From contig REDH01000072.1 in assembly GCA_007693585.1 (NCBI GenBank), positions 77,321-141,320 of the forward strand: a stretch of 64,000 bases of DNA, in the 5' to 3' direction. The stretch comes from Deltaproteobacteria bacterium (GTDB lineage Bacteria > Myxococcota_A > Bradymonadia > REDH01). Both the position numbers and the translations under genes were made by a program. A model generated the notes under the pieces. It worked only from the letters and a program-made list of their open reading frames with translations. It had not been told where the DNA came from and did not search any database. Within the stretch, counting starts at the first letter, position 1. Every line of letters begins with the position of its first letter. This document shows, one piece after another, positions 1 through 64,000 of this stretch.

Positions 1-1569
1 ACGATTGGTCAGGTAGACGATGCCCCCGACCACCACCACGAGCACGACGAACATCACCGCAAAGAACCGACGGTTCAGCCGGCTGCTGTCGGTGACCGGC
101 GTCTCCAGCACGATGCGCTGGGTGTGATGCTCCCGCAGCTTCTCGTCGTCATCTCCCACGGCGAACCAGGCCCCGCTGGTCATCGACCCGCCGGACACCT
201 CATCGTCGTCGTCCGCGGACGACCCGGACGAATCCACGGGTTCCCGGGGCGGCTCCACGTCTGCGGATGCGACGCCGGACGCAGCCGCAGAGGACTCGCC
301 GGAATCCTCCTCGCGAGCGCCCTTCCTCTTCCGCTTGCCCTTGCGCGTTCGCTTGCGGCTCGAGCGGGAAGACGGCTCCTGGTCCGGTGCATCATCAGAG
401 TCGGAATGGTCGTCCGCGGTCGCTTCGTCCGCGGTCGCGTGCGCCGAACCATCCGGCTCCGCGCCATCCGAACCGGAGGGTTCCGTTCCCGTCTCGGCAT
501 CCGCATCCGTGCTTTCCGGCGACGCAGCGGCCGTCCCGGAATCCTCGGCAGCGGCGTCCGCGCCGTCTTCCGAGCGGGCCGGACCCGGAGCTGCAGCCCC
601 GGACTCCTGCCCCGGTTCGGACACGGACGCCGCAGCACCCGCACCGAGCAGGCTTTCCCGCAACTCGGCTGCCCGTGCGGGCAGGTCACCGAGCGGCTCG
701 GATGGCGCATCGGGGCCGGACACGGCACCCACTGCCTCGAGCGCACGCCGGAACGCCACCGCGGTATCGAATCGGTTGCCCACTTCCTTCGCCAGCACCG
801 ACTGCAGAAGATCCTCCAGCCCGGAGTCCACCTCGAGACCAGGGCGCGCGAGACGCAGCGGCAGTGGCTTCTCGTAGATCTGTCGCCGAAGGGTGGTGTG
901 GACAGCATTGCTCTGAAACGGCGGCTTTCCGGCGATCATCTCGTAGATGATGAGCCCCACCACGTACAGATCGGAACGGATGTCCGGCCGCTGGCCCTGC
1001 GCCTGCTCGGGCGAGAAGTACTGCGGCAGGCCCACGTACCGCTCGGGCTCGGACCGACTCGTCCGGATCGGATCCGTCACGGCGTAGAGCTCGAACTGGT
1101 ACGGATCGGTCAGCACCACCGATGAGCCATCCTCACCGCCCACGGTGATCACCTTCCGCGGAGTCAGCCCCCCATGGGCACCCCCGATCCCGTGGAGCTC
1201 ATCGAGCGCATCGAGAATCCCGGCAGCCAGCGACAGCGCAGCCTCCACTCCCATCGGGCCCTCTTCCGCGAGCCGGGCGGCCAGGCTGCGGCCCTCCACC
1301 CAACCGGTCGCCAGCCAGCCTGCGCCGCCGCCGAGCCACCAGTCTACCACAGGAGGGGTCCGGCGCACTCCGGCGCCCGCCAGCCCCTGCATCCGCTCGG
1401 CAAGACGCCCGCTGGCTTCGACACTCGTCACGGCCCAGTCGTCGAAACACTTCACCGCGAGGGGGGGGCCACCCAGCGCCGACTCCGCACGGTGAACCTC
1501 GCCCAGCTCATCACGGCCCACGGAAGCGCCGAAATCGAATCGTTTCTTCGGATCCATCAGTCTCTGCAT
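1..1569 (-). CDS. Ser/Thr protein kinase-like protein, predicted catalytically inactive (pseudokinase), with an acidic/Ser-rich linker and a C-terminal TM helix. Partial: runs off the window start.
   Basis: Manual reverse-strand translation from ATG at 1569: MQRLMDPKKRFDFGASVGRDELGEVHRA...LAVKCFDD...HGIGGAHGGLTPRKVITV...TDPYQFELYAV...YFSPEQAQGQRPDIRSDLYVVGLIIYEMIAGKPPF. The activation-segment and subdomain IX motifs are kinase-like, but HRD is replaced by HGG, DFG by TDP, and the Gly-loop is degenerate. Not in the ORF track because it is edge-truncated. Confidence 0.6.
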   Translation of the reverse strand, partial: MQRLMDPKKRFDFGASVGRDELGEVHRAESALGGPPLAVKCFDDWAVTSVEASGRLAERMQGLAGAGVRRTPPVVDWWLGGGAGWLATGWVEGRSLAARLAEEGPMGVEAALSLAAGILDALDELHGIGGAHGGLTPRKVITVGGEDGSSVVLTDPYQFELYAVTDPIRTSRSEPERYVGLPQYFSPEQAQGQRPDIRSDLYVVGLIIYEMIAGKPPFQSNAVHTTLRRQIYEKPLPLRLARPGLEVDSGLEDLLQSVLAKEVGNRFDTAVAFRRALEAVGAVSGPDAPSEPLGDLPARAAELRESLLGAGAAASVSEPGQESGAAAPGPARSEDGADAAAEDSGTAAASPESTDADAETGTEPSGSDGAEPDGSAHATADEATADDHSDSDDAPDQEPSSRSSRKRTRKGKRKRKGAREEDSGESSAAASGVASADVEPPREPVDSSGSSADDDDEVSGGSMTSGAWFAVGDDDEKLREHHTQRIVLETPVTDSSRLNRRFFAVMFVVLVVVVGGIVYLTNR

Positions 1570-1782
1570 GGAGAATACGGAGATCGACGAAGCGGCGGGT
1601 CCGCCTCGCTGCGCAGCGCGCTATAGCGCATCCCGCAGGCCAGTGCGACGATCTTCCTGCAGGCATGGTCGCCACGCCCGGAACAGGCTAGGATGCAGCC
1701 GCCCCGGCCAGGAGTTCGTCACGAACTCGAGCACGGAGCAAGGGACCGACCACGATCCACTCGCCACCCGGACACAGAACGC

Positions 1783-2220
1783 ATGCCGCCCACCGCCGAT
1801 TCCAGCCCACCCCGCACGCCGCCCCACAGGCAGGACGAGGACAGCGCCCTGCCCGACCCCCAGTCCTGCCGCGAGAACGCGAGCGGACTCGGAAGCGGGA
1901 GACTCGTCGCGCTCTGCAGCCCCGACCGAACCGGCGCGCAACGCCGTCACCTCCGCGGGCTCGGGCACAGACTCCAGCCCACCGTGCAGATCGGACACCA
2001 GGGCCTGCACCCGGGAATCGCCAGCGCGCTGCGACGGGCCCTCCTCGAACACGAGCTGATCAAGGTCCGCCTGCTCGACACCTGCCCCGAAGATCACGGC
2101 ACCTGTGCACTGTGGATCCACGCCGCGACCCAGGCCGACGTCGTGCAGATCCTCGGACGAACCATGCTCGTCTACGCGCCTCACCCCGAGAAGCCCCGCA
2201 TCCGACTGCCCGGAGCATGA
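1783..2220 (+). CDS. yhbY: YhbY/CRS1-family (CRM domain) RNA-binding ribosome assembly protein. Start uncertain: the ORF opens at 1693 and the first ATG is at 1783.
   Basis: C-terminal half LTGAQRRHLRGLGHRLQPTVQIGHQGLHPGIASALRRALLEHELIKVRLLDTCPEDHGTCALWIHAATQADVVQILGRTMLVYAPHPEKP aligns motif-by-motif with E. coli YhbY. GC3-rich codons. Confidence 0.6.
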   Translation: MPPTADSSPPRTPPHRQDEDSALPDPQSCRENASGLGSGRLVALCSPDRTGAQRRHLRGLGHRLQPTVQIGHQGLHPGIASALRRALLEHELIKVRLLDTCPEDHGTCALWIHAATQADVVQILGRTMLVYAPHPEKPRIRLPGA

Positions 2221-2263
2221 CGCCCCGGCCGCACCCCCAGAGCACCCGCCCCCGACCCGCCCC

Positions 2264-2914
2264 ATGAAGACGATCGAGATCGACAGCACAAACCCCCGGC
2301 CCGACCTCCTGAACGCGGCAGTCTCAACCCTGCGGGAAGGATCGCTGGCCGTCGTCGCCACGGACACCGCCTGGTCCATCGTCGGCGACCCGTTCCAGAC
2401 GGCCACCGTCCAGCGCCTGGCCAGACTCCGCGAACGACACGCCGGATCCCAGGAGGAGTCGAAGCGCAAGGCCGCTCAGCCCATGAGCCTGCTCTTCGGC
2501 GAGGTCGCGGACTGCGGCCGTTACGTCCTCCTCGATCAGCCGCAATTCCGCTTCCTCCGACGACTGCTCCCGGGACCCTACACCATGCTGCTCCCAGCCT
2601 CCCGAGAAGTACCACGCCTCCTCCAGACCCGGAGAAAGGCCGTCGGCGTCCGCGTCCCCGACCACCCCGTCTGCAACATGCTCCTCCGCCTCCTCGGCGC
2701 GCCGCTCACCGCTTGCACCGCACGAGCCCAGGACGGCGAGATCCTCCTCTCCGGAACCGACATCGAACAGGCCCTCGACCGCGACGTCGCCCTCTTCATC
2801 GAAACCGAACCCTTTCTCCCGGAACCCTCCACCGTGATCGACTACACCGGAGACAGCCCCATCCTTCTCCGCGCAGGCAAGGGGCCGATCGAGGACGACT
2901 GGCTCGCGCCGTAG
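2264..2914 (+). CDS. tsaC: L-threonylcarbamoyladenylate synthase (YrdC/TsaC family)
   Basis: MKTIEIDSTNPRPDLLNAAVSTLREGSLAVVATDTAWSIVGDPF...VGVRVPDHPVCNMLLRLLGAPLTACTA is a typical YrdC-domain signature. The internal ATG at 2264 is preferred over the ORF start at 2105. Confidence 0.6.
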   Translation: MKTIEIDSTNPRPDLLNAAVSTLREGSLAVVATDTAWSIVGDPFQTATVQRLARLRERHAGSQEESKRKAAQPMSLLFGEVADCGRYVLLDQPQFRFLRRLLPGPYTMLLPASREVPRLLQTRRKAVGVRVPDHPVCNMLLRLLGAPLTACTARAQDGEILLSGTDIEQALDRDVALFIETEPFLPEPSTVIDYTGDSPILLRAGKGPIEDDWLAP

Positions 2915-3154
2915 CACGCCGCGCCGAATCCGCCTGCACCACGGACGCCACATTGACGTCGCACGCCGATCACGCTAGCGTCCCGGCGCCGTTAGAATCC
3001 TGACAGCACCCCGATCGACCCAAGTTCAGCCACTTATACCACTCAACGACCGACACGCGGCTCTGGCCTGCATATTGCTTCCCATGAAGGCGGCGCACCG
3101 CCCGAACGGGGCCCCCACCGCAGCGTCAACCCGATTCCCCCCCAGGAGATTCCG

Positions 3155-4246
3155 TTGAACTCCATTCGCATCTTCCCCATCCTCTGCGGCCTCCTGCTCG
3201 CGCTACCGGTCACCGCCGCTGCCGATCAGGCAGACGCCGGCGATACGCTCGTCGCGCAGGCCACGATCACCGGCGGGGCCGGCAGCCCGGACGAACAGCT
3301 CATCGCGGACGCCGCGGACGCCACGGACGAACCCAGCGAGACGTCCGGACTCCCGATCACGCTGAACGCCTCACTGTCGTTCCAGTCGACGCTCGGACAC
3401 CTCTTCCGGGACTCCCTGCAGGCCCGAAGCGGCATGTCGAGCAGCCTCGGACTCAGCGCCTCCTACCAGTTCGCCCCCAGCGTCAGCGCCTCGCTCTCCG
3501 GCGGCTACCTGCAGTACCTGACCCGGTACGGCGGCTCCGTCAGCCGCTACGAGGGGCGATTCCAGGACATCACCGTCGGCGCCAGCCACGCCTCCGTCTG
3601 GCGTGAACCGACCACCGGCATCAACCTCGCCCTCGGCGGAAGCGCCATCCTGCCCACCTCCGCAGCCAGCCGGTTCACCCAGCTCTACACGACCCTCGGG
3701 GCCTCCATGACCCTCAGTCGGTCCTTCGGCGGCTTCAGCCTCAGCCTCCAGCAGCGCGGTTCGAAGAACTTTCACCGCTACACCTCGATCGTGGCCGACC
3801 TCGACCGCTACCCCATCGACGCCCTCGCCCGCGCCGAGTCCATCGAACGCATCACCGAAACCCGCGTCGCCCTCCAGACCGGACTGCTCACCAGCCACGC
3901 GCTCGCGACCCAGCTCACCGCCGCCTACCGGATCATCCCCGGACTCTCGGTGTCCGCCTCGTACGCCCTCAGCAACTCCTGGACCTACGACAACGGAACC
4001 ATCACCGAGCAGGACGAGTTCACCTCGCCCAACGCCCGGGTCGGTCGCGGATACCGCCAGGGGTCACTCGGCTCCTTCGGCGTCCGGTACGCGTTCCTCG
4101 ACCACTACAGCGCAGGACTGAACTTCAGCACCGCCATGTCCCCGAGGTCCGCCGACAACAGCCGGCTGCGATTCCCGTTCTGGGACTTCGAGAGCGGCAA
4201 CCTGCAGTACACCACCGTCTCCCTGTCCCTCTCCGGCTCCTACTGA
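3155..4246 (+). CDS. Secreted, probably outer-membrane beta-barrel protein. Signal peptide, S/T/G/Y-rich, C-terminal aromatic residue.
   Basis: TTG start preceded by AGGAGA. N-terminus MNSIRIFPILCGLLLALPVTAAA is a signal peptide. Alternating hydrophobic pattern, and the protein ends ...SLSLSGSY (terminal Tyr, as in the OMP beta-signal). Its stop overlaps the start region of the downstream metalloprotease ORF (TGATG). Confidence 0.45.
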   Translation: MNSIRIFPILCGLLLALPVTAAADQADAGDTLVAQATITGGAGSPDEQLIADAADATDEPSETSGLPITLNASLSFQSTLGHLFRDSLQARSGMSSSLGLSASYQFAPSVSASLSGGYLQYLTRYGGSVSRYEGRFQDITVGASHASVWREPTTGINLALGGSAILPTSAASRFTQLYTTLGASMTLSRSFGGFSLSLQQRGSKNFHRYTSIVADLDRYPIDALARAESIERITETRVALQTGLLTSHALATQLTAAYRIIPGLSVSASYALSNSWTYDNGTITEQDEFTSPNARVGRGYRQGSLGSFGVRYAFLDHYSAGLNFSTAMSPRSADNSRLRFPFWDFESGNLQYTTVSLSLSGSY

Positions 4247-4311
4247 TGAACACCGCCGAACAACACCACGAACACGCCTCGATCCACCCTCCCCGTATGG
4301 AGACGCCTCCC

Positions 4312-7300
4312 ATGAGCCCACGCTGGACCCTCCCCGCACTCCTGGCCCTCGTCGCCCTGCTCGCAGGTTGCGCCGAGCAGGTCGGTGACATCGACCGAAC
4401 ACAGCCCAACCGACTCTCCAAGGACGCGCTCCAGGGCGAGTGGTACTACCGCCAGACCGTGGTCGACGTGAACGCCAGCGCCATGAGCACCTTCGTGGCC
4501 TTCCAGGCGGACATGTCCCGCGTGACCTTCGACATCGAGGAACAACTCCTCCTCGTGCGGCGGGTTGACGAGGACATCGTCGGCGCCGATCGCACCCCCA
4601 GCCGCGCCAACCCGCGCGGGACCGAAGGCGAAAGCGTCGTGGCCGCATTCCCCATCTCCGGTCACTTCGACATCATCCGCCAGTACAACAGCAGCACCGG
4701 CGAACAGACCAACGTCATCGTCGAAAACGCCTCCGACCGCCCGTGGTACGAGCGCGAGTACATGCGCATCGACTGGCGGCGAAACACCATCGACACCGAC
4801 TTCGACCCCATCATCCCCATGACCCAGCGGGCCAACGCCAGCATCGCCCCGCAGGATCACGACGGAACCTGGTTCGTCGAGTTCGACGACGAAGGAAACG
4901 CCACCTACATCGACGTGCTCCACACCTACATCATGACCCCGGACTGGCTCCAGTGCGTCCTCCGCTTCGGCTTCCCCCTTTACGGAGGCTGGTGCGGCAC
5001 CGAGACCGTCACCGTCCGCACCTCCATGATGCGCATCACCGAAGACAGCGACTACATCCCGCGCATCTACAGCGACCTCGACATGAACCGCTTCGGCTTC
5101 TTCCGCACCGAGCGACAGACCGATGACATCTGGCACGGCGCCCGCGACGCCGGCCGCGTCGAGCTCGCCAACCGCTGGAACATCTGGCTCCGCAGCCTCG
5201 ACGACGACGGCAACCCGCTCCCCTACGCCGAGCGCGGCGTCCGACCCATCGTCTTCTACGCCAGCTACCCCTTCCCCGAAGACCTCGTCGGACCCTCCTA
5301 CGAAGTCGCCGAACAGTGGAGCTTCGCCTTCCGACGAACCGTCGCCGGACTCCTGGGACACAACGACATCAGCCAGGTCCCCAGGATGATGTACTTCTGC
5401 CTCAACCCGGGCGGCGATGACCTCGAACCCAGCGAGGAGTTCGCCGACGAGGAACTCACGCGGATCGCCTACGACGTCTCCAACGAGGGCTACCGCGAAG
5501 GCTGGTGCCAGAGCCCCGGCACCATCAAGAACCACGGCGACCTCCGCTACAGCTTCTTCAACTGGATCGACCACCGACAGGCCGGACCCCTCGGCTACGG
5601 ACCGTCCAGCGCAGACCCGCTCACCGGCGAGATCGTCAACGCCAACGCAAACATGTACGGCCAGGCCGTCAACACCATCGCCCAGAACACCCTCAACCTG
5701 GTCCGCATCATCAACGGTACCCTCACCCCCGAGGACATCGGACTCGGACGCGTCCACCAACAGTACTTCGACGCCATCCGCGCTCGCGGAAACGCCGACC
5801 TCTTCTTCGGCCAGCGCAACAAGGACGGACAACTCCTGCAGACCGGCAACATCGAGCAGGCACGACTGCACCTGAACGAACGCGCCGATTACCTCGCCTC
5901 CGCACGAGACATGGTCGCCAACAGCGGCGCCTTCCTCTCCGTGGTCAACGAAGGCCTCCACCACCTCCAACTGCGCAACGAGCGGCAGCGGACCCGTCTC
6001 CCCGAACTGCGCGACACCACCATCGAACGCGCACTCATCACCCCCGAGCTCAAGCAGGGACTCTCCCTCGGACAGCTCGATGCCGGTGACGGCGTCCCCG
6101 ACGACATGATGGACATCATCTCCCCCATCCGCGCCCTCTCCCTCGACGCGTTCCAGCGCATCCACGACCGAAAGCACAGGGAGCTCCTCGCGCGCTCCAT
6201 CCACTTCGCCGAAGACTTCGACGGACGAATGCTCGCTTTCGCCCGACGCATGGCCTCCCTCGAACAGGAACTGATCGAGATCCACGGCGATGACCGCGAG
6301 ACCGTCGAGAACCTCCTGCGACGGTACATCCGCCGGCACATCTACCGCTCCGTCCAGGAACACGAGGTCGGACACACCATCGGACTCCGGCACAACTTCG
6401 AAGCCACCATGGACTCGATGAACTACTTCCCCTCCTACTGGGCGCTCCGCGAACAGCACACGTTCAACGAGGACTGCGACCAGGTCGGGTACCGCTCCTT
6501 CGACACCACCGGCCTCGCCGAAGGCCGGCCCGCCGGCGCCCGCTGCGGGGAAACCGCCGCCGAACGTGAGGCACGCCACGCCGAAGCGTTCACCAACCTC
6601 CAGGCCGGAGGCATCTGGGACTACTCCTACGCCTCCATCATGGACTACGGGCAGCTCATCAACGCCCTCGCCGGACTCGGCCTCTACGACTACGCCGCCA
6701 TCGCCTACGGATACGGCGACCTCGTCGAGGTCTGGAACCGTCCCAGCCGACCCTACCGCCTCGAGATCAACCAGCGACGCAACGCCGCCGGCAACTTCTC
6801 CGCCAGCGCCTCCGACATGAGCCGCAGCGGCCAGCGCGTCTTCGACCCCCGCGGCGAAGACGTCGCCCTCATCAATGACTTCAACAGCGAAGGACGGCTG
6901 CTCATCGAACGCGAACAGCGGCGCACCCCATGGACCTACTGGCACTACAGCGTCCTGCCCGTGATGTTCGACCAGGTGCGGAGCGCCCCCCGCGCCGAGG
7001 AACGAAACCGCGTCGAGTTCGCCGAGGAAGAGTTCGGCCTCTGGGGGCCGTCCTTCGACTTCTCCGGCGTGGAGGGCATGTGGGCCATGTATGACCGACA
7101 GCTCGTCCCCAGGGAGACCGCCGTCGCCGAGAACGCCATCCAGGTGCCCTACCGCTTCTGCTCCGACGAGTTCCGCGGTGCCTCCGCCTACTGCCGCCTC
7201 TGGGCCAACGGCGCCGACGAGTACGAAGTGTTCGTCAACATGCGCGACCAGTACGAGAACTACTACATGATCGAGCAGTTCCGCGCGGGCCGCGCCGGCT

Positions 7301-8526
7301 GGGGACTCAACCTTCTCCCCATCTACAACCGCCTGCTCGGACGCACCATGTACCCGGCACTCAACGCCTACCAGTACTTCCTCATCAACGCCTCCAGCCG
7401 CGGACCGGAGTGGTACAACGCCCCCTGGGGCGGGCAGCACGCCTTCAACGCCGCCATCGAGGGCATCAACTTCCTCGGCGATGTCATCACCACCCCCGCC
7501 CCCGGAACCTACGCCTGGGACGAGCGGGAGGGCACCTTCATGAACATCAGCGAGGACGTCGGCTTCACCGTCGACGAAAACGACGAGGAGTTCGGGTTCC
7601 TCGACCCGGACCAGTTCCTCGACATCCGCGTCGAGGACGGCGCGCGCTTCGGCGCCTCCCGGTTCCGCCGACTGCAGGACCCCGATCGGCCCGGCGAGGA
7701 CCCGGTCCGGGGATACTACGCCCACCTGCAGACCGAGATCATGTCCCACTTCTGGGCCAAGCTCGCCGCCATCACCGCGCTCACCTCGGGTGCCGTCGAC
7801 GTCATCGGCGCCGACACCAGCTCCGACGCATCCGCGTTCTTCATCCCCGCGTTTCTCATCTTCCCCGATGACATGACCCGATTCTTCGGCTCCATCATCG
7901 CGGAAGACTTCAGCAACGTCGGTCGTTGCGCGCGGCAGACCGCCGACGGATGGTCCATCAGCTCCATCGACCTCATCCGTACCGGAGCCGGCTGCAGCAC
8001 CGGACGACTGGTCAACCCCAACACCACGGTGTTCGGCAACCGGGACTTCAACATGCGGCTCTTCACCACCGTCTACGCCGCCTCGGAACTCAGCCAGAAC
8101 CTCGATCTGGACTGGATCAACCGATCCGCCATCTTCCTCGCCGGACGAGGAGAGCAGATCGACAGCTGCGCGTTCGGACCCGACGCCGATGACCCGAGCT
8201 GCAACGCCCAGGCCATCAGCTACACGGACCCACAGGGCTACACCTACGTCTCCGTCGCACCGCGGTTCCGCGCCGGGTCGACCAGCGTCATCGATCCCCT
8301 CGGCAGCCGCGAGGACTGGCACGCCGGCTGGCAGATGGTCCAGCGCGCCATCGACCTCGAGACCGAACTCCAGGAGATCCGCGCCGCCGAAGGCGAGTCT
8401 TCCGAGTTCTTCCGGATCCGCAACCGGCGAAACAGCCACATCGAGACCATGCGCTTCGCCCTCGAGACGAACCGCCACCTCGGCACCATGTGGAACCATC
8501 AGGATCAGTTCATCCGATTCGACTGA
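4312..8526 (+). CDS. Large (about 1,400 aa) secreted zinc metalloprotease lipoprotein. HEXXH zincin, reminiscent of the DUF4953-type zinc-dependent metalloprotease family.
   Basis: Lipoprotein signal MSPRWTLPALLALVALLAGC (lipobox LAGC). Zinc-binding motif HEVGHTIGLRHNFEA, with a downstream SIMDYGQ Met-turn-like segment. The ORF opens at 4246, but the signal peptide and an RBS favour 4312. Confidence 0.6.
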   Translation: MSPRWTLPALLALVALLAGCAEQVGDIDRTQPNRLSKDALQGEWYYRQTVVDVNASAMSTFVAFQADMSRVTFDIEEQLLLVRRVDEDIVGADRTPSRANPRGTEGESVVAAFPISGHFDIIRQYNSSTGEQTNVIVENASDRPWYEREYMRIDWRRNTIDTDFDPIIPMTQRANASIAPQDHDGTWFVEFDDEGNATYIDVLHTYIMTPDWLQCVLRFGFPLYGGWCGTETVTVRTSMMRITEDSDYIPRIYSDLDMNRFGFFRTERQTDDIWHGARDAGRVELANRWNIWLRSLDDDGNPLPYAERGVRPIVFYASYPFPEDLVGPSYEVAEQWSFAFRRTVAGLLGHNDISQVPRMMYFCLNPGGDDLEPSEEFADEELTRIAYDVSNEGYREGWCQSPGTIKNHGDLRYSFFNWIDHRQAGPLGYGPSSADPLTGEIVNANANMYGQAVNTIAQNTLNLVRIINGTLTPEDIGLGRVHQQYFDAIRARGNADLFFGQRNKDGQLLQTGNIEQARLHLNERADYLASARDMVANSGAFLSVVNEGLHHLQLRNERQRTRLPELRDTTIERALITPELKQGLSLGQLDAGDGVPDDMMDIISPIRALSLDAFQRIHDRKHRELLARSIHFAEDFDGRMLAFARRMASLEQELIEIHGDDRETVENLLRRYIRRHIYRSVQEHEVGHTIGLRHNFEATMDSMNYFPSYWALREQHTFNEDCDQVGYRSFDTTGLAEGRPAGARCGETAAEREARHAEAFTNLQAGGIWDYSYASIMDYGQLINALAGLGLYDYAAIAYGYGDLVEVWNRPSRPYRLEINQRRNAAGNFSASASDMSRSGQRVFDPRGEDVALINDFNSEGRLLIEREQRRTPWTYWHYSVLPVMFDQVRSAPRAEERNRVEFAEEEFGLWGPSFDFSGVEGMWAMYDRQLVPRETAVAENAIQVPYRFCSDEFRGASAYCRLWANGADEYEVFVNMRDQYENYYMIEQFRAGRAGWGLNLLPIYNRLLGRTMYPALNAYQYFLINASSRGPEWYNAPWGGQHAFNAAIEGINFLGDVITTPAPGTYAWDEREGTFMNISEDVGFTVDENDEEFGFLDPDQFLDIRVEDGARFGASRFRRLQDPDRPGEDPVRGYYAHLQTEIMSHFWAKLAAITALTSGAVDVIGADTSSDASAFFIPAFLIFPDDMTRFFGSIIAEDFSNVGRCARQTADGWSISSIDLIRTGAGCSTGRLVNPNTTVFGNRDFNMRLFTTVYAASELSQNLDLDWINRSAIFLAGRGEQIDSCAFGPDADDPSCNAQAISYTDPQGYTYVSVAPRFRAGSTSVIDPLGSREDWHAGWQMVQRAIDLETELQEIRAAEGESSEFFRIRNRRNSHIETMRFALETNRHLGTMWNHQDQFIRFD

Positions 8527-8554
8527 GCCCCACGGCCCAGGCCCGTCCATCCAG

Positions 8555-8591
8555 CGCCGCAGCCTTCACAGGCTGCGGCGCTCCGCGTTTT
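8555..8591 (+). terminator. Putative intrinsic terminator after the metalloprotease gene
   Basis: Perfect 10-bp stem cgccgcagcc / ggctgcggcg with a ttcaca loop, followed by ctccgcgtttt. The T-run is short, so this is a weak-to-moderate call. Confidence 0.4.
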
Positions 8592-9001
8592 GGGGGGACA
8601 CCCCCCCGGGGACCACCGACCCCCCGGCCCATGGGGGACTCCAGCACCACAGCCACGACACACCGAAGCCCGTCGCACCGCCGAGTATCCTCCCCAAACG
8701 GGCCAGCACGAGACCCAGCACGGCGCGGTCGTGGACCCGCGTCAACGGAACGCAGCGAAGGCCGACAGGCCCGGCGACCCGCGCACGGCGCGAGTACCCC
8801 CCGGACAGGTGACCGCCAGCGGGACGGCGATTCGCCTCGACCCAACCACCCGACAGGAAAGTCGAGCGCACCGGACCCGCTCCGCCCGCGCGCACGTCAG
8901 CAGCCGCGCGCCGGACCGGAGGCTGAGCCCCGGGGGACGGGCCACACGCTGTGAAGCCGCGGACACGGCCTCCCCCCGGTCCACAGGGGACGAAACCTGC
9001 C

Positions 9002-11476
9002 TCAGAACCCGTGGGAAGGAGCCCCCTCGGCTCCCGAGCCATCCTCCTGGTCCTCGTCGAAGCCGAAGATGGAGCCCCGAAGCAGGGTGTCCTCCACGGA
9101 CCGCTCTTCGTCGACAGGTGCCATATCCAGGGGCACGGTACCCTCCAGAAAGAACTCGTCACGGGCCCCGGAGGCGCCCGCACGCGCGCGAAGCCCAGTC
9201 GCCTCGTCCACACGGACCACCCGAACCCCGGGAGGAGGCTCCGGAAAGCCCGGGGGCGGGTCGTCCGCGTGGGCCGCAGCCATGAAGTCAACCCAGATGG
9301 GCAGGGCCGTTCGGCCGCCACCCTCACCGCGTCCCAACGGATCGAAACTGTCCCGCCCCACCCAGACACCCGTCACCAGCCGCGTCGAGTAGCCCACGTA
9401 CCACGCATCACGAACCTGGTTCGTGGTGCCCGTCTTTCCCGCCGTCTCGAACGGAAGCCTGCGCGCCTGCGAACCGGTTCCCTCCGTCACCACGGACCGG
9501 AGCATCGAGGTCGTCAGCCAGGCCGTATCCGGTGCGATCCGCTGCTCCCGAATCACCTCGCGCTGGAAGAGCACGTTGCCCTCCGAATCCTCGATGCGCG
9601 AGATGATCCCGGGCTGCGCATGAACGCCGCCGGCCGCGAGCGTTGCGTACGCCGTTGTCAGCTCCATGGGGGACATCTCCGCCGCGCCCAGTGCCAGCGC
9701 CAGACCCTCGGGGAGCTGCACCGCGATACCTGCCTCACGGGCCATGCGCTGCGCCGCATCGACGCCGACCTGCCGGAGGATCTGCGCCGTCACCGTGTTG
9801 CGCGAGCGCGCCAGGGCCCGTCTGGCACTCATCTCTCCCTCGTATCGCCCGTCGTGGTTGCGCGGACGCCAGTCGGGGCCGACGTCCATCGCCTGCGTGA
9901 AAGGCTGGTCCACGTACAGGGTGGCGGGACTGAACAGGCGCGCGTCGAGCCCGGCCGCAAAGACGAAGGTCTTGAAGGCACTCCCGGTCTGGCGCCTGGC
10001 CTGGACCGCACGGTGAAAACTGCTCTCCCGGAAATCGAAGCCTCCCACAATCGCGCGAATGGCGCGCTCGTCCACGTCCATCGCGATCAGGGCCGCCTGC
10101 GCGGACGGCCGAAAGCGCACCAGCAGGTCCTCGGGACTCGCCGAAGCAAGAGCGTCCGGGGTCCAGGAACGAACCGGCTGGACCGTGAACACGGCGTGCA
10201 CCGGAAGAACCTCCGCCCACTCCCGCGACGCATCGGGGCGCATCCTCGATTCCGGCGCACGCACCAGCGTGGCGTCCACCCCGCCCATTCGCACCACCGT
10301 CGCCTCCGAGTCCGAACGCACGATCACCGCCCGATAGGCTTCGTCCGCATCCAGACCCGCGCGCATCACGTCCGCATGCTGCTCCCTCCCCCAACGTTCG
10401 GCGCCCTCCGCGTCGAGCATGCGGAACGGACGCAGGAAGCCCCGTCGCTCGTCGAACGCCTGCAGCCCGGCGACGACGGCTGCCTCCGCCGCGTCCTGAA
10501 GCTCGGGATCCACGGTCGTGTGAATCCGCAGCCCCTCCGCCATCCAGTTCCGGCCTGCCAACTCCGGGACCTCCTCCGCCAGCACCAGCAGCTCCCGCCG
10601 AGCGGCGTCCACCACCCAGGGGTGCCGGTCCAGACGCGGGGGACGGTCCTCGGGGCCGGCAAGCACGATCGGCGCCTCATCCGCCGCCCGATAGACGCTC
10701 TCCTCGATGAACCCCTTCTCCCACATCTGACGCAGAACGTAGGCCCGGCGCGCCAGGGCCCGCTCCGGATGCCTGTGCGGGTCCAGACGGTTCGGCGACT
10801 GGACCACAGCGGCCAGGAGCGCAGCTTCGGGCAACGACACCGTGGCGATGCCACGACCGAAATAGTAGTGCGCGGCCTCCTCGACGCCGTACGCCGTCCG
10901 ACCAAAGAAGACCTCGTTCAGATAGAGCTCGAGGATCTCGTCCTTGCTCAGTCGCTCCTCCAGCCGAAAGGCCAGAAGCAACTCCTGAATCTTGCGCCGA
11001 TACGTCCGCTCCGGGCTGAGCACGAGATTCTTCACGAGCTGCTGCGTGATGGTGCTCGCCCCCTGCACCGTCGCACCCGCCTCGATGTTCCGGATCGCCG
11101 CCCGGACGAGACCCCGGTAGTCCAGCCCCGGATGGCTGTAGAAGTCCGCGTCCTCGGCGGCGAGCATCGCATCCCGCATGACCTGCGGGATTTCCTCCCA
11201 GGGGACCACCGTCCGATGGATCAGCCGATCGTCCGTCCATCGGGCGAGCAGACTTCCATCCGCCGCCAGGACGGTGGTCGTCTGCGCAGGACGGTGATCG
11301 TCCACGGCGGAAATGTCCGGAAGGTCCGCGCTGAAGTGACGCCAGGCAAACCATGCGGCCACAGTGCCCACCACGAGCAGGAACAGGCCCAGGACAAGCC
11401 CGCCGACCAGCAACCGCCGCAGCCAGATCCGGGCCGCGGAGCGGCCCGGGCTTCGGGAACGCTTTCGCCTGGTCAC
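9002..11476 (-). CDS. mrcA: Class A penicillin-binding protein 1A (bifunctional glycosyltransferase/transpeptidase)
   Basis: N-terminal TM anchor. GT51 motifs (EDADFYSHPGLDYRG, GASTITQQL). Transpeptidase SxxK motif (GSAFKTFVFAAGL). The 824-aa length is typical. Confidence 0.8.
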   Translation of the reverse strand: MTRRKRSRSPGRSAARIWLRRLLVGGLVLGLFLLVVGTVAAWFAWRHFSADLPDISAVDDHRPAQTTTVLAADGSLLARWTDDRLIHRTVVPWEEIPQVMRDAMLAAEDADFYSHPGLDYRGLVRAAIRNIEAGATVQGASTITQQLVKNLVLSPERTYRRKIQELLLAFRLEERLSKDEILELYLNEVFFGRTAYGVEEAAHYYFGRGIATVSLPEAALLAAVVQSPNRLDPHRHPERALARRAYVLRQMWEKGFIEESVYRAADEAPIVLAGPEDRPPRLDRHPWVVDAARRELLVLAEEVPELAGRNWMAEGLRIHTTVDPELQDAAEAAVVAGLQAFDERRGFLRPFRMLDAEGAERWGREQHADVMRAGLDADEAYRAVIVRSDSEATVVRMGGVDATLVRAPESRMRPDASREWAEVLPVHAVFTVQPVRSWTPDALASASPEDLLVRFRPSAQAALIAMDVDERAIRAIVGGFDFRESSFHRAVQARRQTGSAFKTFVFAAGLDARLFSPATLYVDQPFTQAMDVGPDWRPRNHDGRYEGEMSARRALARSRNTVTAQILRQVGVDAAQRMAREAGIAVQLPEGLALALGAAEMSPMELTTAYATLAAGGVHAQPGIISRIEDSEGNVLFQREVIREQRIAPDTAWLTTSMLRSVVTEGTGSQARRLPFETAGKTGTTNQVRDAWYVGYSTRLVTGVWVGRDSFDPLGRGEGGGRTALPIWVDFMAAAHADDPPPGFPEPPPGVRVVRVDEATGLRARAGASGARDEFFLEGTVPLDMAPVDEERSVEDTLLRGSIFGFDEDQEDGSGAEGAPSHGF

Positions 11477-11541
11477 GAAGACCCCGGGGAACGGGAAGGG
11501 AGGACCTGTCGGTCAGCAGCAGAACAACGCCGGCTCACGCT

Positions 11542-12477
11542 TCATTCGTCCGCCTCGATCACCTCTTCGATGACGTCGTCGTCATCGACCGTGTACGTCT
11601 CGGGCTCCCGGACCGTGAACCGCGCCCACACCAGGCCAAGGGTATCGCGAACCTCCTCCGAACCGAAGTATTCCTCGACGGCCGTCCGCAGATACTGACG
11701 AGCCGCACTGCGATCCACATCCTCGTCGTACAGGTGCAGCAACCTCGGATCGAAGAACTCCCGGAACACCGGATGCTCCAGCACCGAACCGGACGGCCCG
11801 AGGCGCACCTCCAGATCCGCTCCCCCCGCAGCCTCCAGATCCAGATCCAGCCGTTCCTCGGACTCCTCGATGGCCTGCTCCACGGACGGCAACAGCCGGT
11901 AGGCGTCGATCGCCCCCCGGATCTCCGGGACGCGACTGGTCCAGCCATGCTCCGTCAGCAGGTCCATCAGCAGAGGAAAAGAGTCGGAGGCGAGCCCGCC
12001 GAAACAGATGAATCCACCGGGCTCGACCACACGGGCGAGGCTGCTCAGTGCATTGAAGACACCAGCTCCCTCATGGGTGTTGCCCAGGCACACCGCCCCC
12101 CGGAACACATCCTCCGCGAACGTGAGACTGCGAACCGGCTCCACCTTGAAGAAGACCGGGCTCCCGCCCCCCGCGCGTGCGCGCTCCCGGGCGACGTCGA
12201 CCAGACTCCGGGTCGGCTCCACCGCCATCAGCCGGGCCGCACCCGACCAGGCCTGTCGACACGCCTCCACCACATCGCCGGTGCGACACTCCGCCACGAG
12301 ACCGGTCGCACCCTCGATCCGCTCCCCGAGACCATCCTCGAACAGCCGCGGCAACACCTCGCCACACCACAACGGGCCCACCGCAGAAGACCACTCCTCC
12401 GCGAACGCGCGCTCCGACGCCTCTTCGTCCCTTCCCTTCACGAACGACCTCCCGGGGTCACATCGTCCACTCCCCAC
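11542..12477 (-). CDS. Putative class I SAM-dependent methyltransferase-fold protein
   Basis: Segment ...AVCLGNTHEGAGVFNALSSLARVVEPGGFICF resembles MTase motif II/post-II. Motif I is not clear. Codon usage is consistent with the neighbours. Confidence 0.35.
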   Translation of the reverse strand: MGSGRCDPGRSFVKGRDEEASERAFAEEWSSAVGPLWCGEVLPRLFEDGLGERIEGATGLVAECRTGDVVEACRQAWSGAARLMAVEPTRSLVDVARERARAGGGSPVFFKVEPVRSLTFAEDVFRGAVCLGNTHEGAGVFNALSSLARVVEPGGFICFGGLASDSFPLLMDLLTEHGWTSRVPEIRGAIDAYRLLPSVEQAIEESEERLDLDLEAAGGADLEVRLGPSGSVLEHPVFREFFDPRLLHLYDEDVDRSAARQYLRTAVEEYFGSEEVRDTLGLVWARFTVREPETYTVDDDDVIEEVIEADE

Positions 12478-12525
12478 CGCCGATCCGCGGAGCCGGCCAG
12501 AGCCATCTCCCCGGAGGCCCCCCCC

Positions 12526-13500
12526 CTAGAAGTGCCGGTGGCCACCGGGCTCGAGCCTCCTGCGGTTACCACCGCGATCCCGCAGAATCAAGTCAGCCTC
12601 ACCCACCCGCGTGACCTCCCCCACCCGGCGCCAGTCAGGCCCCGGAGCGTCCGCCGAAACCACGGCCATGACGTGGTCATCGCCCCCACCAAGGAGCCAG
12701 CGCTCCACAAGCTCCTCGGTCGCCCCGGGCACCTCGTGGAGCGCCTCCGCCTCCAGCAACGCGCGATCCACGTGCAGGGCGGCCTCGCTGGCCAGCGCCA
12801 CATGCCAGAGATCGCTCGACAACCCGTCGCTCAAGTCGATCGCAGCGTGCACACGACCCGCAACGAGCGCCGAGCCCGGCACCCGAACCGGATGCGGACG
12901 ACGATGCGCATCCAGCGCGCGCCGAGCCGCCACGCCCTCGAATGCCCCCCCACCGGACAAGAGAAGATGGAGCCCCGCCGCCGCCCAGCCCGGCTCGCCA
13001 CTCAACCAGATCCCGTCCCCTGCACAGGCGCCCCCACGCGTCAGGAAACGCCCTTCCGGAACCGCCCCCACCATGCAGACCGACAACACCAGCGATGACG
13101 GACTGGTTGTCGTGTCGCCCCCGACCAGATGCGCTTCGACACCGAACGCCTGCAGCGCCTCCTCCACCCCGTCCGCGAGCCGCGATGCAAGACCCGCCAG
13201 AGGCTCGCAGTGAGACGGGACCGACATGCTCAGCGTCCACGCCCGCGGCTCCGCTCCGCACGCCCAGAGATCACTCACGTTCGCGGCGATGAGCTTCCAC
13301 CCCACATCGGCCGGACTGCTCCAGTCCAGACGAAAGTGCACCCCCTCCACCATCGTGTCCGTGCACACCACCCGGCCATCCGAACGATGCAGCAGCACCG
13401 CGTCATCCCCAATCCCGTGTACACCCCGCCGCCCACCCCCAAGCCGACGCCGAAGGGACGCGATCACGCCGAACTCGCCACTGGTGCACCTAGAATCCAC
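12526..13500 (-). CDS. thiL: Thiamine-monophosphate kinase
   Basis: GEFGVIASLRRRL...IGDDAVLL...VVCTDTMVEGVHFRLDW...DVGWKLIAANVSDLWACGAEP matches ThiL/AIR-synthase-related family motifs. Confidence 0.75.
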   Translation of the reverse strand: MDSRCTSGEFGVIASLRRRLGGGRRGVHGIGDDAVLLHRSDGRVVCTDTMVEGVHFRLDWSSPADVGWKLIAANVSDLWACGAEPRAWTLSMSVPSHCEPLAGLASRLADGVEEALQAFGVEAHLVGGDTTTSPSSLVLSVCMVGAVPEGRFLTRGGACAGDGIWLSGEPGWAAAGLHLLLSGGGAFEGVAARRALDAHRRPHPVRVPGSALVAGRVHAAIDLSDGLSSDLWHVALASEAALHVDRALLEAEALHEVPGATEELVERWLLGGGDDHVMAVVSADAPGPDWRRVGEVTRVGEADLILRDRGGNRRRLEPGGHRHF

Positions 13501-14005
13501 CGCCCCCCATCCCGCGCAGAATCCGCCAACCCAGAAACACCGCGTAGACCAGCGCCGCGCTCACCAGCACCAGAAGACCGTTCTTCACCAGTCGCCCGGT
13601 CCGCTCCACGCTCCGCGTGCGCGAACCGACCACGTCCAGCATCGCGGACGCCACGGCGGTGGCACGCTCCACCAGCCGCTCCAGCGCACGACGCGGCTCC
13701 TCCTGATCCGGATGATCCGACACATGGTGCCGATAGCGCCGCAACCCCATGTCGAGCAGGTCGAACTCCAGAACATGCCGCACGAACGCATCGTTGCGCT
13801 CCACGCTCTCCGGCTCGGCCTCCACCGCACGCCAGAGACGCTCCGCCTCGTCGACCGCCTCCCCCTTGCCGAGTGGAACCGCCTCCCATGGCGCCTCTCC
13901 CGGCGCAGGCGCCAGCGCAAACACCAGACCACAGCGCGCGCAGCTCTCGTCATCGAACTGGCGATGCGCGCACTTGGGACACTTGATGGGAGGGAGGGTC
14001 GACAT
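13490..14005 (-). CDS. Hypothetical zinc-ribbon protein with a C-terminal TM helix
   Basis: MSTLPPIKCPKCAHRQFDDESCARCGLVF is a CxxC...CxxC zinc ribbon. C-terminal hydrophobic segment LLVLVSAALVYAVFLGW. Coding-like GC3. Overlaps the thiL start by 11 bp. Confidence 0.45.
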   Translation of the reverse strand: MSTLPPIKCPKCAHRQFDDESCARCGLVFALAPAPGEAPWEAVPLGKGEAVDEAERLWRAVEAEPESVERNDAFVRHVLEFDLLDMGLRRYRHHVSDHPDQEEPRRALERLVERATAVASAMLDVVGSRTRSVERTGRLVKNGLLVLVSAALVYAVFLGWRILRGMGGGGF

Positions 14006-14010
14006 CGCCG

Positions 14011-14886
14011 TCAGGCACTGGGCACGATCGGAGCCGGCGTAAAGGTCACGATGAACAGCACCAACGCCAGCAACGCCAGGCCAGCCTCCGCCCGCGAAAC
14101 CGGCCCCTCAAGGGCCACCGGCGGATGCCTCACGCCGATCACGAACGCCACGAGCCCGGCCAGAACCAGCCAGCCGGGATACCCCCACAAACCCAGCACG
14201 ACCAGCACGAGCAACGCCCCACGAGACACCCAGACCGCACGGTCCCCGAGCAACGCATAGGCGACGTGGCCACCATCGAGCTGCCCCACCGGCAGCAGGT
14301 TCAGCGCCGTCAGAAGCATCCCCGTCCAGGCCGCGAACGCCACCGGATGCAGAAACAACTCCTGCCCTTCCGGAATCACCCCGTGCACCTGCAGTACGAC
14401 CCCCTGCAGAAGAAGCGGATCGCCAAGCAGCAGCAACCCCGAGACGTCCTCCGGCAATGGCTTGACCTCGCTCAGCATCACCCCGACCACCAGAAACGGC
14501 AGCAACGCCACGAAACCGGCGATCGGTCCCCAGGCCGCAATCCGAATCAGACTGCCCGCCCGCATCGGCTCCAGCTCCATCCGGATCGCGGCTCCGAACG
14601 TCCCGATCGGCGGAATCCCCGGCAGCAGAAGCGGCGGGGACACCCGCACCCCATGACGCCGCGCCGTGAACCAGTGCCCGAACTCATGGGCCAGCAGGAT
14701 GCACAGCAGGGCAACAGCATGAGCAGCAGCAGCACGCCACGCTGCCCCCGACCGCAACAGCTCGCCGAACGAATCCGCCTCGCCACCCCCATGATACAGC
14801 CCCGCCCACAGCGTCGTGCACAGCGTCAGCACCCCGAGCGCGATGCTCAGACCGAGCTCGCGCCCCCGCTCCGTTCCCGACTTCAC
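14011..14886 (-). CDS. Site-2 protease family intramembrane zinc metalloprotease (peptidase M50)
   Basis: HEFGHWF (HExxH) within a TM segment, and NLLPVGQLDGGHV (LDG motif). A GTG start at 14886 overlaps the upstream gene's stop (GTGA). The ATG at 15006 would overlap that gene by 124 bp. Confidence 0.7.
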   Translation of the reverse strand: MKSGTERGRELGLSIALGVLTLCTTLWAGLYHGGGEADSFGELLRSGAAWRAAAAHAVALLCILLAHEFGHWFTARRHGVRVSPPLLLPGIPPIGTFGAAIRMELEPMRAGSLIRIAAWGPIAGFVALLPFLVVGVMLSEVKPLPEDVSGLLLLGDPLLLQGVVLQVHGVIPEGQELFLHPVAFAAWTGMLLTALNLLPVGQLDGGHVAYALLGDRAVWVSRGALLVLVVLGLWGYPGWLVLAGLVAFVIGVRHPPVALEGPVSRAEAGLALLALVLFIVTFTPAPIVPSA

Positions 14887-16079
14887 GGCTCCGGCCCGTC
14901 CGCAACGCGAGGCAGCCACGGCGATCGCCGGCCGTTCGCACCCCACTCGACAAGCCCCACCGGCGGGCGATATCCACCCGACTCCTCCCACATCCCGCGG
15001 CCACAAGGGCCCCGGGACACCAGCCCGGCTTCCGGACGCCCACCCGGACCCTCGACCAACGCACGACCCACCGCCCGCAGCCCGTCGAAATACACAACAT
15101 CCTCCGGCAACGGCTCCACCCCGAATGCAGCCGCGAATCGAATCGCGAACGCCTCGGCCACCGCACCCTCATCCGGCGCGCACCAACGACCGACGACGAC
15201 CCCGGCCGACAGCTCCGGCGGCGCACCCTCCAGCAGCGCAGCCCGAGGACCCCACAAAAGCGCAGTCGTTCCGTGCCCCGAAGCCGCAAGCTGCTCCAGA
15301 AGATCACGGAAGTCCGCAAGCGCCATGCCCTCCGTGGCCACGGCGATGACCTCGGGCAGCGGAACCGTCCCGGTGCCCGAACGCGACGCCGTGCGCACCC
15401 CCGGCGCACTGCGCCACGGATTGCCGCCCACCACCACCCGCTCGACCGGTACCCGAACCCCCGACGACTCCAACCACATCCGCTGCGCCGGCGTGATCCC
15501 CATCAGCGCGATACGCCCGTCCCCCGACCAGCCCAGCAAACGCTGCACCCCCGCATCGTCGAGTGCCTCCGCCACGACCCACCAGCGCCGTGGCCAGCGC
15601 GAGCCCGCATGCAGGGCCTCGAACGCATCCACGATGGCCGCGCCATCGACCCCCAGACGATACACCCCCTCGGGCGCACCGCGGGCGGCCCACCCGCTCC
15701 GGGGCAGAACGAACACCGGAACCCCGTCCGGACCACCCGCCAACGCAACCCGCTCGACGTCCCGCTCCGACACCACCCACCCCGCCACCGAACCCGACCG
15801 GATCACCTCCGCCAACCCCGCAGAACCCACCACGACCTCCAGGCGCCAGCTCACCCCAGGATCCTCCGAGTCCGCGAACGCCACCACCGGCGCGAGCGCC
15901 TCGCCAAGGCGCTCCGCATCCGCCTCGTCCTCCGCAAGCGCCACATGGACCACCACCGGAAGCGCTCCGGCCAGCAACGGACCGGCGAGACCGAACCCCA
16001 ACATCACCGGACAGAACACCGCCACGAAGACCACCCGGAGGACCAACGGGACTCCGCCCGGCCGGCATCGCCCCTTCAT
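14883..16079 (-). CDS. Hypothetical exported protein. Signal peptide. Possibly a periplasmic-binding-protein-like or LpoA-like fold.
   Basis: Start MKGRCRPGGVPLVLRVVFVAVFCPVML is a signal-like N-terminus. Its ATG overlaps the dnaJ-like stop (ATGA at 16076-16079). The functional assignment is weak. Confidence 0.4.
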   Translation of the reverse strand: MKGRCRPGGVPLVLRVVFVAVFCPVMLGFGLAGPLLAGALPVVVHVALAEDEADAERLGEALAPVVAFADSEDPGVSWRLEVVVGSAGLAEVIRSGSVAGWVVSERDVERVALAGGPDGVPVFVLPRSGWAARGAPEGVYRLGVDGAAIVDAFEALHAGSRWPRRWWVVAEALDDAGVQRLLGWSGDGRIALMGITPAQRMWLESSGVRVPVERVVVGGNPWRSAPGVRTASRSGTGTVPLPEVIAVATEGMALADFRDLLEQLAASGHGTTALLWGPRAALLEGAPPELSAGVVVGRWCAPDEGAVAEAFAIRFAAAFGVEPLPEDVVYFDGLRAVGRALVEGPGGRPEAGLVSRGPCGRGMWEESGGYRPPVGLVEWGANGRRSPWLPRVADGPEP

Positions 16080-16996
16080 GACTCGTCCAGGGCCGAGAGC
16101 CGGGCCATCGACTCGTGCCAGACCGTCGAACGATCCGCCCGCGCAAGCTCCGCCTCGAACCGCCGCAGCGCATCCAGCGCCTCCGGCGTGAACGGGCCCG
16201 AGGGGACCTCCACCTCCAGACGCACCTCCAGAGGACCTCGACCGCCATCCCCGTCCGGGATGCCCTGCCCGGCCACCACCACGGGCTCGCCGCGAGGATG
16301 CTCCGCCGGAACCAGCACCCGCACGACACGTCCGCCCACCGGAACCCTGAAGGTTCCGCCGGACACCCACTCGCCGAGACGAAGCGGAAGCCTCGCCTCG
16401 AGATGACCCGACGCCAGGAACCGCAGGAACGGGTGTTCCTCATGGCGAACGTCGATCAACAGATCTCCCGGAGCCCCTCCCCACACCCCGGGCGCGCCCT
16501 CGCGGCGCCAACGGAGCTGCTGGCCATCCCGGACGCCCGGGGGCAGATCGAACCGCAGCTGACGCATCACAATCTCCGGGACGTCGGCGCCCGGGTTGCG
16601 GGCCCGCGGCAACGACAGCACCCGCGCGATCCCGTCCAGCGCCTCCTCGACCGTGATCGTCACCTCCACCACCAGATCGTCACCCCGACGCGCCCGAAGA
16701 CTCCGCGAAGCGGCGCTCGCCACCCGCCTCAGCACCGTGCCGACCGTGGGCTGCCGATCCGCATGACGGGCCCCCGGCGGGCCCACCCCACCGAGATCGT
16801 ACCGCCGCCGGGCAGCCGGATCACGGAGCGTGGCCCAGGCCTCCGCCGCCTGCTTGAAGGCCTCCGCCGCAAGCGGATCATCCGGGTTCCGATCCGGATG
16901 CGCGGAACGCGCCACCCGACGCCAGGCCTCCCGGATCTCGTCCGCGTCGGCCCCCCGACGAACCCCGAGGATCTCGTAGTATGAGCGTTCGGCCAT
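16076..16996 (-). CDS. DnaJ-family co-chaperone: J-domain plus a DnaJ C-terminal domain, with no zinc-finger region (CbpA-like)
   Basis: MAERSYYEILGVRRGADADEIREAWRRVARSAHPDRNPDD carries the HPD motif. No CxxCxGxG repeats are present. Confidence 0.75.
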   Translation of the reverse strand: MAERSYYEILGVRRGADADEIREAWRRVARSAHPDRNPDDPLAAEAFKQAAEAWATLRDPAARRRYDLGGVGPPGARHADRQPTVGTVLRRVASAASRSLRARRGDDLVVEVTITVEEALDGIARVLSLPRARNPGADVPEIVMRQLRFDLPPGVRDGQQLRWRREGAPGVWGGAPGDLLIDVRHEEHPFLRFLASGHLEARLPLRLGEWVSGGTFRVPVGGRVVRVLVPAEHPRGEPVVVAGQGIPDGDGGRGPLEVRLEVEVPSGPFTPEALDALRRFEAELARADRSTVWHESMARLSALDES

Positions 16997-17020
16997 GAAT
17001 CGTCCGGTCCGGTGACGCCC

Positions 17021-18838
17021 CTACTCCTCGGCCGAAGCGGCATACACCGCGTCGGCGATCAGGTACGCTGCACCCTCCAGCCCCTCGAGGGTCTCCCGAA
17101 GGACCACCACGTCATCCTCGTCGCTCAGGATGCGATCCGACTCGTCGATCATGGTGCCGATGTCGGTGCGCTGCTCCTCCTCCAGCCGGTCTCCGAGATC
17201 CGCGAACGACTTGCGCACGCTGTACAGCATCGCCCGAAGCCGATTCTGGATGTCGGCGCGCGCCTTGCGCTCCTCGTCGTCCTCCTTCGACGCCGCGGCC
17301 TCCTCGAGGATCCGACCGATCTCCTGCTCCGTGAGACCGCTGGCCGCCTCGACCCGAACGCGCTGCTCCTTGCCCGTCGCCTCGTCGAGCGCGGTGACCT
17401 CGACGATGCCGTTCGCATCGATGTGGAACTCCACCTTGATCTTGGGGACCCCCCGTGGCGCCGGAGGCAGATCCACCAGCTGGAACCGCGCGAGCGAGCG
17501 GTTGTCCGCCGCCATGGGACGCTCGCCCTGGAGGACGTGAACTTCGACGAACGGCTGGTTGTCCACCGCCGTCGTGAAGATCTCGGCCACCGTCACCGGA
17601 ATGGTCGTGTTCTGGGGCACGAGCTTCGTGAACACGCCACCGGCCGTCTCCACACCAAGCGAGAGCGGGGTCACGTCCAGAAGCAGAACGTCGGCCACCT
17701 CGCCGGAGAGCACGCCCCCCTGCGTTGCCGCGCCGACGGCCACCACCTCGTCCGGGTTCACGCCCCGGGAGGCGTCCCGCCCGAAGAAGCCGCGCACCGC
17801 CTCCTGGACCGCGGGCATCCGCGTCATGCCGCCCACCAGGATGACCTCGTCCATGTCCGCGGGTGTGAGACCCGCAAAGTCGAGTACCTCCTGGCACGGG
17901 CCGAGCGTCCGCTCGATCAGCTCCGCGCACACATCCTCGAGCTCGCCGCGCGTGAGCCGCCGCGCCAGGTGCTGAGGACCCGCATCCGTCACCGCGATGA
18001 ACGGAAGGTTGATCTCCGTGCTCGTCGTCGTCGACAACTCCTGCTTGGCGCGCTCCGCAGCCTCACGCAGCCGCTGCATCGCCATCCGCTCCTCGTGCAG
18101 GTCGATCCCGTGCGTCTCCTGGAACTCCCGGACGAGGATCTCGATGATCCGGTTGTCGAAGTCCTCGCCCCCGAGGAACGTGTCGCCACTCGTGGCGCGA
18201 ACCTCGAACACGCCGTTGCGCACCTCCAGGAGGGTGATGTCGAACGTACCACCGCCAAGGTCGTAGACCGCGAACAGCCCCTCCCGCTCCTCCGACACCC
18301 CGTAGGCCAGGGCCGCCGCCGTGGGCTCGTTGATGATCCGCTCCACGTCCAGCCCCGCAAGCCGACCGGCGTCGCGGGTGGCCTGACGCTCCGAATCCCC
18401 GAAGTGCGCAGGGACCGTGATGATGGCCCGGGTCACTTCCTCGCCAAGATACTCCTCCGCAGCCTCCTTCAGCTTGCGCAGGATGAACGAGGAAATCTCC
18501 TGGGGACTGTAGTCCCGCTCGCGCACATGAACCCAGGCATCCCCGTTGGGCGCCTCCACGATCGAATACGCGTACACGCTCGCGCAATCCCGGGCCTCCG
18601 GCGAATCGTAGCGACGACCGATCAACCGCTTCACGGCCAGCACCGTCGCCTCAGGGTTCGTCACCGCCTGGCGCCGGGCCAGCGCACCCACCAGCTCCTC
18701 CCCCGTCTCGGTGATCGCCACCACCGACGGCGTCGTCCGCCCCCCCTCGGCGTTGGCGACAACCACCGCCTCGCCGTCGAAGTGGATCGCCACGCAGCTG
18801 TTCGTGGTCCCAAGGTCGATTCCAATGATCCGTGACAT
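17021..18838 (-). CDS. dnaK: Hsp70 family chaperone (DnaK paralogue, about 605 aa)
   Basis: MSRIIGIDLGTTNSCVA...DLGGGTFDITLL...VILVGGMTRMPAVQ are canonical Hsp70 ATPase motifs. The internal start is preferred over the ORF start at 18865. Confidence 0.85.
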   Translation of the reverse strand: MSRIIGIDLGTTNSCVAIHFDGEAVVVANAEGGRTTPSVVAITETGEELVGALARRQAVTNPEATVLAVKRLIGRRYDSPEARDCASVYAYSIVEAPNGDAWVHVRERDYSPQEISSFILRKLKEAAEEYLGEEVTRAIITVPAHFGDSERQATRDAGRLAGLDVERIINEPTAAALAYGVSEEREGLFAVYDLGGGTFDITLLEVRNGVFEVRATSGDTFLGGEDFDNRIIEILVREFQETHGIDLHEERMAMQRLREAAERAKQELSTTTSTEINLPFIAVTDAGPQHLARRLTRGELEDVCAELIERTLGPCQEVLDFAGLTPADMDEVILVGGMTRMPAVQEAVRGFFGRDASRGVNPDEVVAVGAATQGGVLSGEVADVLLLDVTPLSLGVETAGGVFTKLVPQNTTIPVTVAEIFTTAVDNQPFVEVHVLQGERPMAADNRSLARFQLVDLPPAPRGVPKIKVEFHIDANGIVEVTALDEATGKEQRVRVEAASGLTEQEIGRILEEAAASKEDDEERKARADIQNRLRAMLYSVRKSFADLGDRLEEEQRTDIGTMIDESDRILSDEDDVVVLRETLEGLEGAAYLIADAVYAASAEE

Positions 18839-18914
18839 CGTGCACGCTCCCGTTGACTGCAGCATCCCACCGGGAATCCCCCCGGAAGACGCGCCGGCGG
18901 TTCAGGTCCTTCCC

Positions 18915-19670
18915 TCAGGAATCATCCCCTCCGGAGGCTCCGGAAGCAAGATCCTCGTCGTCGGACATCCCGTCCGCACCCGCGTCATCCACCTTCTCCG
19001 CAGGCGGCCCGTCCCCACCCCCCCGCGCCACCACCACCATCGCCGGCCGAAGCAGCCGCTCGTGAAGAAAATACCCCCGCTGGAACTCGCGCACCACCGT
19101 GTTGTTCGGCACGCTGGCATCCTCCACCTGCTGGATCGCGTCGTGACGATTCGGATCGAAGGGATGACCCACCGACTCGAAGCCCACACAACCCACCCGG
19201 GAGATGGCCTGCTGGAACTTGCGGACCACCATGTCCACGCCCTCCACCAGCGCCCCGTCCTGGCCCGCTCCCTTCGCATGGACCAGCGCCCGCTCCAGGT
19301 CGTCCAGCGCCGTCACCACCTCCCGCAACACCCCTTCCGCCCCATACTTCAGCGTCTCCTCCCGATCGCGGGCATGGCGCTTGCGCGCATTCTCGAGATC
19401 CGCTGCCTTGCGAAGCAGCCGCTCCCGCGCCTCGGCCGCCTCCGCCTTCGCCGCCTCCAGCGCCAGACGCAACTCCGTCACCTCGTCCGCCGGGGCCCCG
19501 GGCCCCGCCCCATCGGACGGCTCCCCCGACACCGACTCGAGCTTCGCCGTCACCCGCTCCGAAGGGTCCGTCCCCACCTCGGCGATCCCCGACTGTTCCG
19601 GCTCGGGCTCCGTGAAGAGCGCGTCGTACACGTCCTCCTCGCCCGATGGTTGTCCATTCTCTTCGCTCAT
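18915..19670 (-). CDS. grpE: Nucleotide exchange factor GrpE
   Basis: Acidic N-terminus. RLLRKAADLENARKRHARDREETLKYGAEGVLREVVTALDDLERAL...GHPFDPNRHDAIQQV are GrpE family motifs. Start at MSEENGQ. Confidence 0.8.
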   Translation of the reverse strand: MSEENGQPSGEEDVYDALFTEPEPEQSGIAEVGTDPSERVTAKLESVSGEPSDGAGPGAPADEVTELRLALEAAKAEAAEARERLLRKAADLENARKRHARDREETLKYGAEGVLREVVTALDDLERALVHAKGAGQDGALVEGVDMVVRKFQQAISRVGCVGFESVGHPFDPNRHDAIQQVEDASVPNNTVVREFQRGYFLHERLLRPAMVVVARGGGDGPPAEKVDDAGADGMSDDEDLASGASGGDDS

Positions 19671-19790
19671 GGCCTCCCTCCAGCAATCTCGCCAGGATGA
19701 GCACGCGGCGGCCGCGATGGCCGACAGATCATCAGGCGCCCCTACCAAAACCACGGGGGCACCTCCAGCGCAAACCCTGTGCACCCTGCC

Positions 19791-21026
19791 TCAGGTGTCC
19801 ACCACCTGTTCCAGTCCGAAACGCGCGAACGCCTCCCCGCCCCACCGCGCCTCGACATGCTGCAACGCATCCAGACCCAGCGTGTCCGCATGATCCAGCG
19901 CGCGCGACGACGGGACGAACCCGCCGTCGAACACCCGACCCCAGCCGCGCGAGGCCCAGCGCTCGAACAACGGCACCAGCTCCACCACCCCCTCGCCAAA
20001 ACGCCGACGCAGCGCAGCACCATCCACACCCGACACCGTCCGCACACCCGTCAGCAGTCGCTCCCCCAGATGCGTCGCCGCCGTCAGTCGCTCCTCCTCC
20101 GACGGCTCCGCCAGCTCCCCCCGCGACCACGCCTCCAGATACCGCCGCAACGAGCGGGTGTTCGCACGACGAACCGCCATCCCGCCGGACACCCGCAGCC
20201 CGTGCGCACCCACACCGACCGCAAGCACCTCGCGCCCCGACCAGTACCCCTCGTTGTGCCGCGAACGACCCCCCGCACGCGCGTGGCTGCTCACCTCGTA
20301 TCGCTCGAACCCCAGCTCCCCCAGACCCGCACGCTGCAACCGCTCGAGCGTCACCACCGCATCCTGCTCCGGAACAGACAGCATCCCGCGCACCCGACGC
20401 GCCTCGAACGACGTGCGAGGCTCCCACGTCAGCTCGTACGCCGACACATGATCGACCCCCTCGAGCGCTGCCAGCGCACGGAGATCCGCCTCCACCTCCG
20501 CCTCCCCCTGCCCCGGCACCCCGTGCATCAGATCCACCGAGACATGCGGGAATCCCGCCTCCAGCGCCAGCGCCACCGCGCGGAACGCACCCTCCGGAGA
20601 ATGCGCCCGACCCAGCGTGCGCAACACCGGGGCCGAGAAGGACTGCACCCCGAAACTCAGGCGGTTCACGCCCAACCCCCTCCACGCCTCCAGGCGCTCC
20701 CGCGTCACCCCCTCCGGATTGACCTCGAGCGTCACCTCCGGCGGAAGTCCCCACAGACGCGCCACGCACCCCACCACCCGACCGATCTGACCGACGCTCC
20801 ACAGACTCGGCGTCCCGCCGCCCAGATACAGCGTCCGAAGCGCCTGCCCCGCGTGCGCCCGACCCCGCCGCTCGATCTCCCCGACCACCGCGCCACCATA
20901 CGCCTCGTGAGGCACCCGCGACACCACCGCCACCGTGAAGTCGCAATACGGACAATGCCGCGCGCAGAACGGCACATGCACATACATCCCGAACGACGCC
21001 CCTCGCTCCAGCCGAAGCGGGATCAT
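19791..21026 (-). CDS. hemW: Radical SAM heme chaperone HemW (coproporphyrinogen III oxidase-like)
   Basis: MYVHVPFCARHCPYCDF (CxxxCxxC radical SAM motif) with the HemN-like remainder. Its ATG overlaps the upstream stop (ATGA at 21023-21026). Confidence 0.75.
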   Translation of the reverse strand: MIPLRLERGASFGMYVHVPFCARHCPYCDFTVAVVSRVPHEAYGGAVVGEIERRGRAHAGQALRTLYLGGGTPSLWSVGQIGRVVGCVARLWGLPPEVTLEVNPEGVTRERLEAWRGLGVNRLSFGVQSFSAPVLRTLGRAHSPEGAFRAVALALEAGFPHVSVDLMHGVPGQGEAEVEADLRALAALEGVDHVSAYELTWEPRTSFEARRVRGMLSVPEQDAVVTLERLQRAGLGELGFERYEVSSHARAGGRSRHNEGYWSGREVLAVGVGAHGLRVSGGMAVRRANTRSLRRYLEAWSRGELAEPSEEERLTAATHLGERLLTGVRTVSGVDGAALRRRFGEGVVELVPLFERWASRGWGRVFDGGFVPSSRALDHADTLGLDALQHVEARWGGEAFARFGLEQVVDT

Positions 21027-21493
21027 GGACGCACGTCCGTCTCCCACACCCGCTCCGACTCCTGAATCCGAAGCCTCGACGGCACCACCGCAGACGGCCT
21101 CCGCACCGCTGGCGCCTCCCCGAAGCCGTCCCACAGGAACTGGCCTCCAGCACGCGGCAGCGCCATCCGATCCCCGAACTGGCTCATCCGGGCGTCCACA
21201 CGCCCCCCCGACGGAACGTCCCCCGCACTGAACACGTACCGTTCGTCCGCGATCAGACGAACGTCGAACCAGTCCCGACCCCCCGCGTTGCGCACCGTGA
21301 AGTACACAACCTCGTTGGACGCCCGACCACTCTCCACCACCGCACCCAGCGGATTGCCCACTCCGCCGAACACCCCCTCCGACAACCCCCAGAACCCGCT
21401 GAACACGAAGAGCACGGCCGAGACCGCCAGCACCGCGATCCGCTGCCGGGCAAGAGGCCCCTCCAACCACTCTCGTGCTCCCTGCCTCCGCAT
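21023..21493 (-). CDS. Hypothetical membrane-anchored protein (about 157 aa)
   Basis: MRRQGAREWLEGPLARQRIAVLAVSAVLFVFSGFWGL has an N-terminal TM segment. Translationally coupled to hemW through the ATGA overlap. The remainder of the 997-aa minus-strand ORF upstream is antisense to the gene at 21713..23965 and is judged spurious. Confidence 0.45.
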   Translation of the reverse strand: MRRQGAREWLEGPLARQRIAVLAVSAVLFVFSGFWGLSEGVFGGVGNPLGAVVESGRASNEVVYFTVRNAGGRDWFDVRLIADERYVFSAGDVPSGGRVDARMSQFGDRMALPRAGGQFLWDGFGEAPAVRRPSAVVPSRLRIQESERVWETDVRP

Positions 21494-21712
21494 CGTCGAC
21501 TCTCCCTCCATCCCCACCGGACACCACGACCCGGAACGCATCCTGCCGTCCCCGCCGCCCCCGCGCAAGCGCACCGTGCGCTCTCCCCCACGGAACCACG
21601 GGGCCGTCACCGTGTCTTGCAGCACGAGACCCTTCGGTGATAGGGTCCGCCGCGCCGCGGGTGCCCCCGCGCCGCCATCCCCATCCGCACTCTCCCTCCG
21701 CACGATACGCTG

Positions 21713-23965
21713 ATGAAGTTCGTCTGCGACGCCTGCGGCGCGCGTTACAAGATCGATGACTCCCGTCTCAAGCCGGGCCGAGCGCTCCGCATCCGCTGCA
21801 AGCGCTGCACACACGTCATCGAACTGAAGCCGCCCGAAGCCGCCGTGGGAGACACGCTCCCCCACCGCCGAGCCACCGGCCGGCTCACCGCCTTCCGCAA
21901 GGCAGACACCGCCGCCGCACCCGCCTCCGAACTGCCGAAGGTCTGGCACTTCGCCCGAAACGGAGAGACCTTCGGGCCCTACGCCGAACAGGAACTCGTC
22001 ACCCGCTTCGAACGCGGAGACATCGGCGACGAAGTGTACCTCTGGAAAGCCGGCTTCGACGGCTGGAAACCCGCCGCCGAGCTCCCCACCTTCGCCAAGG
22101 CCATCCGCAAGGCCGTCGCTGCCAAGGCACGCTCCGGACCGAGCACACAGCGCCTCTCCGCAGCAGACGTCAAGGCGGCCCTCGCCCCCGACACCGGCGA
22201 CGACGCCGAAGAAAAGACCCGCGTTCACAACCTCGCCGACCTCAAGGCCGGCATCGACGACACCCTCGAAGCCCGACGCACCTCCGCCGAGCAGAAGCGC
22301 CGCGCCGAATCCGAACGAAAGCAGCGCGAACAGGCCGCGCGCGCCGAAGCCGAGCAGAAGCGCCGCGCCGAAACCGAGCGAAGGCAGCGCGAACAGGCCG
22401 CGCACGCCGAAGCCGAGCGCGCACGCGAGATCGAACGCCAGGCCCTCGAAGCCGAGGAACGCGCCCGGGAAGCCGCACGCCGCGAAGCCGAGGAAGCCGC
22501 CCGGGCACGGGCCGAAGCCGAAGCCGAAGCCGCCGAGCGCGACCAGCGCGCCCGACAGGCCGCCACCGAGCGCCGCGAAGCGGACAAGCAGCGTCGAATG
22601 AAGGACCTGCTCAAGGCACCCCGGCCCGCCACGCGCTCCAGCCTTCCCGCCGTCGGGAAGCCGCTCCCGAAACCCGGACCGCCGCTCCCCACCCGTCCCG
22701 CTACCCCGACGACCCCCAAGGCCCCCCCGGAATCCTCCGCGGACGAAGCCGTCACCCCCGATGCGCGGGACGATGACTCCCCCACCCGGGAGCCGCACAC
22801 CACGACCCCCACCGGCGAAGACACCGCAGAGGCCGGCACCCCGGCGAAGGGCATCCCCCTGACCCCCGAAGGACCACCCGAGGAGCCTCTCGACGACCTC
22901 GACGCGGCAGGCACCCCGCCCCGCGGAACCAACATCGGCGCGGAAGACGAAGGACCCGAGGACGCCGCCGCGACCCCGACGACCGAAGCCGCCCGACCCC
23001 AGGTCCGAACCACCGGCGCCATCCGCGCCGAAGCCCTGCTCGCCGACTTCGAGGAACTCGACGCCGACGACCCGTCCGCAGGCATCGAGATGTGGCCCGA
23101 TGCCGACGAGGTCCCCCCACCACCGCCCCCACCGCCCCGGCGCAGAAGGACCCTCGTGTGGGTCGGCGCCGGCACCGTCGCCGTCGCCTTCCTCCTCATG
23201 CTCCTGATCCCGCAGCGCGGAGACGGACCCCGAACGGCCTCCGACGAAGAAGGCACCCTTTCGGTGGAAACCGCACAGGACCGCCAGCGCCGGCTCCAGA
23301 ACGTCGAGGCCGCCACACGACGAGCCGAGCGCACCATCCACACCGCATGGACCCGGGCCGACGGCCGCGTGACCGCCGAAGTCGCCCGCCGCGACGCCGC
23401 CGCCCGACAACGCACCCGCCCCGGGACTCCCGGCGCCGGAACCGCCGAGCCCACCGAGGAACGCCGCTCCCTCGCCGACCAGATCCGCGCCGCCGGAGAC
23501 GGCTCCGCGGACAGCGGCCCGACCGTGCGACGCGACGGCCTCGGACGCGCGCCACTGCCCACAGGCGACCGCCTCGGAAGCCTCTCCGGCGCCGGAACCT
23601 CCGGACTCTCCTCCGGAAGCCTCAGCGGCCCCGGAGCAGACGGCCCCACACGCACCGGGCTCTCCTCCACCGCAAGCCGAGGACCCAGCGCCGAACACTT
23701 CCGACCCGGGTTCGACCGCTTCGTCAGCCCCGCCATCAACCGCTGCAACCAGCGCCACATGGGCGAGGTCGGCGAACTGCTCACAGGTCGTGTCGTCCTG
23801 CAGTTTCGCATCGAACCCGACGGTCGCGTCAGCCGGCTCACCACATCCGGACCCGCCAGCAACACCCCCTTCCTCCGCTGCATGACCAGCGAGAGCACCC
23901 GCTGGCGATTCGAGCCGTTCCAGGGCGAGACCGCCACCATCGAACGCACCTACGTCCTGCGCTGA
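21713..23965 (+). CDS. GltJ/AgmX-like gliding-motility-complex protein. Order of domains: N-terminal MJ0042-type zinc ribbon, GYF-like (DUF4339) domain, coiled-coil and Pro-rich linker, single TM, periplasmic region, C-terminal TonB-C-like (AgmX/PglI C-terminal) domain.
   Basis: MKFVCDACGARYKIDDSRLKPGRALRIRCKRCTHVIEL is the zinc ribbon. WHFARNGETFGPYAEQELVTRFERGDIGDEVYLWKAGFDGWKPAAELPTF is GYF-like. Tandem 21-aa AEQKRRAExERxQREQAA repeats. TM segment TLVWVGAGTVAVAFLLMLLIP. C-terminus GRVVLQFRIEPDGRVSRL...TRWRFEPF is TonB-C-like. The architecture matches M. xanthus GltJ (AgmX) from memory; it was not searched. Confidence 0.55.
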   Translation: MKFVCDACGARYKIDDSRLKPGRALRIRCKRCTHVIELKPPEAAVGDTLPHRRATGRLTAFRKADTAAAPASELPKVWHFARNGETFGPYAEQELVTRFERGDIGDEVYLWKAGFDGWKPAAELPTFAKAIRKAVAAKARSGPSTQRLSAADVKAALAPDTGDDAEEKTRVHNLADLKAGIDDTLEARRTSAEQKRRAESERKQREQAARAEAEQKRRAETERRQREQAAHAEAERAREIERQALEAEERAREAARREAEEAARARAEAEAEAAERDQRARQAATERREADKQRRMKDLLKAPRPATRSSLPAVGKPLPKPGPPLPTRPATPTTPKAPPESSADEAVTPDARDDDSPTREPHTTTPTGEDTAEAGTPAKGIPLTPEGPPEEPLDDLDAAGTPPRGTNIGAEDEGPEDAAATPTTEAARPQVRTTGAIRAEALLADFEELDADDPSAGIEMWPDADEVPPPPPPPPRRRRTLVWVGAGTVAVAFLLMLLIPQRGDGPRTASDEEGTLSVETAQDRQRRLQNVEAATRRAERTIHTAWTRADGRVTAEVARRDAAARQRTRPGTPGAGTAEPTEERRSLADQIRAAGDGSADSGPTVRRDGLGRAPLPTGDRLGSLSGAGTSGLSSGSLSGPGADGPTRTGLSSTASRGPSAEHFRPGFDRFVSPAINRCNQRHMGEVGELLTGRVVLQFRIEPDGRVSRLTTSGPASNTPFLRCMTSESTRWRFEPFQGETATIERTYVLR

Positions 23966-24105
23966 CGACGCGACGGCCACAGCCCGCACGCACCACCACC
24001 CGGGCCCATGGGACACTCCGACGCAGAGGACGAAACTTGCCCTCCAGCCAGCACCGTGCCAGTGTCGGGCGGCTGAACTGCGTCCCCGCTCGTCGGCCCG
24101 TCCGA

Positions 24106-25338
24106 ATGCTCAAGAGATTCCTGAAAGCCCTGGGGCGAAGCGATCCACAGCCCCAGCAGGAGGGCCCCACATCCGGGGAAGCCCTGCTCGACGCCCTGCG
24201 CGAACCGCTGGCCAGCCGCCTCCGGGATTCCGAGCAGTCTCCCGACCACGCCCTCGCGGACCTGCTCGTGGCCATGGCCGAGAGCGACATCCCCGACGAT
24301 GCGACCGCCGAGTCGAGGCGCCTCTACGGACGCAGCCTGCTGCCCCTCCTCCTCGACAATGACGCAAGACCCCCCGGGCTCCAGCTCCGGGACGAAGACC
24401 TCGACCCCGCACGCGCTCTCCTGCGCTCCTTCTTCTTCCGCGAAGGAGACATGCAGGAAAAGGCCTCGACCCTGCTCAAGTTCATCGAGAAGCGCTTCGC
24501 CGCCGAACACTTCGGGCAGGCCGAGATCCTCCTCGAACTCTTCGACAGCGAGCCGGCCACCCGGCGACACAACGAGCTCAACCTCTTCTACGAATCCATG
24601 CTCGTGCGCACCAATGGCACACGACGCTCACCACCTGGCCCCGACACCCTCCGCGACTGGCAACAGATGGCCGAGCGCGGTGCACCGCTCCCGGAACTCC
24701 TCCGCTTCCTCCACCAACAGGCCGGCATCCGGTTCCACATCCGACGACGCAACCCCGACGAGACCCGCGCCTGGAACGAAGCACTCCCCGATCGCATCGA
24801 ACACCACGCGCGCTCCACCTTCCTCGAACGCGTCCCTCCCGCACGATGGAGACCCGCACCCGACTCCCTCGACGACATCCGCACCCTCCTCGAGAATGCC
24901 TGCGGACCGGACGACTTCCAGCGCCAGGTCGAACACCTCACCCGCTCCGCATACTTCATCTCCCGCACCGTCGGACGGACCGGATTCGAACCACTCCTCG
25001 TCCGCTACGTCTCCTGGATCCGGGAGACCTTCACCTCCCCCGCCATCGCCGTGCTGCCCAGCCTCCACCTCTCCGCCCTCGACGAGAACCTGCTCTTCGG
25101 CGACATCGTCCGCTCCATCGTCGCCGAAAGACTCTCGTCGACCACCCGTCCCGAACGGAAGTGCTCCCCCGACAACATCCCCGGTGCACTGACCGCCACC
25201 CGGAACGCCATCGCCGACCTCGCCATCGACGTCCTCCCCGAAGGCGACTACGATCTCGCCGGACTCGTGCTCGACCACGCCATCGGGTACACCCGGCAGG
25301 CCGACACGAGGCACGTCCGCCTCCACAGGCTGCTCTAG
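24106..25338 (+). CDS. Hypothetical cytoplasmic protein (411 aa), lying between the GltJ-like and giant TPR genes
   Basis: In-frame ATG at 24106 (MLKRFLKALGR...). The preceding 1 kb of the same ORF is Arg-rich antisense-like sequence overlapping the gene at 21713..23965 and is rejected. No recognisable motifs. Confidence 0.4.
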   Translation: MLKRFLKALGRSDPQPQQEGPTSGEALLDALREPLASRLRDSEQSPDHALADLLVAMAESDIPDDATAESRRLYGRSLLPLLLDNDARPPGLQLRDEDLDPARALLRSFFFREGDMQEKASTLLKFIEKRFAAEHFGQAEILLELFDSEPATRRHNELNLFYESMLVRTNGTRRSPPGPDTLRDWQQMAERGAPLPELLRFLHQQAGIRFHIRRRNPDETRAWNEALPDRIEHHARSTFLERVPPARWRPAPDSLDDIRTLLENACGPDDFQRQVEHLTRSAYFISRTVGRTGFEPLLVRYVSWIRETFTSPAIAVLPSLHLSALDENLLFGDIVRSIVAERLSSTTRPERKCSPDNIPGALTATRNAIADLAIDVLPEGDYDLAGLVLDHAIGYTRQADTRHVRLHRLL

Positions 25339-25361
25339 CCCCGCCCACTGCCCTCCCCACC

Positions 25362-28300
25362 ATGCCCAACGCCACGGAGGACGGCGCACGGCCACCCGCC
25401 GATGCGCTGAAACTGTCCATCGACTTCCTCTTCGGACGAGGCTTCCTCACCGTCCGCCAGCAGCGCCTCGCCCACTGGGGAACGCTCGACGAACTCCGCA
25501 TGGAAGTCCCCGACCTGCGCTTCCCCTTCGACGTACAGGGCGGGCTGCACCGCTTCCGGCAGGTCCGCCACCACGTCCACCGGCTCCGGTACACCCTCTC
25601 CGAAAACGAGCTCGCCCGAACCCTCGACGCCGCCGCCGATGACATCTCCGGCTTCCACGCCGTCCAGCTCCGCCTCGCCCAGGGATCCCTGGTGCTGTGC
25701 GCCCAGGTCTCCCTCCTCTCCGCACGCGGAGCCATCGCCTGCCGCCTCGCTCCGGCCCCCGCGCTCCTCGACGACCCCCTCACCCTCCAGCTCGTCCCCG
25801 TCGAGTACACCACCTTCGGCGACCTGCCCCTCCCCGCCCCGCTCCTGCTCTCCGAGCTCCTCGGCCGACTCCTCCACCACGCCAGACTCCAGCACCCCAT
25901 CCCCGACTGGGCCCCCCGACTGCACGGCGACGTCCTCCAGCTCCGCCCCAGCCCCATGGTGCTCGCCGGACTCTTCCTCCCCCTGGGCTGGAAGATCCCC
26001 GCCACCGAACGACTCACCGCCGAGACCATCGACATCCGGCCCGGCGCCATTCACATCCTCGCCGCCGGCCGAGACGGCCCGCACCCGAGCCCCCACGAAC
26101 GCCACGACGTCCGCGACGCACGCTCCGGACGCAGCGCCGCCCTCGCCCTCGCCGGACTCGAAGCCCGAGCCGGACTCGAAGCCACCGACCAGGCCCTCTT
26201 CCGCGGAGACCTGCAGAACGCACTCGATGCCTGCAGACCCATCGCCACCAGCAGCGCCGCCCCCGACGTCGCCGTACACCGACTCCTCGACCTCCTCCTC
26301 GCCGCCGGCACCCCCGAGGCCACCGCCGAAGCCTCCCGCATCGCCGGCGATCGCGCCGACCGCGACCCCGAAGACCGGATCGCCCTCCAGACCCTCGCTC
26401 GCCTGCACCCGGACGACGCCTCCATCACCGACCGACTCCTCGAAGCACTCCGCGCCGCCAGCATGACCCCGGAGCTCATCCTCGGCGCCGTCGCCACCGC
26501 CGAAAGCGCCATGCACCGCGACCACGAGGACGCAGGACACCGTATCGCCAGCGCGCTCCGACTCGCGCCGCGACACCCCGAAGCGCTCCGGCTGCGCATC
26601 GACCACGCCCGACGAACCGGCGACCTCACCTCCCTCGAGGACACCCTGCGACGACGTTCCAGCGTCGCCCCCACCCTCCCCGAACGCATCGACCACCACC
26701 TCGAACTCGCCCGCCTCGCGCTCCGACGCAGAGGAGACGCCGCCGAAGCGCGCGCCTGGCTCGAACGAGCACGCTCCCTCTCCCCCGACACCGCCGACAT
26801 CTACACCGAGCTCGCCCACGCCTTCCTCCAGGAAGGACGCCCCGCCGACGCCGTCCGCGCCCTCGACACCGCCGCCACCCGGTACGCCGACGCCCACGAC
26901 CCCGCCGCCGCCGCACTCGCCCGCCGCCGAGCCGCCACCACCTGGCACCAGCAGCTCGACCAGCCCGACGCCGCACTCGCCGAGCTCCAGCGCGCCTGGA
27001 CCCTGCACCCGGACCCCGAAACCGCCATCGAACTCGTCGACCTCGCCATCGCCGCCCGACGACCCGATGACGCACTCGCCCCCCTGCAGACCGCCCTCCA
27101 CACCGCCACCGCACAACCCGTCCCCCCGGACACCCTCGCCGATCTCACCGAACGCGCCGCCAGACTCGACGAGGCCAGAGGCCGAATCGACGAGGCCATC
27201 TCCCGACGCAGGGACCTCCTGCACCTCCGCCCCGCCGACCGCGCCAACCGCAGCGCCCTCGAACGCGCACTCGTCGACGCCGGTCGAGCCGACGAATGGG
27301 TCGCCCTGCACGAAGAACTCCTCGATCACTGCGACCCCGACGAAATCCCCACCCTCCACGCCTCCCTCGCCCGCACCCTCCAGGAAACCCTCGACCGCCC
27401 CCTGCGCGCCGCACACCACTGGCGCCTGGTGCTCACCGCCCAGCCCGACCACCACGAAGCCCTCCATCGCCTCCGAGCCATCCACGCGGACCACCAACTC
27501 TGGCTCGAGCTCGCGGACGCCCTCCAGGCCGTCATCGCGGAGCACCCGGAACACCGCGCCGCACCCACCCTCCGCGCCGTCGCCGCCGAAGCCGCGTCCG
27601 CAGGCGGCGACGACACGCTCGCCATCGACCTCGCCCGAGCCGCGATCGCCCAGCACCCGGAAGCCTCCGCGCCCTGGCTCGCCGCAGCGTCGATCCTCCC
27701 CGACGAAGAGGCCTGGCACGCCGCCGAGCAGTTCGCCGACCGCACCGACGACCTCCCTCGCGCAGCCACCCTCCTGCGCACACTCGGCGACCGCGCATTC
27801 ACCTCCAGCGACGGCATGCGCCGCGCCGTCCGACTCTACCGCCGCGCTCTCCTCCTCGTGAACGACGAGGACACCCGACAACGCCTGCGTCGCGCCGCGG
27901 AACACTGCGGCATGGACCCCGACCGCGTCCTCCCCCCGACCGCCACGGCCCCCCCGCGCGCACAGGCGAACTCCCCGGCCCACGACAGGACTCCACCGGC
28001 TCCCGCCCGCGACCCGAGCTCCGCACCCCCACCCGCACGGCAGCCACCGGCACAGCAGCCGCCCGACGACCGAGCTCCCACACAGCACCCATCCGCGCCG
28101 CACGCTTTACCTCCGCAGACGCTCGCGAACTCCCCGGCCCCCAACAGGACTCCACCGGAACCGGCCGGCGACGACGAGAGCCCTGCGGCACCGGCCGGCG
28201 GGGCCCCAGGGCCACGCCTCGTGGACACCCCACCCGGAGGCCTCGACACCGACCGCCCCGTGGACGGCGCGCCCCCATCCACGCAGGCGCGAAGAATCGA

Positions 28301-30158
28301 AGGGCTCCGCGCCGAGCTCGAGGTCGCCCGCCACGCCGAAAGCCACGGGGAAGTCGTCCGCGTGCTGGAGGAACTCACGGGCCTCGTTCACGAGGACGGC
28401 GAACGCGCACGACTGTGCGCCGAGCTCGGGAGCACCCTCTATCATGATCTGGAAGAGTCCGAGCGGGCGCGACACTGGCTCGAGGAAGCGCAGCGGATCG
28501 ACCCGGACGGCGAGGGCCAGCGCTTCGAAGTCCTCACCGCCCTCGAAGCCATCTACGAGGACGTGGACGCCCCGGACGCCCTCCTGGAGGTCTACCGCCG
28601 CAAGCTCGAGGGAGCCGCCGACCCCGCGATGCGCGACGTCTTCCGCCTGCTGATGGCCACGGTGCTGTTCGAACGGCTGCACCGCCCGCGCGAGGCGCTC
28701 GCCCTCATCGACGAGAGCCTGCGGGACAGCGCCGCCAACATCCCCGCCCTCCGCCTGAAGGCCGAGATTCACGAGGACCAGGGGGATCCGTCGAGCGCGG
28801 TCCGAACGCTGCAGCACATCCTCGATCGCCCGGAACTCGATCCGTTCGAACGACAGGAGGTGCTGCGAAGCCTTGGCCGACTCGAGTGGAGGGAGCTGGG
28901 GGACCACGAGCGGGCTGCCAGTCGGTTCGAGGAGCTGCTCGCGCAGATCCCCGGGGACACGGACTGTCTGTCCGCGCTCAAGCAGATCCATGGCGCACGG
29001 GGTGCGTGGGACGACTGCGCGCGGGTGCTCTGGCGCGAGCTCGGCCTGCTCATCGGCCGCCTCGATGCATTCGAGGATGCCGGCGACGTGCTCGCCCTGC
29101 CCGAGTCGGACGTCCCGGCGCTGCTGCGCGGGACCTTCGCCCGGATTCTCGCGGAAGCCGCCGAGGTGCTGGCCAACGACAGCAACCGGGAGGAGCTGGC
29201 CGCGAAGCTCCTCGACCGGGCGGGCCAGCACGGGTCCAGCGAGCCTGCCGTGCTCGAGGCGCGCATCCGCGTCGGGCAGCGCCTCGACGACCACGCCGGC
29301 GTCGCACGCGCCGCCGAGCAACTCGCCGAACTGCTGCTCCTGAGCGAGGAGCGCCAGCAGCTTCAGGCGCTGGCCGCGGAGGCCTGGGAGCGCGCCGGGT
29401 TCGCCAGCCGGGCCGCCGCGCTCCGCAGCGCGGTCGCGTCCGCCGAGAGGGAGGGGAGTCGCCTGTCCCCCCATCCCGCCACTGTGTCCGGGCCGGTGGA
29501 GCGACCGCCCGTGGACGGGAAACACGGGGAGGACGCGCTGCGGGATCCGCAGATCGAAGCCGAGACGGCACGGAACGACCTTCGTGGGGATGACGAGGAC
29601 GTGGACGAGCTGGACGGATCGACGCCGGCCCCTGCACCGCAGGCGGGCACGCTCCACACCGCGACGGACGGAACCGACGGTTCGACCGCCTCGGTGGAGT
29701 CGTTCGACCCGGCGCGCGCGGGCACCGCGGAGCGATTGAGTCATCTGGATCGCCTGGCACGGTCGGAGCGGTATGCGGAGGCCCTGAGTGCGATCGAGTC
29801 ATGGCTTCCGATGGCGCGGGATCCGGTCCACCGCCGGGAGCTCCTGCTTCGGAAGGGGCGACTGCTGATCGATCGCAGCGGAACGGGACGGGACGCGATC
29901 CTCGTGCTCAAGGGCGCGCTGATCCTCGACGAGAATGCTGCCGATACGCGGTTCGAGCTGATGCGCGCGCACGCGCGGTCCGGAGAGTTCCGGCTTGCGA
30001 TGGAGCAACTGCGGGAGCTGTCGACGATTCTCGGGTCGGACCTGTTGTCGCTGGACGGGCTGGCGCCGGAGATCGATCGGCTGCGGGCGCTCGGAGAGCC
30101 CGCGGACGTGTCGCGGCTCGATCAGTGGGTGCGGGACGTGCGCCCATCGGGCGAGTGA
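25362..30158 (+). CDS. Very large (about 1,600 aa) cytoplasmic TPR-like helical-repeat protein with a central Pro-rich low-complexity linker. Possibly GltI/AgmK-like.
   Basis: No signal peptide (MPNATEDGARPPADALKL...). Dozens of Ala/Leu/Arg-rich helical repeat units typical of TPR-like solenoids. Pro-rich segment at about 27900-28280 with a 34-bp near-identical direct repeat (27966 and 28125). Confidence 0.5.
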   Translation: MPNATEDGARPPADALKLSIDFLFGRGFLTVRQQRLAHWGTLDELRMEVPDLRFPFDVQGGLHRFRQVRHHVHRLRYTLSENELARTLDAAADDISGFHAVQLRLAQGSLVLCAQVSLLSARGAIACRLAPAPALLDDPLTLQLVPVEYTTFGDLPLPAPLLLSELLGRLLHHARLQHPIPDWAPRLHGDVLQLRPSPMVLAGLFLPLGWKIPATERLTAETIDIRPGAIHILAAGRDGPHPSPHERHDVRDARSGRSAALALAGLEARAGLEATDQALFRGDLQNALDACRPIATSSAAPDVAVHRLLDLLLAAGTPEATAEASRIAGDRADRDPEDRIALQTLARLHPDDASITDRLLEALRAASMTPELILGAVATAESAMHRDHEDAGHRIASALRLAPRHPEALRLRIDHARRTGDLTSLEDTLRRRSSVAPTLPERIDHHLELARLALRRRGDAAEARAWLERARSLSPDTADIYTELAHAFLQEGRPADAVRALDTAATRYADAHDPAAAALARRRAATTWHQQLDQPDAALAELQRAWTLHPDPETAIELVDLAIAARRPDDALAPLQTALHTATAQPVPPDTLADLTERAARLDEARGRIDEAISRRRDLLHLRPADRANRSALERALVDAGRADEWVALHEELLDHCDPDEIPTLHASLARTLQETLDRPLRAAHHWRLVLTAQPDHHEALHRLRAIHADHQLWLELADALQAVIAEHPEHRAAPTLRAVAAEAASAGGDDTLAIDLARAAIAQHPEASAPWLAAASILPDEEAWHAAEQFADRTDDLPRAATLLRTLGDRAFTSSDGMRRAVRLYRRALLLVNDEDTRQRLRRAAEHCGMDPDRVLPPTATAPPRAQANSPAHDRTPPAPARDPSSAPPPARQPPAQQPPDDRAPTQHPSAPHALPPQTLANSPAPNRTPPEPAGDDESPAAPAGGAPGPRLVDTPPGGLDTDRPVDGAPPSTQARRIEGLRAELEVARHAESHGEVVRVLEELTGLVHEDGERARLCAELGSTLYHDLEESERARHWLEEAQRIDPDGEGQRFEVLTALEAIYEDVDAPDALLEVYRRKLEGAADPAMRDVFRLLMATVLFERLHRPREALALIDESLRDSAANIPALRLKAEIHEDQGDPSSAVRTLQHILDRPELDPFERQEVLRSLGRLEWRELGDHERAASRFEELLAQIPGDTDCLSALKQIHGARGAWDDCARVLWRELGLLIGRLDAFEDAGDVLALPESDVPALLRGTFARILAEAAEVLANDSNREELAAKLLDRAGQHGSSEPAVLEARIRVGQRLDDHAGVARAAEQLAELLLLSEERQQLQALAAEAWERAGFASRAAALRSAVASAEREGSRLSPHPATVSGPVERPPVDGKHGEDALRDPQIEAETARNDLRGDDEDVDELDGSTPAPAPQAGTLHTATDGTDGSTASVESFDPARAGTAERLSHLDRLARSERYAEALSAIESWLPMARDPVHRRELLLRKGRLLIDRSGTGRDAILVLKGALILDENAADTRFELMRAHARSGEFRLAMEQLRELSTILGSDLLSLDGLAPEIDRLRALGEPADVSRLDQWVRDVRPSGE

Positions 30159-30376
30159 CCGGCCCCGGATTCGACGCCGGCCACGAGTTCGGAGGGCTCC
30201 CGAAGCGTCGCGTTCCGTCACGGAGACCGGCGCCCGGCCGTGCGCTGCGACATCGGTCGGGGGTGCTCGCAACTTGTCCGCGCCGATGATGCCCGTTATT
30301 GTGGGACCTGCGCGTGATCTTCCGTCCGGTGGCGACGGTGGCCGCGCACGCCACGCCGAGCGAGCCCGTGACGACG

Positions 30377-31021
30377 ATGCCCAGAACCCCTGTACTGCCC
30401 GCACTCCTGATTCTGCTTGCGGTGTCCGGATGTTCGGAGGACGGGATCGACCTCTTCCGCTCGACGGATGCGCCTCCGATCGCTCCACCCGAGTCGTCGG
30501 GCGATGTGGTGGGCGAAGGTCCTCGTGCGAGTGACGCGATCGATCCGTCGGCGGATCCGACCGGGTGCGCCGCGCTCGACGCGGAATGGCCCGAGAGCTG
30601 GAAGGCGTTCGAGGCCGAGGTGGTCCGGCTGGTGAACGAGCGACGATCCAGCCCGGCGCGCTGCGGAGCCAGCAGCATGCCGGCCACATCGGTTGCGCTC
30701 GTCGCGGAGGCGCGGCTGACCTGCGCGTCCCGACAGCACAGCATGGACATGTCTGCAGCGCAGCAGATCTTTCACGACGGTTCGGACGGGCGCAGCCCCT
30801 TCGACCGGATCCGGGACGTCGGATACACCGGGGGATATCCGCAGGGTGAGAACGTGGCGCAGGGGTATCCGACACCGGAGTCCGTGGTCGACGGGTGGAT
30901 GAACAGCGACGGACACTGTCGCAACATCATGAACCCGGACTTCAGCGAGATCGGCGTCGGCTACGAGGGGGGCTCGGGAGCCCGACGTCACTTCTGGACG
31001 CAGAAGTTCGGCAACCGCTGA
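30377..31021 (+). CDS. CAP/SCP/PR-1 domain lipoprotein
   Basis: Lipoprotein signal MPRTPVLPALLILLAVSGC. The C-terminal half (VVDGWMNSDGHCRNIMNPDFSEIGVGYEGG...HFWTQKFG) is a classic CAP-domain signature. Confidence 0.65.
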   Translation: MPRTPVLPALLILLAVSGCSEDGIDLFRSTDAPPIAPPESSGDVVGEGPRASDAIDPSADPTGCAALDAEWPESWKAFEAEVVRLVNERRSSPARCGASSMPATSVALVAEARLTCASRQHSMDMSAAQQIFHDGSDGRSPFDRIRDVGYTGGYPQGENVAQGYPTPESVVDGWMNSDGHCRNIMNPDFSEIGVGYEGGSGARRHFWTQKFGNR

Positions 31022-31050
31022 GCGGCCTCCCGGGTGCGCACGGGTCAGAG

Positions 31051-31190
31051 GCCAACGGATCGGGGGAGCCGGACCGGGGCAAACGGATCGGGGGAGCCGG
31101 ACCGGGGCAAACGGATCGGGAGAGCCGGAGCCGGGGCAAACGGATCGGGGGAGCCGGACCGGGGCCAACGGACCGGGGGAGCCGCGATCG
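31051..31190. repeat. Tandem direct repeat: about 4.5 copies of a 28-29 bp unit (c/g)caaacggatcgggggagccggaccgggg, in a convergent intergenic region
   Basis: Read directly from the sequence. Units begin at 31051, 31080, 31108 and 31137, with a degenerate fifth at 31165. There are no spacers between copies. The array lies between the CAP gene stop (31021) and the Slt gene stop (31272). Confidence 0.85.
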
Positions 31191-31271
31191 GCGTGCGCGC
31201 CGGCCTTCTCCGGAGGGTGCGCGCCAGGCAGGGTGCACCGAACGGCTGTCCCCCACGGGAGACCGGGGTGG

Positions 31272-33389
31272 TCAGAAGTCCGGGAAGGCGGTGTGTTCGC
31301 GTCGGACGAAGGACGGGAGCAGGCCGCCGAGCTCGGGATCGCGGGTCCACGCGCCGTGCGGATCGGCGGCGAGCCGGTAGCGGACGGCGAGGGTGATCAC
31401 GCTGCGCGCGTAGTTGCGGGCCTGCTCGAAGGCCATCTCCTCGACGAAGCGATCGAGGGGCTGGTCACCGTGGCGTTCGATCCAGGTCCACATGGCGATG
31501 GGTCCTGCGTTGTAGGCGGCCACGGCGATGGGCCAGCTGTCGTCGAACTGGCGGTACAGTGCGCCGAGGTACCAGCTTCCGTACCGGATGGCGTGGAGGG
31601 GCTCGAAGAGCTGCCCGTCGGTGTAGGTCCATGTGTTGAGGCGGGCGATGGCCTCGGCGGTCTGGGGGATGACCTGCATGAGCCCCATGGCGTCGCTGAC
31701 ACTGACGACGTGCCTGCGAAACGAGCTCTCCTGCTCCATGACGGCGAGGATGATGTCGGGGGGGACGTCCCACTCGGTTGCGAAGCGGCGGACTGCGGCG
31801 CCGTGAAGGGGGGGGTAGGCGCCCTGCCACTGGCGGAGATCGCGGAGATTGGCCGGGGGGCGATCGAGGCGGCGGCCGGCGGTTCGGCGGGCCCGGATCC
31901 AGTCCTCGCGGCTGGCGTGGACGCGCAGGCGCCGCTCCCGGTCCGTCCGCCGTCGTTCCACGCGGTCCACGAGGGCGGCCTCGTCGTGGAGTCCGAGCTC
32001 GGCGAGTCGTTCGGCGAGATCGAGGCGGGTTCGGACGGCGCGTTGCCGAGGAGCGCCGCCGTCGGGTTGCGGGATGGGATCGAGGCCGAGGCGGCGGCGG
32101 GCGAGGAAGGCGTACCAGGAGAGGGGGGCGATGGTGTCGACGGTGGTCCATCGTGCGCTGGCGTCCTCGGTGTGGCCTTCCTGCTCGAGGCAGACCGCGG
32201 TCCAGTAGTGGATGCGGGCGATCTCGCGGGGGCGCCCGGACGACGCGAGGGGCTCCCATGCGGCACGGGCCTCGGGGCAGCGGTCGAGTCGGAAGAGCGC
32301 CCACCCGATCCACCAGTCGGCGTCTCCGGGGCGCCCGGGTTGTCGCAGGGACTCGAGCACGGGGATGGCGGCCTCGTCGTCGCGGAGCTGGAGATGGATC
32401 ATGGCGACGTGGCGGATGGCGTCCTGTCGGCGGGCGTGCGCATCGGGCCACCGTTCGGGGAACTGCTGCCAGTGGAGGAGGGCCTCCGCGGTTCGTCCGG
32501 CGCGCAGGAGCGCGAGTCCGAGGGTGTGGTCGGCGTCCTGCTGTCGCGGTCCTTCGCGGGTGGCCACGGCGCGCAGCCAGGGCAGCCCGCGCTCCGCGTG
32601 TTCCCTGCGGTAGCGCTGGAGGAGGTGGCCGAGCCGCCAGGCGGCCTCGAGGACGTCGGGTCCGGCATCGGGGACGATCCGGTCGGGGCTGCACTCGCTC
32701 TGCGCACCGCAGGCGGCAGCGCGCAGGAGCCGTTCGGCCGTGGGGTAGTGTCGACCGCGGCGGGCGGCGTCGGCGCGCTCGATGAGCTGGGCCGTGTGCG
32801 GGGCGTCGTCGAGGTGGAGGATGTGAATGCGGGCGGTGAGCGGGTCGCCCGGGTGTTCGTGGAGGAGGGAGCGCTGCACGTCACGGGCATCGTCGTCGCG
32901 GCCGGCGCGCTCGAGGGCGAGCGCGAGAAAGTGCATGCGCCGTGCGCGGGTGGCGCTGGAGGTGCGCGGTGCGCGCGGGTCTTCGAGGAGCTCCTGCCAG
33001 GCCAGGACCGCTGCATCGGGGTCGCCGGCGTGCAGGAGCCGTCGCGCCTCCAGCTCGGCGTACCAGGGCAGGTGCGCGTGCAGTGACGAGCCGGGGATGG
33101 CACCCAGCTCTGCGGCCCGCTCGAGGGCTGCAATGGCCTCCTCGAATCGGCCGGTGTCGAAGGCGCAGCGTGCGGCGTAGAGCCAGGCGATGGTGGCCTC
33201 GACGGGGCGCACCGCCACCTGGGGGGAGGGTGCGCAGGTCCCGTCCAGCCAGGTCTCCACGACGTGTGGGAGGGCCGGTGCGGTCACGCGTTCGGCGGCG
33301 TGGGCCGACAGGCTCCCCGTGGCGAGCATCGCCAGCGCGAGGGAGATGACGCCGAGGGCGAGGCGAATCGCCGCTGGATGCGGGGACAT
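31272..33389 (-). CDS. slt: Soluble lytic murein transglycosylase (Slt70-like: superhelical N-terminal domain plus SLT catalytic domain)
   Basis: Signal peptide MSPHPAAIRLALGVISLALAMLATGSLSAHA. SLT domain motifs ILAVMEQESSFRRHVVSVSDAMGLMQVIPQTA and AAYNAGP. Confidence 0.75.
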   Translation of the reverse strand: MSPHPAAIRLALGVISLALAMLATGSLSAHAAERVTAPALPHVVETWLDGTCAPSPQVAVRPVEATIAWLYAARCAFDTGRFEEAIAALERAAELGAIPGSSLHAHLPWYAELEARRLLHAGDPDAAVLAWQELLEDPRAPRTSSATRARRMHFLALALERAGRDDDARDVQRSLLHEHPGDPLTARIHILHLDDAPHTAQLIERADAARRGRHYPTAERLLRAAACGAQSECSPDRIVPDAGPDVLEAAWRLGHLLQRYRREHAERGLPWLRAVATREGPRQQDADHTLGLALLRAGRTAEALLHWQQFPERWPDAHARRQDAIRHVAMIHLQLRDDEAAIPVLESLRQPGRPGDADWWIGWALFRLDRCPEARAAWEPLASSGRPREIARIHYWTAVCLEQEGHTEDASARWTTVDTIAPLSWYAFLARRRLGLDPIPQPDGGAPRQRAVRTRLDLAERLAELGLHDEAALVDRVERRRTDRERRLRVHASREDWIRARRTAGRRLDRPPANLRDLRQWQGAYPPLHGAAVRRFATEWDVPPDIILAVMEQESSFRRHVVSVSDAMGLMQVIPQTAEAIARLNTWTYTDGQLFEPLHAIRYGSWYLGALYRQFDDSWPIAVAAYNAGPIAMWTWIERHGDQPLDRFVEEMAFEQARNYARSVITLAVRYRLAADPHGAWTRDPELGGLLPSFVRREHTAFPDF

Positions 33390-33922
33390 GTTGCTGCGCA
33401 TCGCGGGCAACGGGTGGGCTTGCGGGCGGGATCGGGACGGGGCGCCATACCGCTGACGACGCCGGGGTGTGGATCTACGCCGGGAGCCGGACGGCGTCGA
33501 GAAACCATGGGACGCCGTGCGACGCTCTCGCGGCGGACCGGGCGGGGGTTCCTCCTGGCGGGCGACCTCCGACGGGGCTTCGAGGTCGAGGGCCGGCCTC
33601 CCGTCGGACGACGGGGGGCACCGGGCGGCACCGTCGTGGCGATCGGATCGCGCTTCCGTTCATCGCGAAGGTGGGTGCCGCACGCACCGGATGCCCTCGT
33701 GCTTCATCCAAGGGGATAGTGCTCCGGGGGGTACGCCCCCTTGCCCGACCGCGCCCATCTTCCTTGTGCCAGACGTCGGTCGGTGTCGTGTTCGGGTCAT
33801 GAGACGCCACGTCACGCTGTCCGCGAGCGGTGGTGGTGCTCGCGTCGAGCCGCCTCGGTGCCCGACGGCCATTTCCGCTGCTTCCTGTCAGGCCCCTGTT
33901 TCCTTCAACGAGAGTCGATGCC

Positions 33923-35293
33923 ATGCCCGAGAGCCGATACGAGAGCGAGATCCCGGTGTCCGCGGATACACTGTACGCGTGGCATGCGCGACCTGGGGCG
34001 TTCGAGCGGCTGGTGCCGCCATGGGAGCGGGTGCGCCTGCGTTCGCGCACGGGTGGCGTGGCGACGGGGGCCCGGGTGGAGATGGACCTCCTGATGGGTC
34101 CGATCGCGCTGCGCTGGGAAGCGGAGCACGTGGCGCACGAGGAGGGTCGTGGCTTCACGGATGTCGCGCGTCGGAGCCCCTTTGCTTCGTGGCGTCACGT
34201 GCACAGATTCGAGCCGGTCGCGGATGCGTCGTGCGTGCTTCGGGACGTCATCGACTGGCGTCTGCCGCTGGGCCCGCTCGGTGCGCTCGGCAACGGGTTC
34301 GCCCGCGGGGCCATCGACCGGATGTTTCGTTTTCGCCATCGCCGAACGGAGTTTGACCTGATGCGTCATGAGCGTGCGAGTGGCCCTGTCCGCACGATTG
34401 CGGTGACCGGTGCTTCGGGGCTGATCGGCTCGGCGCTGGTGGCCTATCTCCGTGCGGGGGGGCACCGGGTGCGGCCGCTGGTGCGGCGAGCACCCGGGGA
34501 TGCGGACGAGATTCGCTGGAGCCCTTCGGAGGGCGAGATCGATCGCGAGGCGCTGTCGTCGGTGGACGCGGTTGTCCATCTGGCGGGAGAGAGCATTGCG
34601 GGCGGGCGATGGACGGAGGCGCGCAAGTCGTCGATCCGGGACTCCCGGGTCGTGGGAACGGATCTGCTGGCTCGGGCGCTGGCGGAGGTCGGGGGGCCGC
34701 GCGTGCTGCTGTCGGCGTCGGCGATCGGGTTCTACGGAGACGTTCCGGAGGGTCGGGTAGGCGAGGATTCGCCGCGGGGGGAAGGGTTCCTCGCCGATGT
34801 GTGCGCGGCCTGGGAGGGTGCGGCGGATCCGGCGCGTGCCGCGGGTCTTCGGGTGGTTCACCCGCGCATCGGGGTGGTGCTCGCGGCGGGCGGCGGTGCG
34901 CTCGCCACGATGCTTCCTGCGTTCCGGGCGGGGGTGGGCGGGGTGGTGGGGAGCGGGCGGCAGTGGATGAGCTGGATCGGCCTGGAGGATGTGGTGGGCG
35001 CCCTGCACTTCCTGCTGGAGTCGGAGGGCATCTCGGGTCCGGTGAACCTGACGGCCCCGGAGCCGGTGACGAACCGCGAGTTCACGCGCACGCTGGGACG
35101 GGTGCTGAGGCGTCCGACGCTGCTTCCGCTGCCGGCACCGGCGGTGCGTCTCCTGCTGGGCGAGATGGGGGAGAAGCTGTTGCTGGAGGGTGCGGCGGTG
35201 GAGCCTCGCGTGTTGCGGGAGTCGGGGTTCGTGTTCATGACGCCCGGGCTCGAGCAGTCCATGCGTCACGAGCTGGGGCGGGACGGACCCTGA
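33923..35293 (+). CDS. Fusion protein: N-terminal SRPBCC (polyketide cyclase/COQ10-like) domain plus a TIGR01777/YfcH-family NAD-dependent epimerase domain (DUF1731 C-terminus)
   Basis: The N-terminal 150 aa are START/SRPBCC-like. IAVTGASGLIGSALVAYLRAGGHRVRPLVR is a Rossmann GxxGxxG. The C-terminus VNLTAPEPVTNREFTRTLGRVLRRP... is YfcH-like. Confidence 0.55.
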   Translation: MPESRYESEIPVSADTLYAWHARPGAFERLVPPWERVRLRSRTGGVATGARVEMDLLMGPIALRWEAEHVAHEEGRGFTDVARRSPFASWRHVHRFEPVADASCVLRDVIDWRLPLGPLGALGNGFARGAIDRMFRFRHRRTEFDLMRHERASGPVRTIAVTGASGLIGSALVAYLRAGGHRVRPLVRRAPGDADEIRWSPSEGEIDREALSSVDAVVHLAGESIAGGRWTEARKSSIRDSRVVGTDLLARALAEVGGPRVLLSASAIGFYGDVPEGRVGEDSPRGEGFLADVCAAWEGAADPARAAGLRVVHPRIGVVLAAGGGALATMLPAFRAGVGGVVGSGRQWMSWIGLEDVVGALHFLLESEGISGPVNLTAPEPVTNREFTRTLGRVLRRPTLLPLPAPAVRLLLGEMGEKLLLEGAAVEPRVLRESGFVFMTPGLEQSMRHELGRDGP

Positions 35294-35308
35294 GGGGGAG
35301 GAGGAGGC

Positions 35309-36055
35309 GTGCAGGGACAGGTGAGGTTTTCGCTTCCGCCGCTGACCCCGGTCGTGAAGCGGCTGATGGGGGTGCTGGGTGGGGCGTTCCTGATCCAGGT
35401 GCTCGTGGGTGCGGCGCTGGGGATGGGGGCGCTCGAGTGGAACGCGTCCGTGGAGCGCTGGTTCGGCCTGTACCTTCCGACGCTGCTGAGCGGCGCGCTG
35501 TGGCAGCCTTTGACGTCGATGCTGCTGCACTCGATGGATGGCTGGTCGCACCTGCTGTTCAACCTCGTGACGCTGTACTTCTTCGGGACGCTTCTGGAGG
35601 CGGCGGTGGGTGGGCGGCGCCTGCTGCGCACGGTTCTTGTGGCGGGCCTGCTGAGCGGAGTGGCGGTGCTCGCCGGGGATGCGATGCGCTGGGCCGTGCT
35701 CGCCGATCCTCGTCTGGTGCCGACGGTCGGTGCCTCGGGCGCCATCAGCGGCCTCATCGGGGCGATCTGCGCCATCGCCTGGAGCAGCTGGCTGAACTTC
35801 TTCTTCTTCCGGGCGCGCGGGTGGCATCTTCTGGTCGCGGTGGTGGTCATCGACCTGCTGCGGGTCGTGGCGGGCGCGCCGATCAGTCTGGTGGGCCATT
35901 GGACAGGGCTGCTGGTGGGGCTGTGGATGTTCGGTCCGCATCTGCGGCCGCGGGCGCTGTGGCGGCGATGGCGCGGTCGGCGCCGAGGCGGGCGGGGACA
36001 CCTCCGGGTGGTCGAGGGGGGGCGTGGGGGCAACGGGGATCGCACGCTTCACTGA
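35309..36055 (+). CDS. Rhomboid family intramembrane serine protease
   Basis: Multi-TM protein with GASGAISGLIG (the GxSG catalytic Ser motif) and a downstream His in a TM segment (LVGHWTG). GTG start preceded by GGAGGAGG. Confidence 0.7.
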   Translation: MQGQVRFSLPPLTPVVKRLMGVLGGAFLIQVLVGAALGMGALEWNASVERWFGLYLPTLLSGALWQPLTSMLLHSMDGWSHLLFNLVTLYFFGTLLEAAVGGRRLLRTVLVAGLLSGVAVLAGDAMRWAVLADPRLVPTVGASGAISGLIGAICAIAWSSWLNFFFFRARGWHLLVAVVVIDLLRVVAGAPISLVGHWTGLLVGLWMFGPHLRPRALWRRWRGRRRGGRGHLRVVEGGRGGNGDRTLH

Positions 36056-36160
36056 GGGGAACCGCGGGCGGCGCAGCGCAGCGCGCGCAGCGGCTTGACG
36101 AGCCGTGGTCCCGCCTCTAGTTCCTCGGCGCCGTCCGTTCACCCGGTGGGGAGGTCCGGG

Positions 36161-36179
36161 CTTCGCGGGAATCGCGAAG
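36161..36179 (+). promoter_or_regulatory. Perfect inverted repeat cttcgcg-N5-cgcgaag about 80 bp upstream of gap. Candidate operator.
   Basis: Seen in the sequence, 7-bp arms. Located in the 200-bp intergenic region upstream of the gap-pgk-tpiA operon. Function unknown. Confidence 0.25.
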
Positions 36180-36258
36180 CATGTCTTCGTCGACCGGGCA
36201 TTCGACACCGTCCGTGCCACGGCGACCTGCCCGTGGCCCCCAGATTCAGGAGAGCACC

Positions 36259-37266
36259 ATGAGCATTCGCATCGGCATCAACGGGTTCGGACGCATCGGC
36301 CGCGCGGTGGCCAGGCTGCTGGCCGATCGGGAGGACGTGCAGCTTGTCGCGGTGAACGACCTGACGGATGTGGCCACCCTCGCGCACCTGCTGAAGTACG
36401 ACTCGGTCCACGGGCGCTTCGCGGGAACGGTCGAGGTGAAGGACGGCCAGCTGGTGATGAACGGCCGGACGATCCGCGTGACGGCGACGCCGAAGCCCGA
36501 GGATCTGGCCTGGGGCGACGTCGGGGTGGACGTGGTGCTCGAGTGCACGGGGCTGTTCCGCAAGCGCGAGCAGGCGGAGGGGCATCTGCGGGCGGGTGCC
36601 CGCAAGGTCATCATCTCGGCGCCGGGCAAGGGCGTGGACGCGACGGTGGTCGTCGGTGTGAACGACGGCGATCTGGACCCGGAGCGCCATGAGATCATCT
36701 CGAACGCGTCGTGCACGACGAACTGCCTGGCGCCGATGGCGAAGGTGCTCCACGAGACGGTCGGCATCGAGCGCGGCCTGATGACGACGATCCATGCGTA
36801 CACCGCTGACCAGCGGCTGCTGGACGCACCGCACGGCGACCTGCGTCGGGCCCGGAGCGCGGCCCTGTCGATGGTGCCGACCTCGACCGGCGCCGCGGTG
36901 GCGGTCTCGCAGGTGCTTCCGGCGCTCAAGGGTCGGCTCGACGGCATGGCGATCCGCGTGCCCACGCCGAACGTGTCGGTGACGGATCTGACGTTCACGG
37001 CCGAGCGCGACACGACGGTAGAGGAGCTCAACGGGGCGCTCCGCGCGGCGGCGGAAGGCCCGCTGAAGGGGATCCTGGCGTACGAGACCGACGAGGTCGT
37101 CAGCGTGGACCTCAACGGTCACCCGGCGTCGTCGATCGTCGACTCGCGGCTCACGCGTGTTCAGGACGGCCGCCTGGTGAAGGTGCTGAGCTGGTACGAC
37201 AACGAGTGGGGCTTCTCGAACCGGATGATCGATCTGGCGCGGATGCTGATGACCGGCAGCCGATGA
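36259..37266 (+). CDS. gap: Glyceraldehyde-3-phosphate dehydrogenase
   Basis: [15 protein letters not shown]...[15 protein letters not shown]...SWYDNEWGF are canonical GAPDH motifs. RBS AGGAGAG. Confidence 0.95.
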
Positions 37267-37312
37267 GTCCACGCGGGCGCCGGACGCGCGCCCCACGCCG
37301 GCGGAGGTGAGG

Positions 37313-38524
37313 ATGGAGCTGACGGGAATCCGGTATCTGGACGATCTGGACGTGTCGGGACGCGTCGTGTTCGTGCGCGTGGACTTCAACGTTCCGCTGT
37401 CGGAGGGCGCGGTGGCGGACGAGAGCCGTATCCGTGCCTCGCTGCCGACCATCGCCCACCTGCGGGAAGCGGGTGCGCGGGTGGTGCTCGCGAGTCACAT
37501 GGGCCGTCCGGGGGGCAAGCCGGATCCCGCGCTGAGCCTCGCGCCGGCGGGTTCGGTGCTCGCTGGGCTGCTGGACACCGAGGTGGTGCTGCCGGACGAC
37601 TGCGTGGGGGACGGTGTTCGCAAGGTGATTCGGGATCTCGACGACGGCGGCGTGGTCCTGCTGGAGAACCTGCGTTTCCACGAGGCGGAGACCCGGAACG
37701 ACCCGCTGTTCGCGTCGTGCCTCGCGGAGCACGCGAGCGTGTACGTGAACGATGCGTTCGGCACGGCGCACCGGGCGCACGCGTCGACGTACGGTATGGT
37801 GCGTCACTTCGGAGAGGGGCGAAGGGCGGCGGGCCGGTTGATCGAGCGGGAGCTGGAAGCGCTGGGACCGCTGCTGCGCAACCCTTCGCGTCCGTACGTC
37901 GGCATCGTGGGCGGGGCGAAGGTGAGCGACAAGCTGAAGGTGCTGCAGGCGTTGATTCATCGGCTGGACGTGCTGCTGATCGGGGGGGCGATGGCCTACA
38001 CCTTCCTGGCGGCGCGGGGGGTCCACGTGGGCGCGAGCCGGGTGGAGCCGGATCGCATCGAGACGGCGCGGGCGCTGCTGAAGTCAGCGGAGTCGCGCGG
38101 GGTGCGGGTGCTGCTCCCGGAGGACCATGTGGTGGCGGCGTCGCTGGACGCTGCGAAGGGTCGCGAGACGGGCACGGTGGAGATCCCCGGGGCGGAGATG
38201 GGGCTCGACATCGGGCCGCGGACCATCGCGCGCTTCCGGGAGGCGATCGCCGAGGCGGCCACGGTGTTCTGGAACGGGCCGCTCGGCGTGTTCGAGCGGG
38301 AGCCGTTCGCCCGGGGGACGTTCGCCATCGCGGAGGCGGTGGCGGACTGTGGGGCGAAGACGGTCGTCGGCGGGGGCGACTCGGCCCTTGCCCTCGAGCG
38401 CAGCGGGCGGGCGGGGGACGTCACCCACGTCTCCACGGGCGGGGGAGCGAGCCTGGAGTTCCTCGAAGGGCGGGATCTTCCCGGCATCGCGGCGCTGCGG
38501 GCTGGCCATCGATTCATGGACTGA
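37313..38524 (+). CDS. pgk: Phosphoglycerate kinase
   Basis: VFVRVDFNVPL...VVLASHMGRPGGK...FWNGPLGVFE...GGGDS are PGK motifs. The start could be 37307 or 37313. Confidence 0.95.
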   Translation: MELTGIRYLDDLDVSGRVVFVRVDFNVPLSEGAVADESRIRASLPTIAHLREAGARVVLASHMGRPGGKPDPALSLAPAGSVLAGLLDTEVVLPDDCVGDGVRKVIRDLDDGGVVLLENLRFHEAETRNDPLFASCLAEHASVYVNDAFGTAHRAHASTYGMVRHFGEGRRAAGRLIERELEALGPLLRNPSRPYVGIVGGAKVSDKLKVLQALIHRLDVLLIGGAMAYTFLAARGVHVGASRVEPDRIETARALLKSAESRGVRVLLPEDHVVAASLDAAKGRETGTVEIPGAEMGLDIGPRTIARFREAIAEAATVFWNGPLGVFEREPFARGTFAIAEAVADCGAKTVVGGGDSALALERSGRAGDVTHVSTGGGASLEFLEGRDLPGIAALRAGHRFMD

Positions 38525-38547
38525 TCACCGTTCGAGGAGCTGTCATC

Positions 38548-39306
38548 ATGCGGACCCCCATCATCGTGGGCAACTGGAAGCTGCACACCCTTCGCCGGGA
38601 AGCGCTGGAACTGGCGACCGGCGTCGCGACGGCGGCCGCGGGGCTCGGTGGGCGCGTGGCCTGGGGCGTCGCTCCGCCGGCGCTGTGGATCGGTCCGCTT
38701 CGGGAGGCGCTTGGGGCCGAGGCGGGAATCTGGGCCCAGAACTGCGCCACGGATGCGCGAGGTGCCTTCACCGGAGAGCTCGCGCCGGACATGCTGCGCG
38801 AGGCGGGCGCCTCCGGGGTGATCCTCGGTCACTCGGAGCGCCGGCACGTCTTCGGCGAGCCGGACGAAGCGATCGGACGGAAGGTGAGCCTGGCGCTTGC
38901 GGAAGGACTCGACGTGATCCTGTGCGTGGGTGAGACGCTGGACGAGCGGCGTGCGGGGTCCACCCTCGCGGTGGTGCACCGGCAGCTCGAGCGCGGGCTC
39001 TCTGCGGTGGAGCGCGCCGAAGCGGACCGGATGGTGATCGCCTACGAACCGGTCTGGGCCATCGGTACCGGGGAGACCGCGAGCCCGGCGCAGGCGCAGG
39101 AGGTGCACGCGGGGATTCGCGCATGGCTGGCGGCGCGGTGGGACGAGCCGACGTCCTCGGCGCTGCGCATCCAGTACGGCGGCTCGGCGAAGCCGGCGAA
39201 CGCGGCGGGACTTCTTGCGGAACCGGACGTGGACGGGCTCCTCGTGGGGGGGGCGAGTCTCGATGCGGAGTCCTTCGGGGCGATGCTGGCCTCGGCCGCC
39301 GGTTGA
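38548..39306 (+). CDS. tpiA: Triosephosphate isomerase
   Basis: IIVGNWKLH...ILGHSERR...AYEPVWAIGTG...QYGGS are TIM motifs. Confidence 0.95.
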   Translation: MRTPIIVGNWKLHTLRREALELATGVATAAAGLGGRVAWGVAPPALWIGPLREALGAEAGIWAQNCATDARGAFTGELAPDMLREAGASGVILGHSERRHVFGEPDEAIGRKVSLALAEGLDVILCVGETLDERRAGSTLAVVHRQLERGLSAVERAEADRMVIAYEPVWAIGTGETASPAQAQEVHAGIRAWLAARWDEPTSSALRIQYGGSAKPANAAGLLAEPDVDGLLVGGASLDAESFGAMLASAAG

Positions 39307-39442
39307 ACGCCTTCAGTCGGCACTTGCGCACAGCCGGGGCTTGACCTAGTCTCCGGCGCCTGTTTTCGTGCCGGTCCGCGCCGGTGCCTCCTCCCGGAGT
39401 CCACCGCGCCGACCGCAGCACCCCGGGTCACCCCAGGACGTC

Positions 39443-39925
39443 ATGATCGTCGCGATTTACACCGTATTCATCATCAACTGCTTCTTCCTGTGCCTGGTGG
39501 TGCTCCTGCAGTCCGGCAAGGGCGGGGGCATGGCCGGGATCGGCGGAGGCGGAGGCGGCTCGGCTACCGTCTTCGGGAACCGTGGCGCCACGACGTTCGT
39601 GCAGAAGCTCACGATCGCCTCGGCCGCGCTGTTCATGGGGCTGAGCATGCTGCTCGCCTACCTGTCGACGACCTCCACGGCGACGGACGCGGGCGAGTTC
39701 CGGCCGGCCGCCGTGGCCCCGGCGGAGGTCCCTGAGGCGATGCCGCTCGAGCTTCAGCCGGTGCAGCAGGAGCCCTTGGAGGCCGTGCCGATGGAGCAGG
39801 CCCCCGTGGAGCAGGCACCCGTGGACGCCGAACCCGTGGAGCAGGCACCCGCGGGAGAGCCGTCCGGTGCGGAGGACGCTCCCGCGGCTGAAGATGCTGC
39901 TCCGGCGGAGGATTCGGAAGAGTGA
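39443..39925 (+). CDS. secG: Preprotein translocase subunit SecG, with a Pro/Glu/Ala-rich C-terminal extension
   Basis: MIVAIYTVFIINCFFLCLVVLLQSGKGGGMAGIGGGGGG...FGNRGATTFVQKLT is the SecG core. The extra 60 aa contain PVEQAPV-type repeats. Confidence 0.8.
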   Translation: MIVAIYTVFIINCFFLCLVVLLQSGKGGGMAGIGGGGGGSATVFGNRGATTFVQKLTIASAALFMGLSMLLAYLSTTSTATDAGEFRPAAVAPAEVPEAMPLELQPVQQEPLEAVPMEQAPVEQAPVDAEPVEQAPAGEPSGAEDAPAAEDAAPAEDSEE

Positions 39926-39958
39926 CCGGTCGAGGCGTCGGGCCATGCCGAAAAAGCG

Positions 39959-39987
39959 TTGACCGGTTCCGGCGACGCTGGCATAAC
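39959..39987 (+). promoter_or_regulatory. Candidate sigma70-like promoter for tRNA-Leu (TTGACC-N17-CATAAC)
   Basis: Pattern match only. Lies about 40 bp upstream of the tRNA 5' end. Confidence 0.25.
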
Positions 39988-40027
39988 CCGCCTCCGCCGC
40001 TGACGGGGGCAGCCCCGGCAGGTTCCA

Positions 40028-40108
40028 TGCGAGAGTGGTGGAATTGGCAGACACGCAAGACTAAGGATCTTGTGGCCGCAAGGCTGTGAGGGTTCGAGTC
40101 CCTCCTCT
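40028..40108 (+). tRNA. tRNA-Leu (type II, long variable arm). Anticodon read as AAG by manual folding.
   Basis: Acceptor GCGAGAG / CTCTCGC with discriminator A. 3-bp D-stem. Anticodon stem CAAGA / TCTTG with loop CTAAGGA (U33, anticodon AAG, G37). T-arm GAGGG-TTCGAGT-CCCTC. No encoded CCA. Confidence 0.8.
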
Positions 40109-40115
40109 CGCACTG

Positions 40116-40149
40116 ACGCCCCGGTCTCCCGACCGGGGCGTTTTCGTTT
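40116..40149 (+). terminator. Intrinsic terminator after tRNA-Leu
   Basis: 10-bp perfect stem cgccccggtc / gaccggggcg with a tccc loop, followed by ttttcgtttt. Confidence 0.6.
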
Positions 40150-40214
40150 TCGGCGGCTCGCCTCGGGGTGTATTGCACCCGTGCCGGGGTTTCCGCGAGA
40201 CCAGGGAGGGTGTC

Positions 40215-41492
40215 ATGCTGGATGTTCGCGCCGTACTCGATAACCTGGACGATGTTCGGGAGCGCACGAAGGCCCGTGGCGCGGCATTCGACATCGAGCG
40301 CCTGGCCGCTCTGGCGGAGGAGCGTCGCGATGCGATCCACGCGTTCGAGCAGCTTCGGGCAGAGCAGAAGAGGGCTTCGGGGGAGATGAAGGGGCTCCGT
40401 CCCGGCAGCGAGGAGTTCGACGCGCTGCGCACTCGGCTTCGGGAGATGAGTGATCGGATCAAGGCCCTGGACGAGGCGCGCCGGCTTGCGGACGAGGCGC
40501 TGGAGGCGCTGCTTCTGGAGGTCCCGAATCCGATCGCGCCCGGCGTTCCGCGGGGTGCCAGCGATGCGGACAATGTGGAGGTTCGCCGCTGGGGAACGCC
40601 ACGTTCGTTCGACGGCGAGGAGGTCCGGGACCATGTGGACCTGGCGACGGAGCTTGGGATTCTCGACATGGAGGCCGCGGCGCGGGTGTCGGGGGCGCGC
40701 TTCGCGTTTCTGACTGGCGCGGGAGCCCGTCTCGAGCGCGCGCTGGCATCGCTGATGCTCGACATCCAGACGGTGGAGCACGGCCATGTGGAGGTGGCGG
40801 TCCCGTATCTGGTGCATGCGCCGTCGCTGGTGGGGACTGGGCAGTTGCCGAAGTTCGGGGAGGATCTGTTCCGGGCGGGGGAACACTATCTGATCCCGAC
40901 GGCGGAGGTTCCGCTGACGAATCTCTTCCGGGAGCAGATCATCGAGGGCCTGGAGGAGCCGATTCGGCTCTGTGCGCACACGCCCTGCTTCCGGCGTGAG
41001 GCGGGCAGCCATGGCCGGGACACCCGGGGGCTGATCCGGATGCACCAGTTCTCGAAGGTGGAGATGGTGCGGATCTGCCGTCCGGAGGACAGCGAGGCGG
41101 AGCACGAGTCGATGGTGCACCACGCGTGTCTGGTGCTGGAGCGCCTTGAACTTCCGTACCGGGTGGTGGAGCTGTGTAGCGGCGACATCGGGTTCAGTGC
41201 GGCGCGGTGTTTCGACATCGAGGTCTGGCTGCCGTCGCGCGGCGGATACGTGGAGATCTCGAGCTGTTCGAACTGCCATGACTTCCAGGCGCGTCGGGCG
41301 GGCATCCGCTACCGGCCGGAACCGGGTGCCCGTCCGCAGTTCGCGCACACGCTCAACGGGAGTGGCCTGGCGGTGGGACGCGCGCTGGTGGCGGTGCTGG
41401 AGAACGGCCAGCAGGAGGATGGAAGTGTCCGTCTGCCGGTGGCTCTGGTGCCGTACATGGGGGGCATCGAGGTTTTGCGGAAGGGGGGCTGA
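40215..41492 (+). CDS. serS: Seryl-tRNA synthetase
   Basis: N-terminal coiled-coil MLDVRAVLDNLDDVRERTKARG.... Class II core motifs FRREAGSHGRDTRGLIRMHQFSKVEM and GSGLAVGRALVAVLEN. RBS GGGAGGG. Confidence 0.9.
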   Translation: MLDVRAVLDNLDDVRERTKARGAAFDIERLAALAEERRDAIHAFEQLRAEQKRASGEMKGLRPGSEEFDALRTRLREMSDRIKALDEARRLADEALEALLLEVPNPIAPGVPRGASDADNVEVRRWGTPRSFDGEEVRDHVDLATELGILDMEAAARVSGARFAFLTGAGARLERALASLMLDIQTVEHGHVEVAVPYLVHAPSLVGTGQLPKFGEDLFRAGEHYLIPTAEVPLTNLFREQIIEGLEEPIRLCAHTPCFRREAGSHGRDTRGLIRMHQFSKVEMVRICRPEDSEAEHESMVHHACLVLERLELPYRVVELCSGDIGFSAARCFDIEVWLPSRGGYVEISSCSNCHDFQARRAGIRYRPEPGARPQFAHTLNGSGLAVGRALVAVLENGQQEDGSVRLPVALVPYMGGIEVLRKGG

Positions 41493-41584
41493 GGCCCCCG
41501 GGGCAGCGTCGGATCCGGCGGTTGCCCGGGACAGGTTTCTCTTGCTTCGCGGGCGCTGTCCATGCTAGTCGTGCCGCCCCGCTT

Positions 41585-41667
41585 CGGAGGAGTGGCCGAG
41601 CGGTCGAAGGCGGCGGTCTTGAAAACCGTTGTGCGAAAGCACCGGGGGTTCGAATCCCTCCTCCTCC
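41585..41667 (+). tRNA. tRNA-Ser (anticodon TGA)
   Basis: GGAGGAG acceptor with discriminator G. Anticodon stem CGGT/ACCG around loop CTTGAAA. Long variable arm. T-loop TTCGAAT. Confidence 0.75.
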
Positions 41668-41716
41668 GCTGAGCTGCTCCCCGTCTTTGACAAGTGAATG
41701 TCGGAACGATTCGTCA

Positions 41717-41806
41717 GGAGTGGTGGCCGAGTGGCTGAAGGCGCTCGCCTGCTAAGCGAGTATACGGGCAAAACCCGTATCGAGGGTTCGAATCCCTCCC
41801 ACTCCG
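41717..41806 (+). tRNA. tRNA-Ser (anticodon GCT)
   Basis: GGAGTGG acceptor. Anticodon stem CTCGC/GCGAG around loop CTGCTAA. Long variable arm. GAGGG-TTCGAAT-CCCTC T-arm. Confidence 0.75.
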
Positions 41807-41912
41807 CTGGTTTTCTCCGGTTCGGGAGGCGGTGTCGTGCCAGCCGATTCGCCGTTGACACCTTCGGGTGCGGCGAGTAGGAGCACGCTCCGCTTCCGGA
41901 CGGGAGCCCGAC

Positions 41913-41986
<74 letters not shown>

Positions 41987-42004
41987 CTGGACGAATCGAG
42001 GAGA

Positions 42005-42475
42005 ATGGGCGTGTGCAGTGACGCGGACATCGGGTTCATGCGTCAGGCGCTTGCGCAGGCGAGCGCTTGTCTTCCCGCCGGGGACGTTCCCGTCGGGGCG
42101 GTGCTCGTGCGAGACGGCGAAGTGCTGTCGGTCGGGCGCAATCGCCGTGTGGAGGAGGGTTCTCCCCTGCTCCACGCCGAGCTGGACGCGATCGAACGTG
42201 GAGCCCGTGCACTCGGCTCCTGGCGTCTGGACGCCTGCACCCTGTACGTGACACTGGAGCCGTGCGTGATGTGTGCGGGTGCGGTGCTGCAGTCCAGGGT
42301 GGGCCGGGTGGTCTATGGCGCGGACGATGCGAAGGCCGGTGCGGTCCGGTCACTGTATCAGGTGCTGGAGGATCCACGATCGCCGTTCTCCGTGAAGGTT
42401 TCGCGTGGCGTGCTGGCAGAGGAGTGTGCCGCCTTGCTGCGGTCGTTCTTTCGGGAGCGCCGGGGCGGGAAGTGA
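42005..42475 (+). CDS. tadA: tRNA-specific adenosine(34) deaminase
   Basis: FMRQALAQA...VPVGAVLV...HAELDAIE...TLEPCVMCAGAVLQSRVGRVVYGADDAKAGA are the CDA-fold H(A)E and PCxxC zinc motifs. The ATG at 42005 carries the RBS GAGGAGA and lies 19 bp after tRNA-Arg(ACG). Confidence 0.85.
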   Translation: MGVCSDADIGFMRQALAQASACLPAGDVPVGAVLVRDGEVLSVGRNRRVEEGSPLLHAELDAIERGARALGSWRLDACTLYVTLEPCVMCAGAVLQSRVGRVVYGADDAKAGAVRSLYQVLEDPRSPFSVKVSRGVLAEECAALLRSFFRERRGGK

Positions 42476-42504
42476 GTCTCGCCAGCCGAAGCCGTCGCGA
42501 GTCC

Positions 42505-42591
42505 GGAGGGGTGGCCGAGTGGTCGAAGGCGCTTGACTCGAAATCAAGTGTACGTTCACGCGTACCGTGGGTTCGAATCCCACCCCCTCCG
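42505..42591 (+). tRNA. tRNA-Ser (anticodon CGA)
   Basis: GGAGGGG acceptor. Anticodon stem CTTGA/TCAAG around loop CTCGAAA. Long variable arm. GTGGG-TTCGAAT-CCCAC T-arm. Confidence 0.75.
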
Positions 42592-42647
42592 CTTCGCGGG
42601 CCATCGAACGGTGGCCCCGAACGAATCGTGTCCGACATCACCCGAAT

Positions 42648-42734
42648 GGAGAGGTGGCCGAGTGGTTGAAGGCGCACGCCTGGAACGCGTGTAATCGGGA
42701 AACCGGTTCGTGGGTTCGAATCCCACCCTCTCCG
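42648..42734 (+). tRNA. tRNA-Ser (anticodon GGA)
   Basis: GGAGAGG acceptor. Anticodon stem CACGC/GCGTG around loop CTGGAAC. Long variable arm. GTGGG-TTCGAAT-CCCAC T-arm. Confidence 0.75.
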
Positions 42735-42813
42735 CTGTCGCGTCGCATTCCCGGCTCATCCCGGGCTGTGCGACCCCGGTTATGCCGGGCCCCGCGACGT
42801 ACGACCGTGAATT

Positions 42814-42844
<31 letters not shown>

Positions 42845-42993
42845 GTACGGCGTGTGCGGGGTCCGGCACCCCCCTTCGTGAGTGGCCCCGCGTACGATGC
42901 GCCCTTGTGCTTCCGACGCGGTCCATGCAGCCTGTGCTGGCCCCGGGGTCCCGCCCGGGACTCCACACGCCCCCCCCGGCCAGCGTTTCGCGC

Positions 42994-45228
42994 ATGTCCT
43001 ACGTCGTCCTCGCGCGCAAGTGGCGCCCCCAGAGCTTCGAAGACCTGACGGGCCAGGAGCACGTCGCCCGTACGCTCCGCAATGCCATCGAGCGGGATCG
43101 GGTTCCCCACGCACTCCTGTTCACGGGTGCGCGGGGAGTCGGCAAGACGTCGAGCGCGCGCATCCTCGCGATGGCGCTCAACTGCGAACGGGGACGGAGC
43201 CCGATCCCGTGCGGCGAGTGCTCGTCCTGCGTCGAGATCCAGCAGGGTCGCAGTACCGACGTGCTGGAGATCGACGGTGCATCGAACCGGGGCATCAACG
43301 AGATCCGCGAGCTGCGCGACGGCGTCCGCTACGCGCCGCAGCGGGATCGGTCCAAGATCTACATCATCGACGAAGTCCACATGCTGACGACGGAGGCCTT
43401 CAACGCCCTCCTGAAGACGCTCGAAGAGCCCCCGCCCCACGTGGTCTTCATCTTCGCCACGACCGAGGCGCAGAAGATCCCCGTCACCATTCTCAGCCGC
43501 TGCCAGCGCTTCGACTTTCGGCGCATCGGGCACCGGGACATCGTGGACCGGCTCGCGCACATCGTGCGGAGCGAGGGGATCGCGGTGGACGAGGACGTTC
43601 TCGGACTCATCGCCCGCCAGGCAGCCGGCGGAATGCGGGATGCGCTGAGCCTGCTCGATCAGGTGATCGCCTTCTCGGGAGACGGGATCGACATCGACAC
43701 GGTGAGCGAGATCCTGGGCGCGGCGGACCGCCGAAGACTGTTCGATCTGAGCGAGGCGGTGCTGCGGCGCGACCGCGAAGCGGCCCTCGACGTGCTGGAC
43801 GTCGTGATGCAGCACGGTACCGACCCGATCCACTTCACGGCGGAGTGGGTCAGTCACCTGCGCGACCTCAATGTGGTCGCTGCGGCACCGGACGCCCGTC
43901 ACCTCACGACCCTGACGGACAGCGAGCATGACGACGCTCTCGCCCAGGCGTCCGCGACGCACCCGAGCGTGCTCCATCGCGCGTTCGAGTGCATGGTGGG
44001 CGAGGCCGAGACGATCTCGCGCGCCGCCTGGCCGCGGCTCGTCCTCGAGATGGCCGTTCTCCGCCTCTGCGACATCGAGAGCGTTCACCGGGTGGAGGAG
44101 CTGATCAGCCGCCTCGAGCATCTGGCGGCCGGACATCGGCTTCCATCGGGCGCCGCGGCGGCTCCGGTCGAGACGGAGCCGCGGGACGGAGGGGGCGTCG
44201 GGCGAAAGGGTCCCCGTGGCCGTGCCTCGGCGGCCGGTGCCGCCCGACGAGAGCCGGGCGGGGAGACGGAGGAGGAGCCCTCCCCTGCGGATGCCCCCGT
44301 TGCTGCCCCGGCGGCCGATCCGCCTTCGCCGGCGGCCACGCACGTGCCCGCCGAAGCCCCCCCGGCCGACGCGGCGGCCTTGCCCGTGCACGGGGCCGTG
44401 GGAGGGAGAGCGGAGGAGCAGGTGTCGCCTGGTTCGGTGGACGCGTCCGGCCCGGGCGACGGCGGGGTCGGCGCGACAGCGCCGGAACGAATCATCGCCG
44501 ACGTCCGGGCGGAGGTCTCCGCGGGTCCTGTGGTTGCCACTTTCGCACCGGACGGTTCGTCGACGCCGTCAGGGCCGGACTGCGGAGAGGCGGAGGGAGC
44601 GGCGAACGCATCCGCCGCGGCGGGAAGCGTGTCGGGACCGCAGCCCTCCCCTGCCGCGCCGACGGAGCGCGACGCCGCGAGCCGCCGCGCCGCGGAGGAT
44701 GATGTGGACGAGCCGCTGCCGGAGGCAGGCATGGGCGCGGAGGCGTCGCCGGTGCGGGGCGAGGCCCGAATCACCGCGGGCCGAGAGGTGCCGGAGGGGG
44801 AGGCTCCCCGCGCGGCCAGCCTTGCGCTATGGCGGGAGGTCGTCGCGCTGTGGGATGAGCAGGGCTCTCCGGTCGGTCGGCTGCTGGCGCGCGGCTGGCT
44901 GCTGGACGCGGGTGGGTCGACGATCCGTCTGGCCCTCCCGGGGGCGCTGCTGGAGCAGCTTCGCCCGGGGGTTCTCGACGCGGTGGCTTCGGAGCTCGGA
45001 AGCCGGACGGGACGGGCGGAGCTGGGTATCGGCCTGGTCGAGGTGGAGGAGCTGACTTCGGACGAGCTCGACCAGGGGCTCCAGCTCCTGCGGCTGGAGG
45101 AGGAGGAGCGCGAGGCGCAGCGAGCGGCGATTCGGGAACGGATGGCGGGTCATCCAGCCGTTCGCGAGATTCTGGACACGTGGCCAGCCGCGCGGGCGAG
45201 CTACACGATCAACGAGGACGAGGCCTGA
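42994..45228 (+). CDS. dnaX: DNA polymerase III subunits gamma/tau
   Basis: [24 protein letters not shown]...[18 protein letters not shown] (Walker A) ...[10 protein letters not shown] (zinc module) ...IFIFATTE. Long Pro/Ala-rich tau linker. The internal start is preferred over the ORF start at 42907. Confidence 0.9.
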
Positions 45229-45275
45229 GCAGGCCTCTGCTCCCGAACGGGAGCACAACGTCAGGAGGAGCATCG

Positions 45276-45599
45276 ATGGCGACGAGCAACAAGACCCTGG
45301 GTGGTATCGTCAAGCAGGCGCAGCGGATGAACCAGCAGATCGCGCGCATCACGGACGAGATGTCGGATCGGGAGGTGGAAGCCACGGCGGGCGGTGGTGC
45401 GGTCCTGGCGGTGGTCAATGGCCGCCAGCAGCTGGTTCGGCTGGACATCGATCCGGGCCTGCTGTCGCCGGACGAGGCGGAGACGTTGCGTGAGCTGGTG
45501 ATCACGGCGGTGAACCTGGCGATGGAGAACGCCAAGGAGATGATGAAGACGGAGGTGGACAAGGTGACGGGGGGCCTGCACCTGCCTGGGCTGTACTGA
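45276..45599 (+). CDS. ybaB: Nucleoid-associated protein YbaB/EbfC
   Basis: MATSNKTLGGIVKQAQRMNQQIARITDEM...AGGGAVLAVVNGRQQLVRLDIDP is the YbaB family pattern. RBS AGGAGG. Confidence 0.85.
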   Translation: MATSNKTLGGIVKQAQRMNQQIARITDEMSDREVEATAGGGAVLAVVNGRQQLVRLDIDPGLLSPDEAETLRELVITAVNLAMENAKEMMKTEVDKVTGGLHLPGLY

Positions 45600-45600
45600 G

Positions 45601-46212
45601 ATGCCGGACGGGCGTGATCCGATCACGGAGCTGATCAACCAGCTCACGCGGCTTCCGGGCATCGGCGAGCGGACGGCGGCGCGGCTGGCCTTCCATGTGC
45701 TGGATGGACCACCGGACCTTGCGGAGGCTCTGGCGTCGGCCCTTCGGGCGGTTCGGGAGCGGGTGGTCCGTTGCGGCACCTGTGGGCACCTGACGGAGGA
45801 GGACCCGTGTCGATTCTGTTCGAGTCCGCGGCGCGATCGCTCGCGGATCTGTGTGGTCGAGAGCACACCGGACCTGCTCGCCGTGGAGCAGACCGGTGAG
45901 TACGACGGCCTGTACCATGTGCTGCACGGGCTGATTCGTCCCCTCGAGGGCCGGACGCCGCGTGATCTCAACCTCGCGGGGTTGATGGTGCGCCTGCAGG
46001 CGGGGGGGATCGAGGAGGTGATCCTGGCGACGAATCCGAGCGTGGAGGGAGAGGCCACGGCGCTCTATGTGGCATCGCTGCTTCGGGGAACCGGTGTGTC
46101 CGTGAGCCGCATCGCGAGCGGGCTGCCGATGGGAGGGGAGCTCGAGTATGCGGATCGGGCGACGCTCGGGCGGGCGTTGTCGGCCCGTCGTCGGCTGGAG
46201 GGTGATCCGTAG
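45601..46212 (+). CDS. recR: Recombination protein RecR
   Basis: LINQLTRLPGIGERTAARLAFHVL (HhH), CGTCGHLTEEDPCRFC (C4 zinc finger), Toprim region. Canonical dnaX-ybaB-recR order. Confidence 0.9.
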   Translation: MPDGRDPITELINQLTRLPGIGERTAARLAFHVLDGPPDLAEALASALRAVRERVVRCGTCGHLTEEDPCRFCSSPRRDRSRICVVESTPDLLAVEQTGEYDGLYHVLHGLIRPLEGRTPRDLNLAGLMVRLQAGGIEEVILATNPSVEGEATALYVASLLRGTGVSVSRIASGLPMGGELEYADRATLGRALSARRRLEGDP

Positions 46213-46340
46213 TCGGCGCGAATGTTGCCGGAGCGCCTCCGGCTGTGGTAGGCGGGAAGGGCTGGTTCGGAATGCCGCTCCGTCGTGCCTGTGCACGGGT
46301 GTCGCGATTCCGCTGACAGGCGTCTCATGCGTGAGGATCC

Positions 46341-46826
46341 ATGGCTGCACAGATAGTGATCTTTGAGGAGGAGCAGAAGCGCCTCCAGGAGATTTGCGAC
46401 CGGCTGGGTCAGGAGTCCTTGAGCAAGGCGATCTTCCTGCTCGACAAGAATGGCCAGATTCTGGTGGAGAGTGGCGAGACGGCGCAGATCGACGTGACGA
46501 GTCTCGCATCCCTGGTGGCGGGCACGACGGCGGCGACGAGCAGCCTGGCGAAGCTCCTGGGTGAGGAGGAGTTTCCGGTGCACTTCCACGAGGGCAAGCG
46601 GGACAACCTGCACCTCTCTGTGGTGGCCGAGGAGTACATCCTGACCCTGATCTTCGATCAGCGGTCGAGCCTCGGGCTCGTGCGCCTTCGCGTGAAGAAG
46701 GCGACCGAGCGCCTGGTCGAGGTCTTCCGCGACCTGGCCGAGCGACAGGCGAGCGATCCGGGCAACAACATGTTCGGTGAGATCACCGACGACGATATCG
46801 ACAACCTGTTCAGTGACAGCTTCTGA
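46341..46826 (+). CDS. mglB: Roadblock/LC7-domain GTPase-activating protein MglB
   Basis: The whole length aligns with M. xanthus MglB from memory (QIVIFEEE...FLLDKNGQIL...TSLASLVAG...FHEGKRD...IFDQRSSLGLVRLRVKKA...EITDDDIDNLFSD). Confidence 0.85.
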   Translation: MAAQIVIFEEEQKRLQEICDRLGQESLSKAIFLLDKNGQILVESGETAQIDVTSLASLVAGTTAATSSLAKLLGEEEFPVHFHEGKRDNLHLSVVAEEYILTLIFDQRSSLGLVRLRVKKATERLVEVFRDLAERQASDPGNNMFGEITDDDIDNLFSDSF

Positions 46827-46896
46827 GCGGTCAGGCGTGCGGGTGCCACCCCACCGAGCCTGACACATTCCCCTTCAGGGTGCAGCCGAGGCCGGA

Positions 46897-47487
46897 ATGT
46901 CCTTCATCAACTACTCGTCTCGCGAAATCATCCTCAAGATCGTGTACTACGGTCCTGGACTCTGCGGGAAGACCACGAACATCAAGCACGTGTACGCCAC
47001 GACGAATCCCGACACCCGCGGGAAGCTCATCAGCCTCGAGACGAAGGCCGAGCGTACGCTGTTCTTCGACTTCCTCCCGCTGAGCCTCCCCGCGATCAAG
47101 GGATTCAAGACGCGACTGCACCTGTACACGGTGCCGGGTCAGATCTTCTACTCGGCGTCGCGCAAGCTCATCATGAAGGGCGCCGACGGCGTCATCTTCG
47201 TGGCCGACAGCCAGGAGGAACGCTTCGAGGCCAACCTGATCGCCCTCGATGACCTGAAGGAGAACCTCGAGGCCCACGCCCTCGACATCGAGAAGATCCC
47301 GTTCGTCATCCAGTACAACAAGCGCGATCTGCCCAACGTCACTTCGGTCGAGGAACTCCGCAAGGCCCTGAACCCCATGGGTGTGCCCGACTTCGAGGCC
47401 GCAGCCGCAGCCGACGGTGGGCCGGGGGTGTTCGAGACCCTCAAGGCCGTCGTGAAGATGATCCTCCAGGATCTGCGCAAGCAGTGA
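46897..47487 (+). CDS. mglA: Ras-like small GTPase MglA
   Basis: MSFINYSSREIILKIVYYGPGLCGKTTN...LYTVPGQ...IQYNKRDLPN is nearly colinear with M. xanthus MglA. Confidence 0.9.
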   Translation: MSFINYSSREIILKIVYYGPGLCGKTTNIKHVYATTNPDTRGKLISLETKAERTLFFDFLPLSLPAIKGFKTRLHLYTVPGQIFYSASRKLIMKGADGVIFVADSQEERFEANLIALDDLKENLEAHALDIEKIPFVIQYNKRDLPNVTSVEELRKALNPMGVPDFEAAAAADGGPGVFETLKAVVKMILQDLRKQ

Positions 47488-48488
47488 GTGATGGAGCAGC
47501 GGTATCGGGCCGGCGCGTCGGGCTCCTCCTGAACCCGAACTCGCGACGCAACCGACAGCAGCCCGATCGGGCGCAGCGCCTCGTGACCATGATCGGCCCC
47601 ATCGGGTCAGCGGAGGTCACGCAGCGGGCGCGCGATGTCCCGGATGCGATCGCCCGGCTGCTGGAGACCCGCCCGGACGTCATCGCCATCTGCGGCGGCG
47701 ACGGGACCAACCACCTCGCCCTGACCGCGCTCCGGCACCAACTGGGCGACGATGCCCTTCCCCCCGTCGCGTTCCTCCGCGGAGGAACCATGAACACCGT
47801 GGCCAACGGGCTCGGCATCACCGGCACGCCAGAGCATCTGCTGACCCGACTGATGGAGGCGCCCTACCCGCTCCCGGTACGCCCGGTCGGGCTTCTGGGC
47901 GTGCGCGACGACGTCACCACCCGCTATGGGTTCCTGTTCGGGACAGGCGTCATGGCCCGGTTTCTGGAACTGTACTACGAGGCGCCGGATCCGAACCCGG
48001 TGCACGCCGCGCGAACGCTGACGCGCGTGGTGACAAGCGTGGTCGCCGGTGGCGCCCTCGCCCGATCGCTCCTGCGCACCGAACGAAGCTGCGCCCTGTG
48101 CGACGGCAGCCCCTGGCTGCATGGTCCCACCCGTGGCATCCTCGCCAGCAGTGTTCCCGAGATCGGGCTCGGATTCACCCCCTTCCCCCGATGCGACGAG
48201 GTTCCCGGCCGGTTCCATGCCATCGGGCTGCTCGCCGGACCCACCGACCTCGTGCGTGCCCTGCCCAGCATCTGGCGCGGCAGCCACCCCGGCCGAGAGG
48301 GGCTGCCCGATCGCGTGGCCGGCCAGCTCCGGATCCGGAGCCAGGAAGGGCACGCCTGGGTCCTCGACGGCGACCTCTACCCCTGCCGAGGTGCGCTCGA
48401 TGTCCACTGGGATCAGTCCGTCTCGGTGTTCCAACCGGAACAGCGCAGCGCGCCGTCGACCATGGTTGACCGTCTCCGTTCACGCTGA
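47484..48488 (+). CDS. Diacylglycerol-kinase-catalytic-domain (YegS/LCB5-family) lipid kinase
   Basis: VGLLLNPNSRRNR...VIAICGGDGTNHLALTAL...RGGTMNTVANGLG is the DAGK_cat signature. The ATG overlaps the mglA stop (ATGA). Confidence 0.6.
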   Translation: MSDGAAVSGRRVGLLLNPNSRRNRQQPDRAQRLVTMIGPIGSAEVTQRARDVPDAIARLLETRPDVIAICGGDGTNHLALTALRHQLGDDALPPVAFLRGGTMNTVANGLGITGTPEHLLTRLMEAPYPLPVRPVGLLGVRDDVTTRYGFLFGTGVMARFLELYYEAPDPNPVHAARTLTRVVTSVVAGGALARSLLRTERSCALCDGSPWLHGPTRGILASSVPEIGLGFTPFPRCDEVPGRFHAIGLLAGPTDLVRALPSIWRGSHPGREGLPDRVAGQLRIRSQEGHAWVLDGDLYPCRGALDVHWDQSVSVFQPEQRSAPSTMVDRLRSR

Positions 48489-48563
48489 TACCCCGCATCA
48501 AGGTTCACCGAGGATCGGACGTGACCCATCACGTGTGCACAGCTAATTCTTCAGGATGTCCCG

Positions 48564-49331
48564 ATGAAATTGGAGTTCGCAGGCCAGACGGACGTTGGCC
48601 GCAAGCGTGGCCACAATGAGGACAACTTCCTCATTCTAGCCGACTACAACCTGTTCCTGGTGGCCGACGGGATGGGGGGACATTCCGCTGGTGAGGTCGC
48701 GTCGCTCATGGCCGTCGAGAGCGTGGCGGAGTTCTTCAAGGACACCGCCGAGGACCAGGATGTCACCTGGCCCTTCAAGCAGGACAAGGGCTTGTCCTGG
48801 GAGGAGAACCGCCTGTCCACAGGCGTGAAGCTCGCCAACCTCCGGATCCACGAGAGCGCGGCTTCCAACTCCGAACGACGAGGCATGGGGACCACCCTCG
48901 TCTGTACCTACTTCTCCCGAAAGAACGTCATCATCGGCCATGTCGGGGACTCCCGCGTCTATCGCATCCGGGATCGGAAGATCGAGATGCTGACCGAAGA
49001 CCACTCCCTCCTGAACGACTACCTCAAGATGAAGGAGCTCACGCAGGAGGAAATCGACAACTTCCCGCACAAGAACGTCATCGTGCGGGCCCTCGGAATG
49101 AAGGAGAGCGTTCAGGTCGATGTCATCACGGACAGCCCGCGCATCGACGACATCTACCTCCTCTGCTCCGACGGCCTTTCCGGCATGATCGAAGACCCGG
49201 AAGTGCTCCAGTGCGTGCTCGATGCCAACGGTGACCTCAAGGATGCCTGCCAGCGCCTCATCGACGCCGCAAACGCCAATGGCGGGGTCGACAACATCAC
49301 CTGTGCCCTGATCAAGGTCCTGCAGGTCTGA
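48564..49331 (+). CDS. PP2C-family Ser/Thr protein phosphatase
   Basis: GQTDVGRKRGHNEDNF...VADGMGGHSAGEVAS...RGMGTTLV...LLCSDGLSGMI...GGVDNITCALIKV are PP2C motifs. Confidence 0.85.
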   Translation: MKLEFAGQTDVGRKRGHNEDNFLILADYNLFLVADGMGGHSAGEVASLMAVESVAEFFKDTAEDQDVTWPFKQDKGLSWEENRLSTGVKLANLRIHESAASNSERRGMGTTLVCTYFSRKNVIIGHVGDSRVYRIRDRKIEMLTEDHSLLNDYLKMKELTQEEIDNFPHKNVIVRALGMKESVQVDVITDSPRIDDIYLLCSDGLSGMIEDPEVLQCVLDANGDLKDACQRLIDAANANGGVDNITCALIKVLQV

Positions 49332-49503
49332 TCGAGAGCCCGGGAGCGGGTCGGCCGCAAGCCAGGACACCGCAGGCAGCCACGTGTCCGGTTGGCGTGC
49401 TGCTCGGACCCTGCCCGCTGCGGCCCCTCCACAGGTCTCGGCGCCGCGGCCGCAACGGCCCGAAACATCTCCGCTGCCCGCTCACTCACGCTGGCCCGCT
49501 CCC

Positions 49504-50553
49504 TCAGCCCCAGCGCACCCCGCGGCTGGCCACCAGCACGCGCTGGCGAACCACGCCTTCGGCCACCGCGCCGTGAGACAGGACACTCTGCTCGACGCGA
49601 GCACCCTCGATCACACGGCAACCACCGCCGATGACCGTTCCGGACCCGATCACCGCTCCGGGTTCGACCCAGGCCCTGGACGACACGAACGCGTGGGGGC
49701 TCACCACGGCGCCACGTCCGATGCGTGTGGTGTCCCCGATCCAGCATCCGGATCCGTCCGGCGCACCGTGCGGCCAGAGGTCCCCGAGCAGCGAGGGCTG
49801 CTCGAGGACGAGGCGCGTCGCCTGCGCGAATCGTCGCGGGGTACCCAGATCGGCCCAGAACCCGTCGTGGCGATGGGCCGCGATCGTGGCACCCTCCGCC
49901 ATCGCCCGACCGATTCCGTGACGAATCACGCAGCCGTTCTCCCTGGGCAGCCGGTCGATCAACGAAGCGTCCACCACGGATATCCCGGCAAAGGTGACCG
50001 CATCGGAGGACTCCAGGTCCGGCGCGTACCAGGGCTCTTCGGGACCGGGAAGTTCCACGACGAAGTGCCCCTTCGGACCGAGACGCACCGGAGACTCTCC
50101 CGCGACCGCCGGCAGCACGACCATGGTGGCGAGAGCCGAGGTCCGCCGGTGGACCTTGACGAGTTGCTCGAGCGGAAAGTCGGCGACGACATCCCCGTTG
50201 ATCACGACGATGGGGCCTTCCGGCGAGCCCATCGCCTCCCAGACCCCGCGCAGGCCCCCGGCGGTCCCACGAAGATCCTGCTCCTCCTCGACGAGGAACT
50301 TCGGTGGGGGCGTTGCCGCGGTTCGCTCGATGCGTGCGGCCTCCTCCCGGGTCCACGCCCTGAAGAGATCCGCCTGCCGATGAACGTTGAGCCCGATTCG
50401 GTGAATCCCCAGCGTGGTGATGGCACGGGTCGCGAAGGAGACGATCGGCACGTCGACGAAGTGCAGCAGCGGCTTGGGCACCACGTCGGTCAGCGGACTC
50501 AGACGGGTCCCGAGACCGGCACACAGGAGGATGGCAGCAGCAGGGGAGGTCAT
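49504..50553 (-). CDS. Sugar-1-phosphate nucleotidyltransferase (MurU/GMPP-like) with a C-terminal left-handed beta-helix
   Basis: MTSPAAAILLCAGLGTRLSPLTDVVPKPLL is the NTP-transferase G-x-G-T-R motif. The C-terminus has hexapeptide repeats. The ATG overlaps the upstream kinase stop (ATGA at 50550-50553). Confidence 0.65.
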   Translation of the reverse strand: MTSPAAAILLCAGLGTRLSPLTDVVPKPLLHFVDVPIVSFATRAITTLGIHRIGLNVHRQADLFRAWTREEAARIERTAATPPPKFLVEEEQDLRGTAGGLRGVWEAMGSPEGPIVVINGDVVADFPLEQLVKVHRRTSALATMVVLPAVAGESPVRLGPKGHFVVELPGPEEPWYAPDLESSDAVTFAGISVVDASLIDRLPRENGCVIRHGIGRAMAEGATIAAHRHDGFWADLGTPRRFAQATRLVLEQPSLLGDLWPHGAPDGSGCWIGDTTRIGRGAVVSPHAFVSSRAWVEPGAVIGSGTVIGGGCRVIEGARVEQSVLSHGAVAEGVVRQRVLVASRGVRWG

Positions 50554-51638
50554 GATCGGCGAAATCCGGGGTCGACGTGCGCAAGCAGAGGGCGGAGTTC
50601 GAAGGGATCCCCCGTCGCGCTCAGCGCGGAGTCCACAGCACGGAGCGAATCCGGGATCCAGCGCAGGAAACCCGGATTGCCGCGCATACGGTCGATGAAG
50701 ACGAACCGCCCCGCATCCTTGAGCTTGCGCTGTACGGTCTGCAGGTGGAACGCCCTGTGGAGTTGCGCCTCGTTCCAGCCCTGCGCAAGGGGCGTCGCGG
50801 CCACCTCCCGACACCAGCGGTCGAGCTGTGCCTCGAACAGCGCCTCGGGCAGGGGCACGTAGCTGTCCCGCAGGAAGGCCACGGCGTCGTAGGGCAACGG
50901 GCCGAGCATGGCATCCTGAAAGTCGATGACCACCAGCTCCGGCGGCTCCCGGTCCGCCAGGACCATGAGGTTGTGGCTCTGGAAGTCGCGATGGATCACC
51001 GTCCGGGGAATCGTCAGCAGGGACTCCACCAGCGCATCGCACGCCTCGGCGAAGGCACTGCGCCAGCCGGGGTCGGGGGCCACACCCAGTTCCTGCTCCA
51101 CGCGCCACTCGAGATAGTGATCCAGCTCCCAGCGCAGGAGATCGCCGGTGAATGCGCGGCCGGAGATGACCCCGGGAGGCACGACGCTCGACGTTCGGCG
51201 CATGAACGAGAGGAGCTCGCCGACGCCCCACGAGTAGGCCGCGTCCAGGTCCGTGCCCTTCCCCGCCGTCGCCCAGCGGTCGAAGTCGGTGTCGCCGGCG
51301 TCCTCGAGCACGATCGCGCGCGACTCTTCGTGAACACCGTGAACATGCGGTACCCGGACACCGACTCTCTCCAGGAACGCAGCGACCTCGATGAACGGCT
51401 CCTCGGCCGTGCGACCGACCGGCGACGCACCGGCTTCGGACGCGACTTCTCCGGCGGCGGGCAGCAGCATGACGACCAGTTGTTCGTCCTCCACACGGGC
51501 GCGCACATAGCGCCGCGGGGACGCGTGTGCCGGCATCGCCTCCAGTGAACACGCATCGCGCTCCAGCACGGCTGCGATCGCTGCCGACGCCCGCAGGCAC
51601 AGTCGCTCCGCCTCCTCTCTCGACACCTCGGATGCCAC
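50550..51638 (-). CDS. Phosphotransferase (APH/ChoK-like) family kinase, AmgK-like anomeric sugar kinase candidate
   Basis: VIHRDFQSHNLMV is the catalytic HxDxxxxN, with a downstream IDFQD (DFG-equivalent). Coupled to the downstream nucleotidyltransferase. Confidence 0.6.
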   Translation of the reverse strand: MASEVSREEAERLCLRASAAIAAVLERDACSLEAMPAHASPRRYVRARVEDEQLVVMLLPAAGEVASEAGASPVGRTAEEPFIEVAAFLERVGVRVPHVHGVHEESRAIVLEDAGDTDFDRWATAGKGTDLDAAYSWGVGELLSFMRRTSSVVPPGVISGRAFTGDLLRWELDHYLEWRVEQELGVAPDPGWRSAFAEACDALVESLLTIPRTVIHRDFQSHNLMVLADREPPELVVIDFQDAMLGPLPYDAVAFLRDSYVPLPEALFEAQLDRWCREVAATPLAQGWNEAQLHRAFHLQTVQRKLKDAGRFVFIDRMRGNPGFLRWIPDSLRAVDSALSATGDPFELRPLLAHVDPGFRRS

Positions 51639-51693
51639 GACCTGCTTCTCCCGTCAGCCCGCCCTCGCTCCTTCATAGCCGGGCGATGCGGTC

Positions 51694-53280
51694 TTGCCCA
51701 GTTTCCCCCTCGGGTTGCCCCGCGCGCCCTTGCACTCCGAGGTGGTTCCTGCACATCTGCGGTTGGCCACCGCCTCCCCCGACCCTGTGCGCTCCGTGTC
51801 CACCCTGCTCTACGGCATCCACCTTCTCCTGCTCGGTCTGCTCTGCCTCTCGGCGCTGTCGCGGGTGCTGATGCTCTGGCCTGCGCGGCTGCGGCGAGCA
51901 GGTGGCGAACCCCCAGCCCCGCTCGCGGGTGATGACGTTCCGGAGGTGCTGGTGCAGTTGCCCCTGTACAACGAGCCTCTGGTCGCCGAGCGCCTTCTCC
52001 GGTCGTGCGCGCACCTCGACTGGCCCCGCCACCGGCTCGTGCTCCAGGTGCTCGATGACTCCACGGACGCGACGGCAGGGATCGTCGATGCCGTTTCGAG
52101 TGAGCTTCGGTCAAACGGGGTCCGGATCGATGTGGTGCGCCGTCGCACGCGCGAGGGATTCAAGGCGGGTGCACTCGCCGCGGGGCTGCGCCACAGCGAG
52201 GCTTCGCTGATCGCCATCTTCGATGCGGACTTCATCCCGCCCCGCGACTTCCTGCGCCGCATGGTCCCATCCCTCGACGATCCGGAAGCCGGACTGGTCC
52301 AGGCACGCTGGGCGCATCTGAACGCCGACCGCAATCTGCTCACCGCCGCACAGGCCGCGCTCCTCGACGGGCACTTTCAGGTCGAGCAGCGGGCACGCTT
52401 CCACCGGGGACACTTCTTCAACTTCAACGGCACCGCAGGCCTGTGGCGCCGTCAGGCGATCGAGGACGCCGGGGGCTGGCAGGCAGACACCCTCACCGAG
52501 GACCTGGATCTCAGCTATCGCGCCCAGCTCGCGGGGTGGCGGTTCGTGTACCGCGACGATGTCGCGGTCCCGGCGGAGCTGCCGACGACCCTCGATGCCT
52601 TCCGCACGCAACAACGGCGCTGGGCCAAGGGGGGACTGGAGACGCTGCGGAAGCTCGCGCGACCGATTCTGCGCTCCCGGTACTCCCTTCGTCTGAAGCT
52701 CGCTGCGCTGGCTCACCTCTCGGCCAACGCGAACTACATCCTCCTCGCGGGTGTGGCCATCACCCTTCCGCTGCTCGCGTTCATTCGTCCCGACCGCGCG
52801 TTTCCGGTCGTGCATGGCGGCATGCTCCTTGTGGGGCTCGGTGGGGCGGCGCTGTTCACCCTGCTCTGCCAGCGCACCGTGCCCTGGCGCCAGCGACTCC
52901 TTCGCACTCCGCTGGCGCTGCTGCTGGACGTCGGCATCGCGCATCAGAAGGCGGCCGCCGCCATCGAGGCGCTGCGCGGACGGCGGACGCCGTTCGTACG
53001 CACGCCGAAGTCGGGGGACGTCGGAACTCCGGCGGTCTCGACCCGAGAGTCCACTACAGCAGAGGATGTCGGGCGGGCGCCCGGCTTTCACGCGGAGCCC
53101 CTGTGGGCCCTGTGGAGCACGATGGGTGCGGCGGCTGCGCTCTCCTCGCCGGATCTGATTCACGGCGCCTTCCTGCTCGCGTTCGCGCTCGCCCAGGCGA
53201 CGGTCGGCCTGACCGCACGGCGCCACCGCCTCGAGGTGGCCGACACGGCCGTGCGATCTCCAGTGGCCGCAGGTGCCTGA
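51694..53280 (+). CDS. Family 2 glycosyltransferase (processive, cellulose/hyaluronan-synthase-like) with N- and C-terminal TM segments
   Basis: LVQLPLYNE...QVLDDSTD...AIFDADF (DxD) ...TEDLDLSYR...FRTQQRRW (QxxRW). Start position uncertain. Confidence 0.7.
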   Translation: MPSFPLGLPRAPLHSEVVPAHLRLATASPDPVRSVSTLLYGIHLLLLGLLCLSALSRVLMLWPARLRRAGGEPPAPLAGDDVPEVLVQLPLYNEPLVAERLLRSCAHLDWPRHRLVLQVLDDSTDATAGIVDAVSSELRSNGVRIDVVRRRTREGFKAGALAAGLRHSEASLIAIFDADFIPPRDFLRRMVPSLDDPEAGLVQARWAHLNADRNLLTAAQAALLDGHFQVEQRARFHRGHFFNFNGTAGLWRRQAIEDAGGWQADTLTEDLDLSYRAQLAGWRFVYRDDVAVPAELPTTLDAFRTQQRRWAKGGLETLRKLARPILRSRYSLRLKLAALAHLSANANYILLAGVAITLPLLAFIRPDRAFPVVHGGMLLVGLGGAALFTLLCQRTVPWRQRLLRTPLALLLDVGIAHQKAAAAIEALRGRRTPFVRTPKSGDVGTPAVSTRESTTAEDVGRAPGFHAEPLWALWSTMGAAAALSSPDLIHGAFLLAFALAQATVGLTARRHRLEVADTAVRSPVAAGA

Positions 53281-54766
53281 GTCCTGTGCTTCCGCCGAGA
53301 CACGGCGGCCCCCGTCCGCGGAGGTCACGCTGCTCGCCGTCTGTCTGCTGGCCATCCCAATCCTGGCATGGTGGGCTCCGGTCGGGCCCGTCTGGCACGC
53401 CGCAACGGGACCGGCGGCGCTGGTGATCCTTGGAGTCGCCTGTGCGGGGGCCCTCGTGCATCTGCGCATCGTGCTGCGCGGGCGCCCGGGGCTGTCGATC
53501 GCGGACCGGCGACTGCTGCTGGGCAGTGCCCTGGCATCCCACGGCCTGCTCTGGCCACTTCCCCCGCTCTTCAGCAACGACCTGTACCGGTACCTGTTCG
53601 ACGGCCGGCTTTCGGCGGCGGGACTCTCGCCGTTCGCCTACGCTCCGGCCAACCCGAAGGTGACCGATGTGTCCGCGGGGCTTCTCCCGGCGATCAACCA
53701 TCCGGAGATGGTGACCATCTATCCGCCGGTGGCGCAGGGGCTGTTCCTCGTGGCGGCGCTGCTCGGCGGCACGGTGCTGCTCTGGAAGGCGTTCGGGCTG
53801 GTTGCGCTGGGGGGCGCCGCGGCGCTGCTCGATCGCGGCACGGAGCGGCCCCTCGGGGTGCTTCTGCTGTCGCACCCGCTGGTGCTGATCGCGGTGGCCT
53901 CCCACGGGCATGTGGATGTGTTCGGGCTGCTCGCGATGGTCGCGGCGATGGCGGCGTGGCGCGCGAGGAGGCCGGTGCTGTCGGGTCTGGCCATCGCCGC
54001 CGCCGCGGGGCTGAAGATTTTCCCGCTGGGGTTGCCGATGGCGCTGACACCGCGTTTCGGAATCGCGCGGGCCCTGGCCGGCGTGCTGGTTGTCGGCGTG
54101 CTGCTCGGCCTGTCCTACTTCCCGCTGGTGCTGCGGGCCTCGGCGCCCCCCATCGGTTCACTCGGGGAGTACGCTGCCCGATGGGAGTACAACGCTGGGG
54201 CCTGGCGGGGCCTGCGGGCGGTCGCCTGCGGCGCGATGGCGCTCGGGGGTGCGCCGGAGGTGATCCGCGTGCCGCGCGAGCGGATACCGGCGCCTCTTCG
54301 GCCCGCGCCGAGGCCGGTGCACGGGGCGCTGGACGACGCAGTGTCGCTCTCGCGTGCGCAGCTCGCGTGGTGGCTCGCTCGTTCCGCGTCGTTGCTGGTC
54401 CTCGTGGGGACCCTTCTGGCCTGCGTGAGGAGCCGGCTGTCTGCGGCGGCGACCGCACGGTGGCTGCTGCTGATGCTGTTTCTCACCTCGCCGACCGTGC
54501 ATCCCTGGTACCTGCTCTGGCTTCTGCCGTGGGCGCTGCGCGACCGGTGCGTCCCCTCACTGGTGTTCTGCGCGACGGGGGTGGCGGGGTTCGGCGGTCC
54601 GGCGCTCGAGGCAGCGGGATGGGGCTGGAGGGATCCGGCGGCGATGGCGTTCGCGGTCCATGGCCCCGTCTGGCTCACGCTGCTCTGGACCGCTGTGCGT
54701 GCAGCAGGTATTCCACGTTGCCTCCGGGACCGTGGGTGTCGCAGTCCGTCCCGTCGAGGATCGTGA
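53273..54766 (+). CDS. Polytopic membrane protein, DUF2029/GT87-like glycosyltransferase candidate
   Basis: More than 10 predicted TM segments. NDLYRYLFDGRL...GLSPFAYAP resembles the DUF2029 signature. GLKIFPLGL. The start is uncertain and may be an internal Met. The 3' end overlaps tlyA convergently by about 90 bp. Confidence 0.45.
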   Translation: MPESCASAETRRPPSAEVTLLAVCLLAIPILAWWAPVGPVWHAATGPAALVILGVACAGALVHLRIVLRGRPGLSIADRRLLLGSALASHGLLWPLPPLFSNDLYRYLFDGRLSAAGLSPFAYAPANPKVTDVSAGLLPAINHPEMVTIYPPVAQGLFLVAALLGGTVLLWKAFGLVALGGAAALLDRGTERPLGVLLLSHPLVLIAVASHGHVDVFGLLAMVAAMAAWRARRPVLSGLAIAAAAGLKIFPLGLPMALTPRFGIARALAGVLVVGVLLGLSYFPLVLRASAPPIGSLGEYAARWEYNAGAWRGLRAVACGAMALGGAPEVIRVPRERIPAPLRPAPRPVHGALDDAVSLSRAQLAWWLARSASLLVLVGTLLACVRSRLSAAATARWLLLMLFLTSPTVHPWYLLWLLPWALRDRCVPSLVFCATGVAGFGGPALEAAGWGWRDPAAMAFAVHGPVWLTLLWTAVRAAGIPRCLRDRGCRSPSRRGS

Positions 54767-55430
54767 AGCCCAGGGCGGCGATGGACTCGACCGACTCGCG
54801 GATGGCGCCCTCGCGAATCCCCGGGTCACGGACGATGCCCCCCTTTCCGACGCCGTCTCGTCCGGCCTCGAATTGCGGCTTGATGAGGGCCACGAGGTGG
54901 GCGTCGGATCGCATCCAGACGAGGGCCGGCGCGATGACCTTGACGGCGGCGATGAAGGAGCAGTCCACCACGACGAGATCGACGGGTTCGGGGATGGCGT
55001 CCGCGGGCATCCGGCGGATGTTCGTGCGTTCGATGACGATGACTCGGTCGTCCTGGCGCAGGCTCCAGGCGAGCTGTCCGTAGCCGACGTCGACGGCGTA
55101 CACCCGGGCCGCTCCGTGCTGCAGCACGCAGTCGGTGAATCCTCCGGTGGAGGCGCCGATGTCGAGGCAGACCGCGCCGTCGACGGGCACGTCGAAGGTG
55201 CGGAGGGCCTGCTCGAGCTTGAGTCCGCCTCTCGACACGTAGGGCAGGCGCTGTCCCACGAGCTCGACGGTGGCGTCGTCGCGCACGGGGGTGCCTGCCT
55301 TGGTGACGGGCTGGCCGTTCACGCGCACCTCCCCGGCGAGGATTCGCGCCCGGGCGCGCTCGCGGCTGTCCTCGAGCCCGCGTTCGACGAGGAGCCGGTC
55401 GAGCCGCAATCGCGGACGGCTAGGAGGCAT
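54675..55430 (-). CDS. tlyA: TlyA-family rRNA 2'-O-methyltransferase (S4 domain plus FtsJ-like MTase)
   Basis: RLDRLLVERGLEDSRERARARILAGEVRVNGQPV is the S4 domain. CLDIGASTGGFTDCVLQHGAARVYAVDVGYGQL is the SAM motif. Start at MPPSRPRL. Confidence 0.8.
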   Translation of the reverse strand: MPPSRPRLRLDRLLVERGLEDSRERARARILAGEVRVNGQPVTKAGTPVRDDATVELVGQRLPYVSRGGLKLEQALRTFDVPVDGAVCLDIGASTGGFTDCVLQHGAARVYAVDVGYGQLAWSLRQDDRVIVIERTNIRRMPADAIPEPVDLVVVDCSFIAAVKVIAPALVWMRSDAHLVALIKPQFEAGRDGVGKGGIVRDPGIREGAIRESVESIAALGFTILDGTDCDTHGPGGNVEYLLHAQRSRAA

Positions 55431-56298
55431 GGTGCTGGGGAACGCGGTCCTGCACGGCGCGGGCGAGGGCCCGGAGGGGGTAGGCGTGTTGCTCGAGAGG
55501 CGCGAGCGCCTCGAGCGCGGTGGTGGTGCACCGGGCGAGCAGGCGGAGGGTCTCCTCGCGGCCGAGGAGCGCCACGAGGTTGACGTCATCCTCGTGGGCG
55601 GAGGTCGGGTCGGCATTGTCGAGGAGGTCGTCGGCGACCTGGAAGGCTTCGCCGATGGCGGCGCCGAAGCGGGCCATGGCGTCGACGAGGGGTTGGGGGG
55701 ATCGGGCGACCTCGGCGGCCATGGTGGTTGCGGCCACGAAGAGGGCGCCGGTCTTTTCCGCGTGCATCGTGCGGAAGGCTTCTGCGGATCGTTCGGGGAC
55801 ACGGATGTCGCGGACCTGCCCTCCCACCATGCCGCTGGCTCCTGCGGCGGTGGCGAGGTGCCGTGCGCAGGCGGTACGGGTGGGATGGGGGAGGCGCTCG
55901 TCGCAGGCGATCACGAGGAAGGCCTCGGTGAGCAGGGCATCGCCGGCGAGGATGGCGATGTCTTCACCGTGGACCCGGTGGAGGGTCGGTCGGCCACGCC
56001 GTTCGTCGTCGTCATCCATGCACGGGAGATCGTCGTGCACGAGGCTGTAGGTGTGGACGAGCTCGAGGGCGAGGGCGGGCGCGAGCGCATCCTCGGCCTG
56101 CGCGCCGAGGGCAGTGCAGGTGGCGAGGCACAGGACGGGGCGGATGCGCTTGCCGCCGCCGAGGAGCGCGTAGCGCATGGCGTCCGGGAGGGGTTCCGGG
56201 CCATGGAGCCGGCGTGCGATGTCGTCGAGCCCTCGCTCCACGCGTTCCAGGTGGTGCGCGAAGTGGGCGCCGAGGGCGTTGGCGAGGGGGTCGACCAT
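55420..56298 (-). CDS. ispA: Polyprenyl (farnesyl/geranyl) diphosphate synthase
   Basis: First DDxxD LVHDDLPCMDDDDERRG, second QVADDLLD, KTGALF. Only the C-terminal 292 aa of the 667-aa ORF are homologous. Start at MVDPLANAL. Confidence 0.8.
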   Translation of the reverse strand: MVDPLANALGAHFAHHLERVERGLDDIARRLHGPEPLPDAMRYALLGGGKRIRPVLCLATCTALGAQAEDALAPALALELVHTYSLVHDDLPCMDDDDERRGRPTLHRVHGEDIAILAGDALLTEAFLVIACDERLPHPTRTACARHLATAAGASGMVGGQVRDIRVPERSAEAFRTMHAEKTGALFVAATTMAAEVARSPQPLVDAMARFGAAIGEAFQVADDLLDNADPTSAHEDDVNLVALLGREETLRLLARCTTTALEALAPLEQHAYPLRALARAVQDRVPQHHAS

Positions 56299-56309
56299 CG
56301 TGGGGGGGT

Positions 56310-57899
<1,590 letters not shown>

Positions 57900-58085
57900 G
57901 GGTCCTCCTGACGGCCTTGTGCAGTCGCGGGTGGATCGAGGTCATGAACAGCGGGCGGGTCCCGATGCGTCGGGACGGCCGTGGCGCCGGGCGCTCGCTG
58001 CCGTGGTGGGTCCCGGGGATAGCGCAGGACCGGCCTGTTGTCTACGGGGAGGGAGGTCCGGGGTGGCGGGAGCAGCCCGGGTCGC

Positions 58086-58934
58086 TCACTCGTACCTCTG
58101 CGTGGGCTTGCCCTGGTAGAAGCTGCGTGTCTGGAGGGCTGCGCTGGAGCCGAAGAGGGGCTCGCCGCCGTCGACCTGGAGGGTCGTTCCGGTGATGAAT
58201 CCGGCGGCCGGGGACAGGAGAAAGCAGACGGCGGCGGCGATCTCGCGCGGGGTGCCAAGGCGGCCAGCGGGGATGTTGCCCTCGCTCTCGAAGAAGGTCT
58301 TCCGGAACTCGGGGCTGTAGTTCTCGATGCCGCTGGACAGGATGACCCCCGGTGCCACGGCGTTCACGCGGATGCCCGACTGCGCCCACTCGAAGGCCAG
58401 CGTCTTCGTGAGGTTGTCCACCGCCGCACGCGCGGCGCCGGTGTGGGCCATCATGGGAAAGCCGTTCCACATCTGGGCGATGATGTTCACCACGGCACCG
58501 TCTCCGGCGGGCATCATCGCCCGCAGGGCCACCTCCTTCGACAGCAGGAACGTCCCGGTCAGGTTGGTCTCGATGACCGCATCCCACCCCTTGCGCCGGA
58601 TCATCACGGCCGGGGACGGGAACTGGCCTCCGCCGTTGTTCACCAGGAAGTCGACGCCCCCCATCCGCTCCATGGCCTCCTCCACGAAGGCCTGGACGGA
58701 CTCCTCCTCGCGGATGTTGCACGGATGAAGGTACACCTCCCCCGGCCCGTCGATCGCGCGAAGGATCTCCGCGCCCTTCTCGAGGTTCTCGCGCTTTCGG
58801 CTGCCGATCAGGACCGTCGCACCGAGGGCGCGCAGCTCGGCAGCGATGGCGAGCCCGATCCCTGTTCCGCCACCGGTGACGATCGCCCTCCGCCCCTCGA
58901 AGAGTCCTGTCCGAAAGATGCTCGCTTCCTGCAT
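58086..58934 (-). CDS. Short-chain dehydrogenase/reductase (SDR) family oxidoreductase
   Basis: AIVTGGGTGIGLAIA is the TGxxxGxG motif, with NNGG and a catalytic YxxxK region. Confidence 0.75.
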   Translation of the reverse strand: MQEASIFRTGLFEGRRAIVTGGGTGIGLAIAAELRALGATVLIGSRKRENLEKGAEILRAIDGPGEVYLHPCNIREEESVQAFVEEAMERMGGVDFLVNNGGGQFPSPAVMIRRKGWDAVIETNLTGTFLLSKEVALRAMMPAGDGAVVNIIAQMWNGFPMMAHTGAARAAVDNLTKTLAFEWAQSGIRVNAVAPGVILSSGIENYSPEFRKTFFESEGNIPAGRLGTPREIAAAVCFLLSPAAGFITGTTLQVDGGEPLFGSSAALQTRSFYQGKPTQRYE

Positions 58935-59112
58935 GTCGACCCTCCTCGTCGCCGGTTCACGTGCACGCGCCGGCCCGCGGCCGCGCGCGGGCGACCATGC
59001 CCGCCCACCGGAGCGACCGCAAGGGCGTCACCGAATCGGCACTGGCCTTGCCCGACGGGACGGCCTGGGGCACTCTTGCGCAGCCACACTCGCTCCCGCA
59101 CGCAGGGGTCCC

Positions 59113-60096
59113 ATGGCCACGATCGTCCTCCATGGCGGCGCCGGAAACTGGCCGCCGGAGAAGCACACCGCCGCACGCGCCGCCCTCGAGCGGGCCCTCG
59201 ACGCGGGCGTCGCGGCCCTCGCCCGGGGAGGGAATGCCGTCGACGCGGTGGTCGCCGCGGTCGAGGACATGGAGGACGAACCGCTGTTCAACGCCGGCAC
59301 CGGATCGAGCATCGGGATCGACGGACGGATCGAAATGGACGCATGCGTGATGCGGGGAGACACCCTCGAAGTCGGCGGCGTCTGCAACCTCCAGCGTGTC
59401 CGGCACCCGGTGGCGGTGGCGCGCGCCGTGATGGAGCAGACCGATCACGTGCTGGTCGGGGGCGAGGGCGCGCTGCGCCTCGCCCGGGCGCTGGGCTTCG
59501 CCGACTGGGACCCCGAGACCCCCGACAAGCGGGCGGGCTGGCAGGACCGGGTGCGGACCCTCGATGAGGGGGGCGACGCCTGGCTCCCCCGGATGAAGGC
59601 GCTGCTGGAGCGCCACCCCGAGCTGCGTCGCGGCACGGTGGGCGCCGTCGCCAGAGACCACGAGGGGCGGCTCGCCGCCGCCACCAGCACGGGCGGGGTC
59701 GCCCTGAAGCTCCCCGGACGCATCGGCGACACCCCACTGCCGGGGGCCGGCACCTGGGCGGACGCCCATGCCGCCATCTCCGCAACCGGGCGTGGAGAGC
59801 TCGTCATGCGCACACTCGCCGCGCGACGGGTCGCCGAGCGGGTGGCCTCGGGAAGCTCGGCCGACGAAGCCGTCTGCGCGACGCTCGACGAGCTCGCCCG
59901 CACCGTCGGCGCCGACACCGGCCTGATCGCCATCGACCGCAACGGCAACGTGTCGATCCGGCACGACACCCCGACCATGGCGTGGGCACGCGCCGACCTC
60001 GAAGACGCCATCCGCCGGAGCACCGGGGTGGTCACTGCCCCGCGCCGGGGCGCTCCGCGCAGGCCCCCCCTTGATGACCCGGACGACGCTCGTTAG
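59113..60096 (+). CDS. Isoaspartyl peptidase / L-asparaginase (Ntn-hydrolase, plant-type asparaginase family)
   Basis: MATIVLHGGAGN...GTVGAVARD (autoproteolytic Thr nucleophile) ...HMGIID-like core. Confidence 0.75.
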   Translation: MATIVLHGGAGNWPPEKHTAARAALERALDAGVAALARGGNAVDAVVAAVEDMEDEPLFNAGTGSSIGIDGRIEMDACVMRGDTLEVGGVCNLQRVRHPVAVARAVMEQTDHVLVGGEGALRLARALGFADWDPETPDKRAGWQDRVRTLDEGGDAWLPRMKALLERHPELRRGTVGAVARDHEGRLAAATSTGGVALKLPGRIGDTPLPGAGTWADAHAAISATGRGELVMRTLAARRVAERVASGSSADEAVCATLDELARTVGADTGLIAIDRNGNVSIRHDTPTMAWARADLEDAIRRSTGVVTAPRRGAPRRPPLDDPDDAR

Positions 60097-60149
60097 AGCC
60101 CCGTCCGGCTGCAGGCCCTCATCCCCCTTTCCGCTGTCATGGAGTTCCC

Positions 60150-61388
60150 TTGAGCAAGCCAGCCCCCTGGATCACACCGATGCCCGATGACCAGTTCGCG
60201 CGCATGCGCGACATCCTCGCCGCACCCAGCCCGATCGGGCTCGAGGCCGCCATGACCGAGGGCGTCATCGTCCCGCAGTTCGAGGCATTCATGCCGACAG
60301 GCTGGGCGGTTCACCGGTTCCGCGGCAACGCGGGGGTGGTCATCGACACCGCCCCCGACGCCACCGACCGGCTGACCGTCATGGTGATCGGCCACGCGGA
60401 CAAGATCCGCATGATGGTCCGCAGCATCGGCGAGGACGGAAAGATCTGGATCGACAGCGACTCCTTCCTTCCCCAGACCCTCATCGGCCACGAAGTCCGC
60501 ATCTTCTCCGAGGACCCCGCCTCCCCCGGCAGCTACCGCGTCATCGAGGGCGGCACCGTCGAGGCCCTCGGCGCCATCCACTTCGCCCCCCCCGAGGTGC
60601 GCAGCGGGAGCACCGGCATCCGAAAGCAGCAGCTCTACGTCGAGCTGCAGCTCACCGGGGACGACCGCCGCAAGCAGGTCGAGGCGACCGGAATCCGCCC
60701 CGGAGACAGCATCCTGCTCCACCGCCCGATCCGACGTGGGTTCGGCCCGGACAGCTTCTACGGCGCCTACCTCGACAACGGCTACGGCTGCTTCGCGACG
60801 GCAGAGGCCGCCCGGCTCATCGCCGCCGACAAGGCGCTGAAGCACCTCCGCGTCCTCTTCGCGTTCGCAGCCTACGAAGAGATCGGCCGCTTCGGCAGTC
60901 GGGTCTTCGCCGGCGAGCTCAAGCCCGATGTCGTGATCGGCGTGGACGTCAACCATGACTTCGACGCCGCGCCCGGCGTGTCCGAGGAGCGGTACACGCC
61001 GCTCAAAATGGGCAAGGGCTACACCCTCGCCGTCGGCGCGATCGTCAGCGAGCAGCTCAACGCGTTCTTCCAGCGCAGCAGCACCCAGGCCGGCATCCCG
61101 TTCCAGAAGAGCCCCTCCGGGCGGGACACCGGGACCGACGCCATGGCCGGCGTGCTCGCCTCCATCGACGCCGCGGCGACCTCCATCGGCGTGCCGATCC
61201 GCAACATGCACACGATCTCCGAAGCCGCGAACACCCGCGACGTCGTCGCGTCGATCCACGGCATCGTGGAGGCCCTGAGGCTCATGGAAGCCGAAAAGGT
61301 CGCGGCCGATGACTTCCGCAAGGGTCACCCGCGCCTCGACGACGCAAGCACCCAGGGGTGGCTGCCGGCGCAGGACGACAAGGACTGA
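60150..61388 (+). CDS. M42 family metallo-aminopeptidase (FrvX/glutamyl aminopeptidase-like)
   Basis: TTG start. VIGHADKIRMMV...DNGYGCFA...YEEIGRFG are M42 metal-binding motifs. Confidence 0.65.
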   Translation: MSKPAPWITPMPDDQFARMRDILAAPSPIGLEAAMTEGVIVPQFEAFMPTGWAVHRFRGNAGVVIDTAPDATDRLTVMVIGHADKIRMMVRSIGEDGKIWIDSDSFLPQTLIGHEVRIFSEDPASPGSYRVIEGGTVEALGAIHFAPPEVRSGSTGIRKQQLYVELQLTGDDRRKQVEATGIRPGDSILLHRPIRRGFGPDSFYGAYLDNGYGCFATAEAARLIAADKALKHLRVLFAFAAYEEIGRFGSRVFAGELKPDVVIGVDVNHDFDAAPGVSEERYTPLKMGKGYTLAVGAIVSEQLNAFFQRSSTQAGIPFQKSPSGRDTGTDAMAGVLASIDAAATSIGVPIRNMHTISEAANTRDVVASIHGIVEALRLMEAEKVAADDFRKGHPRLDDASTQGWLPAQDDKD

Positions 61389-61588
61389 GCCCGCGACGCA
61401 GTCCGGCTGACCCCGGCCGCCCGGAAGCGACCGGTCAGCGAAGGGCTCTCACAGCGTCGACACTGAACCGCTCCCGGTGGGGCTCACATCGCTGTGGCGC
61501 CCCAGGATGGCGAGTCCTCACGCCTCCTGCGTACCGCCGCAGGGTGCCATGCCCGGTTCAGCTCCGGAGCATGCGGTCACCCGGCCGG

Positions 61589-62020
61589 TCAGCGGTGGCG
61601 CCCCTTCTCGCGCTCGAGCTGTTCCTTGTACTCGATGCTGTAGCGGGTCCAGGGGCGCAGCTCGAGCCGCTTGAGACCGATGGGATCGCCCGTGCCCTCA
61701 CAGACGCCGTACGAGCCGCGCTCGAACTTGCCGAGCGCGTGGTCGATCTCGCGCAGGAGCTTCTTCTCCTTGTCGGCGAGGCGCAGGATGTAGGCCTGCT
61801 CGGACTGGCGCGTGGCGATGTCCATCTCGTCGGGGAGGTTGTCCGTGTCGGCCATCGCCTCGGCCATGTGCCGCTCGATGCGGGCCTTCACGCTCTCCCG
61901 CTCGGCATGCAGCTTCTCGCGCAGGCGAGAGATGTCCTCGCGCGTGAGCTCGGCCTCTTCCTCGTACTCGAATGCGTCCAGGTCTTCCGAGGCCTCGGTG
62001 GTGTTCTTCTTGTCCGCCAT
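61589..62020 (-). CDS. dksA: DksA/TraR-family RNA-polymerase-binding transcription factor, apparently lacking the canonical 4-Cys zinc finger
   Basis: Coiled-coil N-terminus with acidic tip residues (DNLPDEMDIATRQSEQ), and a C-terminus GSYGVCEGTGDPIGLKRLELRPWTRYSIEYKEQ that parallels DksA ([22 protein letters not shown]...CIDCK). Only one Cys is present. Confidence 0.65.
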   Translation of the reverse strand: MADKKNTTEASEDLDAFEYEEEAELTREDISRLREKLHAERESVKARIERHMAEAMADTDNLPDEMDIATRQSEQAYILRLADKEKKLLREIDHALGKFERGSYGVCEGTGDPIGLKRLELRPWTRYSIEYKEQLEREKGRHR

Positions 62021-62199
62021 GGGTCTGTCCGTGGGGTCTGGCTGCTCTGGAAAGCCCCGTGATGGGGCGCGGGGCGCAGTCGTCTATACGGCTGTCCACC
62101 GGGATGCAAGCCCCTTTGCGGCACCCCGAAGGAAACCCGAGTGTTTCCGGCGCGTCGGCGACCGCCCTCCCGACGACACGCCGCGTGACCCCGCGCTCG

Positions 62200-63777
62200 T
62201 CAAGGCCGCTCGATGCGCTCTCCATCGCCGTCGAAGGCGCGCGACGCGTCCCCGGCCGGCGACTGCACGCGGACGTTCAGGAAGCTCCGCTCCGCCGTGA
62301 CGTCGGTCACGTCGAACTCGACCGTGACGGTCCCGGTCGCGCCGGCGGAGAGGCTCGTCGGTCCCTCCACGAGCGTGACGTCCGGGCCGGCATTGCACCC
62401 GAACAGTCCCCGGCGGCACGACGGGCTCAGGTACCCCTCCGCGGCCGGATCGTTCGGATCCACAAAGTCGTCCCCGGCACAGGTGGGGAGCGAGAGAACG
62501 GTCCAGTCGAGACCCGCCGCGTCACCGCCGGAATTCGTCACCTCGACGCTGAACGTGCCCGACCCGGTCGCCTGGGGCGCAGGCCCGTCGTCCACGGTGG
62601 GACTGCAGAGGGTGTCGTCCTCGCCGTCGAAGGTGACCTGGCGCCGTGTGCCGGAGTCGGTCAAGGTGATCTCCGGCGTGCCGAAGTCGAGGGAGAGCTG
62701 CGCTCCTCCGCCGCCGGTGTTGATGGTGGTGGGCACGACCCGGTCCACGGTCGCGCCGCCTTCGGCGGTCGCGACGAGCGTCACGTCGGTGCTCTCCTGG
62801 TTTGCGGTGGCACGGACCCGGAGTGTGGCCTCCACGGTCTGTTCATCGCCGTCCGCCAGTGTTGCGAGGGTGTCCGGGGTCCCCACGACCTCGAAGAGAT
62901 CGGGGTCCACCAGGACCTGGAACCGAACCTGCTGCGCCGCGGCGGTCCCGGTGTTGCGGATCACCGCGAAGAGTCCATACGTCTCGCCGCGCTCGAGAAA
63001 GTTCACGGGATCACCGTCGGGGTCCTGCGGATCGACCCACCGCGGAAGGCCCCACTGCAGCAGAGGCCCATCCACCACCACATCGAAGGTGACGTTCCGA
63101 CGGATGGTCGAGACGCCCTGCGCCGACGCTTCCACCTCGAGGGTCACCGGCCCCGGGGAGGCACTGCTCCGCACGTCCATCTCGAAGGACACGACCTGTC
63201 CGTCCTCTCCCAGCGAGGAGATCGAGCGCAGCCGACTTCCGCGGAACTCCAGCCGCTGGGGCTCGTTCACCACACGCACCGACACCCCCTCCAGCGGCGT
63301 CGCGGAGGTTCCCTCGACGAGCGCCACGGCCACGTCGAGCCGCAGGCGGGCACCCGGAGCCGCACCCGACTGCAGCGGATCGACGCCGTCGATCACCTCC
63401 CCGTCCCCATCCAGGAGCACCATCGCCGGATCCGCCGCGAACCCGATCTCCGGACCGTCGCCACCGCCGGACTCGCACGTGCTCGTGCAGAACCAGCCGC
63501 TCCCTGCGCACACACACGTCACCTCGCAACCGCCCACGACCTCCCGCACCTCCTGCCCCACGCAGGGACAGGGCGTGCCCTGGGTCGGCACCTCGCCCGG
63601 CCCGAAGACCGCCTCCTGGCACGTTCCACCACCGCCACCGCCACTCCCGGTTCCCGCACCCCCATCGCCGTCGTCCGACCCGCAGCCCACGATCCCCAGC
63701 GCCAGCGCTCCGAGCAACAAGGCCACCAGCCGCCACCGAATGCCACCGCTCCCCCACTCCTGCGTTCCGATGCCCAT
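62200..63777 (-). CDS. Secreted lipoprotein with an N-terminal Gly/Cys-rich module followed by tandem beta-sandwich (Ig/CARDB-like) domains
   Basis: Signal and lipobox MGIGTQEWGSGGIRWRLVALLLGALALGIVGC. Cys-rich CQEAVFGPGEVPTQGTPCPCVGQEVREVVGGCEVTCVCAGSGWFCTSTC. A repeated pattern of T/V/D-rich beta strands. Confidence 0.5.
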   Translation of the reverse strand: MGIGTQEWGSGGIRWRLVALLLGALALGIVGCGSDDGDGGAGTGSGGGGGGTCQEAVFGPGEVPTQGTPCPCVGQEVREVVGGCEVTCVCAGSGWFCTSTCESGGGDGPEIGFAADPAMVLLDGDGEVIDGVDPLQSGAAPGARLRLDVAVALVEGTSATPLEGVSVRVVNEPQRLEFRGSRLRSISSLGEDGQVVSFEMDVRSSASPGPVTLEVEASAQGVSTIRRNVTFDVVVDGPLLQWGLPRWVDPQDPDGDPVNFLERGETYGLFAVIRNTGTAAAQQVRFQVLVDPDLFEVVGTPDTLATLADGDEQTVEATLRVRATANQESTDVTLVATAEGGATVDRVVPTTINTGGGGAQLSLDFGTPEITLTDSGTRRQVTFDGEDDTLCSPTVDDGPAPQATGSGTFSVEVTNSGGDAAGLDWTVLSLPTCAGDDFVDPNDPAAEGYLSPSCRRGLFGCNAGPDVTLVEGPTSLSAGATGTVTVEFDVTDVTAERSFLNVRVQSPAGDASRAFDGDGERIERP

Positions 63778-64000
63778 GCGTCGTGCTCCTCGTCCACAGG
63801 GCTCGACCGCCTCTCGGGCGTCCGGTCCCCGCGCTGTCCAGCACCGACTCCGACACACCTCGTGCCGCGCGGCGCCACCTCATGCTAGCCGCGCTGCACG
63901 TCCACCGCAACGCCACCGCGCCGCTCGAATCCGGCGAGACAACGGTTTGGTCTCCTGAGCAGTGTAGAGTCGCGTCCTCCCCTGGCAGCGCCCCCCACCT

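Follow-up and report, generated by a model that had tools for sequence, protein, structure and literature searches.

To our knowledge, GltJ is the only characterised protein that links the focal-adhesion motor of bacteria to its G-protein switch in the cytoplasm. In Myxococcus xanthus this protein (also called AgmX, MXAN_4862) combines a four-cysteine zinc ribbon, a GYF_2 domain, a long disordered cytoplasmic region, a single transmembrane helix, a disordered periplasmic spacer and a two-cysteine C-terminal domain of the AgmX/PglI type. Within the gltD-J (G1) cluster its gene comes immediately downstream of gltI, and in the Myxococcaceae loci L020, L023 and L029 the genes run in the order gltD-E-F-G-H-I-J. 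The GYF domain of GltJ binds AglZ and recognises a proline-rich sequence, the zinc ribbon binds MglB, and MglA-GTP is bound by the linker (L86-T107), not by the zinc ribbon or the GYF domain (PMC11135422). These interactions and the requirement for gliding are biochemical and genetic properties (PMC11135422). GltI (AgmK, MXAN_4863) is a cytoplasmic protein of 3822 amino acids (PMC11761067); the GltI reading frame in L023 has 4106. Two other kinds of protein are relevant here. SgmX (MXAN_5766), an effector of MglA-GTP for type IV pili, is described as consisting of 14 tetratricopeptide repeats (TPRs) and nothing else (PMC7668184), and generic zinc ribbon-linker-GYF proteins have been proposed to be switch modules with lineage-specific ligands (Attia et al. 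2024).

The locus and its gene calls

The three genes considered here, P1, P2 and P3, lie in a stretch of 64,000 nucleotides (the window) on a 181,782-bp contig of a metagenome-assembled genome labelled 'Deltaproteobacteria bacterium'. Their reading frames, all on the plus strand, have the coordinates given in the preliminary description (P1 21713-23965, P2 24106-25338, P3 25362-30158), and each is the exact product of an NCBI record: TVR02608.1 for P1 (750 amino acids), TVR02547.1 for P2 (410 amino acids, where 411 had been given) and TVR02548.1 for P3 (1598 amino acids). Their features are as follows.

21713..23965, plus strand: P1, bitopic inner-membrane protein of GltJ-like architecture (reading frame, translation, NCBI record, domain matches, homologues)
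21713..21823, plus strand: P1 zinc ribbon, aa 1-37, with Cys5, 8, 29 and 32 (Zn_ribbon_4, TIGR02098, PDB 7zok)
21824..21943, plus strand: P1 linker between zinc ribbon and GYF domain, aa 38-77, short and basic (no GltJ MglA-binding motif by motif profile and regular expression)
21944..22093, plus strand: P1 GYF_2 domain, aa 78-127 (GYF_2 profile, PDB 7z3c)
22094..23149, plus strand: P1 cytoplasmic low-complexity spacer, aa 128-479 (translation, family alignment)
23150..23212, plus strand: P1 transmembrane helix, aa 480-500 (hydropathy)
23732..23959, plus strand: P1 periplasmic C-terminal domain, aa 674-749, two-cysteine, AgmX/PglI-type, TonB-C-like (NF033768)
24106..25338, plus strand: P2, cytoplasmic, 410 amino acids, member of an unnamed family (PDB without a fold relative)
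25362..30158, plus strand: P3, 1598-aa cytoplasmic TPR scaffold (TPR families only, no hydrophobic segment)
25362..26351, plus strand: P3 family-specific N-terminal non-TPR domain, aa 1-330 (conserved in 6 homologues)
26352..27281, plus strand: P3 TPR block 1, aa 331-640 (TPR_19, TPR_11 and TPR_2 matches; conserved)
27879..28310, plus strand: P3 proline-rich variable linker, aa 840-983, up to 38% proline (proline scan)
28359..29411, plus strand: P3 TPR block 2, aa 1000-1350 (TPR_8 and TPR_7 matches)
29709..30155, plus strand: P3 conserved C-terminal module, aa 1450-1598, weakly TPR-like (TPR_19, E 3e-4)

With a GC content of 70% the window contains numerous spurious mirror reading frames. One of these lies antisense to P1 (21023-24016, minus strand) and has no Pfam match; it is a high-GC mirror artefact, except for its last 156 codons, which are a separate small gene and real. 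Codon-position GC favours the plus strand, and P1, P2 and P3 are all conserved families with full-length homologues.

The adjacency of P1 and P2 recurs in ten Bradymonadia-like genomes (counted as species-level loci), and in eight of these P3 comes next. The gene order conserved in the ten loci is dnaJ-like, dnaK, grpE and hemW pointing leftwards, P1, P2 and P3 pointing rightwards, and slt, encoding an Slt transglycosylase, pointing leftwards again. In some of the loci the three genes are separated, or overlap, by a few bases.

P1 and its relation to GltJ

P1 runs from a zinc ribbon through a short linker, a GYF domain, a long disordered spacer, a transmembrane segment and a disordered periplasmic spacer to its C-terminal domain, a layout common to homologues of 576-924 amino acids in seven loci. 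The zinc ribbon scores above the cut-off on two models, Zn_ribbon_4 (38.2 bits, cut-off 30.3) and MJ0042_CXXC (TIGR02098; 33.9 bits, cut-off 20.9), and is 45% identical to that of GltJ (E 8e-12); its four cysteines are invariant in the alignment (A3). The GYF_2 match reaches 53.7 bits (cut-off 25.8), the domain is 28% identical to the one in GltJ, and residues W78, G88, P89, G102, W111, F115 and W118 are invariant with GltJ. Against solved structures, the best matches of the two domains are the zinc ribbon (7zok, E 3.3e-7) and the GYF domain (7z3c, E 6.3e-5) of GltJ itself. The cytoplasmic spacer that follows holds a short conserved motif just after the GYF domain, an ER/K-rich charged helix, and proline-rich and acidic segments; in the family alignment only short motifs are kept, and both the length and the remaining sequence vary. 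The sole hydropathy peak (Kyte-Doolittle >1.6) is at residues 480-500, with RRRR on its N-terminal side, and by the positive-inside rule the N-terminus would be in the cytoplasm.

The C-terminal domain matches the NCBI model for the 'AgmX/PglI C-terminal domain' (NF033768) at 34.9 bits (E 1.3e-8), under the curated cut-off of 40. Three P1 homologues likewise give scores that are significant and below this cut-off (29-36 bits, E 6e-9 to 7e-7), and GltG, as a control, reaches 113 bits. The match to TonB_C (PF03544) is weak, at 17.6 bits (E 0.005) against a cut-off of 24.6, and the TIGR01352 profile finds nothing in P1, with 35.5 bits for GltG. The two cysteines and a W-x-F pattern are shared with the C-domains of both GltG and GltJ, and by its sequence the domain appears nearer to the AgmX/PglI type than to TonB. 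P1 is like GltG (PglI), TonB and TolA in being bitopic, with a disordered proline-rich periplasmic spacer and a small TonB-C-like terminal domain. Unlike P1, however, GltG has FHA domains in place of the zinc ribbon and GYF domain, and TonB and TolA hardly extend into the cytoplasm and act together with ExbBD or TolQR, for which no genes are found nearby.

P1 fails the NCBI equivalog model for GltJ (NF033761). With 42.2 bits it stays below the cut-off of 450, its homologues reach 44-60 bits, in each case through the zinc ribbon only, and a 407-aa fragment of true GltJ scores 525.7 bits. The linker differs as well. An EIGAVFDQVL-like motif, which in GltJ binds MglA-GTP and the zinc ribbon, occurs in all five GltJ orthologues that were extracted and in 23 of the 28 zinc ribbon-GYF proteins from a homology search, and was not found by profile or regular expression in P1, its seven homologues, P0008 or P0110. 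In the 23 motif carriers the linker is 78-197 amino acids long; it has about 40 in P1 and 20-67 in its relatives. Because of the low score on the GltJ model and the short linker without the MglA-GTP-binding motif, P1 is best regarded as a separate subfamily despite the shared architecture.

With full-length P1 as the query no homologue was returned, probably since low-complexity words flooded the candidates, and a search with residues 1-135 only gave one match. The profile search with a chimeric alignment of the N- and C-terminal parts found mostly partial or frameshifted GltJ and no full-length protein; GltJ and GltI were recovered through contigs.

The preliminary description had likened P1 to GltJ. 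The domain order it proposed is confirmed, and the C-terminus does appear to be TonB-C-like, although of a kind closer to AgmX/PglI; an identity with GltJ itself is not supported by the equivalog score. Its statement that the zinc ribbon and GYF domain of GltJ bind MglA-GTP was inaccurate, as it is the linker that does so.

P2, P3 and the wider neighbourhood

P2 has no match in Pfam or NCBIfam, and no signal peptide or transmembrane segment. AlphaFold predicts its structure with confidence (pLDDT 93), and the PDB contains nothing related to the model. The family comprises 94 representatives at E<=1e-10, most of them spanning residues 1-409, and consists of proteins of about 400 amino acids with L143, F146, N156, E157, R249 and G380 invariant (alignments A1 and A2; for pattern design the 15-sequence alignment was used, the 43-sequence one being too diverse). 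P2 represents a real family, predicted to be well folded. A genome scan with P2 as the sole query gave no matches. Long homologues carry N-terminal extensions that are acidic disordered inserts, in which no domain was found. More distant homologues have neither P1 nor P3 for company and lie beside genes for dnaE, kinases or STAND NTPases, and P2 is therefore not strictly tied to the other two genes. No counterpart was found in the G1 cluster or beside gltJ in four lineages. Another idea, that P2 is the equivalent of what lies between gltH and gltI (the MXAN_4864/65 region), was rejected, as the P2 profile is empty there in all six frames.

P3 matches TPR families alone in Pfam and NCBIfam and has neither a signal peptide nor a transmembrane segment. 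Its homologues (1030-1375 amino acids) are collinear with it and directly follow P2 in eight loci; an inversion of skew inside the gene had raised the idea that P3 is chimeric, and this was rejected on the grounds of that collinearity. TPR block 2 is the most conserved portion of the family, the C-terminal module is 47-51% identical among homologues, and a linker with at least 20% proline is found in every one of them. In P3 this linker (residues 840-983) is a candidate GYF ligand. An LmeA-like N-terminal domain was also considered: the match is weak, occurs in one of seven members (this P3 only) and is uncorroborated.

P3 resembles GltI in that both are large TPR proteins of the cytoplasm, lack a signal peptide and are encoded together with a zinc ribbon-GYF membrane protein. 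We know of no curated model for GltI. In hhalign the P3 TPR blocks align to the GltI TPRs with 92-97% probability in several registers, whereas the N-terminal domain and the C-terminal module give probabilities of 0.2% and 1.7% against full-length GltI. The best blastp match is 49 bits, with scattered registers, and both proteins match the same generic TPR models. Unlike P3, GltI has 3822-4100 amino acids, is built of TPR arrays and a helical C-terminal domain, and begins directly with TPR-like repeats; P3 has its own non-TPR N-terminal domain, proline-rich linker and C-terminal module. The similarity seems to be that of generic TPRs, with no counterpart of the P3 terminal domains in full-length GltI. 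By description, P3 also recalls SgmX: both are cytoplasmic, have at least about 1000 amino acids, combine several TPR blocks with a TPR-like module set apart at the C-terminus, and are found in bacteria with MglA and motility driven by pili. P3 differs in its non-TPR N-terminal domain.

Downstream of the trio, mglB (46356-46826) and mglA (46897-47487) start 16.2 kb beyond the P3 stop codon. In comparisons with the MglB and MglA chains of M. xanthus they reach 169 and 283 bits, and the pair is genuine. The 16 kb in between hold housekeeping genes. Searches of the 64-kb window and of about 300 kb of related loci turned up no further Glt or Agl gene. In particular, there were no GltD-H homologues in the window or 20 related loci, no GltG-like gene and no AglRQS in the window or related loci, and no match to the MotA/TolQ/ExbB family in the window; nothing nearby came up as a candidate for a GltD-like periplasmic partner or an AglRQS-like motor. 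The left extension of the contig (L022) encodes a kinase, a ParA-like ATPase and a PEGA-TPR protein, and no Glt gene.

For the locus as a whole, the preliminary description was right that a large cytoplasmic TPR protein follows P1 and that mglBA lies about 16 kb away. Its reading of these genes as a Glt sub-cluster finds no Glt family to support it in the window or related loci, and the stretch up to mglBA is filled with housekeeping genes. The analogy of P3 to GltI reduces to the TPRs, with the smaller size and the different gene order also against it. P2 does lack recognisable motifs, as had been stated; the proposal that it is a Glt component does not fit with its absence from the four Glt loci.

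What the trio may be

It could be argued that P1 and P3 are true GltJ and GltI orthologues, placing the cluster in the MglA-GTP-controlled Agl-Glt gliding focal-adhesion machine with P2 as an undescribed component. The architecture of P1, its best PDB matches and its AgmX/PglI-like C-domain are in line with this, as are mglBA in the same genome, a large cytoplasmic TPR protein in the operon that recalls the gltI-gltJ adjacency of Myxococcus, and the hhalign agreement of the TPR blocks. We nevertheless consider it unlikely. P1 reaches 42 bits where the GltJ model demands 450, the MglA-binding motif is missing in all eight members of its family, and GltI and P3 match the same set of generic TPR models. 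The terminal domains of P3 are not in GltI (1598 against about 3800-4100 amino acids), P1 precedes P2 and P3 where gltJ follows gltI, with P2 intervening and no gltD-H beside them, and P2 is missing from the four Glt loci. In the literature, nothing was found on Glt genes in Bradymonadales, and the one study of bradymonabacterial motility that was checked describes pilus-driven S-motility only (PMC11509652). A somewhat better case, though still one that we would not favour, can be made for P1 as one of the widespread zinc ribbon-GYF 'receptor-like' switches, unrelated to MglA or motility, in an operon serving another envelope function (transmembrane signalling, or cell-wall and envelope organisation) with P3 and P2 as lineage-specific effectors. 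About 44% of bacterial GYF proteins are paired with a zinc ribbon, and outside Myxococcales these show no correlation with MglAB or AglZ and have been proposed to be versatile switches (PMC11135422). P1 shares with this class the zinc ribbon, variable linker, GYF domain and membrane-associated C-terminal module (Attia et al. 2024, figs S3-S4), it lacks the MglA motif, P2 is found elsewhere in unrelated contexts, and the genes that always flank the trio encode a lytic transglycosylase and chaperones. These neighbours are on other strands and in other operons, however, and need not be functionally linked. The C-domain appears to be specifically of the AgmX/PglI type known from gliding proteins, the TPR partner mirrors GltJ/GltI, and the hosts are Myxococcota with highly conserved MglA and MglB. 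The AgmX/PglI-type domain and the conserved TPR partner set P1 apart from the generic class and bring it closer to GltJ. That the three genes are neighbours by chance with unrelated functions, or that some are artefacts, is hardly credible: the high GC and the many mirror reading frames would allow for it, but it is contradicted by the three conserved families, by the synteny (ten loci for P1-P2, eight for P3), by the antisense frame without family match and by codon-position GC.

The best explanation, which we hold with evenly balanced confidence, is that P1-P2-P3 form a three-gene operon, conserved in Bradymonadia-like Myxococcota, that encodes a GltJ-type trans-envelope adaptor with its own cytoplasmic platform; this would be a sister or variant of GltJ/GltI and no part of the Agl-Glt machine of M. 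xanthus. On this reading the cluster is a distinct variant of Bradymonadia type, with partners of its own. By analogy with GltJ, the periplasmic C-domain of P1 may dock on a periplasmic or outer-membrane partner, and its GYF domain may capture a proline-rich segment, either the linkers of P3 homologues or the proline-rich spacer of P1 itself; such capture would anchor the P3 scaffold and P2 at the inner membrane. The zinc ribbon would serve in regulation or autoinhibition, and recruitment of MglB by it may be retained. With the MglA-GTP-binding motif of the GltJ linker missing, MglA would have to exert any control elsewhere, one possibility being a P3 TPR block, as in SgmX. The housekeeping neighbours give no hint on function; candidates for the process served are surface motility, polarity of pili or of a predation apparatus, and envelope organisation.

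A GltJ-like protein without the MglA-binding linker and with other partners is a natural comparison for separating an ancestral tether from the later regulatory switch in GltJ. P2, a conserved family with a confident predicted fold and no solved relative, is a reasonable structural and functional target. If the trio is ordinary envelope housekeeping, the combination of zinc ribbon, GYF domain, TonB-C-like domain and neighbouring TPR protein would be insufficient to call a Glt cluster. More tentatively, the trio may constitute an envelope-spanning module that has so far gone undescribed in Bradymonadia-like predators, a sister or ancestral form of the GltJ/GltI platform. Its GltJ-like tether lacking the MglA switch, its new TPR scaffold and a P2 of new fold would organise a surface-motility, pilus or prey-contact apparatus. 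In that case the origin of GltJ-type adaptors would predate the split of Myxococcia/Polyangia from Bradymonadia, and the MglA-binding linker would be a later insertion.

The three genes and their surroundings

The GC content of the window is about 70% and mirror ORFs are abundant. Three neighbouring plus-strand genes are real in spite of this, and each has an identical protein at NCBI. They are listed here with a small conserved gene next to them.

21713-23965, plus strand: P1, GltJ-like protein, 750 aa (TVR02608.1)
24106-25338, plus strand: P2, member of an unnamed family, 410 aa (TVR02547.1)
25362-30158, plus strand: P3, TPR protein, 1598 aa (TVR02548.1)
21023-21493, minus strand: small conserved gene between hemW and P1, 156 aa

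A 997-aa antisense ORF over P1 has no family match; its final 156 codons are the separate, genuine small gene, which explains the 3' end of the ORF. This gene has its ATG at 21493, with GGAGGGAGAG just before, and ends in a stop codon that overlaps position 21026, the likely start of hemW. The product has an N-terminal TM helix and is beta-rich in the remainder. There is no Pfam match, and tblastx detects the gene in five related loci, each time in the corresponding place (E 1e-13 to 4e-16). In the 602-aa hemW ORF, the N-terminal extension of 200 aa looks non-coding.

Scanning one genome per species with a pattern from a 15-sequence P2 alignment gave 19 loci, every one in a MAG with the label Bradymonadia, Myxococcota, Myxococcales or delta/proteobacteria; the taxonomic placement of the present MAG is based solely on synteny with those labelled Bradymonadia. 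Ten of the 19 have a P1 homologue immediately upstream of P2, and in 8 of these 10 a P3 homologue comes next. The P1-P2 loci share their surroundings with the window: dnaJ-like, dnaK, grpE and hemW reading leftwards, then P1, P2 and P3, then slt in reverse. The rest of the window holds housekeeping genes, including PBP1A, thiL, dnaJK-grpE, hemW, slt, gap-pgk-tpi, secG, serS, tadA, dnaX-ybaB-recR and pckA. A 10-kb leftward extension contains no Glt-like genes, and tblastn with GltD, E, F, G and H finds no match in either the window or 20 related loci. The mglB and mglA genes, 16.2 kb downstream of the trio, are unmistakable by sequence: they align to the chains of M. xanthus with 169 and 283 bits, a far closer conservation than that between P1 and GltJ. 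They stand right after dnaX-ybaB-recR on the same strand (42994-47487). The preliminary description is thus confirmed in its ORFs, the domains of P1 and the nearby mglBA pair.

The window (1-64000) also shows extreme strand asymmetry, with switches near 28,843, 46,845, 53,703 and 58,344. Every gene from 1 to 28 kb, on either strand, has a plus-strand GC3 skew of -0.13 to -0.63. The skew flips within P3 (-0.63 for aa 1-900, 0.00 for aa 901-1598) and is +0.04 to +0.42 from there up to mglB; a second flip separates mglB from mglA. At 28.8 kb the polarity resembles that of an origin; the window has no DnaA box (TTATCCACA, at most one mismatch), and the syntenic relatives have no comparable skew. 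The possibility that P3 is a chimeric gene formed at the flip was rejected because P3 is collinear with its homologues. At 3155-8526 on the plus strand there are two adjacent genes of unknown function, encoding a 363-aa protein with no match and a 1409-aa protein that matches only DUF4953, through a short Met-zincin motif at aa 682-704.

P1 compared with GltJ

For comparison, GltJ N-termini and GltI were taken from Myxococcus contigs and complete Myxococcaceae G1 clusters (gltD-E-F-G-H-I-J) from metagenomes, together with two further GltJ-type loci from other lineages. On two ENA contigs with GltJ-type genes (L030 and L031), gltI and gltJ are broken into several ORFs, apparently due to frameshifts, with an ORF of its own for the C-terminal GltJ domain. 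Such split genes seem to be the origin of many 'partial GltJ' entries in the protein collection. P1 itself has the following parts:

aa 1-37: four-Cys zinc ribbon, MJ0042-type, over curated thresholds
aa 78-127: GYF_2 domain, over curated thresholds
aa 480-500: single hydrophobic helix, RRRR just before
aa 674-749: C-terminal domain, NF033768 'AgmX/PglI C-terminal domain', E 1.3e-8, 34.9 bits (cut-off 40 bits)

The TonB_C match of the C-terminal domain is far weaker than that to NF033768. The domain has a two-Cys and W-x-F pattern in common with the GltG and GltJ C-domains, with only distant likeness (true GltG, as a control, reaches 1078 bits with its own model and 113 bits with NF033768). 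The zinc ribbon and the GYF domain align with GltJ at 45% identity (E 8e-12) and 28% identity (E 1.6e-7), the GltJ structures of both are the top PDB matches, and P1 and GltJ do not align outside them. On the NCBI GltJ equivalog model P1 and three homologues reach 42-60 bits against a cut-off of 450, where a 407-aa piece of true GltJ reaches 526. The homologues (576-924 aa) keep the zinc ribbon, GYF domain, TM helix and C-domain and vary in between. An ER/K-rich charged segment of P1 (aa about 185-300, window 22265-22612; near-repeat AEQKRRAE[ST]ER[KR]QREQAA) resembles a single alpha-helix spacer; the homologues do not keep it and carry low-complexity spacers of other kinds, with widely differing lengths.

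In GltJ, MglA-GTP is bound by a 95-residue linker (L86-T107), the GYF domain binds AglZ at a proline-rich sequence, and the zinc ribbon is bound first to the linker, then to MglB (PMC11135422). On this evidence, the earlier statement of MglA-GTP binding by the zinc ribbon and GYF domain is wrong. The motif core of the linker, EIGAVFDQVL, generalised as [DE][IVL]G.[AV]F[DE], occurs in all five extracted GltJ orthologues and in 23 of 28 retrieved proteins with zinc ribbon and GYF, with linkers of 78-197 aa in the latter. P1, its seven homologues and their closest relatives in metagenomes all lack it, and their linkers are 20-67 aa. P1 is a distant GltJ homologue of GltJ-like build; this part of the original proposal stands, and the cluster cannot be demonstrated to be a Glt sub-cluster.

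P2 and P3

P2 has no Pfam or NCBIfam match. A full HMMER search across 1.84 billion cluster representatives brought up 102 relatives (94 at E<=1e-10), most of them about 400-420 aa and aligned end to end. The family extends beyond the trio, since the nine more distant homologues occur in unrelated contexts, beside dnaE, kinases, a STAND NTPase or adenosine deaminase. Five long homologues (P0034, P0047, P0052, P0054 and P0084; 500-657 aa) have the conserved N-terminal helix (MLKRFLKF...), next an acidic, disordered insert of 150-250 aa that contains a PPPPP motif, and then the core; they are no domain fusions and have no Pfam match. The AlphaFold2 model from a 43-sequence alignment is confident (pLDDT 93.4, pTM 0.90) and mainly helical with a small sheet, and Foldseek against the whole PDB gave nothing at E<=0.001 (top TM-score about 0.17). 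P2 is a conserved family whose predicted fold has no relative among solved structures, and its function cannot be read from the fold. The Glt loci examined, including the MXAN_4864/65 region, contain no counterpart, so that P2, once suggested as a Glt component, is not Glt-associated in canonical systems.

For P3, all Pfam and NCBIfam matches are to TPRs. Its homologues (1030-1375 aa) consist of a non-TPR N-terminal domain, two TPR blocks and a C-terminal module, joined by variable linkers; every one has a linker with at least 20% proline, which in P3 is aa 840-983 (up to 38%). A weak LmeA-like phospholipid-binding match (PF11209) at aa 41-202 of P3 (E 6.7e-4, 20 bits against a gathering score of 27), in the N-terminal domain (window 25362-26351), is a lead only because none of six homologues reproduces it.

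GltI (3822 aa; PMC11761067) has no curated model, and matches the same generic TPR models as P3. Between the two proteins blastp finds TPR-level matches only, in many registers and at no more than 49 bits. The TPR blocks reach hhalign probabilities of 92-97% with GltI, compared in a rough control with about 2% for the TPR-like part of the neighbouring Slt, though GltI has some hundred repeats available for matching. The N-terminal domain (0.2%) and C-terminal module (1.7%) have no counterpart in a full-length 4106-aa GltI ORF. Gene order differs as well: gltI is upstream of gltJ, whereas P3 is downstream of P1 with P2 between. The likeness being at TPR level only, the proposed equivalence of P3 and GltI is not demonstrable.

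Possible working of the trio

Architecture, topology signals and a conserved operon are observed. By analogy with GltJ, P1 would be a trans-envelope tether whose periplasmic C-domain touches a periplasmic or outer-membrane partner. Its GYF domain could capture a proline-rich segment, either the P3 linker at aa 840-983 or P1's own Pro-rich stretch, and such capture would dock the P3 scaffold together with P2 at the inner membrane, with the zinc ribbon in a regulatory role and perhaps still able to bind MglB. MglA-GTP would not be able to bind P1 in the GltJ manner; if it acts at all, a TPR block in P3 is the more likely site, with SgmX as a precedent for action through a TPR protein (PMC7668184).

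It is also the case that the module may be unrelated to motility. According to Attia et al. (PMC11135422), a zinc ribbon adjoins the GYF domain in about 44% of bacterial GYF proteins, and outside Myxococcales the zinc ribbon-GYF proteins do not track MglAB or AglZ, which leaves room for this reading. A study of motility in bradymonabacteria describes only pilus-driven S-motility and makes no mention of Agl or Glt (PMC11509652), and our literature search found no paper joining Bradymonas with GltD. The trio is classed here as a GltJ-type adaptor that lacks the MglA switch and has other partners. Its chief value would be in offering a natural 'switch-less' relative of GltJ, together with, in P2, a family whose predicted fold is unmatched.

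What the first reader, a model, noticed from the sequence alone, without database searches (positions are those of the whole stretch)
40028..40108. tRNA-Leu with an apparent A34 anticodon (AAG), about 2 kb upstream of tadA
My fold gives anticodon stem CAAGA/TCTTG and loop C-U-A-A-G-G-A, which puts AAG at positions 34-36. Bacteria normally encode tRNA-Leu(GAG) for CUY codons, and A34 is normally restricted to tRNA-Arg(ACG). An A34 Leu tRNA would require inosine formation, probably by an expanded-specificity TadA, as reported for a few bacterial lineages. In that case the nearby tadA and tRNA-Arg(ACG) would be a coherent unit. Caveat: this depends on a single-nucleotide read of the loop and on my manual fold.
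Basis: seen in the sequence. Interest (0 to 1): 0.55.

Follow-up and report, generated by a model that had tools for sequence, protein, structure and literature searches.

The report
Leucine tRNA with adenine wobble base
A GC-rich myxobacterium-like lineage carries a leucine tRNA gene with A at the wobble position, which very probably must be edited to inosine to read the lineage's commonest leucine codon; this feature was previously reported almost only in AT-rich lactic acid bacteria.

Summary
ARAGORN and the Rfam tRNA model both place AAG at positions 34-36 of a type II tRNA-Leu at 40029-40112. It is not an error. An independent assembly of the same organism has the identical gene. Nine further genomes or contigs of a deep, 61-69% GC, Bradymonadia-like Myxococcota clade carry A34 at the same site, with compensatory stem changes.

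The gene sits directly after secG and is followed by a strong terminator. E. coli and two sequenced relatives have tRNA-Leu(GAG) at this site. CUC is the commonest leucine codon in the clade (42-57%), so A34 very probably has to become inosine.

The loop, CUAAGGA, differs from the host tRNA-Arg(ACG) loop, CUACGGA, only at position 35. That is the position TadA reads least strictly. A canonical tadA lies 1.9 kb downstream, but it is in a separate transcription unit, so the "coherent unit" idea is weak.

The same anticodon arm with A34 occurs in at least 119 species of roughly eight phyla, mostly Cloacimonadota. It also occurs as tRNA-Leu(UAG), but never with G34 or C34. This suggests a UAG-type arm that is pre-adapted to TadA.

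Inosine itself, and the absence of a second GAG gene, remain untested. Verdict: a new member of a known kind, of moderate interest.

The parts
39443..39925 (+). secG, immediately upstream of the tRNA and on the same strand
   Evidence: TIGR00810 secG, 70 bits. The gene call in the independent assembly L120 (2246-2728) maps to 39443-39925.
40029..40112 (+). tRNA-Leu(AAG): type II, A73 discriminator, no encoded CCA
   Evidence: ARAGORN; Rfam RF00005, 55 bits; identical in L120; 5 of 25 pairs show compensatory changes across the clade.
40063..40065 (+). Anticodon A34-A35-G36; loop C32-U33-A34-A35-G36-G37-A38 spans 40061-40067
   Evidence: Covariance-model alignment; invariant in 10 clade sequences.
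40115..40152 (+). Intrinsic terminator: 12-bp stem with 9 G-C pairs, then a T-rich tail. It closes the secG-tRNA-Leu unit.
   Evidence: Terminator scan.
40215..41492 (+). serS, between the tRNA-Leu and the tRNA/tadA cluster
   Evidence: TIGR00414, 481 bits.
41913..41986 (+). tRNA-Arg(ACG), the canonical TadA substrate; loop CUACGGA
   Evidence: ARAGORN and Rfam, 67 bits; arm extracted.
42011..42475 (+). tadA. The start is GTG 42011 (GAGGAG 7 nt upstream; N-terminus as in relatives) or ATG 42038 (145-aa product of the public record).
   Evidence: NF008113 TadA, 162.1 bits against a cutoff of 150; ungapped alignment to PDB TadAs with HAE and PCVMC motifs; P0001 100% identical; start context.

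Best explanation
This is a functional leucine tRNA gene with a genomically encoded A at wobble position 34. It occupies the conserved site directly downstream of secG, where E. coli and the G34-bearing relatives keep tRNA-Leu(GAG). After transcription as part of a secG-tRNA-Leu unit, A34 is most likely deaminated to inosine by the genome's TadA. TadA recognises the anticodon loop, and this loop (C-U-A-A-G-G-A) is identical to that of its normal substrate tRNA-Arg(ACG) (C-U-A-C-G-G-A) except at position 35. The resulting tRNA-Leu(IAG) reads CUC (the commonest leucine codon here), CUU and possibly CUA, taking over the role of tRNA-Leu(GAG). Shown: the gene, its anticodon, its conservation and structural constraint, its genomic site, the loop match, the presence of a canonical tadA, and the codon usage. 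Inferred: deamination to I34, the absence of a GAG gene elsewhere in the genome, and co-transcription with secG.
For: Anticodon AAG by two independent methods. Identical gene in an independent assembly. A34 is present in 11 of 11 syntenic loci: the window, its re-assembly L120, and L077, L122, L124, L125, L126, L128, L129, L131, L211. Their TpiA is 57-59% and their TadA or SerS about 59-63% identical to the window's. Across 10 clade tRNAs, 5 of 25 stem pairs show compensatory double changes while A34-A35-G36 never vary. In the same site after secG, a Myxococcaceae MAG (L130), another contig (L132) and E. coli leuU carry GAG. Codon counts: CUC is 42-57% of Leu codons and CUU 5-12% in clade loci of 61-69% GC. 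Unmodified A34 reads C poorly (PMC11066159). The Leu and Arg(ACG) loops differ only at nucleotide 35. E. coli TadA partly deaminates an AAG anticodon when the rest of the loop equals its tRNA-Arg loop, and changes at positions 32, 37 or 38 abolish this. S. pyogenes, S. pneumoniae and O. oeni TadA convert tRNA-Leu(AAG) to IAG. tadA is present and canonical. All eight clade TadAs share R-S-[LF]-[YF]-Q, close to DSLYQ in S. pyogenes TadA. E. coli, S. aureus and B. subtilis have G-S/T-L-M-D/N there.
Against: No RNA data, so I34 is not observed. Only 64 kb of this genome and at most 21 kb of each relative were visible, so a separate tRNA-Leu(GAG) elsewhere cannot be excluded. E. coli TadA failed on S. 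pyogenes tRNA-Leu(AAG) in vitro, so a canonical-looking TadA is no guarantee of activity. Six clade members have U32, four of them also U38, in the Leu loop. In E. coli such changes would block TadA, so their enzymes must be more tolerant. The TadA motif is not specific: the YQ dipeptide also occurs in 16 of the 120 nearest homologues, whose tRNA status is unknown.
Confidence: 0.8

Rival explanations
1. A34 stays unmodified. The tRNA is a minor CUU reader (or a weak reader of all four CUN codons), and CUC is read by a tRNA-Leu(GAG) encoded elsewhere in the genome.
For: The rest of the genome was not visible. Unmodified A34 tRNAs exist in O. oeni, where only two of four A34 tRNAs are modified. 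E. coli TadA does not edit S. pyogenes tRNA-Leu(AAG).
Against: The AAG gene sits in the site where GAG is found in E. coli, L130 and L132. CUU is only 5-12% of Leu codons, a weak reason to conserve a dedicated tRNA across a deep clade. In Lactobacillales no family has both AAG and GAG. The loop matches the TadA substrate loop at 6 of 7 positions.
Confidence: 0.1
2. Artefact: a sequencing or assembly error at one base, or a decaying pseudogene.
For: The source is a metagenome-assembled genome.
Against: Identical sequence in an independent assembly. A34 in all 11 syntenic loci. Compensatory stem changes. Terminator and conserved site. The same A34 arm occurs in at least 119 species genomes.
Confidence: 0.01
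3. Origin rival: the gene arose by a simple G34-to-A34 transition in the resident tRNA-Leu(GAG), as the literature assumes for Lactobacillales, and not from a UAG-type tRNA-Leu.
For: It occupies the GAG site after secG. A transition is the simplest change. The 2026 surveys infer G34A for Lactobacillales.
Against: The exact 21-nt arm never occurs with G34: 0 of 121 matches in genomes and 0 hits in 241 million metagenome records. It does occur with T34 (64 matches) and A34 (57 matches). The three GAG tRNAs seen in this site have different stems and U32/(G or U)38 loops. Outside the arm, L077's AAG tRNA is 95% identical to a UAG tRNA (L137) but 74-79% identical to the GAG tRNAs (window: 78-81%).
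Confidence: 0.3

Closest known systems
tRNA-Leu(AAG)/IAG of Lactobacillales (Streptococcus pyogenes, S. mutans, Oenococcus oeni) edited by TadA
   Same: Genomically encoded A34 in a CUN leucine tRNA. It appears to stand in for tRNA-Leu(GAG). TadA is present. The loop fits the S. pyogenes editing consensus YUAMGRA. The clade TadAs share the SLYQ segment with S. pyogenes TadA.
   Different: The host is a 61-69% GC Myxococcota-type clade in which CUC, not a U-ending codon, dominates. Published A34 lineages are described as 60-70% AT and 'almost all' in Bacilli. Here the Leu and Arg loops differ only at position 35, against positions 35 and 37 in S. pyogenes. This TadA has no C-terminal extension. 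I34 has not been shown here.
E. coli secG-leuU locus (tRNA-Leu(GAG))
   Same: A tRNA-Leu lies directly downstream of secG on the same strand: 14 nt in E. coli and about 100 nt here. The D-arm is of the same type II Leu kind.
   Different: Anticodon GAG with loop UUGAGGU and stem CUACC/GGUAG, against AAG with loop CUAAGGA and stem CAAGA/UCUUG. E. coli encodes CCA and this gene does not.
Bacterial tRNA-Arg(ACG)/ICG, the canonical TadA substrate
   Same: A34 in a C32-U33-A34-N35-G36-G37-A38 loop. The window's own tRNA-Arg(ACG) at 41913-41986 has a loop identical apart from nucleotide 35.
   Different: Different amino acid, type I against type II body, A35 instead of C35, and A31-U39 instead of U31-A39 as the closing pair.
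Eukaryotic tRNA-Leu(IAG) made by ADAT2/ADAT3
   Same: The same anticodon and the same decoding logic: IAG reads CUU, CUC and CUA, with a second tRNA for CUG.
   Different: The eukaryotic enzyme is a heterodimer that ignores loop sequence and needs the whole tRNA. Here a homodimer-type TadA that reads the loop sequence is the only candidate.
tRNA-Leu(UAG) genes that share this anticodon arm
   Same: An identical 21-nt anticodon arm apart from nucleotide 34. One of them (L137) is 95% identical to L077's AAG tRNA outside the arm.
   Different: U34 instead of A34. None of 61 lies after secG, against 48 of 56 AAG genes.

Membership tests
Bacterial type II tRNA-Leu | Cloverleaf that scores above the tRNA covariance-model threshold | tested here: met
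   RF00005, 55 bits against 29; ARAGORN tRNA-Leu.
Bacterial type II tRNA-Leu | Long variable arm, A73 discriminator, G18-G19 and A14 (LeuRS identity set, from established knowledge; LeuRS does not read the anticodon) | tested here: met
   Read directly from the sequence and the model alignment: variable arm UGGCCGCAAGGCUGUG and discriminator A at 40112.
Bacterial type II tRNA-Leu | Charged with leucine | not testable with these tools
   Needs an aminoacylation assay.
Bacterial A34 tRNA-Leu(AAG)/IAG system (Lactobacillales type) | Genomic A at position 34 with A35 and G36, fixed in a lineage | tested here: met
   11 of 11 syntenic loci; invariant in the alignment.
Bacterial A34 tRNA-Leu(AAG)/IAG system (Lactobacillales type) | tRNA-Leu(GAG) absent from the same genome | not testable with these tools
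   Only partial evidence: the AAG gene sits at the site that holds GAG in E. coli, L130 and L132. Whole genomes could not be scanned.
Bacterial A34 tRNA-Leu(AAG)/IAG system (Lactobacillales type) | A34 converted to I34 in the mature tRNA by TadA | not testable with these tools
   Needs tRNA-seq, RNase T1 or in vitro deamination. Indirect support only, from the loop match and codon usage.
Bacterial A34 tRNA-Leu(AAG)/IAG system (Lactobacillales type) | AT-rich genome with a preference for U-ending codons (a reported correlate, not strictly defining) | tested here: not met
   GC is 0.61-0.69 and CUU/(CUU+CUC) is 0.11-0.22, against the 60-70% AT reported.
TadA (tRNA adenosine-34 deaminase) | Family model above its curated cutoff; zinc and catalytic motifs H-A-E and P-C-x-x-C | tested here: met
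   NF008113, 162.1 bits against 150. HAE and PCVMC align without gaps to 2B3J, 1Z3A and 2NX8.
TadA (tRNA adenosine-34 deaminase) | C-terminal extension proposed to help S. pyogenes TadA accept tRNA-Leu | tested here: not met
   The protein ends 3 residues after the last aligned helix residue: 145 aa from the ATG start, or 154 aa from the GTG start.
secG-leuU type locus | tRNA-Leu directly downstream of secG on the same strand, followed by a terminator | tested here: met
   The E. coli reference is. secG is adjacent in 57 of 119 genome-scan loci and 48 of 56 metagenome AAG loci.
secG-leuU type locus | Anticodon GAG | tested here: not met
   The anticodon is AAG.

The most novel reading that the evidence does not exclude
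Bacterial tRNA-Leu(AAG) is not a rare quirk of Lactobacillales that arises by a G34A point mutation. Instead it is a recurrent, widely distributed gene type, present in Cloacimonadota, Christensenellales-like Clostridia, Fibrobacter, Hydrogenedentota, Sumerlaeota and a GC-rich Bradymonadia-like Myxococcota clade, among others. On this reading it is built on a UAG-type anticodon arm whose C32...A38 loop is pre-adapted to TadA. A U34-to-A34 change (or gene conversion from the UAG paralogue) creates an immediately editable substrate, and that substrate then displaces tRNA-Leu(GAG) at the secG site, whatever the genomic GC content or codon bias. This would amount to a general route by which wobble inosine expands in bacteria, accompanied by a small TadA signature (R-S-L-Y-Q in the 108-125 loop).
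Probability: 0.35. Interest if true: 0.65.

Novelty: new member of a known kind. Interest (0 to 1): 0.5.

Why it matters
Wobble inosine outside tRNA-Arg is treated as a near-eukaryotic innovation. Its few bacterial cases are reported in AT-rich Firmicutes and explained by a preference for U-ending codons.

A deep GC-rich clade in which CUC dominates yet A34 is fixed shows that this explanation is not general. The same arm in many phyla shows that the trait is much commoner than surveys based on GtRNAdb suggest.

The finding also gives a concrete, testable rule for when TadA can acquire a second substrate: the loop must equal the tRNA-Arg loop except at position 35. Cultured organisms are available to test it (Pumilibacter intestinalis, Fibrobacter succinogenes, Christensenella and possibly Bradymonadales).

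TadA is the parent of the adenine base editors, so natural variants with relaxed position-35 reading have some applied interest.

Tried and rejected
- Exact look-ups of the window's TadA, both the 165-aa ORF and the 145-aa product, found no contig. TpiA worked instead.
- A scan of viral contigs for the arm returned nothing.
- I looked for genome-by-genome co-variation of positions 32 and 38 between the Leu(AAG) and Arg(ACG) loops as a sign of a shared enzyme. There is none: the Arg loop is always CUACGGA, while the Leu loop varies (CUAAGGA, UUAAGGA, UUAAGGU).
- I tried to tie the TadA R-S-L-Y-Q segment to contact with nucleotide 35. The S. aureus TadA-RNA structure paper is not held. The base-editor literature only says that loop 108-125 is solvent-exposed and affects activity and dimerisation. 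This remains a lead.
- I could not pair TadA motifs with tRNA-Leu anticodons outside the clade. tadA is not near the tRNA in other phyla, and only one extra pair (L211) was recovered from the metagenome loci.
This is rejected: a G-only scan of the metagenomes found nothing, and an A/C/T scan gave A and T.
- L137, the UAG twin, has no recognisable genes or other RNAs that would place it taxonomically.
- The 2018 RNA Biology survey of A34 tRNAs is not held.

Full report
**1. The observation**

The stretch 40029-40112 (+) is called tRNA-Leu with anticodon aag by ARAGORN. It matches the Rfam tRNA covariance model at 55 bits, against a gathering score of 29. The model's alignment gives anticodon stem CAAGA/UCUUG and loop C-U-A-A-G-G-A, so A34-A35-G36 are window bases 40063-40065.

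The tRNA is type II, with a long variable arm. It has G37 and an A73 discriminator, and it encodes no CCA; none of the six tRNA genes in the window does. A plain minimum-free-energy fold is unremarkable (z = -1.8), which is usual for tRNAs. The evidence for the fold is the covariance model and the comparative data below.

**2. It is not an error or a pseudogene**

The window comes from a MAG labelled 'Deltaproteobacteria bacterium'. Its TadA and TpiA are found at 100% identity on a 181,782-bp contig. An independent Logan assembly of another run (L120, SRR7901804) holds the same pgk-tpiA-secG-tRNA-serS stretch with an identical tRNA.

No close relatives exist in the databases; the next TadA is 63% and the next TpiA 58% identical. 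The nearest TpiA homologues lead to loci with the same gene order:

- The shared order is SLT/TPR, rhomboid, gap, pgk, tpiA, secG, tRNA-Leu, serS, tRNA-Ser(UGA), tRNA-Ser(GCU), tRNA-Arg(ACG), tadA, tRNA-Ser(CGA), tRNA-Ser(GGA), dnaX, ybaB, recR, a Roadblock/LC7 (MglB-like) gene, a small GTPase and PP2C.
- One of these relatives is labelled Bradymonadia (class of Myxococcota) and another Myxococcales.
- All of L077, L122, L124, L125, L126, L128, L129 and L131, plus the metagenome contig L211, carry tRNA-Leu(AAG) at that position.

In an alignment of ten clade tRNAs, A34-A35-G36 are invariant while 5 of 25 stem pairs show compensatory double changes. This is a functional tRNA under purifying selection.

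**3. Where it sits**

The gene lies about 100 nt after secG on the same strand. A 12-bp, G+C-rich hairpin with a T-rich tail follows it at 40115-40152. E. coli has the same arrangement, with leuU, a tRNA-Leu(GAG), 14 nt after secG. A Myxococcaceae MAG (L130) and another contig (L132) also have tRNA-Leu(GAG) directly after secG. So the AAG gene occupies the site that holds GAG elsewhere.

The terminator and serS separate it from the tRNA/tadA cluster. Among the 119 genome-scan loci that carry tRNA-Leu(AAG), secG was detected next to the tRNA in 57. The only TadA-like match outside the clade member L077 was one weak hit (25% identity, L099). What is conserved is that tadA sits inside a tRNA operon, immediately after its canonical substrate gene tRNA-Arg(ACG).

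**4. Why inosine is the likely mechanism**

- **Codon usage.** In ORFs chosen by GC3, the window has CUU 107, CUC 668, CUA 12, CUG 624, UUA 2 and UUG 56. The other clade loci (GC 0.61-0.69) show CUC at 42-57% and CUU at 5-12% of leucine codons. Unmodified A34 reads C-ending codons poorly (PMC11066159). Unless a GAG tRNA exists elsewhere, the commonest leucine codon needs I34.
- **Substrate fit.** The window's tRNA-Arg(ACG) loop is CUACGGA and the Leu loop is CUAAGGA, one difference at position 35.
- **Published experiments.** E. coli TadA modifies ACG, AUG and, to about 15%, AAG anticodons in a loop identical to tRNA-Arg2, and changes at positions 32, 37 or 38 abolish this. In the S. aureus TadA-RNA structure, C35 is solvent-exposed and makes a single hydrogen bond (as cited in PMC11472039). 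S. pyogenes TadA fully edits its tRNA-Leu(AAG), while E. coli TadA does not edit that tRNA, whose loop also differs at position 37.
- **The enzyme.** tadA scores above the curated TadA cutoff. It aligns without gaps to the S. aureus, E. coli, S. pyogenes and B. subtilis structures, with the H-A-E and P-C-V-M-C motifs intact. It has no C-terminal extension.
- **A possible TadA signature.** All eight clade TadAs read R-S-(L/F)-(Y/F)-Q where E. coli, S. aureus and B. subtilis read G-S/T-L-M-D/N. S. pyogenes TadA reads D-S-L-Y-Q. This segment lies in the solvent-exposed 108-125 loop that matters for activity. However, the YQ dipeptide also occurs in 16 of the 120 nearest homologues, whose tRNA status is unknown. 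It is a lead, not a determinant.

**5. Wider distribution and origin**

All 121 had A34. By record title:

- about 82 are Cloacimonadota and 15 are Clostridia (Christensenella, Pumilibacter and others);
- the remainder are Fibrobacter succinogenes (two tandem copies), Hydrogenedentota, Sumerlaeota, Opitutales, Nitrospirales, MAGs labelled Spirochaetales, one Myxococcales MAG (L077), single MAGs labelled Armatimonadota, Bacteroidales and proteobacterium, and about nine MAGs without a phylum label;
- the GC content of these loci ranges from 0.29 to 0.69.

MAG labels can be wrong, but the acceptor stems differ between groups, so this is not one recently transferred gene.

The G34 version of the arm has no match in 241 million metagenome records. 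[quoted passage not shown]

- The UAG genes are never next to secG: 0 of 61, of which 48 have enough upstream sequence to tell. The AAG genes are next to secG in 48 of 56 loci.
- Outside the 21 selected bases, L077's AAG tRNA is 95% identical (58 of 61) to a UAG tRNA (L137). That is more than AAG tRNAs within the clade resemble each other (86-89%) and more than either resembles the GAG tRNAs (74-81%).
- The three GAG tRNAs seen in the secG site have U32 and G38 or U38, and different stems.

My reading, which is an inference: the AAG gene is built on a UAG-type arm whose C32...A38 loop already equals the tRNA-Arg(ACG) loop. An A34 in that arm is immediately editable, whereas a G34A change in a GAG-type loop would not be. 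This is a hypothesis about origin, and a simple in-place G34A change followed by remodelling of the arm is not excluded.

**6. Comparison with what is known**

Bacterial tRNA-Leu(AAG) edited by TadA is established for O. oeni, S. pyogenes, S. mutans and S. pneumoniae. Surveys state:

- that almost all bacterial tRNA-Leu(AAG) genes lie in Bacilli (PMC13249217);
- that they occur in Leuconostocaceae and 'some Firmicutes' (PMC8007984);
- that genera in which an A34 tRNA is fixed are 60-70% AT with many U-ending codons (bioRxiv 10.64898/2026.05.15.725136).

A full-text search found no paper that links this tRNA to Cloacimonadota, Fibrobacter or Myxococcota. The two Rafels-Ybern surveys could not be read.

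The present case is the same kind of system in a new and compositionally opposite setting. It is a new member of a known kind.

**7. Limits**

- Inosine was not observed.
- Whole genomes could not be scanned for a second tRNA-Leu(GAG) or for the UAG and CAG partners.
- Codon counts come from a crude ORF filter on 8-64 kb per genome.
- The taxonomic names are record labels.

**8. Verdict**

- Best explanation (confidence 0.8): a functional tRNA-Leu(AAG) that replaces GAG at the secG site and is read as IAG after TadA deamination.
- Interest is 0.5. The most novel reading that the evidence does not exclude is a general, TadA-pre-adapted, UAG-derived route to wobble-inosine expansion across many bacterial phyla (probability 0.35, interest if true 0.65).

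Noticed in passing
window 41586-42873: tadA is embedded in a tRNA operon, 24-51 nt after its canonical substrate gene. The order is tRNA-Ser(UGA), tRNA-Ser(GCU), tRNA-Arg(ACG), tadA, tRNA-Ser(CGA), tRNA-Ser(GGA), SRP RNA (67 bits), then dnaX. The same order holds in the clade relatives whose loci extend that far: L077, L122, L124, L125, L128, L129, L131 and L211.
   Followed up: partly
window 42011-42040: The tadA start is ambiguous. The public product (145 aa) starts at ATG 42038. GTG 42011 has a GAGGAG box 7 nt upstream and yields the N-terminal '..DIGFM..' motif seen in the relatives' 150-aa TadAs. The longest ORF start (41978) overlaps tRNA-Arg and is unlikely.
   Followed up: partly
window 40112, 41668, 41806, 41986, 42591, 42734: None of the six tRNA genes in the window encodes the 3' CCA; each is followed by CTG or CTT. 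The AAG tRNAs of Cloacimonadota, Clostridia and most other phyla do encode CCA.
   Followed up: yes
window ~24000-32000: GC skew flips from strongly negative (-0.2 to -0.3) to positive near 28-30 kb, where gene orientation switches from the minus to the plus strand. Two large minus-strand ORFs there (25335-28106 and 28107-29798) have no Pfam match and an unusually high first-position GC (0.85).
   Followed up: no
TadA residues aligned to E. coli 115-119 (window about 42338-42352): All eight clade TadAs have R-S-(L/F)-(Y/F)-Q, and S. pyogenes TadA (which edits tRNA-Leu) has D-S-L-Y-Q. E. coli, S. aureus and B. subtilis have G-S/T-L-M-D/N. The YQ dipeptide also occurs in 16 of the 120 nearest homologues, whose tRNA-Leu status is unknown.
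   Followed up: partly
L134 441-461 and 3493-3513 (metagenome contig Ga0209066_10003086): The 5' half of a tRNA-Leu(UAG), up to the start of the variable arm, is repeated 3 kb upstream of the complete gene. This looks like the scar of an element integrated at the tRNA gene.
   Followed up: no
L025 7003-7225; L092: A Fibrobacter succinogenes MAG and a Cloacimonadota MAG each carry two tandem copies of tRNA-Leu(AAG).
   Followed up: no
L042 1045-1134; L056 5764-5852: In two Cloacimonadota genomes a tRNA-Leu(CAG) lies next to the AAG gene. It shares the same anticodon stem (CAAGA/UCUUG) but has the loop UUCAGGU, so leucine isoacceptors within a lineage share stems.
   Followed up: no
L124 11385-11470 and 13247-13699: The long-read 4.63-Mb contig has a 1-nt deletion in the 3' acceptor strand of the tRNA-Leu, and its tadA was called on the wrong strand. 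These are probably homopolymer errors, not biology.
   Followed up: no

Follow-up and report, generated by a model that had tools for sequence, protein, structure and literature searches.

The overlap of a lipid-kinase-fold gene with mglA in an uncultured Myxococcota/Bradymonadia-like clade is most likely a secondary juxtaposition

When the stop codon of a gene for a Ras-like polarity GTPase overlaps the start of a gene for a putative lipid kinase, does the kinase belong to the polarity module, or have two unconnected genes come to lie side by side? The question is raised by a locus in the window, i.e., the whole 64,000-nucleotide stretch of DNA analysed in the present study, where mglB (46341–46826), mglA (46897–47487), a DAGK_cat/sphingosine-kinase-like gene (47484–48488) and a PP2C Ser/Thr phosphatase gene (48564–49331) follow one another on the + strand. 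All four genes are present at the positions given in the first-pass annotation, which had further proposed that the kinase could link membrane lipid phosphorylation to pole identity. The upstream context on the + strand is a housekeeping one, with SRP RNA (42781–42873), dnaX (42907–45228), ybaB (45276–45599) and recR (45601–46212); downstream, genes for an NTP-transferase (49504–50559) and an APH-family kinase (50550–51638) on the − strand and for a GT2/GT21-like glycosyltransferase (51694–53280) on the + strand form a context common to the clade. If the kinase worked with MglA, a Ras-like polarity switch of bacteria would for the first time be connected to lipid phosphorylation, which would echo the coupling of eukaryotic small GTPases to lipid kinases, but the comparative evidence argues against it.

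Judged from its sequence features, the mglB–mglA pair encodes a polarity switch of the ordinary group-1 MglA/MglB kind, and the resemblance to the Myxococcus switch proteins noticed earlier was borne out. MglB (161 aa), the predicted Roadblock/LC7 GAP for MglA, scored 36.8 bits against PF03259 (cut-off 23) and matched Myxococcus xanthus MglB (6h5b) over residues 1–159, the C-terminal helix included, with an E-value of 9.4e-51. The equivalog model NF052242 gave only 74.5 bits (cut-off 200), but this model was seemingly built on the Thermus type, judging by its name, and the match of the window protein to the M. xanthus type is strong. MglA (196 aa) matched M. xanthus MglA (6hjh) over its full length (E = 6.8e-84) and carries the P-loop GPGLCGKT at residues 19–26 (GxxxxGK[ST]), the same as in the aligned M. 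xanthus protein, an intrinsic arginine finger, R53, beside the G2 threonine, T54 (in ERTLFFDF), the G3 motif TVPGQ instead of DxxGQ at residues 78–82, and an NKRD motif. The arginine finger and TVPGQ are the criteria for group-1 MglA (PMC4316618; for TVPGQ, also PMC3000849). In M. xanthus (6hjh, 6h5b, 6izw), mglB likewise lies directly upstream of mglA (the two genes are 70 bp apart in the window), and the features shared with the window include R53, TVPGQ and the C-terminal helix of MglB; the downstream neighbours, in contrast, are not those of the window, whose lineage is uncultured. The neighbourhoods of group-1 MglA genes vary widely in general (Wuichet and Sogaard-Andersen 2014, PMC4316618).

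The gene overlapping mglA encodes a soluble, two-domain protein of 334 aa with a predicted lipid-kinase fold. Its DAGK_cat domain (PF00781) scored 46.9 bits (cut-off 23.6), no C-terminal domain family was recognized by Pfam, and Foldseek searches with the AF2 model (pLDDT 90.9) retrieved SphK1 (E = 5.4e-20, TM 0.73), DgkB (4.4e-18) and YegS (4.1e-17). With SphK1 (4l02, 3vzb), Staphylococcus aureus DgkB (2qv7) and Escherichia coli/Salmonella YegS (2bon, 2p1r), the window kinase shares the two-domain fold (E = 5e-20 to 1e-16, TM 0.64–0.74), the GGDG nucleotide-binding loop (G71 G72 D73 G74, invariant in the family) and the likewise invariant D295 G296 near the C-terminus, but it is only 14–18% identical to them and falls under every NCBIfam lipid-kinase cut-off. 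The first-pass assignment to "YegS/DAGK" can therefore be kept for the DAGK_cat domain and the two-domain fold, but not for YegS (TIGR00147, 25.8 bits against 118.65; PRK13054, 15.9 against 284; PRK13057, 34.6 against 274). An NAD kinase was rejected, the corresponding Foldseek matches reaching only about 1e-10, some ten orders of magnitude worse than those of the lipid kinases. Nor was there support for recent horizontal transfer of the gene, its GC3 of 0.83 being like that of its neighbours. Caulobacter crescentus CpgB is a soluble ceramide kinase with a GGDG motif in a clade apart from YegS and hCERK (PMC10331486), and the window kinase resembles it in solubility and GGDG, a comparison made by description and not by sequence. 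None of the sphingolipid-synthesis genes Spt, bCerS and CerR was seen in the annotated parts of the window.

The junction with mglA reads cagGTGAgt, so that the kinase start is a GTG at 47484 and the mglA stop TGA occupies 47485–47487; the overlap (47484–47487) is thus GTGA and not the ATGA described in the first-pass annotation. Upstream of the conserved N-terminal strand (RRVGLLLNP), this GTG is the only canonical start in frame. The ATG at 47491 belongs to another frame, and either of the next in-frame starts, codons 34 and 36, would remove that strand. The kinase start is preceded by a single Shine-Dalgarno-like motif, a weak AGGA at a distance of 12 nt, while in mglB (GAGGA, 3 nt before its ATG), mglA and the PP2C gene (AGGA) a GAGG or AGGA lies 3–7 nt ahead of the start. 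No terminator-like site was found, and a scan of 45500–49600 for sigma-70-like promoters found none. Overlaps of 4 bp between genes on the same strand are frequent within operons, and such a junction is unremarkable alone. Because of the GTGA overlap, the weak and distant Shine-Dalgarno motif and the lack of a terminator-like site, co-transcription of mglA and the kinase gene in the window genome is plausible; the co-expression proposed earlier stands at that strength.

Among the clade lineages compared, however, only the window shows this direct overlap. In its nearest relative (L001), a 72-bp spacer separates mglA from a kinase gene with its own ATG, which suggests that independent expression of the kinase was a recent state. 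This spacer, together with the GTG start and the poorly spaced AGGA, would fit a kinase translated without coupling, either from a promoter located near the end of the mglA coding sequence, with the overlap being incidental, or from an unrecognised start codon. We consider such an arrangement unlikely, given the promoter scan for sigma-70-like sites, which was negative, and the fact that every other canonical start would cost the protein its conserved N-terminal strand.

If the kinase were a regular partner of MglA, the association might be expected elsewhere, and conservation of the gene order in Myxococcota was the first check proposed for this locus. No such conservation was found. The flanks of 160 other mglA loci among the matches listed, a broad but not exhaustive sample from Myxococcota, Desulfuromonadota, Nitrospirota and Bradymonadales (for 116 of them, 1.5 kb or more of sequence 3' of mglA was available), contained neither a member of the kinase family nor a Stp-like PP2C in a single case by tblastn or HMM searches (E ≤ 1e-2 each). 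In many of these loci, dnaX-ybaB-recR lies 5' of mglBA. A scan of JGI metagenomes with MglA gave no close relatives (≤ 70% identity) among the matches listed, and neither a kinase nor a PP2C gene neighboured any of these matches.

The kinase was found beside mglA–PP2C in only one uncultured clade, where MglA is 85–96% identical, within a block of the order tadA-dnaX-ybaB-recR-mglB-mglA-[slot]-PP2C-(NTP-transferase, APH)-GT2; the order of the last three genes is identical in L001, L167, L170, L174, L175, L177 and L180. The slot between mglA and the PP2C gene was compared in nine lineages, the window included, and its content varies. It holds the kinase gene alone in two lineages (the window and L001), a BamB-like lipoprotein gene, hereafter X, followed by the kinase gene in three (L175/176, the P0055 contig and L180/181), X alone in three (L167, L174 and L177), and no gene in one (L170). 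The X products have lipobox signal peptides and PQQ_2/BamB matches. Furthermore, a conserved structured RNA element, which matched nothing in Rfam even at E ≤ 10, lies between mglA and the next gene in four slot lineages, two of the three with X and kinase among them, and also in L178, where mglBA has a different genomic context. Neither the window nor L001 has this element, and the window contains no remnant of it or of X. The kinase is thus a facultative, clade-restricted neighbour of mglA. The possibility that it is an unrelated neighbour in a single genome, named earlier as a refutation, fits only partly, since the association is facultative and confined to one clade but is not unique to the window genome.

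A functional tie of the kinase to polarity is not supported by these data, because the kinase adjoins mglA in a single narrow lineage and is frequently lacking even there. The proposal that it links lipid phosphorylation to pole identity loses its comparative footing accordingly: the association is absent from the loci sampled outside the clade, and within it the kinase occupies five of nine slots. A clade-specific extension of the Mgl module, in which the kinase, perhaps along with the PP2C, acts together with MglA, for instance by making a polar patch of anionic phospholipid or phosphosphingolipid that recruits or releases polarity proteins, would nevertheless agree with several observations, i.e., the 4-bp overlap suggesting coupled expression, the recurrence of the kinase in more than half of the slots, with chained 4-bp overlaps in one contig, and the constant presence of the PP2C gene 3' of the slot. 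A general parallel may be added, as eukaryotic Arf and Rho GTPases control lipid kinases. We regard this extension as rather improbable, in view of its absence from the 160 other loci and of the four lineages without the kinase, which keep mglBA at 85–89% identity. Moreover, in three of the five kinase-bearing lineages the gene of an exported lipoprotein separates the kinase from mglA, in two of them together with the RNA element; the kinase evolves far faster than its supposed partners, with only 54% identity between the window and L001, the two closest genomes, against 96% for MglA and 87% for MglB (87% also for the PP2C); and a full-text literature search for MglA with a DAGK-family kinase or PP2C, which returned mostly the mglBAC galactose transporter, found no paper linking them. 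A still broader unit, comprising an mglBA operon enlarged in the clade by the RNA, the BamB-like lipoprotein, the SphK-fold kinase and the Stp phosphatase, would tie the polarity GTPase both to the phosphorylation of envelope lipids and to Ser/Thr dephosphorylation, with the window as its most compact, translationally coupled form; its chances appear slim.

The rapid divergence of the kinase could also mean that the gene is decaying under relaxed selection after the loss of its partner X and is heading to the loss seen in four sister lineages. The kinase is indeed far less conserved between the window and L001 than dnaX, ybaB, recR, mglB, mglA and the PP2C gene (77–96% identity), its translation signals are weak, and it sits on a long branch without resolved placement in an NJ tree. 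At the same time, the 334-codon reading frame is intact, all family-invariant residues are kept, GGDG and D295-G296 included, the structure model is confident, and the neighbouring NTP-transferase and APH genes diverge equally fast (56–58% identity between the two genomes), so that decay seems very improbable.

On balance, the mglA/kinase overlap most likely arose secondarily, when a deletion brought the two genes together, and we think the following account of the locus fairly probable. The block gap-pgk-secG-serS-tRNAs-tadA-SRP RNA-dnaX-ybaB-recR-mglBA-...-stp would have been inherited vertically in one uncultured Myxococcota/Bradymonadia-like clade, with an ancestral slot between mglA and stp that likely held the structured RNA element, X and the DAGK/SphK-fold kinase gene. 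The window and L001 lack both the RNA element and X, most simply because of a deletion that brought the kinase gene against mglA; we infer deletion rather than independent insertion from a single line of evidence, the slot position. In the window, the spacer would have shrunk further until the GTG overlapping the mglA stop was the only usable start. Read-through from the mglBA promoter would then supply the kinase transcript, with translation coupled by termination-reinitiation. The kinase would most likely phosphorylate a membrane lipid resembling DAG, ceramide or a sphingoid and so serve the lipid metabolism of the envelope, independently of MglA. A counterpoint to juxtaposition is the occurrence of the kinase in the same slot in five of the nine lineages. 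In addition, because the mglA/X and X/kinase junctions of the P0055 contig are both 4-bp overlaps, an old mglBA-X-kinase operon may have existed in the clade, which would leave room for a clade-specific functional tie. Two cautions follow for similar loci, namely, that a recent deletion between unrelated neighbours can produce a 4-bp overlap, and that synteny among close relatives is no evidence of a common function.

The second caution applies to the phosphatase, which follows the kinase gene after 75 bp (48489–48563) and not the 76 bp counted earlier. Its presence downstream of the kinase was confirmed, and the 255-aa protein could be assigned to the Stp1/IreP type (NF033484 equivalog, 249.7 bits against a cut-off of 230; PF13672, 60.7 bits; PF00481 also matched). 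It has the same size as the Gram-positive Stp1/IreP phosphatases and shares their DGMGGH and DG motifs but, unlike them, has no adjacent Hanks-type kinase gene and belongs to a Proteobacteria-like host. The PP2C gene follows the slot in all nine lineages (62–92% identity), and this constancy reads as shared ancestry of the block, because the whole 12-kb block is syntenic in related genomes.

The known case of an MglA/MglB-like pair that shares a fixed operon with a kinase gene is the actinobacterial conservon, CvnA-D (PMC4316618). There, as in the window, a small GTPase and a Roadblock protein are encoded beside a kinase gene, but the conservon combines a group-2 MglA with a histidine kinase in a highly conserved neighbourhood, whereas the window combines a group-1 MglA with a lipid-kinase fold in a facultative one.

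Two by-products of this comparison may prove more useful. The first is the conserved structured RNA immediately 3' of mglA in relatives of the window genome. The second is a family of SphK-fold kinases, so far uncharacterised, that extends across Myxococcota. Homologues at about 40% identity occur in other Myxococcota in unrelated gene contexts; the slot kinases are only 36–44% identical to one another and are no nearer to each other than to homologues outside the slot. One kinase group (P0021/P0027) is 50% identical to the slot kinase of L175, and one Myxococcota homologue of the window kinase (P0074) carries the source label "sphingosine kinase".

The four same-strand ORFs of the locus lie exactly where the first-pass annotation placed them, all on the plus strand: mglB (46341–46826), encoding a Roadblock/LC7-domain protein with a match to M. 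xanthus MglB along its entire length (E = 9.4e-51), the C-terminal DDDIDNLFS helix included; mglA (46897–47487), with a full-length match to M. xanthus MglA (E = 6.8e-84); a kinase gene (47484–48488) with a DAGK_cat domain (46.9 bits; cut-off 23.6); and a PP2C phosphatase gene (48564–49331) matching the Stp1/IreP PP2C equivalog (249.7 against a cut-off of 230). MglA shows the features that Wuichet & Sogaard-Andersen (PMC4316618) give as marks of group 1: the P-loop GPGLCGKT, an arginine finger (R53) adjoining T54, and TVPGQ in positions 78–82. The existing public annotation names MglA (TVR02561.1) and a diacylglycerol kinase (TVR02562.1). The gap between the kinase and PP2C genes measures 75 bp instead of the 76 bp first reported; otherwise, the first-pass annotation was right except for the kinase start codon and the YegS label, since the kinase falls far under every YegS-type NCBIfam cut-off.

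The overlap of mglA with the kinase gene had been read as ATGA but is GTGA, the junction being ...CAG-TGA with GTG at 47484. This GTG is the sole canonical start that retains RRVGLLLNP, the conserved N-terminal strand with which both the homologues and the Pfam match start; the ATG at 47491 was rejected as out of frame. Ahead of the kinase start there is only an AGGA at the unfavourable distance of 12 nt; a GAGG or AGGA stands in good position before each of the mglB, mglA and PP2C starts. Together with the absence of a terminator-like site on the plus strand of the mglBA-kinase region, the poor AGGA makes it plausible that the kinase is expressed in the window by read-through transcription and termination-reinitiation translation, and co-expression of mglA and the kinase in this genome is likewise plausible.

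The AlphaFold model of the kinase, built with 55 homologues as input, was confident (pLDDT 90.9, pTM 0.88) and, compared with the PDB, has the predicted two-domain fold of soluble lipid kinases. Its best PDB match was human SphK1 (E = 5.4e-20, TM 0.73), followed by an Enterococcus DAGK-domain protein, DgkB and YegS; a reading as an NAD kinase was discarded, as NAD kinase structures are weaker matches than lipid kinases by some ten orders of magnitude. The GGDG loop (71–74) and the C-terminal D295-G296 are invariant across the family, so that the window kinase looks, from its residues, catalytically competent. The family is large (more than 1,000 matches, proteins of roughly 312–335 aa), consists mostly of unnamed metagenome sequences, with its few named members all from Myxococcota, and its members share at most 42% identity with the window kinase, one relative excepted. 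Reported substrates of bacterial members of the superfamily are ceramide (CpgB), phosphatidylglycerol (YegS) and dihydrosphingosine (PMC10331486). The GC3 of the kinase gene is 0.83, in line with that of its neighbours, and therefore nothing suggests recent transfer.

Conservation of the mglA-kinase order in Myxococcota, which the first-pass annotation had named as a check, was found at none of 160 sampled loci. This comparison set, retrieved with MglA among the matches listed, comprised 80 species-level genome loci and 80 metagenome loci from Myxococcota, Geobacter/Desulfuromonadales, Nitrospirota and Bradymonadales (MglA 65–79% identical), a wide sampling rather than a collection of the closest relatives. 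No flank among the 160, of which 116 extend 1.5 kb or more past mglA, yielded a homologue of the kinase, PP2C, NTP-transferase, APH kinase or GT2 by tblastn (E ≤ 1e-2), and profile HMMs run on six-frame ORFs brought up neither a member of the kinase family nor a Stp-like PP2C. Kinase homologues of about 40% identity in other Myxococcota occur in unrelated gene contexts. A phylogenomic survey of prokaryotic small GTPases described wide variation in group-1 MglA neighbourhoods (PMC4316618), and full-text literature searches found no paper linking MglA with a DAGK-family kinase or PP2C. On the upstream side, many of the sampled loci (window 42907–47487; loci L011–L086), from Myxococcota, Geobacter/Desulfuromonadales and Nitrospirota, have dnaX-ybaB-recR ahead of mglB-mglA; recR lies directly before mglB in some and is separated from it by an insert of about 4 kb in others, and recR and ybaB are inverted in Bradymonadaceae and Microvenator.

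A larger protein database contained closer relatives, with MglA 82–96% identical to that of the window, and gene contexts were read for nine of these MglA proteins and for two close homologues of the kinase. Nine lineages, the window included, share the order (secG-serS)-tadA-tRNAs-SRP RNA-dnaX-ybaB-recR-mglB-mglA-[slot]-PP2C, where the slot is a variable stretch, followed by NTP-transferase, APH and often UbiA on the other strand and then GT2. The slot holds the kinase only in the window and L001-3 (MglA 96%); a BamB-like lipoprotein gene, X, plus the kinase in L175/176 (87%), L180/181 (87%) and the P0055 contig, where both junctions are 4-bp overlaps; X only in L167-169 (88%), L174 (86%) and L177 (85%); and nothing but a 500-bp gap in L170-172 (89%). 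PP2C is thus present in 9/9 lineages, X in 6/9 and the kinase in 5/9. In two further lineages, L173 (85%) and L178/179 (82%), mglBA has different surroundings.

X follows mglA directly in all six lineages that have it (L175 4477–5499; L177 7612–8748; L174 8168–9292; L167 7924–9063; L180 7933–9384), starting 14 bp after mglA in L177 and overlapping it by 4 bp in the P0055 contig. It encodes a fast-evolving lipoprotein with lipobox signal peptides and PQQ_2/BamB-type beta-propeller matches, its copies sharing 23–29% identity. The kinase adjoins mglA only in lineages without X. In L001, it has its own ATG, 72 bp past the mglA stop, and therefore the mglA/kinase overlap is unique to the window. 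The window and L001 kinases are 54% identical, similar to the 56–58% of NTP-transferase and APH, against 96% for MglA, 87% for MglB, 87–92% for PP2C and 77–80% for RecR and YbaB. Across lineages the slot kinases share 36–44% identity and are not resolved as one group in an NJ tree, so their orthology is argued from position alone.

A conserved block of about 85–95 nt, with an exact common 17-mer, follows mglA in L167 (7700–7810), L170 (7685–7794), L174 (7857–7967), L175/176 (L175 4152–4263) and L180/181 (L180 7858–7969), all on the plus strand. RNAalifold predicted 30 pairs, nine with compensatory double changes, and Rfam gave no match even at E ≤ 10. A covariance model trained on these five loci, L178/179 not being used, found the element in L178/179 (L178 7352–7463, plus strand) at 90 bits, 105 nt after mglA and beside entirely different neighbours. 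In the window, L001-3, L173 and L177, and in all 160 other loci, the model gave no hit; it is thus mglA that the element accompanies, and not the slot genes. This structured non-coding element, of about 85–110 nt, lies 80–270 nt downstream of mglA in six sampled loci from five lineages, L178 included, and marks the boundary between mglA and whatever gene comes next. It may belong to the 3'-UTR of mglBA, be a small RNA or serve as the leader of the gene that follows.

The surroundings are core housekeeping genes (gap, pgk, secG, serS, tRNAs, tadA, SRP RNA, dnaX, ybaB, recR ... pckA), and a 12-kb block is still collinear among clade members, so that the adjacency of PP2C, kinase and mglBA is expected from shared ancestry alone. 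The repeated absence of X and the kinase beside retained, highly conserved mglBA shows that neither is an obligate partner of the MglAB switch. In the simplest history, the window/L001 lineage would have lost the RNA element and X, and further spacer shrinkage in the window only would have turned the GTG overlapping the mglA stop into the kinase start. The locus contains a MglAB module of the ordinary kind, flanked by genes particular to the lineage; the comparative evidence lends no support to the proposed link of lipid phosphorylation with pole identity, and such a functional link in the clade appears improbable.

At the mglBA locus of L178/179, a second such locus (MglA 82%), another kinase-family member lies 6 kb downstream of mglA (L178 13222–14160; L179 13118–14056), its start touching the moeA stop. 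One assembly, GCA_046766235.1, is the source of both L176 and L179; if it represents one organism, that organism carries a pair of mglBA loci and a pair of paralogous kinases.

Elsewhere in the window, a 1770-aa ORF with multiple TPR repeats (24846–30158) lies near a GC-skew sign change (~28–30 kb), in a region where ORF picking was crude (the first 30 kb) and strands may be wrong. At 41586–42873, five tRNA genes and the small SRP RNA (42781–42873) flank tadA just upstream of dnaX, and the tRNA-tadA-tRNA-SRP RNA-dnaX order recurs in the clade; as the tRNA at 41913–41986 overlaps the start (41978) of the longest tadA ORF, a later tadA start is probable. The divergent group at 49504–54766, common to the clade, begins with two minus-strand genes that overlap by 10 bp, one for an NTP-transferase whose C-terminus has hexapeptide repeats and one for a kinase of the APH family; next come a GT2 of 528 aa that matches GT21 (the ceramide-glucosyltransferase family) and a 497-aa ORF with no Pfam match; the gene after GT2 in L177 has a weak GT87 match, and the UbiA gene of most relatives is missing from the window. 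The group has the look of a cluster for envelope sugars or glycolipids.
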